Shown here: positions 1 to 31,564 of the stretch, piece after piece
How positions within the stretch are numbered: the first letter of the stretch is position 1
Layout: each line of letters begins with the position of its first letter
DNA from: Escherichia phage 11W
Strand: one strand, 5' to 3'
DNA length: 31,564 nucleotides
Sequence record: NC_070902.1
Notes under the pieces: generated by a model
Database searches by the model: none
Told to the model about the DNA's origin: nothing
Seen by the model: the letters and a program-made list of their open reading frames with translations, nothing else
Program-made: the position numbers and the translations under genes

Positions 1-18
1 GCGAGGCGGGGAAAGCAC
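1..18 (+). other. cos: cos cohesive-end sequence (left end)
   Basis: Window begins gcgaggcggggaaagcac, matching from memory the 19-nt P2 cohesive end GGCGAGGCGGGGAAAGCAC minus its first G. Confidence 0.6.
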
Positions 19-160
19 TGCGCGCTGGCGGTGGTGCTGATTTTATTTTTTCAGCGTCTGAGCGCGTCGTGACGGCGCTTAGTCTGCCCGTTGAGGCGTT
101 GGTGTGTCTGCGGGGTGTTTTGTGCGGTGGTGAGCGTGTGAGGGCGTGATGACGGGGTGT

Positions 161-183
161 AAAAAAGCCGCCCGCAGGCGGCG
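161..183 (-). terminator. Rho-independent terminator downstream of Q (minus-strand transcript)
   Basis: GC-rich inverted repeat gccgcc...ggcggc at 167..183 adjacent to an A6 run at 161..166 (U-run on the minus-strand RNA), just past the Q stop codon at 188. Confidence 0.6.
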
Positions 184-187
184 ATGT

Positions 188-1222
188 TCAGCCGTTGTCA
201 GTGTCCAGTGAGTAGTTTTTAAAGTGGATGACCTCCTGACCGAGCCAGCCGTTTATTTCCCGAATCCTGTCCTGTAACGGGATAAGCTCATTGCGGACAA
301 AGACCTTTGCCACTTTCTCAATATCACCCAGCGACCCGACGTTCTCCGGCTTGCCGCCCATCAACTGAAAGGGGATGCGGTGCGCGTCCAGCAGGTCAGC
401 GGCGCTGGCTTTTTTGATATTAAAAAAATCGTCCTTCGTCGCCACTTCACTGAGGGGGATAATTTTAATGCCGTCGGCTTTCCCCTGCGGGGCATAGAGA
501 AACAGATTTTTAAAGTTATTGCGGCCTTTCGACTTAACCATGTTTTCGCGAAGCATTTCGATATCGTTGCGATCCTGCACGGCATCGGTGACGTACATGA
601 TGTATCCGGCATGTGCGCCATTTTCGTAATACTTGCGGCGGAACAGCGTGGCCGACTCATTCAGCCAGGCAGAGTTAAGGGCGCTGAGATATTCCGGCAG
701 GCCGTACAGCTCCTGATTAATATCCGGCTCCAGCAGGTGAAACACGGAGCCGGGCGCGAAAGGTGTCGGCTCATGGAAGGACGGCACCCACCAGTAAACA
801 TCCTCTTCCACGCCACGGCGGGTATATTTTGCCGGTGAGGTTTCCAGTCTGATGACCTTACCGGTGGTGCTGTAACGCTTTTCCAGAAACGCATTACCGA
901 ACACCAGAAAATCCAGCACAAAGCGGCTGAAATCCTGCTGGGAAAGCCACGGATGCGGGATAAATGTCGAGGCCAGAATATTACGTTTGACGTAAATCGG
1001 TGAGCTGTGATGCACGGCAGCACGCAGGCTTTTTGCCAGACCGGTAAAGCTGACTGGCGGCTCATACCATCTGCCGTTACTGATGCACTCGACGTAATCC
1101 AGAATGTCACGGCGGTCGAGTACCGGCACCGGCTCACCAAAGGTGAACGCCTCCATTTTCGGGGCGCTGGCGGTCATTGTTTTTGCTGCAGGTTGCGGTG
1201 TTTTCCCTTTTTTCTTGCTCAT
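188..1222 (-). CDS. Q: Portal protein (P2 gpQ)
   Basis: 344-aa ORF, same length as P2 Q. ATG at 1222 overlaps the P stop (ATGA). Position and orientation as in P2. Confidence 0.93.
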   Translation of the reverse strand: MSKKKGKTPQPAAKTMTASAPKMEAFTFGEPVPVLDRRDILDYVECISNGRWYEPPVSFTGLAKSLRAAVHHSSPIYVKRNILASTFIPHPWLSQQDFSRFVLDFLVFGNAFLEKRYSTTGKVIRLETSPAKYTRRGVEEDVYWWVPSFHEPTPFAPGSVFHLLEPDINQELYGLPEYLSALNSAWLNESATLFRRKYYENGAHAGYIMYVTDAVQDRNDIEMLRENMVKSKGRNNFKNLFLYAPQGKADGIKIIPLSEVATKDDFFNIKKASAADLLDAHRIPFQLMGGKPENVGSLGDIEKVAKVFVRNELIPLQDRIREINGWLGQEVIHFKNYSLDTDNG

Positions 1223-2994
1223 CAGTAAAACTCCAGAATGGTGGATGTCAGCGGGGTGCTGATACCGGCGGTGAGTGGCTCATTTAACAGGGCGTGCATG
1301 GTCGCCCAGGCGAGGTCGGCGTGGCTGGCTTCCTCGCTGCGACTGGCCTCATAGGTGGCGCTGCGTCCGCTGCTGGTCATGGTCTTTCGGATAGCCATAA
1401 ACGAGCTGGTGATGTCGGTGGCGCTGACGTCATATTCCAGACAGCCACGGCGGATAACGTCTTTTGCCTTGAGCACCATTGCGGTTTTCATTTCCGGTGT
1501 GTAGCGGATATCGCGCGCGGCGGGATAGAACGAGCGCACGAGCTGGAACACGCCGACACCGAGGCCGGTGGCATCAATACCGATGTATTCGACGTTGTAT
1601 TTTTCGGTGAGTTTGCGGATGGATTCCGCCTGAGTGGCAAAGTCCATGCCTTTCCACTGGTGACGCTCAAGTATTCTGAATTTGCCACCGGCCACCACCG
1701 GTGGTGCCAGCACCACGCATCCGGCGCTGTCGCCACGGTGTGACGGGTCGTAACCAATCCATACCGGGCGGGAGCCGAACGGATTGGCGGCAAACGGCGC
1801 ATAGTCTTCCCATTCTTCCAGCGTGTCGACCATGCAGCGTTGCAGCTCCTCGAACGGGAACACCGACGCCTTGTCGTCAACAAATTCACACATGAACAGG
1901 TTTTTAAAATCGTCGGCGCTGTTTTCGCGTTTGAGCTGTTCAATGTCGAACAGCGTGCAGCCGCCTTTCAGGGCGTCCTCAATGGTGACAATCTGCCGCC
2001 ACTGGCCGTCCGCACAGAGAAGCCCACCGGCAAGGGCGTTATGACTGACGTCGATTTCCACGCGTTCGGCGGCGCTGGCGCGTCCCCGGTTGAACAGTTC
2101 ACCTGACCAGAACGGGTAGGCGTCGTGCGCCAGCGTGGACGGGGTGGAGAAATAGGTCGAGCGCAGGTGACTCTGTGAGGCCATACCTGATGCCACCTTA
2201 CGCAGTACCTGAAAATTCGGGATCCAGAAAATCTCATCGACGTACAGGTCGCCGTTATGGCTCTGTGCGGTGTTGGAGTTGGTGCCGAGAAAAATCAGTT
2301 TTGCACCGTTATTGCCCAGGACAATCGGGTCACCGGTCAGGTCAACGTCAACCAGCCGGGCAAAGGCAATGATGTATTCGCGGAACACATACGCCTGCGT
2401 TTTACTGGCCGACAGAAAAATCTGGTTATGACCGGTTTTCAGGGCGCGCAGCAGCGCCTCGCGGGAAAAATAAAACGTCGCGCCAATCTGGCGGGATTTC
2501 AGGATATCGCGGATGCGGTGCTCAAGCCCGGCGCGATACCAGTGCAACTGATAGTCGAAAGACTGCTCAAAGAAAATCTGCTCCAGCTTTTCGATGGCCT
2601 CGTCACTGAAAAAATTCTTTTTCGGTTTGCGCCGCCCGCTTTTGTTGCGGTTAGCGACGTTCGGATTAAGGTCTGCCTCGCTGCCGGTCTGGCTGTAACG
2701 ATTTACCCGTGCCAGTCGTTCAATCTGGCGTCCCAGCAGGTCAATTTCCTTGAAGTCACCGCCGGTTTTCTGCGGTTTGATGATGAGCTGGGTCAGCCGC
2801 GCTTCCAGGCTCATTTCGACACGGCTGATGGGGGCAACGTTGTCCCAGCCGTCGCGCTGTTTCCAGCTCTGCACTGTCGGGCGTTTCATCTGCAACATGG
2901 CGGCAATCTGCGGCACGGAAAACCCCTGCCAGTACAGCAGCGCCGCCTGACGACGCGGGTCGTGTAAAAGAGTGGTGTCTGTGGTGATGGTCAT
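1222..2994 (-). CDS. P: Terminase large (ATPase) subunit (P2 gpP)
   Basis: Track ORF is 600 aa from a TTG. The first in-frame ATG (MTITTDTTLLHDPRRQAALLYWQGF) gives 590 aa, matching P2 P as I recall it. Confidence 0.93.
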   Translation of the reverse strand: MTITTDTTLLHDPRRQAALLYWQGFSVPQIAAMLQMKRPTVQSWKQRDGWDNVAPISRVEMSLEARLTQLIIKPQKTGGDFKEIDLLGRQIERLARVNRYSQTGSEADLNPNVANRNKSGRRKPKKNFFSDEAIEKLEQIFFEQSFDYQLHWYRAGLEHRIRDILKSRQIGATFYFSREALLRALKTGHNQIFLSASKTQAYVFREYIIAFARLVDVDLTGDPIVLGNNGAKLIFLGTNSNTAQSHNGDLYVDEIFWIPNFQVLRKVASGMASQSHLRSTYFSTPSTLAHDAYPFWSGELFNRGRASAAERVEIDVSHNALAGGLLCADGQWRQIVTIEDALKGGCTLFDIEQLKRENSADDFKNLFMCEFVDDKASVFPFEELQRCMVDTLEEWEDYAPFAANPFGSRPVWIGYDPSHRGDSAGCVVLAPPVVAGGKFRILERHQWKGMDFATQAESIRKLTEKYNVEYIGIDATGLGVGVFQLVRSFYPAARDIRYTPEMKTAMVLKAKDVIRRGCLEYDVSATDITSSFMAIRKTMTSSGRSATYEASRSEEASHADLAWATMHALLNEPLTAGISTPLTSTILEFY

Positions 2995-3167
2995 GAATAC
3001 CTCGCCGTGATGAATACACGGCAAGGCTACTGAGTCGCGCCCCGCGATTCGCTAAGGTGCTGTTGTGTCAGTGATAAGCCATCCGGGACTGATGGCGGAG
3101 GATGCGCATCGTCGGGAAACTGATGCCGACATGTGACTCCTCTAATCACTATTCAGGACTCCTGACA
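2995..3167. promoter_or_regulatory. Divergent late promoter region (P_P leftward, P_O rightward), expected Ogr-dependent
   Basis: Intergenic region between divergent P and O. P2 late promoters lie here and carry an upstream TGT-N12-ACA-like element. I could not pin an exact dyad by eye. Confidence 0.5.
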
Positions 3168-4022
3168 ATGGCAAAAAAAGTCTCAAAATTCTTTCGTATC
3201 GGCGTTGAGGGTGACACCTGTGACGGGCGTGTCATCAGTGCGCAGGATATTCAGGAAATGGCCGAAACCTTTGACCCGCGTGTCTATGGTTGCCGCATTA
3301 ACCTGGAACATCTGCGCGGCATCCTGCCTGACGGTATTTTTAAGCGTTATGGCGATGTGGTCGAACTGAAGGCCGAAAAGATTGACGATGATTCGGCGCT
3401 GAAAGGCAAATGGGCGCTGTTTGCGAAAATCACCCCGACCGATGACCTTATCGCGATGAACAAGGCCGCGCAGAAGGTCTATACCTCAATGGAAATTCAG
3501 CCGAACTTTGCCAATACCGGCAAATGTTATCTGGTGGGTCTGGCCGTCACCGATGACCCGGCAAGCCTCGGCACGGAATACCTGGAATTCTGCCGCACGG
3601 CAAAACACAACCCTCTGAACCGCTTCAAATTAAGCCCTGAAAACCTGATTTCAGTGGCAACGCCTGTTGAGCTGGAATTTGAAGACCTGCCTGAAACCGT
3701 GTTCACAGCCCTGACCGAAAAGGTGAAATCCATTTTTGGCCGCAAACAGGCCAGCGATGACGCCCGTCTGAATGACGTGCATGAAGCGGTGACCGCTGTC
3801 GCTGAGCATGTGCAGGAAAAACTGAGCGCCACTGAGCAGCGCCTTGCTGAGATGGAAACCGCCTTTTCCGCACTTAAGCAGGATGTGACTGACAGGGCGG
3901 ATGAAACCAGCCAGGCATTCACCCGCCTGAAAAACAGCCTCGACCACACCGAAAGTCTGACCCAGCAGCGCCGCAGCAAGGCCACCGGCGGTGGCGGTGA
4001 TGCCCTGATGACGAACTGCTGA
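3168..4022 (+). CDS. O: Capsid scaffolding protein (P2 gpO)
   Basis: Track ORF starts at 3102. The ATG at 3168 (MAKKVSKFFRIGVEGD) gives 284 aa, as in P2 O. Confidence 0.92.
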   Translation: MAKKVSKFFRIGVEGDTCDGRVISAQDIQEMAETFDPRVYGCRINLEHLRGILPDGIFKRYGDVVELKAEKIDDDSALKGKWALFAKITPTDDLIAMNKAAQKVYTSMEIQPNFANTGKCYLVGLAVTDDPASLGTEYLEFCRTAKHNPLNRFKLSPENLISVATPVELEFEDLPETVFTALTEKVKSIFGRKQASDDARLNDVHEAVTAVAEHVQEKLSATEQRLAEMETAFSALKQDVTDRADETSQAFTRLKNSLDHTESLTQQRRSKATGGGGDALMTNC

Positions 4023-4080
4023 CCGTCGTCAGTCAGTCCGGGAAAACCTTCACGATTAACCCTTAATTTCAGGAAAAACT

Positions 4081-5154
4081 ATGCGCCAGGAAACCCGCTT
4101 TAAATTTAATGCCTACCTGTCCCGTGTTGCCGAACTGAACGGCATCGACGCCGGTGATGTGTCGAAAAAATTCACCGTTGAACCGTCGGTCACCCAGACC
4201 CTGATGAACACCATGCAGGAGTCCTCTGACTTTCTGACCCGCATCAATATTGTGCCGGTCAGCGAAATGAAAGGGGAAAAAATTGGCATCGGTGTCACCG
4301 GCTCCATCGCCAGCACCACCGACACCGCCGGTGGCACCGAGCGTCAGCCGAAGGACTTCTCGAAGCTGGCGTCAAACAAGTACGAATGCGACCAGATTAA
4401 CTTCGATTTTTATATCCGCTACAAAACGCTGGACCTGTGGGCGCGTTATCAGGATTTCCAGCTCCGTGTCCGTAACGCCATTATCAAACGCCAGTCCCTT
4501 GATTTAATCATGGTCGGTTTTAACGGCGTGAGGCGTGCCGAAACCTCTGACCGCAACAGTAATCCGATGCTGCAGGATGTGGCGGTCGGCTGGCTGCAGA
4601 AATACCGCAATGAAGCCCCGGCGCGCGTGATGAGCAAGGTCACTGACGAGGAAGGGCACACCACCTCTGAGGTTATCCGCGTGGGTAAGGGCGGTGATTA
4701 TGCCAGCCTTGACGCACTGGTGATGGATGCGACCAACAACCTGATTGAGCCGTGGTATCAGGAAGACCCTGACCTTGTGGTGATTGTGGGACGTCAGCTA
4801 CTGGCGGACAAGTATTTTCCCATCGTCAACAAGGAGCAGGACAACAGCGAAATGCTGGCCGCTGACGTCATCATCAGCCAGAAACGCATCGGTAACCTGC
4901 CGGCGGTACGCGTCCCGTACTTCCCGGCGGATGCGATGCTCATCACAAAGCTGGAAAACCTGTCCATCTACTACATGGATGACAGCCATCGCCGCGTGAT
5001 TGAGGAAAACCCGAAACTCGACCGCGTGGAGAACTACGAGTCAATGAACATTGATTACGTGGTGGAAGACTACGCCGCCGGTTGTCTGGTGGAAAAAATT
5101 AAGGTCGGTGATTTCTCCACACTGGCTAAAGCGACCGCAGAGCCGGGAGCGTAA
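4081..5154 (+). CDS. N: Major capsid protein (P2 gpN)
   Basis: 357 aa, same as P2 N. Recognised sequence MRQETRFKFNAYLSRVAELNG. Confidence 0.94.
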   Translation: MRQETRFKFNAYLSRVAELNGIDAGDVSKKFTVEPSVTQTLMNTMQESSDFLTRINIVPVSEMKGEKIGIGVTGSIASTTDTAGGTERQPKDFSKLASNKYECDQINFDFYIRYKTLDLWARYQDFQLRVRNAIIKRQSLDLIMVGFNGVRRAETSDRNSNPMLQDVAVGWLQKYRNEAPARVMSKVTDEEGHTTSEVIRVGKGGDYASLDALVMDATNNLIEPWYQEDPDLVVIVGRQLLADKYFPIVNKEQDNSEMLAADVIISQKRIGNLPAVRVPYFPADAMLITKLENLSIYYMDDSHRRVIEENPKLDRVENYESMNIDYVVEDYAAGCLVEKIKVGDFSTLAKATAEPGA

Positions 5155-5157
5155 CCG

Positions 5158-5901
5158 ATGACGAGTCCCGCACAGCGCCACATGATGCGGGTCTCGGCAG
5201 CGATGACCGCGCAGCGGGAAGCCGCCCCGCTGCGACATGCAACTGTCTATGAGCAGATGCTGGTTAAGCTCGCCGCAGACCAGCGCACACTGAAAGCGAT
5301 TTATTCAAAAGAGCTGAAGGCCGCGAAAAAACGCGAACTGCTGCCGTTCTGGTTGCCGTGGGTGAACGGCGTGCTGGAGCAGGGCAAAGGTGCACAGGAT
5401 GACATTCTGATGACGGTCATGCTGTGGCGTCTGGATACCGGCGATATTGCCGGTGCGCTGGAGATTGCCCGTTATGCCCTGAAGTACGGTCTGACCATGC
5501 CGGGTAAACACCGCCGCCCCCCGCCGTACATGTTCACCGAGGAGGTGGCGCTCGCGGCCATGCGCGCCCACGCTGCCGGTGAGTCTGTGGATACCCGCCT
5601 GCTGACGGAGACCCTTGAACTGACCGCCACGGCTGACATGCCTGATGAAGTGCGCGCAAAGCTGCACAAAATCACCGGTCTGTTTCTGCGTGACGGTGGT
5701 GATGCCGCCGGTGCGCTGGCGCACCTGCAACGTGCGACACAGCTCGACTGTCAGGCAGGCGTCAAAAAAGAGATTGAACGACTGGAGCGGGAGCTGAAAC
5801 CGAAGCCGGAGCCGCAGCCCAAAGCGGCCACCCGCGCCCCGCGTAAGACCCGGAGCGTGACACCGGCAAAACGTGGACGCCCGAAAAAGAAAGCCAGTTA
5901 A
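5158..5901 (+). CDS. M: Terminase small/endonuclease subunit (P2 gpM)
   Basis: 247 aa, same as P2 M. Basic K/R-rich C-terminal tail. Position after N. Confidence 0.9.
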   Translation: MTSPAQRHMMRVSAAMTAQREAAPLRHATVYEQMLVKLAADQRTLKAIYSKELKAAKKRELLPFWLPWVNGVLEQGKGAQDDILMTVMLWRLDTGDIAGALEIARYALKYGLTMPGKHRRPPPYMFTEEVALAAMRAHAAGESVDTRLLTETLELTATADMPDEVRAKLHKITGLFLRDGGDAAGALAHLQRATQLDCQAGVKKEIERLERELKPKPEPQPKAATRAPRKTRSVTPAKRGRPKKKAS

Positions 5902-6000
5902 CAACCGAATGCGCCCCGCGCCAGGGCGGCACGCCGGTCAGTGAGGGTGAATCACCTGACACTGCACCGGCGTCCACCGCCCGACTTTTCAGAGGTAGTC

Positions 6001-6510
6001 ATGATGACGCTGATTATTCCGCGAAAGGAGGCTCCCGTGTCCGGTGAGGGTACGGTGGTCATCCCGCAACCGGCAGGCGACGAGCCGGTGATTAAAAACA
6101 CGTTCTTTTTTCCCGATATCGACCCGAAGCGCGTCCGGGAACGTATGCGCCTTGAGCAGACCGTCGCCCCCGCCCGTCTGCGTGAGGCCATCAAGTCAGG
6201 CATGGCGGAAACAAATGCGGAGCTGTACGAGTACCGCGAACAGAAAATTGCCGCCGGTTTTACGCGTCTGGCGGACGTTCCGGCGGACGATATCGACGGT
6301 GAAAGTATCAAAGTTTTTTACTACGAGCGCGCCGTGTGTGCGATGGCGACCGCGTCGCTTTATGAGCGTTACCGCGGCGTGGATGCCAGTGCGAAAGGCG
6401 ACAAGAAGGCCGACAGCATTGACAGCACCATTGATGAGCTGTGGCGGGATATGCGCTGGGCAGTGGCGCGCATCCAGGACAAGCCGCGCTGCATCGTGAG
6501 TCAAATCTGA
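6001..6510 (+). CDS. L: Head completion protein (P2 gpL)
   Basis: Track ORF is 189 aa. The internal ATG at 6001 (MMTLIIPRKEAPVSGEG) gives 169 aa, as in P2 L. Confidence 0.9.
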   Translation: MMTLIIPRKEAPVSGEGTVVIPQPAGDEPVIKNTFFFPDIDPKRVRERMRLEQTVAPARLREAIKSGMAETNAELYEYREQKIAAGFTRLADVPADDIDGESIKVFYYERAVCAMATASLYERYRGVDASAKGDKKADSIDSTIDELWRDMRWAVARIQDKPRCIVSQI

Positions 6511-6713
6511 TGAAGACCTTTGCGCTACAGGGCGACACGCTCGACGCCATTTGTGTCCGGTATTACGGGCGCACTGAGGGCGTGGTTGAGACCGTGCTCG
6601 CCGCAAATCCGGGACTGGCTGAACTGGGTGCGGTGCTGCCACATGGCTCCGCCGTCGAACTGCCCGACGTTCAGACCGCGCCCGTGGCTGAAACTGTCAA
6701 TCTGTGGGAGTAA
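6510..6713 (+). CDS. X: Tail protein X (P2 gpX)
   Basis: ATG at 6510 overlaps the L stop. 67 aa (MKTFALQGDTLDAICVRYYGRTEG...), same length as P2 X. Confidence 0.88.
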   Translation: MKTFALQGDTLDAICVRYYGRTEGVVETVLAANPGLAELGAVLPHGSAVELPDVQTAPVAETVNLWE

Positions 6714-6716
6714 CGC

Positions 6717-6998
6717 ATGACAGCAGAAGAAAAAAGCGTCCTGTCGCTTTTCATGATTGGGGTGCTGATTGTTGTCGGCAAGGTGCTTGCCGGTGGTGAA
6801 CCCATCACCCCGCGTCTGTTTATCGGGCGCATGTTGCTCGGTGGTTTTGTCTCGATGGTTGCCGGTGTTGTTCTGGTGCAGTTTCCTGACCTGTCACTGC
6901 CTGCGGTGTGCGGCATCGGCTCCATGCTGGGTATCGCCGGTTATCAGGTGATTGAGATTGCCATTCAGCGCCGCTTTAAGGGCAGGGGGAAACCGTAA
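6717..6998 (+). CDS. Y: Holin (P2 gpY)
   Basis: 93 aa with hydrophobic helices (LSLFMIGVLIVVGKVLAGG; GGFVSMVAGVVLVQF) and a charged C-terminus. First gene of the lysis cassette. Confidence 0.9.
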   Translation: MTAEEKSVLSLFMIGVLIVVGKVLAGGEPITPRLFIGRMLLGGFVSMVAGVVLVQFPDLSLPAVCGIGSMLGIAGYQVIEIAIQRRFKGRGKP

Positions 6999-7495
6999 TG
7001 CCGGTAATTAACACGCATCAGAATATCGCCGCCTTTCTCGACATGCTGGCAGTGTCCGAAGGGACGGCGAACCATCCGCTGACGAAAAACCGGGGCTATG
7101 ACGTGATAGTCACCGGACTGGACGGAAAGCCGGAAATTTTCACCGACTACAGTGACCACCCGTTCGCGCATGGCCGACCGGCGAAGGTGTTTAACCGTCG
7201 CGGTGAAAAATCCACGGCCTCCGGTCGCTATCAGCAGCTTTACCTGTTCTGGCCGCATTACCGCAAACAGCTTGCCCTGCCGGATTTCAGTCCGTTGTCA
7301 CAGGACAGACTTGCCATTCAGTTGATCCGCGAACGCGGTGCACTGGATGACGTCCGGGCGGGACGTATTGAGCGCGCCATTTCACGCTGTCGCAATATCT
7401 GGGCGTCCCTGCCGGGTGCCGGTTACGGTCAGCGTGAGCATTCACTGGAAAAACTGGTCACCGTCTGGCGTACCGCTGGCGGCGTACCGGCTTAA
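6998..7495 (+). CDS. K: Endolysin, lysozyme family (P2 gpK)
   Basis: 165 aa, overlaps the Y stop. LAVSEGT motif typical of phage lysozymes. Same length as P2 K. Confidence 0.9.
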   Translation: MPVINTHQNIAAFLDMLAVSEGTANHPLTKNRGYDVIVTGLDGKPEIFTDYSDHPFAHGRPAKVFNRRGEKSTASGRYQQLYLFWPHYRKQLALPDFSPLSQDRLAIQLIRERGALDDVRAGRIERAISRCRNIWASLPGAGYGQREHSLEKLVTVWRTAGGVPA

Positions 7496-7509
7496 ACGGA
7501 GTAAACACC

Positions 7510-7935
7510 ATGAAGAAATTATCCCTTTCACTGATGCTGAACGTGTCGCTGGCGCTGATGCTGGCACTGTCCCTGATTTACCCGCAGAGCGTGGCCGTCA
7601 GTTTTGTCGCCACCTGGGCGATTCTGGCGACGGTTATCTGTGTGGTTGCCGGTGGTGTCGGCGTGTATGCCACGGAGTATGTGCTGGAACGCTACGGGCG
7701 GGAGCTGCCGCCGGAATCGCTGGCCGTGAAGATTGTCACGTCGCTGTTTTTGCAGCCGGTGCCGTGGCGCAGACGGGCGGCGGCTCTGGTGGTGATGGTG
7801 GCGACGTTTATCTCGCTGGTCGCTGCCGGGTGGATTTTTACCGCGCTGATTTATCTTGTGGCGTCGCTGTTTTTCCGGCTGATACGTAAAGCCTGTCGTC
7901 AGCGTCTTGAGGGGCGGGAACTATGTCAAAGCTGA
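7510..7935 (+). CDS. lysA: Lysis timing membrane protein LysA
   Basis: 141 aa, strongly hydrophobic multi-pass. Same position and length as P2 lysA. Confidence 0.85.
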   Translation: MKKLSLSLMLNVSLALMLALSLIYPQSVAVSFVATWAILATVICVVAGGVGVYATEYVLERYGRELPPESLAVKIVTSLFLQPVPWRRRAAALVVMVATFISLVAAGWIFTALIYLVASLFFRLIRKACRQRLEGRELCQS

Positions 7936-8348
7936 TGATTGTGCTGGTCGTGTTGTTATCGCTGGCGGTGGCCGGTCTGTTTCTGGTGAAACATAAAAAT
8001 GCCAGCCTGCGCGCCTCGCTGGACAGGGCGAACAACGTCGCCAGTGAACAGCAGACGACCATCACCATGCTGAAAAACCAGCTTCATGTTGCCCTTACCA
8101 GGGCAGACAAAAACGAGCTGGCGCAGGTGGCACTGCGTCAGGAACTGGAGAACGCCGCGAAACGTGAAGCACAGCGCGAGAAAACCATCACGAGGTTACT
8201 TAATGAAAACGAGGATTTTCGCCGCTGGTATGGCGCTGACCTGCCTGATGCTGTGCGCCGGTTGCACCAGCGTCCGGCCTGCACTGACGCCAGTGATTGT
8301 CGCCAACGCCTGCCCGAAAGTGAGCCTTTGCCCGATGCCGGGCAGTGA
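7923..8348 (+). CDS. lysB: LysB, Rz-like inner-membrane spanin component
   Basis: 141 aa with an N-terminal TM helix (LMIVLVVLLSLAVAGLFLV) and a predicted coiled-coil periplasmic part. Overlaps the lysA end. Confidence 0.85.
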   Translation: MSKLMIVLVVLLSLAVAGLFLVKHKNASLRASLDRANNVASEQQTTITMLKNQLHVALTRADKNELAQVALRQELENAAKREAQREKTITRLLNENEDFRRWYGADLPDAVRRLHQRPACTDASDCRQRLPESEPLPDAGQ

Positions 8349-8493
8349 CCCGCAGACGAACGGCGATTTAAGTGCCGATATCCGGCAGCTTGAGAACGCG
8401 CTGGCACGCTGTGCCAGCCAGGTAAAAATGATTAAACACTGTCAGGACGAAAACGATGCTCAAACCCGACAGCCTGCGCAGGGCGCTGACTGA
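8203..8493 (+). CDS. lysC: LysC, Rz1-like outer-membrane lipoprotein spanin embedded in the +1 frame of lysB
   Basis: Internal ATG at 8203 preceded by GAGG. Signal peptide with lipobox MKTRIFAAGMALTCLMLCAGC. About 96 aa. Confidence 0.8.
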   Translation: MKTRIFAAGMALTCLMLCAGCTSVRPALTPVIVANACPKVSLCPMPGSDPQTNGDLSADIRQLENALARCASQVKMIKHCQDENDAQTRQPAQGAD

Positions 8494-8923
8494 TGCCGTC
8501 ACGGTGCTGAAAACTAACCCCGATATGCTGCGGATATTCGTGGATAACGGGAGTATTGCCTCCACACTGGCGACGTCGCTGTCATTCGAAAAGCGTTACA
8601 CGCTCAATGTCATTGTGACCGACTTTACCGGTGATTTTGACCTGCTCATCGTGCCGGTGCTGGCGTGGCTGCGGGAAAATCAGCCCGACATCATGACCAC
8701 CGACGAAGGCCAGAAAAAGGGCTTCACGTTTTATGCGGACATCAACAATGACAGCAGCTTTGATATCAGCATCAGCCTGATGCTGACCGAGCGCACGCTG
8801 GTCAGTGAGGTGGACGGCGCACTGCATGTGAAGAATATCCCGGAACCTCCGCCGCCGGAGCCGGTCACCCGCCCGATGGAGCTTTATATCAATGGCGAAC
8901 TGGTGAGCAAGTGGGATGAATGA
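8456..8923 (+). CDS. R: Tail completion protein (P2 gpR)
   Basis: 155 aa, position and length as in P2 R. Confidence 0.88.
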   Translation: MLKPDSLRRALTDAVTVLKTNPDMLRIFVDNGSIASTLATSLSFEKRYTLNVIVTDFTGDFDLLIVPVLAWLRENQPDIMTTDEGQKKGFTFYADINNDSSFDISISLMLTERTLVSEVDGALHVKNIPEPPPPEPVTRPMELYINGELVSKWDE

Positions 8924-9368
8924 GTTTAAGCGTTTTGAAGACCGGCTGACCGGGCTGATTGAATCACTGTCACCATCAGGGCGTCGGCGACTGAGCACCG
9001 AACTGGCGAAACATCTGCGGCAGAGTCAGCAGCGCCGGGTGATGGCACAGAAAGCCCCGGACGGCACACCCTACGCACCACGCCAGCAGCAGAGCGCCAG
9101 AAAAAAGACCGGTCGTGTTAAGCGAAAAATGTTTGCGAAACTTATCACCAGTCGTTTTTTGCATATCCGCGCCAGCCCGGAACAGGCATCAATGGAATTT
9201 TACGGCGGGAAGTCACCGAAAATCGCCAGCGTGCATCATTTCGGTCTGTCGGAAGAAAACCGGAAAGACGGTAAGAAAATTGATTATCCGGCGCGTCCTC
9301 TGCTCGGCTTTACCGGTGAGGATGTGCAGATGATTGAAGAGATTATCCTGGCTCACCTCGACCGTTAG
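8916..9368 (+). CDS. S: Tail completion protein (P2 gpS)
   Basis: 150 aa, overlaps R by 8 nt, as in P2 S. Confidence 0.88.
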   Translation: MNEFKRFEDRLTGLIESLSPSGRRRLSTELAKHLRQSQQRRVMAQKAPDGTPYAPRQQQSARKKTGRVKRKMFAKLITSRFLHIRASPEQASMEFYGGKSPKIASVHHFGLSEENRKDGKKIDYPARPLLGFTGEDVQMIEEIILAHLDR

Positions 9369-9434
9369 TTGTGCCATTCCCGACACCTCATCGTTACATT
9401 GCCGCCGGTATGACCCGGCGGCATCCTTCCCGTT
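9369..9434 (+). promoter_or_regulatory. Putative late promoter P_V region
   Basis: 66-bp intergenic gap before V. Contains tgt-N12-acc at about 9370..9387, a partial match to the Ogr-site consensus. Placement by analogy to P2. Confidence 0.4.
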
Positions 9435-10070
9435 ATGAACACTCTCGCAAATATCCAGGAACTCGCGCGCGCACTGCGCAACATGATCCGCACCGGCCTT
9501 GTCGTCGAAACCAACCTTAAAGCCGGTCGCTGCCGTGTGCAGACCGGCGGCATGTGCACCGACTGGCTTCAGTGGCTGACCTGTCGTGCCGGGCGTTCGC
9601 GCACATGGTGGGCACCTTCCGTGGGGGAACAGGTGCTGATTCTGGCCGTGGGCGGTGAACTCGACACGGCGTTCGTTCTGCCGGGGATTTATTCCGGCGA
9701 TAACCCTGCGCCGTCTGCGTCGGCGGATGCACTGCATATCCGTTTTCCTGACGGGGCGGTGATTGAGTATGAACCCGAAACCAGTGCACTCACGGTAAGC
9801 GGAATTAAAACGGCCAGCGTAACGGCTTCTGATTCTGTTACCGCCACGGTGCCGGTGGTCATGGTGAAAGCATCAACCCGCGTCACCCTGGACACACCGG
9901 AGGTGGTCTGCACCAACAGGCTGATTACCGGCACGCTGGAAGTGCAGAAGGGCGGGACGATGCGCGGCAACATTGAACACACCGGCGGTGAACTCTCATC
10001 AAACGGTAAGGTACTGCATACCCATAAACACCCCGGCGACAGCGGCGGCACAACCGGGAGTCCTCTATGA
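9435..10070 (+). CDS. V: Baseplate central spike (P2 gpV)
   Basis: 211 aa, same as P2 V. Confidence 0.9.
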   Translation: MNTLANIQELARALRNMIRTGLVVETNLKAGRCRVQTGGMCTDWLQWLTCRAGRSRTWWAPSVGEQVLILAVGGELDTAFVLPGIYSGDNPAPSASADALHIRFPDGAVIEYEPETSALTVSGIKTASVTASDSVTATVPVVMVKASTRVTLDTPEVVCTNRLITGTLEVQKGGTMRGNIEHTGGELSSNGKVLHTHKHPGDSGGTTGSPL

Positions 10071-10414
10071 CAGCGCGTTATCTCGGAATGAATCGCCGTG
10101 ATGGCCTGACTGTCACTGACCTTGAGCATATCAGCCAGAGTATCGGCGATATCCTGCGCACACCGGTCGGCTCACGGGTGATGCGTCGTGATTACGGCTC
10201 GTTGCTGGCGTCAATGATTGACCAGCCGCAGACCCCGGCGCTTGAGTTGCAGATTAAGGTCGCCTGTTACATGGCGGTGCTGAAATGGGAACCCCGCGTC
10301 ACCCTGTCATCCGTCACTACGGCGCGCAGTTTTGACGGGCGAATGACGGTCACGTTAACCGGTCAGCACAACGACACCGGTCAGCCACTTTCGTTAACCA
10401 TCCATGTGAGTTGA
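10067..10414 (+). CDS. W: Baseplate wedge protein (P2 gpW, gp25-like)
   Basis: 115 aa, overlaps the V stop. Confidence 0.9.
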   Translation: MTARYLGMNRRDGLTVTDLEHISQSIGDILRTPVGSRVMRRDYGSLLASMIDQPQTPALELQIKVACYMAVLKWEPRVTLSSVTTARSFDGRMTVTLTGQHNDTGQPLSLTIHVS

Positions 10415-10418
10415 AACC

Positions 10419-11327
10419 ATGCCGATTATCGACCTGAACCAGCTACCCGCACCGGATGTGGTCGAGGAGCTGGACTTTGAAACCATTCTTGCCGAACGCA
10501 AGGCGACACTGATTTCCCTTTACCCGGAAGACCAGCAGGAGGCGGTCGCCCGTACCCTGACGCTGGAATCCGAGCCTCTCGTCAAACTGCTGGAGGAAAA
10601 CGCTTATCGTGAGCTTATCTGGCGTCAGCGTGTGAATGAGGCCGCACGGGCGGTGATGCTGGCCTGTGCAGCCGGTAATGACCTTGATGTGATTGGTGCC
10701 AATTACAACACCACGCGCCTGACTATCACCCCGGCAGATGATTCGACCATTCCGCCGACACCGGCAGTGATGGAATCTGACACCGATTATCGTCTGCGTA
10801 TTCAGCAGGCGTTTGAGGGCTTAAGCGTCGCCGGGTCGGTGGGTGCTTATCAGTATCATGGTCGCAGTGCCGACGGGCGTGTCGCGGATATTTCTGTAAC
10901 CAGTCCGTCTCCGGCCTGCGTCACCATCTCTGTGCTGTCACGTGAAAATAACGGTGTTGCATCCGAAGACCTGCTGGCCGTGGTGCGTAACGCCCTTAAT
11001 GGCGAGGACGTCAGGCCGGTGGCCGACCGCGTGACCGTGCAGTCTGCCGCCATCGTTGAATACCAGATAAACGCCACGCTTTACCTTTACCCTGGTCCCG
11101 AAAGCGAACCCATACGCGCTGCCGCCGTGAAAAAACTGGAAGCGTACATCACGGCACAGCACCGGCTGGGGCGCGACATCCGTCTGTCTGCCATTTATGC
11201 CGCTTTGCATGTGGAAGGCGTGCAGCGTGTCGAGCTGGCCGCACCACTGGCCGACATCGTGCTCAACAGTACGCAGGCGTCTTTCTGCACCGAATGCCGC
11301 GTCGTGACCGGAGGCTCGGATGAGTGA
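10419..11327 (+). CDS. J: Baseplate wedge protein (P2 gpJ)
   Basis: 302 aa, same as P2 J. Confidence 0.9.
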   Translation: MPIIDLNQLPAPDVVEELDFETILAERKATLISLYPEDQQEAVARTLTLESEPLVKLLEENAYRELIWRQRVNEAARAVMLACAAGNDLDVIGANYNTTRLTITPADDSTIPPTPAVMESDTDYRLRIQQAFEGLSVAGSVGAYQYHGRSADGRVADISVTSPSPACVTISVLSRENNGVASEDLLAVVRNALNGEDVRPVADRVTVQSAAIVEYQINATLYLYPGPESEPIRAAAVKKLEAYITAQHRLGRDIRLSAIYAALHVEGVQRVELAAPLADIVLNSTQASFCTECRVVTGGSDE

Positions 11328-11850
11328 TTCGCGACTGCTGCCGACCGGCTCATCACCGCTTGAAGTTGCCGCCGCAAAAGCCTGTGCGGAAATTGAAAAA
11401 ACGCCGGTCAGTATTCGTGAGCTGTGGAACCCGGATACCTGTCCGGCAAATCTGCTGCCGTGGCTGGCGTGGGCGTTTTCGGTCGACAGGTGGGATGAAA
11501 AGTGGCCGGAAGCGACAAAACGCGCCGTTATCCGCGATGCCTATTTCATCCACTGTCATAAAGGCACTATCGGCGCAATCCGGCGTGTGGTGGAGCCGCT
11601 CGGCTATCTCATCAACGTGACGGAGTGGTGGGAAAACAGTGACCCGCCCGGCACCTTCCGGCTCGATATTGGTGTACTGGAAAGTGGCATCACAGAGGCA
11701 ATGTATCAGGAAATGGAACGGCTGATTGCTGATGCCAAACCCGCAAGTCGCCACCTTATCGGTCTGAACATTATCCAGGACATTCCCGGCTGTCTGTATA
11801 CAGGCGGTGTGGTCTGTGATGGTGATGTTATTACTGTTTATCCCGGATAA
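11320..11850 (+). CDS. I: Baseplate protein (P2 gpI)
   Basis: 176 aa, overlaps J by 8 nt. Confidence 0.9.
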   Translation: MSDSRLLPTGSSPLEVAAAKACAEIEKTPVSIRELWNPDTCPANLLPWLAWAFSVDRWDEKWPEATKRAVIRDAYFIHCHKGTIGAIRRVVEPLGYLINVTEWWENSDPPGTFRLDIGVLESGITEAMYQEMERLIADAKPASRHLIGLNIIQDIPGCLYTGGVVCDGDVITVYPG

Positions 11851-11860
11851 GTGAGAAACA

Positions 11861-14620
11861 ATGAGCACGAAATTTAAAACCGTTATCACTACTGCCGGAG
11901 CCGCAAAGCTGGCAGCCGCCACTGTCCCCGGCGGGNAAAAAGTAAACCTGTCTGCAATGGCCGTGGGTGACGGTAATGGCAAATTGCCGGTGCCGGATGC
12001 CGGTCAGACGAAACTGGTGCATGAGGTCTGGCGTCACGCTCTGAATAAAGTCAGCGTGGATAATAAGAATAAAAACTATATCGTGGCTGAACTGGTGGTA
12101 CCGCCAGAAGTGGGCGGCTTCTGGATGCGTGAACTTGGTCTGTATGACGATGCCGGAACACTGATTGCGGTCGCCAACATGGCAGAAAGCTATAAGCCTG
12201 AACTGGCTGAAGGCTCCGGACGTGCGCAGACCTGCCGCATGGTCATTATTGTCAGTAACGTGGCATCCGTTGAGCTGAGTATTGATGCCAGCACAGTGAT
12301 GGCGACGCAGGATTACGTCGATGACAAAATCGCAGAGCATGAGCAGTCCCGTCGCCATCCTGACGCCACGCTGACAGAAAAAGGTTTTACTCAGTTAAGC
12401 AGTGCAACAAACAGCACCAGTGAAAAGCTGGCAGCAACGCCAAAGGCAGTAAAAGCAGCCTATGACAATGCTGAAAAACGTATGCAGAAAGACCAGAACG
12501 GTGGCGATATTCCAGATAAGGGCGCTTTTCTGGACAATGTTGGCGTTACCAGCCTGACGTTTATGAAAAACAATGGCGAAATGCCGCTTGATGCTGACCT
12601 GAATACATTTGGTCCCGTTAAGGCTTATCTGGGGATCTGGTCTAAAGCTACCTCAACTAACGCAACACTGGAGAAAAATTTCCCGGAAGATAATGCTGTC
12701 GGTGTGCTTGAGGTTTTTGCTGCCGGCAATTTTGCAGGTACGCAACGCTTTACCACAAGAGACGGCAATGTATACATGCGTAAACTCGCCAATAAGTGGA
12801 ATGGCACTGATGGTCCGTGGGGCGTATGGCGTCACACTCAATCAGCTACCCGCCCTTTGAGTACGACTATAGACCTGAATACGCTTGGAGCCGCCGAACA
12901 TCTTGGTTTATGGCGTAACAGTAGCTCGGCTATAGCTTCATATGAACGCAATTATCCAGAGGAAGGCGGCTTTGCTCAGGGGACGCTTGAGATCCTCGAA
13001 GGCGGGAATTATGGAAGAACGCAACGTTATACCACTCGCCGTGGAAATATGTACGTCCGCTGCCTTGCGGCAAGCTGGGATGCATCAAATCCGCAGTGGG
13101 AACCGTGGTTAAGAGTCGGTCATCAGTCAGAGAGTCGTTATTACGACGGGGATTTGAATGATGTGACTTCACCAGGTATTTACAGCGTTACAGGTAAAGC
13201 GACCAACGGTCCAGTACTGGACGGAAACGGCGTGACAGTCCTCGGTATTCTGGAAGTGTTGAGGCGCTTTGATGGTGTTAACGTATGGCAGCGTTATACA
13301 ACTGCCGGAACAGGTACAACCCTTAAAGGTCGCACGTTTGAGCGTGTTTTTACCGGCAGCTCATGGAGCGAATGGCGGGAAGTTTACACATCTTATTCAC
13401 TTCCCCTGAATCTGGGCATCGGTGGCGCAGTGGCAAAACTATCCAGTCTGGACTGGCAGACCTACGACTTTGTACCGGGTAGTCTGATAACCGTTCGGCT
13501 TGATAATATGACCAACATTCCCGACGGTATGGACTGGGGCGTCATTGATGGCAACCTGATAAACATCTCAGTCGGTCCGAGTGATGATTCTGGTTCGGGA
13601 CGCTCGATGCATGTATGGCGCAGCACTGTAAGTAAGGCCAACTACCGCTTTTTTATGGTGCGTATTTCAGGAAATCCGGGAAGCCGCACGATCACAGCAA
13701 GACGAGTACCAATCATTGACGAAGCCCAGACATGGGGCGCGAAACAGACATTCAGTGCTGGCCTTTCTGGTGAACTGTCCGGCAATGCGGCGACAGCAAC
13801 AAAGCTGAAAACAGCCCGTAAAATTAATAACGTTTCGTTTGATGGAACATCAGATATTAACCTGACGCCGAAAAATATTGGTGCATTTGCTTCAGGAAAA
13901 ACAGGAGACACCGTTGCGAATGATAAAGCCGTTGGGTGGAACTGGAGTAGCGGAGCCTATAACGCAACTACTGGTGGGGCATCAACGTTAATTCTTCATT
14001 TTAATATCGGTGAAGGAAGTTGTCCCGCCGCCCAGTTCCGCGTTAATTATAAGAACGGCGGTATTTTTTATCGTTCTGCTCGTGACGGTTACGGATTCGA
14101 GGCTGACTGGTCTGAGTTTTATACCACAACGCGAAAACCTACAGCGGGAGATGTCGGTGCACTGCCGTTATCTGGTGGTCAATTGAATGGTGCTCTGGGT
14201 ATAGGAACATCCAGTGCTCTTGGCGGTAATTCGATTGTTTTGGGTGATAATGACACGGGCTTTAAACAAAATGGTGATGGTAATCTGGATGTTTATGCTA
14301 ATAGCGTCCATATTATGCGCTTTGTCTCGGGAAGTATTCAAAGTAATAAAACCATAAATATTACGGGGCGTGTTAATCCCTCGGATTACGGTAACTTTGA
14401 TTCCCGCTATGTCCGGGATATCCGGCTTGGTGGTGCTGCCACATACAAACCTGCGAACAATGGCATGACATGGACACATCAGGCACCGTCCGGGTGTGTA
14501 TATTCCGGCATTATTGTTCAGGATACCGGCTCAAACTCTGCCGATAACATTGGTGGTGTATATTACAGACCGGTTCAGAAATACATTAACGGGACATGGT
14601 ATAACGTGGCGCAGGTATAA
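11861..14620 (+). CDS. H: Tail fibre protein (P2 gpH homologue, extended)
   Basis: 919 aa. N-terminal part is P2 H-like (MSTKFKTVITTAGAAKLAAATVPGG). The middle carries three tandem repeats and the C-terminus is distinct. One ambiguous base at 11936. Confidence 0.88.
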   Translation: MSTKFKTVITTAGAAKLAAATVPGGXKVNLSAMAVGDGNGKLPVPDAGQTKLVHEVWRHALNKVSVDNKNKNYIVAELVVPPEVGGFWMRELGLYDDAGTLIAVANMAESYKPELAEGSGRAQTCRMVIIVSNVASVELSIDASTVMATQDYVDDKIAEHEQSRRHPDATLTEKGFTQLSSATNSTSEKLAATPKAVKAAYDNAEKRMQKDQNGGDIPDKGAFLDNVGVTSLTFMKNNGEMPLDADLNTFGPVKAYLGIWSKATSTNATLEKNFPEDNAVGVLEVFAAGNFAGTQRFTTRDGNVYMRKLANKWNGTDGPWGVWRHTQSATRPLSTTIDLNTLGAAEHLGLWRNSSSAIASYERNYPEEGGFAQGTLEILEGGNYGRTQRYTTRRGNMYVRCLAASWDASNPQWEPWLRVGHQSESRYYDGDLNDVTSPGIYSVTGKATNGPVLDGNGVTVLGILEVLRRFDGVNVWQRYTTAGTGTTLKGRTFERVFTGSSWSEWREVYTSYSLPLNLGIGGAVAKLSSLDWQTYDFVPGSLITVRLDNMTNIPDGMDWGVIDGNLINISVGPSDDSGSGRSMHVWRSTVSKANYRFFMVRISGNPGSRTITARRVPIIDEAQTWGAKQTFSAGLSGELSGNAATATKLKTARKINNVSFDGTSDINLTPKNIGAFASGKTGDTVANDKAVGWNWSSGAYNATTGGASTLILHFNIGEGSCPAAQFRVNYKNGGIFYRSARDGYGFEADWSEFYTTTRKPTAGDVGALPLSGGQLNGALGIGTSSALGGNSIVLGDNDTGFKQNGDGNLDVYANSVHIMRFVSGSIQSNKTINITGRVNPSDYGNFDSRYVRDIRLGGAATYKPANNGMTWTHQAPSGCVYSGIIVQDTGSNSADNIGGVYYRPVQKYINGTWYNVAQV
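12584..13395 (+). repeat. Three tandem ~90-95-aa protein-level repeats inside the tail fibre gene
   Basis: Repeat units contain DLNT.G...G.W...G.LE.......G.QR(F/Y)TTR.GN.Y.R......W....W..W. Visible at 12584, 12856 and 13138. Diverged at the nucleotide level. Confidence 0.65.
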
Positions 14621-14623
14621 TTT

Positions 14624-15151
14624 ATGCAGCATTTAAAAAATATTACGGCGGGTAATCCAAAAACGGTTGAACAATATCAATTGACAAAGGACTTTGATGT
14701 TGTCTGGNTTTTTTCAGAAGATGGTAAGAACTGGTACGAAGAACAAAAGTATTTTGCTGATGACACGATAAAAATAGCGTACGACAAAGATAATATTATC
14801 CGCTATGTGGAAAAGGATGTGACAGCTATCAGACCGGATGGATTAAGTGTTGTTGAAGTGGCGGATATTACTACTAACCGACGGGCGGACATTTCAGGGG
14901 GCTGGATGTTTAAGGACGGCAAAGTGATTAAACGCATTTATACGGCAGAGGAATTGCTGCAGCAGGCAGAAAACCGGAAAGCCAGACTTCTTGCAGATGC
15001 TGAATCCGTGATTTTGCCGCTGGAGCGCGCGGTCAGACTGAACATGGCAACAGATGAGGAGCGTAGCCGACTGGAAGCATGGGAACGCTACAGCGTTCTG
15101 GTCAGTCGTGTGGAGCCTGCAAATCCTAAATGGCCGGAAATGCCGCAATAA
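14624..15151 (+). CDS. G: Tail fibre assembly chaperone (P2 gpG)
   Basis: 175 aa, immediately after H. Ambiguous base at 14708. Confidence 0.88.
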
Positions 15152-16609
15152 GTTGTATGAGCTTACATATCTATTGCGTAGAGTAAAGCATAATCTGACA
15201 GTCCGCTCTGTGCCAGAAGCNGANNNTAGCAGGTGCCAGATGCATCTGTTATTCTTCATTGAATTGAGCAGTATCCTTAACAGGAACTCTGAATACATAA
15301 ATGAAGATGAAAAACATGTCTGAAGTGTTGACCCAAGAAAAGCTTATTTTTGTTGCTNNCCAGAGACTAANNNNACTNNNGAAGNNNNNGANNTATTNNN
15401 NNTTTGANATNAAGGNNCGNTNTGTTNACNAAGCNNCGNNNNAAANANATTNNNCTGGNNNGCTNAGTTCGCAGTTTGATNNTNGCNGCAATGNTTTGTT
15501 TCATGTATCGGAAANNATATNNNNNNNTTTATNCTGCGNAATNATCGTATTCTGATGNTGNAANNNNGAGGCTGCAGATGGANNNNNNNNANTANNNGTC
15601 AGANNGACTAANACTNTTGGGAGTNTGNNATCGNTNNNNAATNTTCACNGCCATNCNCGCTNNTNACTTTTNNTGNNTNNCAANNNNNNGNATNTNTTNN
15701 NNCTNTGANGAANNNNNNNNNNNNNNNNNNNNNNNNNGTNANTCGNNGCTGATTTTNTTGATNTCAACGAGCCTNNNNTNTGNNCCNTNAATTGTCNNNN
15801 NNAANNATTANNNGNGCCTNGNNAGCAGATTGCTGTCANCCTGAGAGTAGCGNAAGGTGATGAAAAAACATGNGTTTGATTANCTTTCTTCTGCAACCAT
15901 TAAGGAATGGCAATGATATTCAACGCTAAGGNTGTTNTTATTCGATATGGACNNNNNNNNNNNGNNNNNNANNNNNNNNNNNNNNNACGCNNTTTATTNN
16001 NNNCNNNNNNTGANGNAAANCNNNNNAATNNNCNTNANTNGNNAGNGNNTNAAATCAACACGACAGAAGGCGTTACNGAAGNTNAAAAGNGNNGNNNNNN
16101 ACTNTTATCAAAACTGCCACCGGATAGCTGGNCACTTGNCANTTNNNNNGGCAGNANNNNNNNNGAANACNNNNNATGAAAGNGNNTAATCTNNCNAANN
16201 NNNNGCTTNAACNCNATAGNAATGGTGTGTGNNCAGAAGATGTAATGANNGNAAAACCAAGNNNNGAGGNTTACATCNAANNNTTGNTNANNCTGNTGAA
16301 TGCGTGGTATTNNNNNNNNNNNNNNNNNNNNNNNNNNNNNNNNNNNNNNNNNNNNNNNNNATCNNNNGAAGCCCATGNCGTCAGCGAACTGTCTGACATT
16401 ATGGTCAAGATTTCCGNAGAACGTTTCANATNNANTNNNATNTGATNTNTGGTTAATCACGTTACACAATACGCATCAATGGACGCTGAGTAGTTCGCGA
16501 GTTTTAAACTTCCAACGTCCGCTTTTCGCTCCAAGCAGACTGTCAGATTTGATAGCGTTTTGGCTATGTAAATTGTCAGTCGGAAAATGAGTGAATACAA
16601 ATCAGGACA
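15152..16609. other. Variable cargo hotspot at the P2 Z/fun position; AT-rich and heavily N-masked, content unresolved
   Basis: About 1.46 kb between G and the terminator before FI. Dense interspersed N from about 15360 to 16445. Readable plus-strand fragments (MKMKNMSEVLTQEKLIFVA at 15301; MAMIFNAK at 15907; EAH.VSELSDIMVKIS.ERF near 16370) are not recognisable to me. Confidence 0.6.
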
Positions 16610-16637
16610 GGCGGGCTGATTGCCCGCCTTTTCTTTA
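16610..16637 (+). terminator. Rho-independent terminator closing the Z/fun-position hotspot
   Basis: Perfect 7-bp stem ggcgggc/gcccgcc with loop tgatt at 16610..16628, followed by ttttcttt. Confidence 0.75.
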
Positions 16638-16732
16638 TCTGTTGTTTCATCCCCTGACCAGCCAGGTCAAATAGCGTCTCATGCTCTGCACAACAGAAAA
16701 TAGTTGCACCCATTAACCACGGAGTTAAACGG
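16638..16732 (+). promoter_or_regulatory. Putative late promoter P_F region
   Basis: Intergenic region between the terminator and FI. Contains the dyad tgacc-N5-ggtca and the direct repeat tgcac-N13-tgcac. Exact Ogr site not resolved. Confidence 0.4.
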
Positions 16733-17923
16733 ATGAGTGACTATCATCACGGCGTGCAGGTGCTGGAGATTAACGACGGCACCCGCGTCATTTCCACCGT
16801 ATCCACTGCCATTGTCGGCATGGTCTGCACGGCCAGCGATGCGGATGCGGAAACCTTTCCCCTCAATAAACCTGTGCTGATTACCAATGTGCAGAGCGCA
16901 ATTGCAAAGGCCGGTAAAAAAGGCACGCTGGCGGCGTCGCTGCAGGCCATCGCCGACCAGTCAAAACCGGTCACCGTTGTTGTGCGCGTGGAAGACGGCA
17001 CCGGCGACGACGAGGAAACGAAACTTGCGCAGACCGTTTCCAATATCATCGGCACCACCGACGAAAACGGTCAGTACACCGGACTGAAAGCCCTGCTGGC
17101 GGCGGAGTCAGTAACCGGTGTTAAACCGCGTATTCTCGGCGTGCCGGGACTGGACACCAAAGAGGTGGCTGTTGCACTGGCATCGGTCTGTCAGAAGCTG
17201 CGCGCTTTCGGGTATATCAGCGCATGGGGCTGTAAGACCATTTCCGAGGTGAAAGCCTACCGCCAGAATTTCAGCCAGCGTGAGCTGATGGTCATCTGGC
17301 CGGATTTCCTCGCATGGGATACGGTCACCAGTACCACCGCCACCGCGTATGCCACCGCCCGTGCGCTGGGTCTGCGCGCTAAAATCGACCAGGAGCAGGG
17401 CTGGCATAAAACGCTGTCCAACGTCGGGGTGAACGGTGTTACCGGCATCAGCGCGTCCGTATTCTGGGATTTGCAGGAGTCCGGCACCGATGCTGACCTG
17501 CTTAACGAGTCAGGCGTCACAACGCTGATTCGCCGTGACGGTTTCCGCTTCTGGGGTAACCGTACCTGCTCTGATGACCCGCTGTTCCTCTTTGAAAACT
17601 ACACCCGCACCGCGCAGGTGCTGGCCGACACGATGGCTGAGGCGCACATGTGGGCGGTGGACAAGCCCATCACCGCAACGCTGATTCGCGACATCGTTGA
17701 CGGCATCAATGCCAAATTCCGTGAGTTGAAAACAAACGGCTATATCGTGGATGCGACCTGCTGGTTCAGCGAAGAATCCAACGATGCGGAAACCCTCAAG
17801 GCCGGAAAACTGTATATCGACTACGACTATACACCGGTACCTCCTCTTGAAAACCTGACCCTGCGCCAGCGTATTACCGATAAATACCTGGCAAATCTGG
17901 TCACCTCGGTTAACAGCAATTAA
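16733..17923 (+). CDS. FI: Contractile tail sheath protein (P2 gpFI)
   Basis: 396 aa, same as P2 FI. GGAG RBS upstream. Confidence 0.93.
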   Translation: MSDYHHGVQVLEINDGTRVISTVSTAIVGMVCTASDADAETFPLNKPVLITNVQSAIAKAGKKGTLAASLQAIADQSKPVTVVVRVEDGTGDDEETKLAQTVSNIIGTTDENGQYTGLKALLAAESVTGVKPRILGVPGLDTKEVAVALASVCQKLRAFGYISAWGCKTISEVKAYRQNFSQRELMVIWPDFLAWDTVTSTTATAYATARALGLRAKIDQEQGWHKTLSNVGVNGVTGISASVFWDLQESGTDADLLNESGVTTLIRRDGFRFWGNRTCSDDPLFLFENYTRTAQVLADTMAEAHMWAVDKPITATLIRDIVDGINAKFRELKTNGYIVDATCWFSEESNDAETLKAGKLYIDYDYTPVPPLENLTLRQRITDKYLANLVTSVNSN

Positions 17924-17935
17924 GGAGCCTGACCG

Positions 17936-18454
17936 ATGGCAATGCCGCGCAAACTCAAGTTAATGAACGTCTTTCTGAACGGCTACAGCTATCAGGGCGT
18001 CGCGAAGTCCGTCACGCTGCCAAAACTGACCCGTAAGCTCGAAAACTATCGCGGTGCGGGGATGAACGGCAGCGCACCGGTAGACCTCGGCCTTGATGAC
18101 GATGCGCTGTCAATGGAGTGGTCGCTCGGTGGCTTCCCGGATTCGGTTATCTGGGAGCTTTACGCCGCAACCGGTGTGGATGCCGTACCGATTCGTTTTG
18201 CAGGCTCTTACCAGCGCGACGATACCGGCGAAACGGTGGCCGTCGAGGTGGCCATGCGTGGACGTCAGAAAGAAATCGACACCGGCGAGGGCAAACAGGG
18301 AGAAGACACCGAGTCGAAAATCTCCGTGGTCTGCACCTATTTCCGGCTGACGATGGACGGTAAGGAGCTGGTCGAAATCGACACCATCAACATGATTGAG
18401 AAGGTGAACGGCGTCGACCGGCTGGAGCAACACCGCCGCAATATCGGCCTGTGA
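17936..18454 (+). CDS. FII: Tail tube protein (P2 gpFII)
   Basis: 172 aa, same as P2 FII. AAGGAG RBS. Confidence 0.93.
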   Translation: MAMPRKLKLMNVFLNGYSYQGVAKSVTLPKLTRKLENYRGAGMNGSAPVDLGLDDDALSMEWSLGGFPDSVIWELYAATGVDAVPIRFAGSYQRDDTGETVAVEVAMRGRQKEIDTGEGKQGEDTESKISVVCTYFRLTMDGKELVEIDTINMIEKVNGVDRLEQHRRNIGL

Positions 18455-18461
18455 TTTTCAT

Positions 18462-18482
18462 CCGGTCAGCCTGGCTGACCGG
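18462..18482 (+). promoter_or_regulatory. Perfect 9-bp stem hairpin between FII and E (possible attenuator or mRNA-processing element)
   Basis: ccggtcagc ctg gctgaccgg, 8 nt after the FII stop. No following U-run, so not a canonical intrinsic terminator. Confidence 0.45.
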
Positions 18483-18510
18483 TTAACCCCGATTCAGAAG
18501 TGAGAAAACC

Positions 18511-18786
18511 ATGAACAAAGAAAACGTCATTACCCTGGACAATCCGGTCAAACGTGGTGAGCAGGTTATCGAACAGGTCACGCTGATGAAACCCAATGCC
18601 GGGACGCTGCGCGGTGTCAGTCTGGCTGCAGTCGCGAACTCCGAAGTCGATGCACTGATTAAAGTGCTGCCGCGCATGACGGCACCGATGCTGACCGAGC
18701 AGGAAGTCGCCGCGCTGGAACTGCCTGACCTTGTGGCGCTGGCCGGTAAGGTGGTCGGTTTTTTGTCGCCGAACTCGGTGCAGTGA
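18511..18786 (+). CDS. E: Tail assembly chaperone (P2 gpE)
   Basis: 91 aa, located between tube and tape measure as in P2. Confidence 0.88.
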   Translation: MNKENVITLDNPVKRGEQVIEQVTLMKPNAGTLRGVSLAAVANSEVDALIKVLPRMTAPMLTEQEVAALELPDLVALAGKVVGFLSPNSVQ

Positions 18787-18938
18787 CGTTTCCGAAAAAT
18801 CTCTCGGTCGATGACCTGATGGCGGATGTGGCAGTGATATTTCACTGGCCGCCATCAGAACTGTATCCCATGAGCCTGACCGAACTCATCACATGGCGCG
18901 AAAAGGCGCTCCGGCGAAGCGGAAACACGAATGAGTAA
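18511..18938 (+). CDS. E': E+E' fusion made by programmed -1 frameshift at the end of E
   Basis: Slippery heptamer TTTTTTG at 18759..18765 within the last E codons. The -1 frame stays open to the TAA at 18936..18938, overlapping the T start. Same arrangement as P2 E/E'. Confidence 0.7.
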
Positions 18939-21379
18939 CAATGTAAAATTACAGGTATTGCTCAGGGCTGTTGACCAGGCATCCCGCCCGTTTAAATCCA
19001 TCCGCACAGCGAGCAAGTCGCTGTCGGGGGATATCCGGGAAACACAAAAATCACTGCGCGAGCTGAACGGTCACGCATCCCGTATTGAGGGATTTCGCAA
19101 GACCAGTGCGCAGCTCGCCGTGACTGGTCATGCACTTGAAAAGGCACGGCAGGAAGCCGAAGCCCTTGCCACACAGTTTAAAAACACCGAACGTCCAACC
19201 CGTGCTCAGGCGAAAGTGCTGGAATCCGCAAAGCGAGCGGCGGAGGACTTACAGGCGAAATATAACCGCCTGACGGATTCCGTTAAACGCCAGCAGCGGG
19301 AACTGGCCGCTGTGGGAATTAATACCCGCAATCTTGCACATGATGAGCAGGGACTGAAAAACCGTATCAGTGAAACCACCGCACAGCTTAACCGTCAGCG
19401 CGACGCGCTGGCGCGTGTCAGTGCGCAACAGGCAAAACTTAACGCAGTCAAACAGCGTTATCAGGCCGGAAAGGAACTGGCCGGAAATATGGCCTCAGTA
19501 GGCGCTGCCGGTGTGGGGATTGCGGCGGCGGGAACGATGGCCGGAGTTAAGTTGCTGATGCCCGGTTATGAGTTTGCGCAGAAAAACTCAGAATTGCAGG
19601 CCGTGCTCGGAGTGGCAAAAGACTCCGCCGAAATGACCGCACTACGCAAACAGGCGCGCCAGCTCGGCGACAATACCGCCGCCTCGGCGGATGATGCGGC
19701 CGGTGCACAGATAATCATCGCGAAAGCGGGTGGGGATGCTGCGGCTATTCAGGCGGCAACGCCGGTCACGCTGAATATGGCACTGGCGAATCAGCGGTCG
19801 ATGGAAGAAAACGCGCAACTGTTGCTGGGGACTAAGGCATCCTTTCAACTGTCAAATGATGATGTCAGCCATGTGGGCGACGTGTTGTCAGCAACGATGA
19901 ATAAGTCGGCGGCTGATTTTCAGGGACTCAGTGATGCACTGACTTACCTCGGTCCGGTTGCGAGGACGGCAGGTGTAAGTCTTGAGCAGGCAGCGGCCAT
20001 GACAGGTGTGCTGCATGACAATAACATCAGGGGGTCAATGGCGGGTACGGGTAGTAGTGCCGTTGTCACCCGATTACAGGCTCCGACAGGGAAAGCATGG
20101 GAAGCACTAAAAGAGCTTGGCGTTAAAACCTCGGACAAAAAGGGAAATATGCGTCCGTTGTTCACCATTCTGAAAGAGATTCAGGTCAGCTTTGATAAAC
20201 ACAAGCTGGGAACGTCTCAGAAGGGGGAATACCTTAAAACCATTTTTGGTGAGGAAGCCCTGAAATCAGNCGAACGTTTTACTGGCAGCGGCTGCAAGCG
20301 GAAAACTGGATAAGCTGACCGCCACGCTGAAAGCCTCGGACGGTAAAACGGAAGAGCTGGTTAAAATCATGCAGGACAACCTCGGCGGTGACTTTAAGGA
20401 GTTTCAGTCCGCTTATGAGGCGGTGGGGACTGACCTGTTTGACCAGCAGGAAGGCGCACTGCGTAATCTCACGCAGACGGCCACAAAGTATGTGTTAAAA
20501 CTCGACGGCTGGATCCAGAAAAACAAATCACTGGCGTCAACCATCGGCATCATTGTCGGTGGTGCACTGGCGCTGACTGGTGTCATCGGTGCCATTGGCC
20601 TCGTAGCCTGGCCGGTTATCACCGGCATCAATGCCATTATCGCGGCAGCAGGCGCAATGGGGGCAATCTTCACGACGGTTGGCAGTGCTGTTATGACGGC
20701 CATCGGGGCGATTAGCTGGCCGGTTGTGGCCGTGGTGGCTGCAATTGTCGCCGGGGCGTTGCTTATCCGTAAATACTGGGAGCCTGTCAGCGCATTCTTT
20801 GGCGGTGTGGTGGAAGGGCTGAAAGCGGCATTTGCGCCGGTGGGGGAACTGTTCGCGCCACTTAAGCCGGTGTTTGACTGGCTGGGTGAAAAGTTACAGG
20901 CCGCGTGGCAGTGGTTTAAAAACCTGATTGCCCCCGTCAAAGCCACCCAGGACACCCTGAACCGTTGCCGTGATACGGGCGTCATGTTCGGGCAGGCACT
21001 GGCTGACGCGCTGATGCTGCCGCTTAATGCGTTCAACAAACTGCGCAGCGGCATTGACTGGGTACTGGAAAAACTCGGTGTTATCAACAAAGAGTCAGAC
21101 ACACTTGACCAGACCGCCGCCAGAACTCATGCCGCCACGTATGGCACCGGTGGTTATATTCCGGCGACCAGCTCTTATGCAGGCTATCAGGCTTATCAGC
21201 CGGTCACGGTACCGGCTGGTCGCTCTTATGTGGACCAGAGTAAAAACGAATATCACATCAGCCTGACGGGTGGTACTGCGCCGGGGACACAGCTTGACCG
21301 CCAGTTACAGGATGCGCTCGAAAAATACGAGCGGGATAAACGTGCGCGCGCCCGTGCCAGCATGATGCATGACGGTTAA
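18931..21379 (+). CDS. T: Tail tape measure protein (P2 gpT); apparent frameshift at an ambiguous base
   Basis: Two ORFs (18931..20313, 460 aa; 20369..21379, 336 aa) together approximate P2 T. The frame changes next to the n at 20270. Span length is not a multiple of 3, consistent with a single-base error. Confidence 0.8.
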
Positions 21380-21393
21380 GGAGGTGACGAAAA

Positions 21394-21873
21394 ATGATGC
21401 TCGCGTTAGGTATGTTTGTTTTTATGCGCCAGACGCTGCCACACCAGACCATGCAGCGTGAATCAGATTATCGCTGGCCGTCAAATTCCCGTATCGGTAA
21501 ACGGGATGCCTACCAGTTTCTCGGTGTGGGTGAGGAAAACATGACGCTTGCCGGCGTGCTTTATCCCGAACTGACCGGCGGGAAGCTGACGATGACCACG
21601 CTCAGGCTGATGGCAGAGGAAGGCCGGGCGTGGCCGTTGCTGGATGGCACTGGCATGATTTACGGCATGTATATCGTCAGCAAGGTGAGTGAAACAGGGA
21701 GTATTTTCTTTGCAGACGGCACACCCCGGAAAATTGATTTTACGCTGTCACTCACCCGCGTTGATGAATCACTGGCCGCGCTTTATGGCGATATCGGTAA
21801 ACAGGCGGAATCGCTCATCGGTAAGGCTGGCAGTATGGCGACCAGATTCACGGGTATGACGGGGGCGGGATAA
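21394..21873 (+). CDS. U: Tail protein (P2 gpU)
   Basis: 159 aa, same as P2 U. AAGGAGG RBS. Confidence 0.9.
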   Translation: MMLALGMFVFMRQTLPHQTMQRESDYRWPSNSRIGKRDAYQFLGVGEENMTLAGVLYPELTGGKLTMTTLRLMAEEGRAWPLLDGTGMIYGMYIVSKVSETGSIFFADGTPRKIDFTLSLTRVDESLAALYGDIGKQAESLIGKAGSMATRFTGMTGAG

Positions 21874-23036
21874 TGCTGGATGCGCTGACATTTGATGCAG
21901 GCAGTACGCTGACGCCGGATTACATGCTGATGCTCGACAGCAGGGATATTACCGGCAATATCAGCGACCGTCTGATGAGCATGACCCTGACGGATAACCG
22001 GGGCTTTGAGGCTGACCAGCTTGATATTGAACTGAACGACGCCGACGGGCAGGTAGGGCTACCGGTTCGTGGCGCTGTCCTGACGGTGTATATCGGCTGG
22101 AAAGGTTTTGCCCTGGTATGCAAAGGGAAATTTACCGTTGATGAGGTTGAACACCGGGGCGCACCGGATGTGGTCACCATCCGCGCCCGGAGTGCAGATT
22201 TTCGCGGGACGCTCAATTCCCGCCGTGAAGGCTCCTGGCATGACACCACGCTCGGTGCGATTGTTGAGGCGATAGCCTCCCGTAACAGGCTGGAAGCCAG
22301 TGTCGCGCCGTCACTGGCAGGAATTAAAATCCCGCACATTGACCAGTCGCAGGAGTCTGATGCGAAATTCCTGACCCGTCTTGCAGAACGCAACGGCGGT
22401 GAGGTGTCGGTAAAAATGGGAAAACTGTTGTTTCTCAAAGCGGGGCAGGGCGTGACGGCCAGCGGTAAAAAAATCCCGCAGATTACCATCACCCGCAGCG
22501 ACGGCGACCGTCATCATTTTGCGATTGCTGACCGTGGAGCTTACACCGGCGTAACGGCAAAGTGGTTACACACCAAAGACCCGAAGCCGCAAAAGCAGAA
22601 GGTAAAACTGAAACGCAAAAAGAAAGAAAAACACCTGCGCGCACTGGAGCACCCGAAAGCGAAACCGGTCACGCAGAAGAAAGCGCCAAAAGTACCGGAA
22701 GCGCGCGAAGGTGAATACATGGCCGGTGAAGCTGACAACGTTTTTGCCCTGACTACGGTATATGCCACGAAAGCACAGGCCATGCGCGCCGCTCAGGCGA
22801 AGTGGGATAAACTGCAACGGGGCGTTGCGGAGTTCTCCATCAGCCTTGCCACTGGTCGTGCTGATATTTACACGGAAACACCGGTCAGAGTGTCAGGCTT
22901 TAAGCGCGTCATAGACGAGCAGGACTGGACAATCACTAAGGTGACACATTTTCTGAATAATAGCGGCTTCACGACGTCCTTGGAGCTTGAGGTCAGGCTT
23001 TCTGATGTGGAGTACGAAACAGAAGATGATGAGTAA
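21873..23036 (+). CDS. D: Tail protein (P2 gpD)
   Basis: 387 aa, same as P2 D. Overlaps the U stop. Confidence 0.9.
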   Translation: MLDALTFDAGSTLTPDYMLMLDSRDITGNISDRLMSMTLTDNRGFEADQLDIELNDADGQVGLPVRGAVLTVYIGWKGFALVCKGKFTVDEVEHRGAPDVVTIRARSADFRGTLNSRREGSWHDTTLGAIVEAIASRNRLEASVAPSLAGIKIPHIDQSQESDAKFLTRLAERNGGEVSVKMGKLLFLKAGQGVTASGKKIPQITITRSDGDRHHFAIADRGAYTGVTAKWLHTKDPKPQKQKVKLKRKKKEKHLRALEHPKAKPVTQKKAPKVPEAREGEYMAGEADNVFALTTVYATKAQAMRAAQAKWDKLQRGVAEFSISLATGRADIYTETPVRVSGFKRVIDEQDWTITKVTHFLNNSGFTTSLELEVRLSDVEYETEDDE

Positions 23037-23117
23037 TGTTTTTATTTTATCTGTTTGTTTTATAAGGATAAATTAACTAAAATGGCACCGTCAACAAAAC
23101 CGGAAGAGGTGCTCGCG

Positions 23118-23336
23118 ATGTTTCATTGTCCTTTATGCCAGCATGCCGCACATGCGCGTACAAGCCGCTATATCACTGACACGACAAAAGAGCGTTATCA
23201 CCAGTGTCAGAACGTGAATTGCAGCGCCACGTTCATCACTTATGAGTCGGTACAGCGATACATCGTGAAGCCGGGAGAAGTCCACGCCGTAAGACCGCAC
23301 CCGTTGCCGTCAGGGCAGCAAATTATGTGGATGTAA
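23118..23336 (+). CDS. ogr: Late gene transcriptional activator Ogr (Cys4 zinc finger)
   Basis: 72 aa from the ATG at 23118 (MFHCPLCQHAAHARTSRYITDTTKERYHQCQNVNC). C-x2-C-x22-C-x4-C spacing. Track ORF starts upstream at 23055. Confidence 0.92.
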   Translation: MFHCPLCQHAAHARTSRYITDTTKERYHQCQNVNCSATFITYESVQRYIVKPGEVHAVRPHPLPSGQQIMWM

Positions 23337-23350
23337 TTACAAACAGGAAG

Positions 23351-23374
23351 CCCCTCAGTCGAGGGGCTTTTTTG
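23351..23374 (+). terminator. Rho-independent terminator after ogr
   Basis: Stem gcccctc/gaggggc with loop agtc, followed by T6. Confidence 0.8.
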
Positions 23375-23551
23375 TCAATGTGGTCAATGTGTGGACGTGA
23401 CCAGAAATAAATCCTTTTATTTCACGTGATTAGATATCAAAAAATGTCACCAATAACTGACTTGGTAGCCCCCGCCGTAGCGGTATTTTCTGTTGTATTA
23501 CAATTAGTTAAATTACTCATATCGCTTCAATTGGCTCTAGTTAACTCTGGT
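23375..23551. other. attP: attP region (core not identified)
   Basis: Lies between ogr and the int 3' end, as in P2. Tandem gtcaatgtg x2 at 23375..23392 and tgtggacg at 23391..23398. I could not find the remembered P2 core sequence. Confidence 0.5.
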
Positions 23552-24547
23552 TTATGGACGCATTATGGACATTCCTGACACCGGGTTAAGAGTCACAGCA
23601 TCTTGTAAGAAATCCGGTGCAAAGTGTGCGTAGGTCATAGTTTGCTGAATGTTAGAATGACCCAGGATGCGCTGCAATGTGATTATGTTACCTCCATTCA
23701 TTATAAAATGTGTGGCAAATGTATGCCTCAAAACATGTACTGCTTGTCCGTCAGGTAAATCGGGTTTTACTTCCCTGAGAGCGTTACGCACTTTGTAGTA
23801 ACTGGCATTAAAAAGCCTGCCTGAATTTTTGGTCTTGATCCGTTTAATCAGGTCCTGCGAAACGGGAATTGTCCTGCGTTTTCCGTTTTTAGTTTTCATA
23901 AACGTAACCATCTGGTTAATGATGTGTTCAGCTTTTAAATTAGACACTTCACTCCAGCGTCCACCAGTAGAAAGGCAGACCAGAGTTGCATTTAATTCAT
24001 CACCATCAAGCATGGATAACAGCCGCGTAATCTCTTCACTGGACAAAAAAGCCATTTCCGTAACAGCTTCACGTAACCGTTTAATCTCACGGAACGGGTT
24101 GTGGGAGTGGTATTCACCGGCGTCAATTAACTTGGTGAACATCCCGCTCATTATTGCCAGATGTCGATTTACGCTGGCTGGTTTTAGACCATCGTTCATC
24201 ATTACAACGCGATAATCAGTTATCGTTTTCTTTGTTAGCTGGTCAGCTCTGGACACTCCCATTTCTGCAAATTTGGCGATTATTGTCGTTAAACGCCCCC
24301 GTTCAATATCTCCACGCTCATGTGATTTTCCGTGATATATCCACCATCTACCTAACAACTCTGTAAGAGTTCGGCGGTCGGCTGGTTTCTCCAACCACTC
24401 TTTGTTGTGGTAGTTAACCAATACATGACGTTCGAATGCCTGAGCTTCACCTTTAGTTTTAAATTTCCGCCTGATACGTTTTCCATCTGCACCCTGCGGT
24501 CTGACGTCCACTTCATAACGACCATCATCGAGCTTTTTAATAGACAT
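23552..24547 (-). CDS. int: Tyrosine integrase
   Basis: 331 aa. C-terminal catalytic region HVLRHTFATHFIMNGGNIITLQRILGHSNIQQTMTYAHF (R, H-x-x-R, Y). Confidence 0.93.
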   Translation of the reverse strand: MSIKKLDDGRYEVDVRPQGADGKRIRRKFKTKGEAQAFERHVLVNYHNKEWLEKPADRRTLTELLGRWWIYHGKSHERGDIERGRLTTIIAKFAEMGVSRADQLTKKTITDYRVVMMNDGLKPASVNRHLAIMSGMFTKLIDAGEYHSHNPFREIKRLREAVTEMAFLSSEEITRLLSMLDGDELNATLVCLSTGGRWSEVSNLKAEHIINQMVTFMKTKNGKRRTIPVSQDLIKRIKTKNSGRLFNASYYKVRNALREVKPDLPDGQAVHVLRHTFATHFIMNGGNIITLQRILGHSNIQQTMTYAHFAPDFLQDAVTLNPVSGMSIMRP

Positions 24548-24640
24548 AAAGCCCTCCGATGACGCTGTTTACTTCTACTACTTGAAAATTAATGCAATTT
24601 TCTTTCGTACATTTACTACACACATATGCTGAATAAATCG

Positions 24641-24940
24641 TCAGCCAGTCTTCTGGTCTGAGTGGTGCAAGGTTGTTGAGTCTTGCCCAATGTGTGCGAG
24701 AGCCGGGGCTATTTGTCCAGCTGCTGGATCTGTTTCATCAAACATGAACCAGTCACGATACTTGCGAAAGCGTGGATGCTTAAACAGCTTCATACCTGCT
24801 TCCATAGGCATTTTTGATTTTCCTGATTCATATCCATGATATGTGTAGTAATTAATTCCAATTAATTCAGCAAGTTCCTTAGTTTTAAGGCGTTCGGATT
24901 CACGGATGAGCTTTAGTTTCTCACTTTGTTCACTTGACAT
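24641..24940 (-). CDS. C: Immunity repressor C (P2 C-like, divergent N-terminal half)
   Basis: 99 aa from the ATG at 24940 (track ORF starts at a TTG at 24958). C-terminus GQIAPALAHIGQ...HSDQKTG resembles remembered P2 C; N-terminal half differs. Confidence 0.8.
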   Translation of the reverse strand: MSSEQSEKLKLIRESERLKTKELAELIGINYYTYHGYESGKSKMPMEAGMKLFKHPRFRKYRDWFMFDETDPAAGQIAPALAHIGQDSTTLHHSDQKTG

Positions 24941-25033
24941 AATTTTGCTAATCTCCAATTATATTGCTACTTGGCAATTTGTGATTCACTCAAAAAGGCT
25001 CTAGATGGCTCCAGTTGGTGAATCGCAAATCTT
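24941..25033. promoter_or_regulatory. Divergent Pc/Pe promoter-operator region of the lysis-lysogeny switch
   Basis: 93-bp gap between divergent C and cox. Direct-repeat-like elements tttgtgattcac and ttggtgaatcgc. Confidence 0.55.
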
Positions 25034-25405
25034 ATGGAGGATAGCAAAGTGACGACAAATGTAGAAATTTCTTGTCCAACTAGCGATGAGGCAAGTTTCG
25101 AAAATGAAGCCAAACGTAAAAGCATTCAGATTTCAGAGCGCCCATCTGATTTGCTGTCGAAAGAAGGTTTTGCTCTTTACATCGGTAAGACACCACGCGC
25201 GGTGGCTGAAATGGCTAAAGCAGGAAAGCTGCCAGCCTTCTACATGACAGACCCATTAAAACCAAGAGGGAAAGCTGAATTATGGATTAATCGCCGTGAG
25301 TGGGACAAGTACGCAGCCCAACTGGTTGATGAAGCTCCGACAGAATGGCATGACTGGAAAAATCGCATTAGTTACAGCAAATCAAGACATGGCCGTGCGG
25401 CTTAA
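25034..25405 (+). CDS. cox: Cox-like excisionase / early-promoter repressor (longer than P2 Cox)
   Basis: Resembles remembered P2 Cox in the stretch FALYIGKTPRAVAEMAKAGKLPAFYMTDP. 123 aa from the ATG; a GTG at 25049 has a better GGAGG RBS and gives 118 aa. Confidence 0.6.
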   Translation: MEDSKVTTNVEISCPTSDEASFENEAKRKSIQISERPSDLLSKEGFALYIGKTPRAVAEMAKAGKLPAFYMTDPLKPRGKAELWINRREWDKYAAQLVDEAPTEWHDWKNRISYSKSRHGRAA

Positions 25406-25415
25406 GGTGGAAAGT

Positions 25416-25586
25416 ATGAATGAGCCTCGTTGTATTGCTCAGTTACTGCGTAACGAAAGCCCCAGGGCGATTGACTTCACCATCACCCACGGTAAGGGGC
25501 GTAAGGGAATCATTATCCGCACCAAAAAACAGAGTCCGTTAAAAAAGGCTCTGACCTTTCTGAAAAGCCGGAGGGTATGGAAATGA
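25416..25586 (+). CDS. Small early hypothetical protein
   Basis: 56 aa from the ATG at 25416, preceded by AAGGTGG. Basic and K/R-rich. Track ORF (25296..) overlaps cox and is probably over-extended. Confidence 0.45.
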   Translation: MNEPRCIAQLLRNESPRAIDFTITHGKGRKGIIIRTKKQSPLKKALTFLKSRRVWK

Positions 25587-26083
25587 CAGTGATGACGCTC
25601 AATCTCGTTGAAAAACAGCCAGCAGCTATGCGCCGGATAATTGGTAAGCATCTTGCCGTTCCTCGCTGGCAGGATACATGTGATTATTATAATCAGATGA
25701 TGGAGCGCGAACGGCTAACAGTTTGCTTTCATGCGCAGTTAAAACAGCGTCACGCAACGATGCGTTTTGAAGAAATGAACGACGTCGAACGTGAACGACT
25801 GGTATGTGCAATTGATGAATTGCGTGGGGCATTCTCAAAACGTCGTCAGGTCGGTGCAAGTGAGTATGCATATATTAGTTTTTTAACAGTCAGTCAGCGT
25901 CGTACTTTATTTATGCATGCCGGATTGACTGAAAAAGAATTTAACCAGCCATACTGGCGAATTAATGAAGAGTCATGTTACTGGCGTGATGCTTTATTCC
26001 GTGCATTACGTGAATTATTCAGCCTGTTTGAGTATGCACCGACAATTCTGACGTCGGTAAAACCAGAGCAATATCTGCATTAA
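25583..26083 (+). CDS. B: Replication protein B (P2 gpB)
   Basis: 166 aa from the ATG at 25583 (MTVMTLNLVEKQPAAMRRIIGKHLAVPRWQDTCDYYNQMMERE), with GAGGG 7 nt upstream. Confidence 0.88.
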   Translation: MTVMTLNLVEKQPAAMRRIIGKHLAVPRWQDTCDYYNQMMERERLTVCFHAQLKQRHATMRFEEMNDVERERLVCAIDELRGAFSKRRQVGASEYAYISFLTVSQRRTLFMHAGLTEKEFNQPYWRINEESCYWRDALFRALRELFSLFEYAPTILTSVKPEQYLH

Positions 26084-26146
26084 GTAATTAACCAGAGTTT
26101 TTAACGCACTTAATCGTGCGGGGCTTCTTTTTGCCTGGAGAAAGTT

Positions 26147-26371
26147 ATGCATACAGTTTCTGAAAATCAGTGCGGTAAATACGCATTACTGCTGCAACAG
26201 GCCAGAACCGAAGCACAGGCCGACGCTGCGACGCGCTTTTCTTCTCATCTTGATGCCATGATTCGCCACATCACAAAGGCGGAGTTATCCCGCGTGGAGA
26301 TAGTCGAGCTGCTCAGTCAGGAGTCGGAAAAATTTCACAATATCGGATTGTCTCGCGGGGAGGTGCTTTGA
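26147..26371 (+). CDS. Early hypothetical protein (P2 orf80 position)
   Basis: 74 aa, GGAG RBS, stop overlaps the next start. Confidence 0.6.
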
Positions 26372-26673
26372 TGTCCTGTTCTCGTTCAGTTGTATTACTG
26401 AATAACGCCTTAAAAATCGCCGTTATGAAAAATGGCGATTTGTCTCTTATTCAACTTGGTCTTGATAAAGAAAAACGCGAAATAACTGAGTCTGTTATCG
26501 CGATTTATCAGAACGAATTAAACCTCCTGTCTGATGTGGTCAATTTGCTTGTTAAACGCGCTGTGTTTCACAAGCAAATCTCCTCCGTGGATGAACTGAC
26601 GAAATTAACGACAGAAATCGCCAGCTATTGCGCTGATGAATTTAAAAACCTTAACGACAAAAGGAACTGGTAA
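26371..26673 (+). CDS. Early hypothetical protein (P2 orf81 position)
   Basis: 100 aa from the ATG at 26371 (track starts at a TTG at 26368). Confidence 0.6.
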   Translation: MSCSRSVVLLNNALKIAVMKNGDLSLIQLGLDKEKREITESVIAIYQNELNLLSDVVNLLVKRAVFHKQISSVDELTKLTTEIASYCADEFKNLNDKRNW

Positions 26674-26897
26674 TGCCGGACAACGTAGATTTTATTCAGG
26701 CACAACAGGCTGAATTACTGGAGCGCCAGATTAACGCGGCAAGGGTAAAACATTGCGGTGCTTCTGCGATGGTTTGCGAAGAGTGTGACGCGCCAATACC
26801 TGCTGCCCGTCGTGCGGCTTATCCGTCAGCCACGCGTTGTGTTTCCTGTCAGTCAGTTTTTGAAGCAAAAAACAAACATTACCGGAGAACGGCATGA
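26673..26897 (+). CDS. DksA/TraR-type C4 zinc-finger protein (P2 orf82 position)
   Basis: 74 aa with CEEC-x17-CVSC: MVCEECDAPIPAARRAAYPSATRCVSCQ. Confidence 0.7.
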   Translation: MPDNVDFIQAQQAELLERQINAARVKHCGASAMVCEECDAPIPAARRAAYPSATRCVSCQSVFEAKNKHYRRTA

Positions 26898-27169
26898 GTA
26901 TTCGTATTGAAATTGGCGAACGTTATGTCGTTACCAGTGACAGCTTTCAGTTTATTCTCCACGAGAAAAAGAGAGCTGAAAGCGGTAAAAACGCCGGTCA
27001 GGAATGGCTGGCGGTGGTTGGTTATTACCCGAAATTAAGCCAGCTCGTTTCCGGCCTGATGCATCACGATATTCTGACCGGAAGCGCAAAGTCTTTTGCT
27101 GATTTAAACGCGCAGGTTGAGCAACTCAGCAAGCGTTGTTCAGAGGCTTTTGGCTCATATGGCCGTTAA
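26894..27169 (+). CDS. Early hypothetical protein (P2 orf83 position)
   Basis: 91 aa, overlaps the preceding stop and the A start. Confidence 0.6.
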   Translation: MSIRIEIGERYVVTSDSFQFILHEKKRAESGKNAGQEWLAVVGYYPKLSQLVSGLMHHDILTGSAKSFADLNAQVEQLSKRCSEAFGSYGR

Positions 27170-29438
27170 AGCCTCCGGGCGTTTTGTCCCTCCGTCAGCA
27201 TTTGCCGCAGGCACCGGTAAGACGTTTACCGGTGCTTATGCATGGAACGCGCCACGCGAGGCCGTCGGGCGCGAAAGACCCCTTACACGTGACGAGATGC
27301 GTCAGGTGCAAGGTGTTTTATCCACGATTAACCGCCTGCCTTACTTTTTGCGCTCGCTGTTTACTTCACGCTATGACTACATCCGGCGCAATAAAAGCCC
27401 GGTGCACGGGTTTTATTTCCTCACATCCACTTTTCAGCGTCGTTTATGGCCGCGCATTGAGCGTGTGAATCAGCGCCATGAAATGAACACCGACGCGTCG
27501 TTGCTGTTTCTGGCAGAGCGTGATCACTATGCGCGCCTGCCGGGAATGAATGACAAGGAGCTGAAAAAGTTTGCCGCCCGTATCTCATCGCAGCTTTTCA
27601 TGATGTATGAGGAACTCAGCGATGCCTGGGTGGATGCGCATGGCGAAAAAGAATCACTGTTTACGGATGAGGCTCAGGATCACCTGTATGGTCATGTTGC
27701 TGGCGCTGCACGAGCTTTCAATATTTCCCCTCTCTACTGGAAAAAATACCGTAAAAGACAGATGACCACGAGGCAGGCATATTCTGCCATTGCCCGTCTG
27801 TTTAACGATGAGTGGTGGACTCATCAGCTTAAAGGCCAGCGTATGCGCTGGCATGAAGCGTTACTGATAGCTGTCGGGGAGGTCAATAAAGACCGTTCTC
27901 CTTATGCCAGTAAACACGCCATTCGTGATGTGCGTGCGCGCCGCCAGGCAAATCTGGAATTTCTTAAATCGTGTGACCTTGAAAACAGGGAAACCGGCGA
28001 GCGCATCGACCTTATCAGTAAGGTGATGGGCAGTATTTCTAATCCTGAAATTCGCCGGATGGAGCTGATGAACACCATTGCCGGTATTGAGCGTTACGCC
28101 GCTGCAGAGGGTGATGTGGGGATGTTTATCACGCTGACCGCGCCGTCAAAGTATCACCCGACACGTCAGGTAGGAAAAGGCGAAAGTAAAACCGTGCAGC
28201 TTAATCACGGCTGGAACGATGAGGCATTTAATCCAAAGGATGCGCAGCGTTATCTCTGCCGTATCTGGAGCCTGATGCGCACGGCATTCAAGGATAATGA
28301 TTTACAGGTCTACGGTTTGCGTGTCGTCGAGCCACACCACGACGGAACGCCGCACTGGCATATGATGCTTTTTTGTAATTCACGCCAGCGTAACCAGATT
28401 ATCGAAATCATGCGTCGCTATGCGCTCAAAGAGGATGGCGACGAAAGAGGAGCCGCGCGAAACCGTTTTCAGGCAAAACACCTTAACCGGGGCGGTGCTG
28501 CGGGATATATCGCGAAATACATTTCAAAAAACATCGACGGCTATGCACTGGATGGTCAGCTCGATAACGACACCGGCAGGCCGCTGAAAGACACTGCAGC
28601 GGCTGTTACCGCATGGGCGTCAACGTGGCGCATCCCGCAATTTAAAACGGTTGGCCTGCCGACAATGGGGGCTTACCGTGAACTACGCAAATTGCCGCGC
28701 GGCGTCAGCATTGCTGATGAGTTTGACGAGCGCGTCGAGGCTGCACGCGCCGCCGCAGACAGTGGTGATTTTGCGTTGTATATCAGCGCGCAGGGTGGGG
28801 CAAATGTCCCGCGCGATTGTCAGACTGTCAGAGTCGCCCGTAGCCCGTCGGATGAAGTTAACGAGTACGAGGAAGAAGTCGAGAGAGTGGTCGGCATTTA
28901 CGCGCCGCATCTCGGCGCGCGTCATATTCATATCACCAGAACGACGGACTGGCGCATTGTGCCGAAAGTTCCGGTCGTTGAGCCTTTGACTTTAAAAAGC
29001 GGCATCGCCGCGCCTCGGAGTCCTGTCAATAACTGTGGAAAGCTCACCAGTGGTGATACTTCGTTACCGGCTCCCACACCTTCTGAACACGCCGCAGCAG
29101 TGCTTAATCTGGTTGATGACGGTGTTATCGAATGGAATGACCCGGAGGTCGTGAGGGTGCTCAGGGGCGCATTAAAACACGGCCTGAGAACACCAAATCG
29201 TCAGCAAAGAAACGGAAGCCCGTTAAAACCACATGAAATTGCACCATCGGCCAGGCTGACCCGGCCGGAACGATTGCAAATTACCCGTATCCGCGTTGAC
29301 CTTGCTCAGAACGGTATCAGGCCTCAGCGATGGGAGCTTGAGGCGCTGGCGCGTGGGGCTACCATAACATATGGCAGGAAGACGTTTATATATCCTACAA
29401 TCGATGTGTGTTTGGGATATTCTGCTTTTACAAAATGA
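27159..29438 (+). CDS. A: Rolling-circle replication initiator (P2 gpA, HUH endonuclease)
   Basis: 759 aa from the ATG at 27159 (MAVKASGRFVPPSAFAAGTGK). HUH motif TPHWHMMLF and tandem tyrosines YIAKYISKN. Last ~25 residues differ from what I recall of P2 A. Confidence 0.92.
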   Translation: MAVKASGRFVPPSAFAAGTGKTFTGAYAWNAPREAVGRERPLTRDEMRQVQGVLSTINRLPYFLRSLFTSRYDYIRRNKSPVHGFYFLTSTFQRRLWPRIERVNQRHEMNTDASLLFLAERDHYARLPGMNDKELKKFAARISSQLFMMYEELSDAWVDAHGEKESLFTDEAQDHLYGHVAGAARAFNISPLYWKKYRKRQMTTRQAYSAIARLFNDEWWTHQLKGQRMRWHEALLIAVGEVNKDRSPYASKHAIRDVRARRQANLEFLKSCDLENRETGERIDLISKVMGSISNPEIRRMELMNTIAGIERYAAAEGDVGMFITLTAPSKYHPTRQVGKGESKTVQLNHGWNDEAFNPKDAQRYLCRIWSLMRTAFKDNDLQVYGLRVVEPHHDGTPHWHMMLFCNSRQRNQIIEIMRRYALKEDGDERGAARNRFQAKHLNRGGAAGYIAKYISKNIDGYALDGQLDNDTGRPLKDTAAAVTAWASTWRIPQFKTVGLPTMGAYRELRKLPRGVSIADEFDERVEAARAAADSGDFALYISAQGGANVPRDCQTVRVARSPSDEVNEYEEEVERVVGIYAPHLGARHIHITRTTDWRIVPKVPVVEPLTLKSGIAAPRSPVNNCGKLTSGDTSLPAPTPSEHAAAVLNLVDDGVIEWNDPEVVRVLRGALKHGLRTPNRQQRNGSPLKPHEIAPSARLTRPERLQITRIRVDLAQNGIRPQRWELEALARGATITYGRKTFIYPTIDVCLGYSAFTK

Positions 29439-29492
29439 ATGGTGTCGGAACATAATATTTTCAGGTGTTCAAAGAGTTTGTTCTGATGTTCT

Positions 29493-29520
29493 TGCTATTT
29501 TTGTTTCTTTTGATGAAAAT
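29493..29520 (+). promoter_or_regulatory. Candidate sigma70 promoter for the hotspot membrane-protein gene
   Basis: ttgcta, 16-nt spacer, gaaaat; about 35 nt upstream of the ATG at 29554. Confidence 0.3.
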
Positions 29521-29553
29521 GGCGTCTTTAAAATTGGTTAAAAGGTGTGTTGT

Positions 29554-30042
29554 ATGGATGGTTTATGGGAAAAAATATCGTCTTATAATATATTTAACAA
29601 TCTCTTTCCCGGTGCTTTGTTTATTTATTTGTTTGAGCGGGCAACCAATGTGATATTATCCACAGATGATGTTGTTAAGAATGTGGTACTTTACTATTTT
29701 ACGGGGATAATTATCGGAAGGATTGGGTCTATTGTTTTTGAGCCTGTGTTGAAATTTTTGGGGCTGGTAAAATTTGTTCCATATGAGGAATATATCTCAG
29801 CATGTAGAAAGGATAATAAAATAGAGCTTCTTCAAGAAACTGCAAATATGTATAGGACGTTATTCTCTATGTCCTTGGTTTTTTTGTTTTCTTTGTTTTT
29901 TGTTTCGTTTGTAGTTGGTGGTGATTACATGGCGTCGAAATGGATTTCATTGTTTTTGATTTTTGTTTTTATTGTGTCGTACGTTAAGCAAATTAAGTTT
30001 ATTACATTAAGAGTGAGTAAGGCTAATAATAAGCTGCCCTAA
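29554..30042 (+). CDS. Small multi-pass membrane protein, unknown function (hotspot cargo, tin position)
   Basis: 162 aa from the ATG at 29554 (AAAGG RBS). About four hydrophobic segments (FPGALFIYLF; VVLYYFTGIIIGRIGSIVF; LFSMSLVFLFSLFFVSFVVGG; WISLFLIFVFIVSYV). AT-rich codons. Confidence 0.6.
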   Translation: MDGLWEKISSYNIFNNLFPGALFIYLFERATNVILSTDDVVKNVVLYYFTGIIIGRIGSIVFEPVLKFLGLVKFVPYEEYISACRKDNKIELLQETANMYRTLFSMSLVFLFSLFFVSFVVGGDYMASKWISLFLIFVFIVSYVKQIKFITLRVSKANNKLP

Positions 30043-30050
30043 GGCAGCTT
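30031..30050. terminator. Hairpin between convergent hotspot genes (candidate bidirectional terminator)
   Basis: Perfect 8-bp stem aagctgcc/ggcagctt with loop ctaa, overlapping the stop of the membrane-protein gene and 7 nt from the MBL gene stop. Confidence 0.5.
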
Positions 30051-30056
30051 AACGAA

Positions 30057-31142
30057 TTATTCTTCAGTCTTATAACTCCTTGCGTATGAGCGTGGGGTGA
30101 CTGCAGTCCAGCCATCTCTGGCGGGGGCATTACTAGAATGGCGTTTATTGGTGCCTTCTGTGGCGACTACTTTGGCTCCACGCCTTGTAAAAGCATTAAT
30201 GACCGCTTGATGAGGGTGTTTATCGGAATCCGGTGCGCATGATATAAATGCACAAACACCACTTCTTCCTCCTTCGCTTACAATATTTCCAACGAGCTTA
30301 TTTAGCACCGCTGGACCGATGTTTCTCCTGCTTCCATGGTGGGGCACTTGAATAAATGATAATGAGTTATTATTTATATGATCAGCAGCCATATCTAATG
30401 CAGTTATTCCTGCATCACCTGTAAATACTAGTGTTTTATTGTCAATTTCAATTTTTAATATAACGCTTGAATTGTTTTGTGCAGTAGTTGTGTCCTTGTC
30501 ATCAATTCCCTCATCAGAGAACCAATCAGCAATATACTCGACTTGTTCTTTGGCTTTCTCAAAAAAGTAGTTATATGCATCTGTACCACTGGTTGCAGTT
30601 GTTTCTGCTTTTTCAGGCATTCTTGCAAAATCGGGGATTAATGTTTCATAGTATGCTTGTGTTGGTCCAATAACAACCAGTTTAGAATTGTCCCAAGTCC
30701 TGCCTTGAAAAGGCTCCTTAATTTCTATTCCTTTTTTTTTCGCTGATTTGACGGCATCATAGGCTTTTTGTAGATTATCTTGTATACGTCTGGCAATACT
30801 TGCATCTGTTATCCTTCCATCAGCAAATTCCTGCGCGAGATTTTCATTATGCTCCCAAGGCTGGTGAATCCAGAACTCTTTGACTTCCGCATTCTCAATC
30901 ACATGCTCAAGGCCGCCAGCATGGTCGCTATCTGGATGCGTGGATATGAGTAAGTCAATAGTATTTGTATGATAGTATTTCTGTAAATGTTCAATTATTT
31001 GTGGACCAGTGCTTGCGTACCCCGCATCAATTACGACAACTTTTTGCTCTGCTCTTGTTCCGTGGAGGTTGCCCCATCTTATGCAGATAGCATCTCCACT
31101 TTTTTTTTCTCCAACTGCTAAGAAATCAACTTCGTAACCCAT
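30057..31142 (-). CDS. Metallo-beta-lactamase-fold hydrolase, putative nuclease (hotspot cargo, old position)
   Basis: 361 aa. MBL-fold motifs VVVIDAGY, THPDSDHAGG (variant of THxHxDHxGG), TGDAG and VPHHGSRRN. AT-rich. Not part of the P2 backbone as I know it. Confidence 0.7.
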   Translation of the reverse strand: MGYEVDFLAVGEKKSGDAICIRWGNLHGTRAEQKVVVIDAGYASTGPQIIEHLQKYYHTNTIDLLISTHPDSDHAGGLEHVIENAEVKEFWIHQPWEHNENLAQEFADGRITDASIARRIQDNLQKAYDAVKSAKKKGIEIKEPFQGRTWDNSKLVVIGPTQAYYETLIPDFARMPEKAETTATSGTDAYNYFFEKAKEQVEYIADWFSDEGIDDKDTTTAQNNSSVILKIEIDNKTLVFTGDAGITALDMAADHINNNSLSFIQVPHHGSRRNIGPAVLNKLVGNIVSEGGRSGVCAFISCAPDSDKHPHQAVINAFTRRGAKVVATEGTNKRHSSNAPARDGWTAVTPRSYARSYKTEE

Positions 31143-31564
31143 TCTTGTGCCCTTCTGTAGTTTTCAACTTTATGTAAGTGTTGTACGCCAAAGTAGTGCA
31201 GGACTTGATTAGGCAATCAAAGACCTTTAAAACAATATCAGGATGCATAAATATTCGTGTCTAGATCAATAGATTAGATCGAGTTTTTGATAATCAATTT
31301 GCGCCTGCTTCTTGATAACCGTTGTTAGTGTAAATTTTGCGCAATGTAATTGGCAAATCACTGCGATATGAGTTGCGTGCCAGCCAGCTTTAATATGCAG
31401 ACTTTGCTATATCTTTCTACACGATTTTTATTTTCAGATGTGCAAGCATTAGGCGCATTGTTTTGCATGCGTTGGAGCTGCTAGTTTAGATCGTGCTCCG
31501 TCAGAATAGGCGCGACACCATGGTGGTCATGCACCTGCATTAAAACCGACCCATGAAGCGGGCG
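31143..31564. other. AT-rich non-coding right end: presumed promoter of the MBL gene and right cos-proximal sequence
   Basis: No ORF over 60 aa. Sits upstream of the minus-strand MBL gene. The window ends where the left cos sequence would resume on circularisation. Confidence 0.5.

Follow-up and report, generated by a model that had tools for sequence, protein, structure and literature searches.

The N-rich Z/fun slot of the Escherichia phage 11W record superimposes two already deposited cargos and is probably a consensus artefact

Integron attC cassettes and the pdif modules of Acinetobacter plasmids are cassettes bounded by short palindromic recombination sites. In P2-like phages, the Z/fun locus is known as a second variable hotspot that is enriched in defence genes (Vassallo 2022, PMC9519451; Egorov 2024, bioRxiv 10.1101/2024.10.15.618418); the work of Rousset (2022) treats only the other P2 hotspot. 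Among the Nudix hydrolases, the CDP-Chase/UDP-Xase subfamily is defined by an N-terminal helical domain, a length of 200-210 aa, and the motifs G-U-x-ar-x2-D-x-ar-D-x-[ED]-R-ar and LPxLS together with a subfamily Nudix box (PMC3655063). The S. pneumoniae UDP-X diphosphatase (PDB 4hfq) and its close structural relative, the B. cereus CDP-Chase, which hydrolyses CDP-choline, are both also 3'-5' RNA exonucleases, and these activities are known only for these two Gram-positive enzymes (PMC3655063).

The window analysed here is the stretch of 31,564 nt recorded for Escherichia phage 11W (NC_070902.1), and all positions are given in the numbering of the whole window unless a phage is named. The stop codon of gene G (15151) and the start of gene FI (16733) are separated by 1,581 nt, in good agreement with the gap of about 1.5 kb given in the initial annotation, which was also right to see in it a known variable slot of P2-like phages: this is the Z/fun slot, their second hotspot. 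Of the 389 N in the window, 386 lie within 15221-16449, where they are split into 148 runs of 1 to 49 positions (the longest being 49, 25 and 15). The ambiguity is thus interspersed and nearly all at one locus, as had been noticed from the sequence, although to call the slot almost entirely N-masked was an overstatement, since N accounts for 26.0% of 15152-16637 and for 35.0% of the dense core at 15358-16449.

The features of the slot and its flanks are collected in Table 1. Homology with P2-like phages of other cargo stops at 15223, in the left hairpin site (L), and L is the start of the cassette in lambdoid and other contexts also. The slot had been described as AT-rich and as ending at a strong terminator. 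The called bases are indeed only 40.2% GC, compared with 52.0% for the whole window, but part of this is an artefact, as N prefers the G and C of the underlying cassette; the resolved slot of phage P24C9 has a GC content of 46.3%. A hairpin with a T run does stand at 16604-16641, but it belongs to the conserved P2 backbone and not to the cargo, because the sequence from 16514 onward is common to P2-like phages with other cargo. Rfam gave no family match for either the slot or the window as a whole.

Table 1. Features of the G-FI slot and its flanks in the 11W window, with the basis for each assignment.
Feature	Position	Strand	Basis
Gene G, tail fibre assembly; left flank	14624..15151	+	ORF; 100% identical to P24C9/10W
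Left 24-nt hairpin site L, GTCCGCTCTGTGCCAGAAGCGGAC, 2 positions N here; left cargo boundary	15201..15224	+	Homology break, recurrence
Second hairpin followed by T-rich run; first cassette-specific sequence	15226..15252	+	Fold and terminator-like scan; P24C9 equivalent 15207-15233
Nudix hydrolase gene remnant; frame broken, Nudix box region absent	15301..15883	+	Wildcard alignment, tblastn, Pfam on the P24C9 copy
Dense N zone; column-wise blend of P24C9-type cassette and P24E6b-type cargo	15358..16449	.	382 N in 1,092 nt; alignment scores, column counts
HAD-IA phosphatase gene remnant; frame broken as written	15907..16456	+	Wildcard alignment, tblastn, PF13419, NCBIfam PRK11587-like below cut-off
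Right 24-nt hairpin site R, GTCCGCTTTTCGCTCCAAGCAGAC; right cargo boundary	16517..16540	+	Hairpin, recurrence across contexts
Intrinsic-terminator-like hairpin and T run; P2 backbone upstream of FI	16604..16641	+	Fold -20.7 kcal/mol, z = -4.2
Gene FI, tail sheath; right flank	16733..17923	+	ORF; identical to P24C9

The closest relatives of the slot are found in two phages, Peduovirus P24C9 (NC_049388 / LR595883) and Escherichia phage 10W (OM475433), both of which cover 15100-16700 in full in BLAST comparisons; the flanks, 15 kb to the left of the slot and 7 kb to its right, are 100% identical to the window. The products annotated for the G-FI slot of both phages are a NUDIX hydrolase and a HAD hydrolase. 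Both genes start and stop at the same positions, and the long called runs of the window match this slot in order: of 23 called runs of 8 nt or more in 15358-16449, 22 were found exact and colinear in the P24C9 slot, against a mean of 0.07 for a shuffled reference. With N treated as a wildcard, the window aligns to P24C9 with 1,206 matches, 11 mismatches and 331 aligned N, while 272 P24C9 bases are absent and 93 window bases are extra. The window differs from the P24C9/10W slot in being 150 nt shorter, in its 386 N, in 42 bases that come from the cargo of another phage, and in that both genes are broken; the missing stretches include 75, 89, 29 and 22 nt, and the Nudix box and HAD motif I are lost with the two largest.

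The peptide fragments of the slot, which had been taken as unrecognisable, are pieces of these two proteins. A tblastn search with the P24C9 slot proteins against the plus strand of the window recovered residues 1-69 of the Nudix protein (E = 1e-13) and residues 78-114 and 129-209 of the HAD protein (E = 3e-15); in P24C9 the corresponding genes span 15282-15920 (212 aa) and 15944-16588 (214 aa). A homologue of P2 Z/fun is absent from the slot, and the content can be said not to be Z/fun because the P2 records match the flanks only (19% query coverage). A Z/fun homologue on its own, with N calls explained by simple low coverage, had been named in the initial annotation as the contrary outcome, and this is not what was found.

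A second sequence is present in the same block. Peduovirus P24E6b (NC_049389) and phages D8 and 12W have a slot of 1,144 nt which contains a 197-aa orphan ORF and a small ORF, unrelated to the Nudix-HAD cassette; the P24E6b cargo protein has no Pfam family and no PADLOC match. In global alignment with N as wildcard, this cargo scores 80.5 against the window slot. By comparison, 100 shuffles averaged 2.1 +/- 1.9 (maximum 10), and none of 13 other real cargos, comparable in size and composition, scored above 11. Local scores in three sub-regions are 64, 58 and 62.5, compared with about 19 +/- 2. Among the called bases that P24C9 cannot explain, 42 of 49 match P24E6b, and a shuffled cargo explains 0; at 15394-15451, for example, the P24E6b sequence TATT...TTTGATAATTAAGGTGCGGTATGTTTACTAAGCGACGATTAAAAAATATT can be read from the called bases between the N.

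The placement of the N follows the two parents when each is aligned to the window, a choice on which the strength of the result depends. In columns where the parents agree, 442 bases are called and 37 are N (92% called); where they differ, 75 are called as P24C9, 11 as P24E6b and 183 are N (68% N). Columns found in P24C9 only have 339 called bases and 110 N, and those in P24E6b only have 31 called bases and 45 N. One or both of these known parents account for 898 of the 905 called cargo bases. Parent-to-parent alignments of the cargos made independently of the window (MAFFT and four Needleman-Wunsch schemes) predict the N pattern weakly, with an N fraction of 0.17-0.21 at agreeing versus 0.31-0.33 at differing columns, and the enrichment is weak because alignments of unrelated sequences are arbitrary. 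The base composition at the N sites bears on the same point: N falls preferentially on G or C of the P24C9 cassette (59.5% GC at N sites versus 39.6% at called sites, p = 3e-8), which is an effect at the level of the base and not of the region, and the P24E6b slot cargo has a GC content of 35%, so that chance agreement with it is likelier at A or T, which accounts for the preference of N for G and C. The N block is therefore two non-homologous cargos in one alignment, with N mainly at their disagreements, the P24C9/10W cassette being dominant and the P24E6b cargo minor. The content under the N is the Nudix-HAD cassette and the P24E6b orphan ORF, both of them already deposited in GenBank. The initial annotation had considered the content unresolved and perhaps a second cargo system; cargo it is, and not Z/fun, but it is resolved, as both of the superimposed cargos had already been sequenced.

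The same two parents make up the window as a whole. The left 15 kb is 100% P24C9/10W, and in a three-way alignment the window agrees with P24C9 at 917 of the 919 informative sites that can be aligned, the exceptions being 1 of 901 SNPs and 1 of 18 indel columns. N occurs at none of these sites, and thus at 0 of 900 backbone SNPs that separate the parents. P24C9 does not cover two blocks on the right, at 23425-25401 and at 29360-31564, and both of these are 100% identical to P24E6b, and also to D8 and 12W; positions 1-18 of the window are likewise P24E6b, and the P24C9 record lacks these bases. Every block in which the parents cannot be aligned is thus pure P24E6b. The frame of the record is also that of P24E6b: position 1 of the window is position 2 of P24E6b, both end together at the end of the P24E6b record (31128), and the difference in length, 437 nt, is the difference between the slots (1,581 versus 1,144 nt). 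P24E6b thus contributes the frame of the record and the minor part of the N block, and also two blocks that in its own record lie at 22989-24965 (int/C/cox) and 28924-31128 (A-Q cargo); its slot cargo is at about 15226-16080 there. P24C9 has an integrase block of its own and a DprA-PRTase cargo. The parents have 25, 1 and 5 bases in common at the three switch points, each of which falls precisely where alignability ends. Had parents of 97% identity undergone homologous recombination, P24E6b alleles would be expected to hitch-hike into the flanks of the joints, and none were found there.

Only three N lie outside the slot region. Those at 11936 and 14708 are the first bases of an A6 and a T7 run at which P24C9, 10W and P24E6b agree, and this position at the start of homopolymers where three genomes concur argues that real reads were involved. 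The third, at 20270, is an inserted N where P24C9 reads CAGCG and P24E6b reads CAGCCG; it cuts the tape-measure ORF to 460 aa, compared with 815 aa in P24C9, and this frameshift is an artefact. No sibling with the same junctions, and no other copy of the cassette in a P2 context, was found in IMG/VR, GTDB genomes or JGI metagenomes, nor was a complete E. coli genome found that carries the same prophage.

We consider it probable that the composite is a consensus artefact, in which two known cargos were merged, and that a reference-guided consensus rather than biology is its most likely cause. As reconstructed from the finished sequence alone, reads of a phage of the P24C9/10W type would have been placed on a reference of the P24E6b type, with the P24E6b sequence retained where no reads mapped and overwritten where they did; in the slot, reads that mapped badly would have yielded a blend, with N where support was weak, and the true slot content of the sample would be an intact Nudix-HAD cassette. 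P24E6b appears to act as a reference and not as a co-present haplotype, because none of the 900 SNPs is N and the sequence is pure P24E6b where the parents cannot be aligned. Some observations fit a consensus artefact less well: a pipeline that falls back on its reference would not obviously insert a non-reference cassette of about 1.1 kb into the slot only, the other two divergent blocks stay clean reference with edges free of overhang, and the cargo alignments made independently of the window predict the N pattern weakly. A natural or laboratory recombinant backbone is formally possible. Real heterogeneity, in the form of two P2-like phages, or of one backbone polymorphic for two slot cassettes, collapsed by the assembler, seems unlikely to us. 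Two distinct cargos are demonstrably superimposed, the N at 20270 was inserted where the parents differ, and the slot is a site of cassette exchange in nature; a co-present P24E6b, however, should give N or minority calls at the 900 backbone SNPs, and there are none, compared with 68% N at differing columns of the slot. Nothing of P24C9 type is seen in the other two divergent blocks, which are wholly P24E6b, and the frame of the window is exactly that of the P24E6b record. The earlier suggestion of population heterogeneity or a poor consensus at this locus was therefore apt in that two sequences were merged here, but with 0 of 900 SNPs as N a biological population is improbable as their source.

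Plain noisy reads or low coverage over one Nudix-HAD cassette, with no second sequence involved, is contradicted by the demonstrated contribution of the P24E6b cargo. It would suit the isolated N at homopolymer starts elsewhere in the window, the indels in the block and the even spread of N over codon positions (107/116/105, p = 0.67), but we hold it to be very unlikely, given that 42 called bases are explained by the P24E6b cargo alone (0 for shuffles), that the alignment score is highly significant, and that N tracks base identity, as it should if agreement with an AT-rich partner arises by chance. Read at face value, the record would describe a natural recombinant with a Nudix-HAD cassette decayed by real deletions, those of 75, 89, 29 and 22 nt, and poorly sequenced. 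Gaps in the alignment of the P24E6b cargo fall at the same places as the missing stretches, and joints of 1 and 5 shared bases at the edges of homology are unlike homologous recombination; since the inserted N frameshifts the essential tape-measure gene, the indels in the record are best seen as not biological. We find such decay scarcely credible, even though the slot falls a net 150 nt short of that of P24C9 and its two largest gaps take out the Nudix box and HAD motif I. The probability that a novel cargo system lies under the N is negligible: nothing beyond the presence of N speaks for it, and 898 of 905 called bases are explained by known parents, with 22 of 23 runs found in P24C9. Other candidates were considered and rejected. 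A diverged homologous allele masked by N was ruled out, there being no bias in codon position (the counts given above), and also because the copies of the cassette in 22 E. coli genomes, 12 IMG/VR contigs and 2 phages are all at least 99.2% identical; cross-talk with a lambdoid-prophage copy of the cassette in the same host, at about 99% identity, cannot yield 35% N and indels.

With a consensus artefact as the preferred reading, the main import of these results is a warning of quality. The window does not represent a single phage, and no new gene combination should be read from it; the N block, the integrase/immunity block at 23425-25413 and the portal-adjacent cargo at 29360-31564 come most likely from a different phage than the backbone. 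Nor does the window add anything to the biology of the cargo, which is already deposited.

The families of the two cargo proteins were assigned on the resolved P24C9 copies and not on the text of the window. In the P24C9 Nudix protein, Pfam identifies Nudix_N (PF12535, E = 8e-18) and PF00293 (E = 8e-19), and its Nudix box is GWADVGDTPSEAVRREVEEETGL, in which D replaces the first E of G-x5-E-x7-REUxEExGU. The protein aligns end to end with PDB 3q1p (residues 19-204, E = 7e-50), which we take to be CDP-Chase, and with 3o8s and 4hfq. The presence of PF12535, GLTYSKDVFDKERY, the subfamily Nudix box and LPELS places the P24C9 copy in the CDP-Chase/UDP-Xase subfamily, with which it shares the architecture of a helical Nudix_N and a Nudix domain in about 207-212 aa; conserved between them are GLTYSKDVFDKERY, ETGYATPK, the box G-x5-D-x7-REVEEETGL, and LPELS. 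In the window, the Nudix box lies in the missing stretch of 75 nt, and what can be read is the first 69 residues and a fragment of the C-terminus; the N-terminal motif region of the subfamily is retained as fragments only. While the subfamily has been described as Gram-positive only (PMC3655063), here it is found in coliphages and in chromosomes of Enterobacteriaceae. Chromosomal orthologues with 60-84% identity are present in Cedecea, Leclercia, Enterobacter and other Enterobacteriaceae; none of them has a HAD neighbour, the Nudix gene standing alone there, which suggests that the Nudix-HAD pairing is specific to the phage cassette.

The HAD protein of P24C9 (214 aa) matches PF13419 in Pfam (E = 5e-22) and classes as a HAD-IA phosphatase of the sugar-phosphate type, with the four HAD motifs (DxDGT, S/T, K and E/DD) present in its translation as DMDGT, LVTSAG, GKPSPEGY and FEDASAG; of these regions the window has readable LFDMD, residues 78-114 and residues 129-209 only. 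The top NCBIfam model, with coverage of the whole protein, is that of the E. coli sugar phosphatase YfbT/HxpA (PRK11587), but the score of 191 bits is below the 282-bit cut-off of this equivalog, so that the P24C9 protein is a paralogue and not YfbT. In PADLOC 2.0, the Nudix protein has a match only to PDC-S07 (36.8 bits), which reflects the generic Nudix fold, and the HAD protein has none. As a working model drawn from family membership only, the Nudix enzyme would cleave a pyrimidine nucleoside-diphosphate-X, of the UDP-sugar or CDP-alcohol type, to NMP and phospho-X, and the HAD phosphatase would then strip the phosphate from phospho-X; acting jointly, the two would irreversibly drain a pool of activated sugar or alcohol precursor.

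The cassette behaves as a discrete unit of 1,490 bp, which in P24C9 extends over 15183-16672 and corresponds to 15201-16540 of the window. The same unit, with identical ends, is present between a DUF977 gene and hokD in lambdoid prophages, at the tail end of another lambdoid prophage, adjoining an integrase in an island, and in one further context. It was found in 22 of 5,426 complete E. coli genomes, 0 of them in a P2 context, in 12 IMG/VR contigs and in 2 phages. An empty site was found neither for the lambdoid locus nor for the P2 slot. Compared with morons, autonomous units of promoter, gene and terminator within a prophage, the cassette has hairpins at both ends, the strong terminator is part of the backbone, and there is no sigma-70-like site in P24C9 15100-16900 (shuffles give 2.5).

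The cassette opens and closes with L and R, imperfect palindromes of 24 nt, with the sequence GTCCGCTnTGTGCCAnAAGCGGAC for L and GTCCGCTTTTCGCTCmAAGCrGAC for R. Scanning IMG/VR for L yielded 79 contigs. Where at least 3 kb of downstream sequence was available, an R-like site followed within 6 kb at 46 of 49 L sites; upstream it occurred at 4 of 60. The 62 L-R pairs enclose 30 cargo clusters in at least 10 flank contexts, and three cargos were seen in at least two contexts, with the break inside the sites. Position 8 of L and positions 16-24 of R track the genomic context, and position 16 of L and positions 1-10 of R track the cargo. Cargo enclosed by L and R includes DarG/DarT, a type III-A retron reverse transcriptase, NsnA-like, SIR2-like and DUF4209/PDC-S39 proteins, and metabolic genes. 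We found no paper that contains the L or R sequences.

It is conceivable, though on balance doubtful, that L and R are where a dedicated mechanism of cassette exchange acts, one common to P2-like and lambdoid temperate phages. Under such a mechanism defence and metabolic cargos, among them the Nudix-HAD pair, DarTG, retron reverse transcriptases and DUF4209/PDC-S39 proteins, would be swapped between phage genomes that are otherwise unrelated, and the superimposed cargos of the window might even reflect a population that is polymorphic at one of these sites. Double crossover by short homology at two short conserved hairpins, in place of a dedicated recombinase, explains the observations equally well. 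No integrase or Xer-type gene linked to the slot was found in the P2-like or lambdoid contexts, and no circular intermediate of the cassette was found. If a specific mechanism does exist, it would account for the movement of defence cargo between P2-like and lambdoid prophages, and the L/R pair would provide a simple sequence handle for harvesting cargo; the hairpin pair is the one lead that we think worth keeping. An integron cassette has a single attC site and a linked IntI integrase with attI; with two different bounding sites, and no integrase next to the slot in the P2-like or lambdoid contexts, the unit falls outside this definition. It resembles the integron attC and pdif systems in that varied cargo is held between conserved short imperfect palindromes and the same cargo recurs in different replicons, and it differs from them in that L and R are distinct sites, whose loops, TGTGCCA and TCGCTC, are not alike.

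The whole window (1-31564) is a composite of two deposited P2-like phages, P24C9 and P24E6b. It carries the P24C9 allele at 917 of the 919 alignable informative sites, every block that cannot be aligned between the two parents is 100% P24E6b, and the record frame is that of the P24E6b record. The block with the integrase, the C repressor and cox meets the P24C9-type sequence at two joints, where just 25 bases and 1 base are shared.

Ambiguous bases also occur singly outside the slot between G and FI. An A6 run begins with the N at 11936 and a T7 run with that at 14708, and at both positions P24C9, P24E6b and a further P2-like phage, 10W, share the same base; these two calls reflect homopolymer uncertainty at the level of the reads, and the consensus therefore drew on real reads. 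The N at 20270, at a site that is CAGCG in P24C9 and CAGCCG in P24E6b, is an insertion that shifts the frame of the tape-measure gene, leaving an ORF of 460 aa (18931-20313) against 815 aa for its P24C9 counterpart.

Between gene A and the portal gene lies a two-gene cargo whose products match PDC-M48, a candidate system in PADLOC (M48A, E = 7e-49; M48B, E = 6e-99). Since this block is 100% identical to P24E6b, it may be carried over from the reference rather than being the sample's own cargo.

Coordinates of the features discussed
Feature	Sequence	Position	Remark
L, 24-nt imperfect palindrome	window	15201-15224	left edge of slot
R, 24-nt imperfect palindrome	window	16517-16540	right edge of slot
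Integrase, C repressor, cox block	window	23425-25413	100% P24E6b-type
Membrane protein and metallo-beta-lactamase-fold protein	window	29545-31142	between gene A and portal gene
Nudix gene	P24C9 (L003)	15282-15920	CDP-Chase/UDP-Xase subfamily
Locus between DUF977 gene and hokD, holding a DUF4209 protein	E. coli ATCC 25922 lambdoid prophage (L021)	3697-5800	PADLOC PDC-S39 match, E = 2e-102

The hairpin sites L and R recur among IMG/VR phage contigs, where at least 30 distinct cargos of 397-5,404 nt lie between L-then-R pairs (loci L009-L094). The genomic settings of these pairs number at least 10 and are of P2-like as well as lambdoid type. An R was found within 6 kb downstream for 46 of 49 L sites and upstream for 4 of 60, and in each site the outer half tracks the genomic context while the inner half tracks the cargo. 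The interval between the DUF977 gene and hokD in lambdoid prophages is likewise a cargo hotspot with the same L and R sites, and the DUF4209 cargo of ATCC 25922 is tabulated as an example.

In P24C9 the slot holds a Nudix gene with a HAD neighbor. No HAD neighbor was present beside the chromosomal orthologs of this Nudix gene (L022-L027), which share 60-84% identity with it and are found in Cedecea, Leclercia, Enterobacter and their relatives; the subfamily to which the phage gene belongs was originally described as restricted to Gram-positive bacteria (PMC3655063).

Follow-up and report, generated by a model that had tools for sequence, protein, structure and literature searches.

The int-C-cox region of Escherichia phage 11W: a P2-type switch with a divergent repressor, Cox protein and attachment site

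Does the repressor region of Escherichia phage 11W specify the immunity of P2, or does a P2-like phage carry here a switch of another specificity, and if so, how did it get there? P2-like coliphages, with structural genes more than 96% identical, fall into seven immunity classes, I-VII as defined by Karlsson et al. 2006, and three more were proposed later. The window analyzed here is the whole 31,564-nt stretch of DNA in record NC_070902.1. It spans, from cos to cos, the complete genome of a P2-like phage (Peduovirus), and its base 1 aligns with base 2 of P2 (AF063097). The region in question holds a leftward 99-aa ORF (24641-24940), a spacer of about 100-110 bp and a rightward ORF (25034-25405); downstream of this latter gene, cox, follow homologs of P2 orf78, B, orf80-83 and A, in that sequence. 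A sequence-only reading had seen in it an immunity region of P2-type architecture and divergent sequence, produced by mosaic exchange of the switch and distinct from P2 in immunity specificity.

We consider it very probable that the region is a functional P2-type lysis/lysogeny switch and recombination module of a heteroimmune class other than P2, which recombined into a P2-like backbone via conserved flanks. The mechanism as a whole is drawn by homology with P2. Within the frame set by the observed homology, architecture, breakpoints, conserved promoter and box elements and integration site, we infer the bases contacted by C and Cox, the position of Pc and heteroimmunity itself.

Limits of the replaced cassette

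Head, tail and replication genes of 11W are 94-98% identical to those of P2 (blastn against AF063097). Toward the switch, blastn identity is 94% up to 23424, which corresponds to P2 24342 and lies inside attP directly left of the core. Similarity returns at 25402, 4 bases short of the cox stop, with 97% identity from there on. Between these edges lies a replaced cassette of 1,977 bp (23425-25401) with only two weak P2 matches of 66-70% (blastn), in int and in the 3′ end of C. This divergence from P2 is far beyond chance or drift, and the proposed combination of P2-type architecture and divergent sequence is borne out. The cassette comprises the attP core, Cox boxes, P′ arm, int, C, operator spacer and cox, exactly the content of the co-adapted ‘regulatory region’ as defined in Nilsson et al. 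2011 (PMC3448106). Because identity breaks abruptly at 23424/23425 and 25401/25402, mosaic exchange is supported. The exchanged unit, however, is the whole attP-int-C-cox module and thus larger than the switch region to which the exchange had been ascribed. Since attP core, Cox boxes, P′ arm and int all lie within the swapped unit, the integration specificity was changed too.

Could the region instead have diverged from P2 in place, by point mutations under diversifying selection and without any cassette exchange? The residual 66-70% DNA similarity in int and the C 3′ end does show common ancestry, and many small mutational changes may also yield new regions (PMC3448106). Divergence in place would, however, hardly account for edges at which, on either side, an identity of 94-98% gives way within a few bases to DNA that no longer aligns, nor for a cassette that recurs almost unchanged in otherwise differing backbones. 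It does so in the isolated phages P24E6b, D8, 12W, pro483 and Yersinia phage vB_YpM_46, with 98.7-99.6% DNA identity over 24400-25700, 100% identity in C and small differences in the backbone. P24E6b, D8 and 12W are 97% identical end to end over the right half of the window. Together with the sister phages and the Klebsiella phage discussed below, this makes divergence in place highly improbable, and we retain recombination of a module into the P2-like backbone.

Other loci of the genome depart from P2 as well. Hundreds of N bases are scattered over 15220-16450, at the Z/fun place of P2, and the window is without P2 similarity from 15224 to 16512; a consensus that was masked or ambiguous across a polymorphic accessory (‘moron’) locus would look like this. 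P2 orf30 is missing near 9370-9435, where homology skips from P2 9369 to 10308. At 12466-16513, G and the distal part of the tail-fiber gene H match P2 at 75-81% or not at all; from sequence, this suggests a different host-range module. Finally, two genes at 29545-31142 stand in place of P2 orf91, tin and old. The first (29545-30042, plus strand) encodes a membrane-like protein of 165 aa that matches PADLOC PDC-M48A (E 7e-49). The second (30057-31142, minus strand) encodes a metallo-beta-lactamase-fold protein of 361 aa that matches PDC-M48B (E 6e-99), with a weaker LmuA-like match. They form a candidate anti-phage defense pair in a known P2 hotspot.

The C repressor, the early promoter and the predicted operator

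The C immunity repressor is encoded on the minus strand at 24641-24940 and comprises 99 aa from its ATG, the length given in the sequence-only reading; its ORF extends upstream to a TTG at 24958. C is a full-length homolog of P2 C and aligns with it ungapped (50/99 = 50.5% identity, E 2e-35). It also matches the P2 C structures 2XCJ/2L49 over residues 1-99 with an E value of 1e-25 (phmmer); Pfam HTH_19 and HTH_3 scored below their cut-offs on it. Residues 75-83 read GQIAPALAH, and GQIAPALA is the conserved C-terminal motif of P2 C-type repressors, located ahead of a flexible tail (PMC3448106). With a length of about 100 aa, full-length homology and this motif, 11W C belongs to the P2 C-type repressor family.

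The C-terminal half of C had been described as shared with P2 and the N-terminal half as different. Qualitatively this holds, but against P2 the identity follows a gradient with no clean split, from 45% in residues 1-49 to 56% in residues 50-99 and 76% in the last 25 residues. The contrast is sharp only in comparison with the sister phages pro147 and vB_YpM_117, where residues 58-99 are 98% identical and residues 1-57 65-67%. A less conserved N-terminal half has been noted for C before and was ascribed to pressure toward an immunity of its own (PMC2995052). Of the four P2 residues said to contact bases (PMC2995052), 11W C retains Y31 and differs in the other three (S35H, Y36G, R41K). Within immunity groups of P2-like phages, C identity is at least 95% (PMC3448106). 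P2 class I combines such identity with the same operator, and 11W, with 50.5% C identity and without the P2 half-site GTTTAGAT at Pe, falls outside it. It likewise falls outside class III of Wphi (at least 95% C identity, TATTGGTGAC half-sites 34 bp apart), with a C identity of 45% and no such TATTGGTGAC repeat in the window spacer.

At C codon 67 (24742-24740), the Thr of P2 is replaced by Phe in 11W. In P2, the sos mutation T67I renders C insensitive to the P4 epsilon antirepressor (PMC2995052), and one may therefore speculate that the 11W class might respond differently to satellite P4.

The early promoter Pe (TTGACA, 17 bp, AATTAT; 24934-24962, plus strand) scored 10/12 in a promoter scan. 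Its -35 element (24934-24939) overlaps the C start codon, as annotated in P2, and its -10 element lies at 24957-24962. We aligned this region with seven heteroimmune relatives, comprising E. coli, Yersinia-propagated, Citrobacter, Pectobacterium, Rahnella and Scandinavium phages. The -35 is invariant and the -10 conserved among them; the bases between and just after these elements vary. At the variable positions sits the best direct repeat found in the window spacer, ATTTTGCTAA (24942-24951) and ATATTGCTAC (24961-24970), with 8/10 matching bases of the form (A)T(T/A)TTGCTA. The copies are spaced 19 bp center to center on the plus strand and flank the Pe -10, and we predict them to be the C operator. 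As positive controls, the same search recovered the published half-sites of P2 (22-bp) and Wphi (34-bp) (PMC2995052). A search for GTTTAGAT with up to 2 mismatches found nothing in the Pe part of the spacer and near matches only elsewhere, at 24911 and 24999. In pro147, a different direct repeat, TGTYGTAT, occupies the same columns with the same 19-bp spacing. A 6-mer direct repeat in a spacer of ~100 bp is roughly the chance expectation. Since the repeat is thus short enough for chance, and some relatives (vB_YpM_117 and the Citrobacter and Rahnella examples) have no clear direct repeat, the C operator stays a prediction. We also weighed a third TTGCTA copy, inverted and located at 25043-25048, as a further operator but rejected it, because vB_YpM_117 has the same GAGGATAGCAAA before cox and nevertheless different operators.

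Repressors of the P2 C type recognize half-sites at Pe that are direct repeats and non-palindromic. By homology with P2, C would bind as a helix-turn-helix dimer to two direct half-sites (~TTGCTA, spaced 19 bp) on either side of the -10 of the rightward Pe. Binding would switch off cox and the replication genes, and immunity would act only against phages with the same operators. The operator repeats had been suspected to differ from those of P2, in agreement with the absence of GTTTAGAT at Pe and with a candidate TTGCTA repeat at 19 bp instead of 22 bp. In pairwise alignment, C and the operator region thus are not essentially identical to P2. The 50.5% C identity, the three changed contact residues and the missing P2 half-site give good support, at the level of sequence, to an immunity specificity distinct from P2.

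Cox, its predicted sites and the attachment site

For cox, two forms are found in public annotation, a 123-aa product from ATG 25034 and a 118-aa product from GTG 25049 (25049-25405, plus strand). ATG 25034 lacks a ribosome-binding site, and relatives do not conserve it. The 118-aa form is the more likely one, because GTG 25049 aligns with the relatives’ ATG and is preceded by GGAGGA at 25037-25042. We thus assume that cox probably starts at GTG 25049 and that its start is probably mis-called in many records, with 123 instead of 118 aa. With either start, the protein is longer than P2 Cox (91 aa), as had been stated. Its conservation only around the putative helix-turn-helix was recognized correctly as well: identity to P2 Cox is ~32-35%, and the 35% match, 71 residues long (38-107 in the 123-aa product), does not reach beyond the winged-helix domain.

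The Pfam profile Phage_Cox (PF10743) matches residues 26-106 with 101.2 bits against a cut-off of 27.5 and covers profile positions 2-87 of 87. An AF2 model with 59 homologs as input is confident for residues ~30-105, with pLDDT values of ~89-96 (10-residue block means) for residues 31-90 and below 50 for residues 1-22. The modeled fold consists of a strand, two helices, two strands and then helices, and its best PDB match is 4LHF, P2 Cox (E 1.7e-5, target-normalized TM-score 0.68). A profile score above the gathering score and a winged helix-turn-helix with C-terminal helices both place the protein in the Cox family. The model predicts a winged-helix domain preceded by a disordered N-terminal tail, which is hypervariable in sequence.

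This tail touches on the question of whether the switch might have decayed or lost its function, with the long cox ORF as an annotation artifact. The unconserved ATG 25034 without a ribosome-binding site and the predicted disorder of the first ~22 Cox residues could be read in this way. A remnant would be at odds, however, with ORFs that are all intact in a window that is a cos-to-cos genome, and with an identical C in the plaque-forming or induced phages pro483, P24E6b, vB_YpM_46, D8 and 12W. Moreover, the reading frame of the Cox N-terminal extension stays open, at a similar length, across 59 diverse homologs, and a good ribosome-binding site precedes GTG 25049. We hence find a remnant scarcely credible and continue with a functional switch.

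Cox boxes can be predicted at both the switch and attP from position, phasing and conservation. Within the right half of the spacer, a single block is conserved in 7/7 relatives, namely GGCTCTAGAT GGCTCCAGTT (24997-25016, plus strand), with 10-bp phasing in the presumed Pc region. Three closely related 10-bp phased repeats, CGCTTCAATT GGCTCTAGTT AACTCTGGTT (23523-23552, plus strand), lie between the attP core and the P′ arm, the position of the Cox site in P2 attP. These attP boxes are conserved in relatives and vary in step with the switch copy. In the Pectobacterium/Rahnella lineage, switch and att copies share the variant CTAA(G/A)T(G/A)GTGC, and in 4/5 phages the switch module is most similar to the phage’s own att module. 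Yersinia phage vB_YenM_42.18 and a Klebsiella phage have an unrelated or P2-like short Cox and were uninformative on box conservation, but they do attest to independent assortment of C and Cox. Genome-wide, the motif is not enriched, with 8 occurrences of a loose pattern versus 3.8 expected and 18 versus 15.6 expected when one mismatch is allowed. In analogy to P2, Cox would oligomerize on the 10-bp phased boxes. In the right half of the spacer this would turn off the leftward C/int promoter Pc, and on the matching boxes between core and P′ arm it would direct excision.

At the P2-equivalent position, no convincing sigma-70 Pc was found, the best candidate being TTGCGA, 17 bp, TCTAGA. Another minus-strand promoter, ATCACA, 16 bp, TATAAT (24985-24958), scored 10/12 in the promoter scan, and its TATAAT, which overlaps the Pe -10, is the sole strong minus-strand -10. 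It was rejected as Pc because it is the complement of the AT-rich Pe -10, because its -35 lacks conservation and because its transcript would begin downstream of the C ribosome-binding site. The switch boxes are also flanked by a 13-nt inverted repeat, ATTTGTGATTCAC (24977-24989) and GTGAATCGCAAAT (25018-25030), 92% complementary, which is class-specific since it is not conserved in pro147 or vB_YpM_117.

The int gene (23552-24547, minus strand) encodes a tyrosine integrase of 331 aa that is 53% identical to P2 Int and contains Pfam Int_N and Phage_integrase. As in P2, attP is ordered P arm, core, Cox boxes, P′ arm. The P arm consists of TGTGGTCA and TGTGGACG (23379-23397, plus strand), direct Int arm-type sites 11 bp apart that match the arm consensus tgTGGaCa (PMC3448106), and lies left of the breakpoint in DNA still common to P2. 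The P′ arm, TATGGACG and TATGGACA (23553-23571, plus strand), also 11 bp apart, overlaps the int 3′ end and is conserved as (T/C)(A/G)TGGAC in relatives. The 13-nt core ACCAATAACTGAC (23449-23461, plus strand) is identical to the 5′ end of E. coli pflA, with an exact match to MG1655 951066-951078. In E24377A, the prophage int adjoins pflA, and relatives in four other genera adjoin a radical-SAM gene in the same arrangement. The integration specificity is pflA instead of the locI of P2, and Int would target the pflA 5′ end. The P2-type Int class with the PhiD145 site is marked by TGTGGACA-like arm repeats and by an attB at position 950293 of MG1655 (old numbering), and both features were found. 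With an offset between MG1655 versions that we take to be 776 bp, this position becomes ~951069 in NC_000913.3, within the core at 951066-951078. MG1655 950293 (old numbering) is the site of PhiD145 and PhiD160 (PMC3448106, Table 1).

In E24377A, pflA (2324-3121 of the piece) is annotated with 798 bp versus 741 bp in MG1655 and extends by 57 nt into prophage DNA. Integration therefore swaps the first codons and the upstream region of pflA for phage sequence.

Nested exchange and known immunity classes

Inside the cassette, comparison with pro147 and vB_YpM_117, elsewhere 90-100% identical, delimits a nested hypervariable ‘immunity-specificity’ segment of ~410 bp (24740-25150), which spans C codons 1-~67, the spacer and Cox codons 1-~35. 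Sliding identity to these phages is 34-78% within ~24740-25150, versus 94-100% left of 24740 (int and C 3′ end) and ~76-100% to the right through the remaining cox. The Cox proteins mirror this, with DNA-binding domains 95-98% identical and N-terminal tails 25-36%. Judged from these alignments, the variable core is made up of the DNA-binding half of the repressor, its predicted operators and the cox 5′ end, and pro147 and vB_YpM_117 presumably are heteroimmune to 11W. The attP of pro147 is the same as in 11W, with 98-100% identity from ~23450. vB_YpM_117 is alignable through int only from ~23800; its int 3′ end and attP do not align. The int of vB_YpM_117 is annotated shorter, with a divergent 3′ end, and this phage has two extra small ORFs between cox and orf78 (2211-2576 of the piece).

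At least three sister C types share the 11W-type int. In a Klebsiella phage, a C protein 62% identical to 11W C is paired with a near-P2 short Cox, from which it follows that C and Cox assort independently. This pairing, like the sister phages that share int and cox at 94-100% and differ sharply in the 410-bp core, argues against divergence in place. Exchange of a segment of ~400 bp with the repressor DNA-binding half and the operators would thus create new immunity types within the module. New immunity classes are said, in the abstract of Karlsson 2006, to arise via homologous recombination in the switch. PMC3448106, with reference to Karlsson 2006, reports recombination inside the regulatory region.

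Between sister classes, the Cox N-terminal tail (~25-35 aa) changes along with the operators and the N-terminus of C. We may speculate that it carries a class-specific function rather than being a passive recombination hitch-hiker. As protein, it could for example modulate Cox oligomerization or contact C; as DNA, the cox 5′ coding region could hold extra class-specific operator or Pc elements. Such a function seems distinctly improbable to us.

Is the cassette a never-described immunity class, none of classes I-X? The three or more sister C types that share int leave room for this, as does a pflA site for which only two phages, PhiD145 and PhiD160, are listed. In contrast, 352 of 5,426 complete E. 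coli genomes (~6%) match over at least 80% of the 1.3-kb region. With 19 ECOR prophages and 13 phages in the 2006 survey (PMC1904263), a type this common was likely sampled. As the attachment site matches PhiD145/PhiD160 in addition (PMC3448106, Table 1), we consider an undescribed class unlikely. C, Cox and Int are each found in identical form on at least 1000 contigs; the names of their clusters are generic labels only, with no PhiD145/PhiD160 name among them. UTI89 prophage PhiECO5 (class IX) was rejected as an identity for the cassette, having a 113-aa C and a 173-aa Cox and adjoining dmsA.

The cassette is an already known, very common, sequenced phage type, and our analysis re-describes a published phenomenon, since heteroimmune P2 classes of this pattern are in the literature (PMC3448106, PMC2995052, PMC1904263, PMC1904268). 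Nothing here will surprise the specialist. We add, modestly, the base-level limits of the cassette, the nested 410-bp segment, the probable GTG start of cox and the predicted half-sites and Cox boxes, which are testable targets for a class present in ~6% of complete E. coli genomes. For annotation, 11W integrates at pflA, not at locI, and by its sequence would neither be excluded by P2 lysogens nor exclude P2. The phage makes a textbook case of P2-like coliphages as a near-invariant structural backbone with interchangeable int-C-cox modules.

Compared with known systems, 11W resembles P2 (class I) in gene order and orientation, in a C of 99 aa, in a Pe -35 over the C start, in a spacer of ~110 bp, in predicted C half-sites that flank the Pe -10, in a Cox of the Phage_Cox family and in the attP layout. 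It differs from P2 in the sequences of C (50.5% identical), Cox (~32-35%) and Int (53%), and in the predicted half-site, ~TTGCTA at 19 bp compared with GTTTAGAT at 22 bp. The predicted Cox boxes, ~GCTCYAGWT, differ from TTAAA(G/C)NC(A/C) in P2; 11W Cox has an N-terminal tail of ~25-30 aa; and attB is pflA instead of locI. With the P2-like coliphages PhiD145 and PhiD160 (Karlsson 2006; Mandali 2010), 11W has in common the pflA integration site, a likeness at the level of the attachment site. Its long Cox also fits the second group of larger Cox proteins, ‘group 2’, described in PMC3448106.

Follow-up and report, generated by a model that had tools for sequence, protein, structure and literature searches.

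Between gene A and the right cos end, where P2 carries tin and old, Escherichia phage 11W has two convergent genes, and the question raised by this locus is what such a pair may do there and whether it represents something new. We analysed a stretch of 31,564 nucleotides of this phage (record NC_070902.1), hereafter the window, in which positions 29439-31564 are free of N's. The genomic position between A and cos is shared with tin and old, whereas homology to them is not: neither of the two encoded proteins matched the PADLOC Old models or another named exclusion gene (E <= 1). The features are listed below in coordinates of the window.

27117..29438, plus strand: gene A (replication endonuclease), an ORF; backbone, left edge of the hotspot
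29427..29456, plus strand: promoter-like site of the membrane gene, TTTACA-18-CATAAT, 10/12 consensus matches
29554..30042, plus strand: membrane protein, 162 aa from the ATG; PADLOC PDC-M48A, phrog_11864, WP_021533448.1
30030..30051, no strand: hairpin with a 9-bp stem, common to both convergent genes; possible bidirectional terminator
30057..31142, minus strand: ComEC-type metallo-beta-lactamase (MBL)-fold metallo-hydrolase, 361 aa, predicted DNase; PADLOC PDC-M48B, WP_021533447.1
31143..31522, minus strand: non-coding region 5' of the MBL gene; variable cargo, with promoter-like sites inside
31263-31234 and 31356-31327, minus strand: promoter-like sites of the MBL gene, weak, 9/12 matches each
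31523..31564, no strand: cos-proximal conserved backbone, right edge of the hotspot

On the left side, homologues of gene A are annotated as replication protein GpA (phage D8) and replication endonuclease (E. coli 118UI), and the cargo starts just downstream of this gene; where the element is present as a prophage, the other flank is formed by the portal gene Q. On the right side, 31523..31564 was the sole part of the query that matched P2-like phages with other cargo, the matches being located at the ends of those records. According to the ORF list, the membrane-protein and MBL genes are the only ones present between A and cos, and RefSeq places CDSs at the same coordinates. No ORF of 45 aa or longer was detected in 31143..31522, and an Rfam scan of the cargo region returned no match. 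GC content is 0.325 in the membrane gene and 0.413 in the MBL gene vs 0.531 in gene A, with approximately 0.52 for the whole window. These data bear out the sequence-only reading of the locus, which had proposed a convergent pair between gene A and cos that is AT-richer than the backbone, and they support its interpretation as cargo that entered the P2 A-cos-Q hotspot by horizontal transfer. Furthermore, P2-like phages with gpA only 32-42% identical have the same pair, again between A and Q, and most P2-like phages are without it. A 17-nt direct repeat (29456-29472 and 31429-31445; just two copies, agreeing at 15 of 17 positions) was considered as a pair of cassette borders and is probably due to chance; this reading was rejected since the right copy is situated within the variable region and the backbone resumes at about 31523. 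It should be added that an apparent AT-rich cargo without hits at 15.2-16.5 kb is an artefact of 386 N's.

The pair had been thought unrecognised and undescribed, which is refuted by two public resources. The membrane protein matched PDC-M48A (PDLC04670, E = 6.4e-49, residues 1-159 on profile positions 1-162 of 164) and the MBL protein matched PDC-M48B (PDLC04676, E = 6.4e-99, residues 3-355 on profile positions 5-353 of 357), both over the full length, and the genes are adjacent as PDC-M48 requires, with 14 nt between the stops and, here, in convergent orientation. Moreover, Table S5 of Rousset et al. 2022 (PMC9122126) lists WP_021533448 and WP_021533447 as 'hypothetical + Lactamase_B' among the P2 hotspot cargo. 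The cassette of PDC-M48 and of Table S5 is the same thing as this pair, with no difference at the sequence level; because the exact cassette is already deposited in both resources, the locus itself is not a new discovery. Both entries are catalogue listings without function, mechanism or phenotype: the PDC systems are 145 candidates predicted without tests (Payne et al. 2024, bioRxiv 10.1101/2024.01.29.577857), and the two accessions are absent from the table of tested systems in Rousset et al. 2022. No experiment on the pair was found in the literature, covering open-access papers and bioRxiv. Formally, then, both proteins match a known defence family with the same architecture, although this family is only a prediction. 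What stands is the defence role, as the best reading of the genomic context; what falls is the undescribed status, since the pair is catalogued as PDC-M48. New in this analysis are the assignment of the MBL protein to the ComEC type, its protease-free kinship to defence DNases, the survey of its near-obligate partner including a fusion, and the restriction-modification (R-M) context.

The sole Pfam domain of the 361-aa protein is Lactamase_B (E = 2.4e-13). Both motifs, H69-P-D71-S-D73-H74 and P267-H268-H269-G-S, occur in it and do not vary among 110 homologues, which confirms the MBL fold suggested earlier, and the metal site is intact, with D39, H69, D71, D73, H74, H93, D243, H268, H269 and H309 invariant across the same homologues (47-91% identity). 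All relatives detected by sequence in the PDB were ComEC MBL domains, and HPDSDH and VPHHGS of our protein align with HPDADH and VPHHGS of ComEC (9ic4, 30bt). HPDSDH had been regarded as a departure from the canonical fold; as the aligned residues of ComEC read HPDADH, it is actually the normal ComEC-type form. In the structural search with the AlphaFold2 model (pLDDT 93.5), the top PDB fold match was the ComEC MBL domain 9ic4 (E = 2e-14; TM 0.76, target-normalised), with Pce, Cas14 and RNase J next in order. The resemblance to ComEC/Rec2 is thus upheld by both motif alignment and fold, and the protein is of ComEC type. About 70 residues beyond ComEC are found between residues 86 and 219 and include a loop (184-194) that is disordered in the model; this extra part is a possible gate. 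A 'tail protein' label (phrog_7043; NC_049389) was also considered and dismissed: the cargo protein maps to positions 619-901 of a composite-looking, 1077-position profile, and no other evidence for a tail role was found.

For the 162-aa protein, whose open frame begins with GTG at 29545, the AlphaFold2 model (pLDDT 89) contains long helices at 11-31, 40-68, 89-120 and 126-157 and a short helix at 77-86. The hydropathy peaks match the four long helices, backing the approximately four transmembrane segments initially predicted. The family comprises 1,227 clusters at 50% identity and has no Pfam entry. The profile and structure searches that had been suggested for the pair were run and yielded PDC-M48A and PDC-M48B, ComEC for the MBL protein and no significant PDB fold match for the membrane protein (best E = 0.28). 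Pfam and PADLOC searches detected no protease domain in it. The RefSeq name 'phosphohistidine phosphatase' is without a supporting domain and is probably an annotation error.

A small 2TM-loop-2TM protein is encoded directly beside the MBL gene in 74 of 80 diverse genomes from many phyla, and at one locus (L044) the membrane partner is naturally fused to the MBL C-terminus. The reverse test pointed the same way, as all three distant members of the membrane family, one of them from Firmicutes, adjoin MBLs of PDC-M48B type. The partnership of the MBL protein with a small membrane protein is therefore near-obligate across many phyla. The 74 adjacent partners fall into four families, designated C1 (38 loci), C0b (25), C10 (6) and C7 (5), among which hhalign detected no homology (probabilities < 5%); as they are mutually dissimilar, it is not certain that all four do the same job. 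The PADLOC A-component models cover C7 only, and no PADLOC or Pfam model was found for C1, C0b and C10.

The surveyed loci show a defence-island context. Type I R-M genes occur within 6 kb of 26 of the 80 loci, HsdS accounts for 12 of the 125 immediately flanking genes, and it is type I R-M specificity subunits, rather than proteases, that lead the PADLOC families in the immediate flanks of the 80 loci. Other neighbours include AAA_15/21 ATPases, PDC-M16 and VWA+PP2C.

The hairpin between the two genes, originally described as a perfect 8-bp one, was confirmed (30031-30038/30043-30050) and gains a ninth base pair from 30030/30051. Its loop, CTAA, holds the TAA stop of the membrane gene, and the local fold has -16.4 kcal/mol (z = -3.4 vs shuffles). 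The hairpin is kept in a 73%-identical E. coli variant, and in Huaxiibacter another stem sequence still pairs. A terminator scan did not call it because it has no T-tract. The number of promoter-like sites in the region does not exceed the shuffle expectation, and the site at 29427..29456 is accordingly a candidate only. In phage contigs, the convergent order and a gap of 14-34 bp are kept over MBL identities of 54-100%, whereas at most non-enterobacterial loci the two genes are co-directional. Two-gene systems are seldom convergent, as this one is in enterobacteria, and with such an order the two genes cannot be translationally coupled.

A related group is formed by the protease-gated MBL DNases of Hachiman (HamM), Avs1/2/4, Lamassu, DRT and the caspase-nuclease 'canu' loci, in which a ComEC-like MBL gene likewise stands beside a controlling partner in a defence context and whose members are latent DNases activated by that partner (PMC12799240; 10.1101/2025.09.03.673762; PMC12642450). 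Our protein is homologous to these defence MBLs, with PADLOC matches to the LmuA-type (5.6e-28), DRT-associated (3.9e-21) and Avs1a (1.3e-15) models. These modules, however, need a trypsin-like, caspase or subtilisin protease as partner; none is present at this locus, where the neighbour is the small four-helix membrane protein. In protease-gated MBLs, the active site is covered by two inserted loops with conserved cleavage sites, and the approximately 70 residues that our MBL has beyond ComEC are located in the same part of the fold. Membership in Avs1a was rejected (62.7 bits vs the 420-bit NCBIfam equivalog cut-off).

ComEC/Rec2 itself has the HPDxDH and VPHHGS motifs in common with our MBL protein, and its MBL nuclease, a C-terminal domain, is also membrane-associated. 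ComEC, however, combines this domain with an OB domain and a multi-pass competence channel in one polypeptide of ~660-800 aa, whereas the MBL protein studied here is a soluble protein of 361 aa, with the additional residues and a separate 4-TM partner. Membership in ComEC/Rec2 was rejected as well (50.9 bits vs the TIGR00361 cut-off of 190; 27.7 vs the NF008580 cut-off of 969), and the RefSeq name 'ComEC/Rec2 family competence protein' claims too close a relationship. The 'HAD-like hydrolase + transmembrane protein' system of Rousset et al. 2022 (PMC9122126), called Rst_Hydrolase-3Tm in DefenseFinder and validated against T7, is likewise a pair of hydrolase and membrane protein from a cos-proximal hotspot of the P2/P4 phage-satellite pair. 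It is not identical with our pair, as that hydrolase is HAD-like and comes from the P4 satellite hotspot, whereas here it is MBL-fold with no HAD match. The 6A-MBL system, which according to a review incorporates ubiquitin-related elements, was excluded by its score (33.8 bits vs the NF058524 equivalog cut-off of 220).

We consider it somewhat better than an even chance (roughly 0.55) that prophages carry the pair as a two-gene anti-phage module, PDC-M48, made of a latent ComEC-type MBL nuclease and an obligate controlling membrane partner. The 361-aa protein would be the effector, a cytoplasmic metal-dependent enzyme that, judging from its relatives, is most likely a DNase and would stay latent in uninfected cells. 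The 162-aa protein would be a four-helix inner-membrane protein, with both termini and the central loop probably cytoplasmic, tethering or controlling the nuclease as its obligate partner and thereby filling the place of the protease in the related Hachiman, Avs, Lamassu and DRT modules. Upon infection, a membrane-linked cue, for which DNA injection, membrane depolarisation and a phage membrane protein are candidates, would release or activate the nuclease; DNA would then be degraded and phage production would stop. In enterobacterial P2-like phages, the two genes would be transcribed convergently from separate promoters towards the common 3' hairpin.

Several other readings were weighed against this one. 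That the two genes are unrelated accessory genes and neighbours by chance might be argued from their convergent orientation, separate promoters and different GC content (0.325 vs 0.413). The conservation data, namely adjacency in 74 of the 80 genomes, the natural fusion, the reverse adjacency at all three distant loci and the convergent spacing kept in phage contigs, effectively refute it. The roles might instead be swapped, with the membrane protein as the killing effector acting by pore formation or depolarisation and the MBL protein as a sensor or regulator that, for example, binds or nicks phage DNA. Four dissimilar membrane families beside a constant MBL do resemble a fixed sensor with exchangeable effectors, the membrane protein shows a weak similarity to the holin family PF23778 (E = 0.049, well below the cut-off), and small multi-TM proteins are common defence effectors (Rousset et al. 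2022, PMC9122126). We nevertheless find this unlikely, given that the MBL is the effector DNase in every characterised relative, that a fully invariant catalytic metal site is unexpected for a pure sensor and that the searches linked the membrane proteins to no known pore former.

It would be improbable, in our estimate, that the MBL protein is a phosphodiesterase positioned by its partner on a non-DNA membrane substrate such as a lipid head group, phosphocholine or a nucleotide signal. Phospholipid-cleaving MBL-fold enzymes exist and offer a precedent, the obligate membrane partner and the fusion place the enzyme at the membrane, and Pce, a phosphorylcholine esterase (E = 7e-11), and the phosphodiesterase 7dck rank second among the structural matches; but HPDxDH, PHHGS and the top sequence and fold matches are specifically of ComEC type, and the closest defence relatives, when given a beta-lactam, a choline ester or RNA, cleaved DNA only. 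To much the same low degree we would credit a service to the element itself, either as an addiction or toxin-antitoxin stabiliser of the prophage or in membrane DNA processing during the phage cycle. Approximately a quarter of the P2 hotspot cargo is non-defensive, e.g. partition systems and toxins, and a latent nuclease with a controlling partner formally resembles a toxin-antitoxin pair. Against this explanation, the module is frequent in chromosomes at sites remote from any P2 phage, with type I R-M and further defence genes as neighbours, and its absence from most P2-like phages makes it dispensable for the phage cycle.

Returning to the anti-phage module, a wider proposal may be put forward, tentatively and with more doubt than confidence: a defence ComEC-like DNase would have come under a second, protease-independent type of control, in which a small four-helix protein of the inner membrane docks the enzyme and, when infection brings about a membrane event, gates it. 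The four partner families would have converged on this task or diverged beyond recognition, and the PDC-M48 models would describe only a minority branch of a widespread membrane-sensing nuclease immunity. Most members of the partner families (C1, C0b and C10) are in no catalogue, and since the models of defence finders recognise only one of the four families, annotation probably overlooks many instances.

Should the pair prove defensive, it would add a protease-free branch to the recently characterised latent MBL DNase effectors, and it would point to the membrane as the site at which the cell senses infection or the nuclease works. For phage 11W, the cargo at the tin/old position is a testable candidate for superinfection exclusion.

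The stretch 29439-31564 contains zero ambiguous bases and exactly two ORFs, as first described, and both ORF calling and RefSeq gave the coordinates, strands and lengths claimed in the sequence-only reading:

29554..30042, plus strand: 162-aa membrane protein gene (ORF from ATG, the RefSeq start; the frame opens at GTG 29545)
30057..31142, minus strand: 361-aa metallo-beta-lactamase (MBL) protein gene (ORF; also a RefSeq CDS)

Since gene A ends at 29438 and prophage copies have the portal gene Q beyond cos, the pair occupies the A-cos-Q hotspot, the site of tin and old in P2. Both genes are indeed AT-richer than the backbone, with a GC of 0.325 (membrane gene) and 0.413 (MBL gene) vs 0.531 in gene A. 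Their stop codons are 14 nt apart, and the perfect 8-bp hairpin described there is present, its stem being longer by one T-A pair (30030-30038 with 30043-30051) and its loop holding the TAA of the membrane gene. An E. coli variant of 73% identity keeps the stem, and in Huaxiibacter the stem differs in sequence with pairing preserved; it has no T-tract and was not called in the terminator scan. It should be added that a 17-nt direct repeat (15/17 identical; window 29456-29472 and 31429-31445) near both cargo ends is probably due to chance, because its right copy falls within the variable region instead of at the border.

The pair had been considered unrecognised, which did not hold: both proteins match, full length, the components of PDC-M48, a two-gene candidate defence system in PADLOC-DB (A, the membrane protein, 6.4e-49; B, the MBL protein, 6.4e-99), and their RefSeq accessions, WP_021533448.1 and WP_021533447.1, stand as 'hypothetical + Lactamase_B' among the P2 hotspot loci of Table S5 (Rousset et al. 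2022, PMC9122126). Judged by these matches, the cassette is already catalogued as a sequence feature. PDC systems are 145 single- and multi-gene candidates at the prediction stage only, proposed on the basis of genes that lie within BREX, DISARM and type I R-M loci (Payne et al. 2024, 10.1101/2024.01.29.577857). The accessions of the 11W pair are not in the table of systems evaluated for defence (Rousset et al. 2022, PMC9122126), and no experimental test of the pair was found in the open-access papers and bioRxiv preprints searched. The RefSeq labels 'ComEC/Rec2 family competence protein' for the MBL (Pfam, curated-family scores) and 'phosphohistidine phosphatase' for the membrane protein (Pfam, curated-family search) were without support, as was 'tail protein'.

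The cassette DNA is 100% identical in Peduovirus P24E6b and phages D8 and 12W, and the cassette occurs in 45/5,426 complete E. coli genomes (22 near-identical, 23 as the 73% variant). In E. coli 4/1-1, which carries the variant, an extra 145-aa gene (WP_001752367; L083:5826-6263) with zero Pfam or PADLOC matches lies upstream of the MBL gene; the variant is listed, this gene included, as 'hypothetical + hypothetical + Lactamase_B' (Rousset et al. 2022, PMC9122126).

At the second P2 hotspot (15201-16500, between tail-fibre and tail-sheath genes), an AT-rich, match-less cargo was rejected as an artefact of 386 N's, out of 389 in the whole window. They account both for an apparent GC of only 0.26-0.28 and for the absence of matches (Pfam, PADLOC, PHROG, homologues) to ORFs 15404-15844 and 15900-16469. 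The readable parts are 93-95% identical to the HAD-family hydrolase plus NUDIX hydrolase cargo that Peduovirus P24C9, phage 10W and about 800 E. coli genomes carry at this position, and the scattered N's suggest consensus or degraded sequence here.

By its Pfam match (Lactamase_B, 2.4e-13) the 361-aa protein is an MBL-fold enzyme, and its PDB sequence relatives are ComEC MBL domains only. HPDSDH (69-74), previously viewed as non-canonical, is simply the ComEC-type form, because the aligned ComEC domains carry HPDADH; VPHHGS (266-271) likewise aligns with ComEC VPHHGS. The AlphaFold2 (AF2) model (pLDDT 93.5, confident except for the disordered loop 184-194) has the ComEC nuclease domain 9ic4 as its top PDB fold match (E = 2e-14), followed by Pce, Cas14 and RNase J, so that motifs, sequence relatives and fold all bear out the ComEC-type likeness noticed earlier. 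The complete set of metal-site residues is invariant among 110 homologues, and ~70 residues more than in ComEC lie between positions 86 and 219. Furthermore, PADLOC matches (5.6e-28 to 1.3e-15) indicate homology to MBLs from the Lamassu, DRT and Avs systems. The profile and structure searches proposed for both proteins thus yielded a ComEC-type MBL and two PDC-M48 components, but no significant PDB fold match for the model of the membrane protein (four long helices, pLDDT 89), which also lacks a family in the Pfam search. Its family comprises 1,227 clusters at 50% identity, whose members are without exception standalone proteins of ~160-200 aa; TM segments were assigned from hydropathy and AF2 helices.

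Pairing was assessed in 80 loci, drawn from genomes across many phyla and each encoding a full-length MBL homologue (40-71% identity); ORFs were taken by a simple longest-ORF heuristic. By profile detection, a small membrane protein directly adjoins the MBL gene in 74 of them, belonging to family C1 (38 loci), C0b (25), C10 (6) or C7, that of 11W (5). All four families have two TM helices, a soluble loop and two further TM helices, with no detectable similarity to one another; C1, C0b and C10 have no Pfam or PADLOC model. In the reverse test, 3/3 distant members of the 11W membrane family (one from Firmicutes) adjoin PDC-M48B-type MBLs. C7-type partners are spread over several separate MBL clades in a rough, approximate NJ tree, which suggests partner exchange. 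In an Acidobacteriota MAG (L044:5833-7845), the MBL, N-terminal, and a C0b-type four-TM partner are fused in one 670-aa ORF; this puts the partner N-terminus on the MBL side of the membrane, which, as the MBL lacks a signal peptide, is probably the cytoplasm. The fusion would be a useful guide for complex modelling and for working out topology. Outside enterobacteria the pair is co-directional and nearly abutting; the convergent order is confined to the P2-like lineage of enterobacteria, where it is stable over 54-100% MBL identity. From these comparisons, the pair is very probably a functional unit.

A second MBL-fold gene, shorter (about 310-370 aa), with the motifs HPDMDH and PHHGR and matching PADLOC PDC-M48B models 04673/04675, was seen in L049, L056 and L057 (about 7.6-8.6 kb or 6.3-7.3 kb), L050, L075 and L071, either just after the membrane partner, in the order MBL - membrane protein - MBL, or directly after the first MBL.

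The search for the pair in other P2-like phages was fruitful: in IMG/VR the convergent C7 pair occurs in 17/37 phage loci, between gpA and Q where these are detectable, and keeps this position even in P2-like phages with gpA only 32-42% identical; one P2-like contig has a C0b-type version in the same place. On chromosomes, type I R-M genes lie within 6 kb in 26/80 loci and HsdS makes up 12/125 immediately flanking genes (both raw counts), and further neighbours are AAA_15/21 ATPases, PDC-M16 and VWA+PP2C. Such a neighbourhood makes a strong guilt-by-association case for defence, though one of association only. In the gammaproteobacterial Rheinheimera/Alishewanella group (L006-L008, L011, L018, L041), MBL and C1 are followed by conserved C6 (~180 aa) and C11 (~1,180 aa) and in many cases PDC-M16A/B, or an AAA_15/21 ATPase together with a 296-aa partner, comes before the pair; the whole may represent a larger conserved defence island or multi-gene system.

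The MBLs of the Lamassu/DRT/Avs group are ComEC-like, Zn-dependent DNases held latent by two inserted loops, both of which a partner protease cuts, leading to activation and abortive infection; the three studies, all of 2025, make no mention of the membrane-paired clade (PMC12799240; 10.1101/2025.09.03.673762; PMC12642450). In contrast to these modules, the 11W pair has no protease, and the partner is a membrane protein. Membership of ComEC/Rec2, Avs1a, 6A-MBL and Rst_Hydrolase-3Tm was rejected because a defining feature failed each time. In terms of mechanism, the pair is an uncharacterised variant of defence-MBL nucleases in which the membrane partner replaces the protease. We give a probability of about 0.55 to its being a latent membrane-associated DNase module, in which the nuclease would be tethered or controlled by the four-helix protein and coupled through it to a membrane-linked cue of infection. 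Fold, intact metal site, homologies, pairing, fusion and context are established by the data above; DNase activity, latency, direction of control, trigger and phenotype are what we infer here.

It is unlikely that the membrane protein is itself the effector. We regard it as still more doubtful that the MBL acts on a non-DNA phosphodiester substrate, and give as little credit to a non-defensive role of the pair, such as addiction, next to the defence-type neighbourhood. Adjacency by chance is effectively refuted. The cassette is a real, well-defined two-gene module and probably defensive; the proposal of an undescribed exclusion or abortive-infection module stands as to its defence-type context, but not as to novelty, given the earlier candidate listings. 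The main interest of the latent, membrane-associated DNase reading lies in a possible protease-independent, membrane-coupled control of a widespread immune nuclease.
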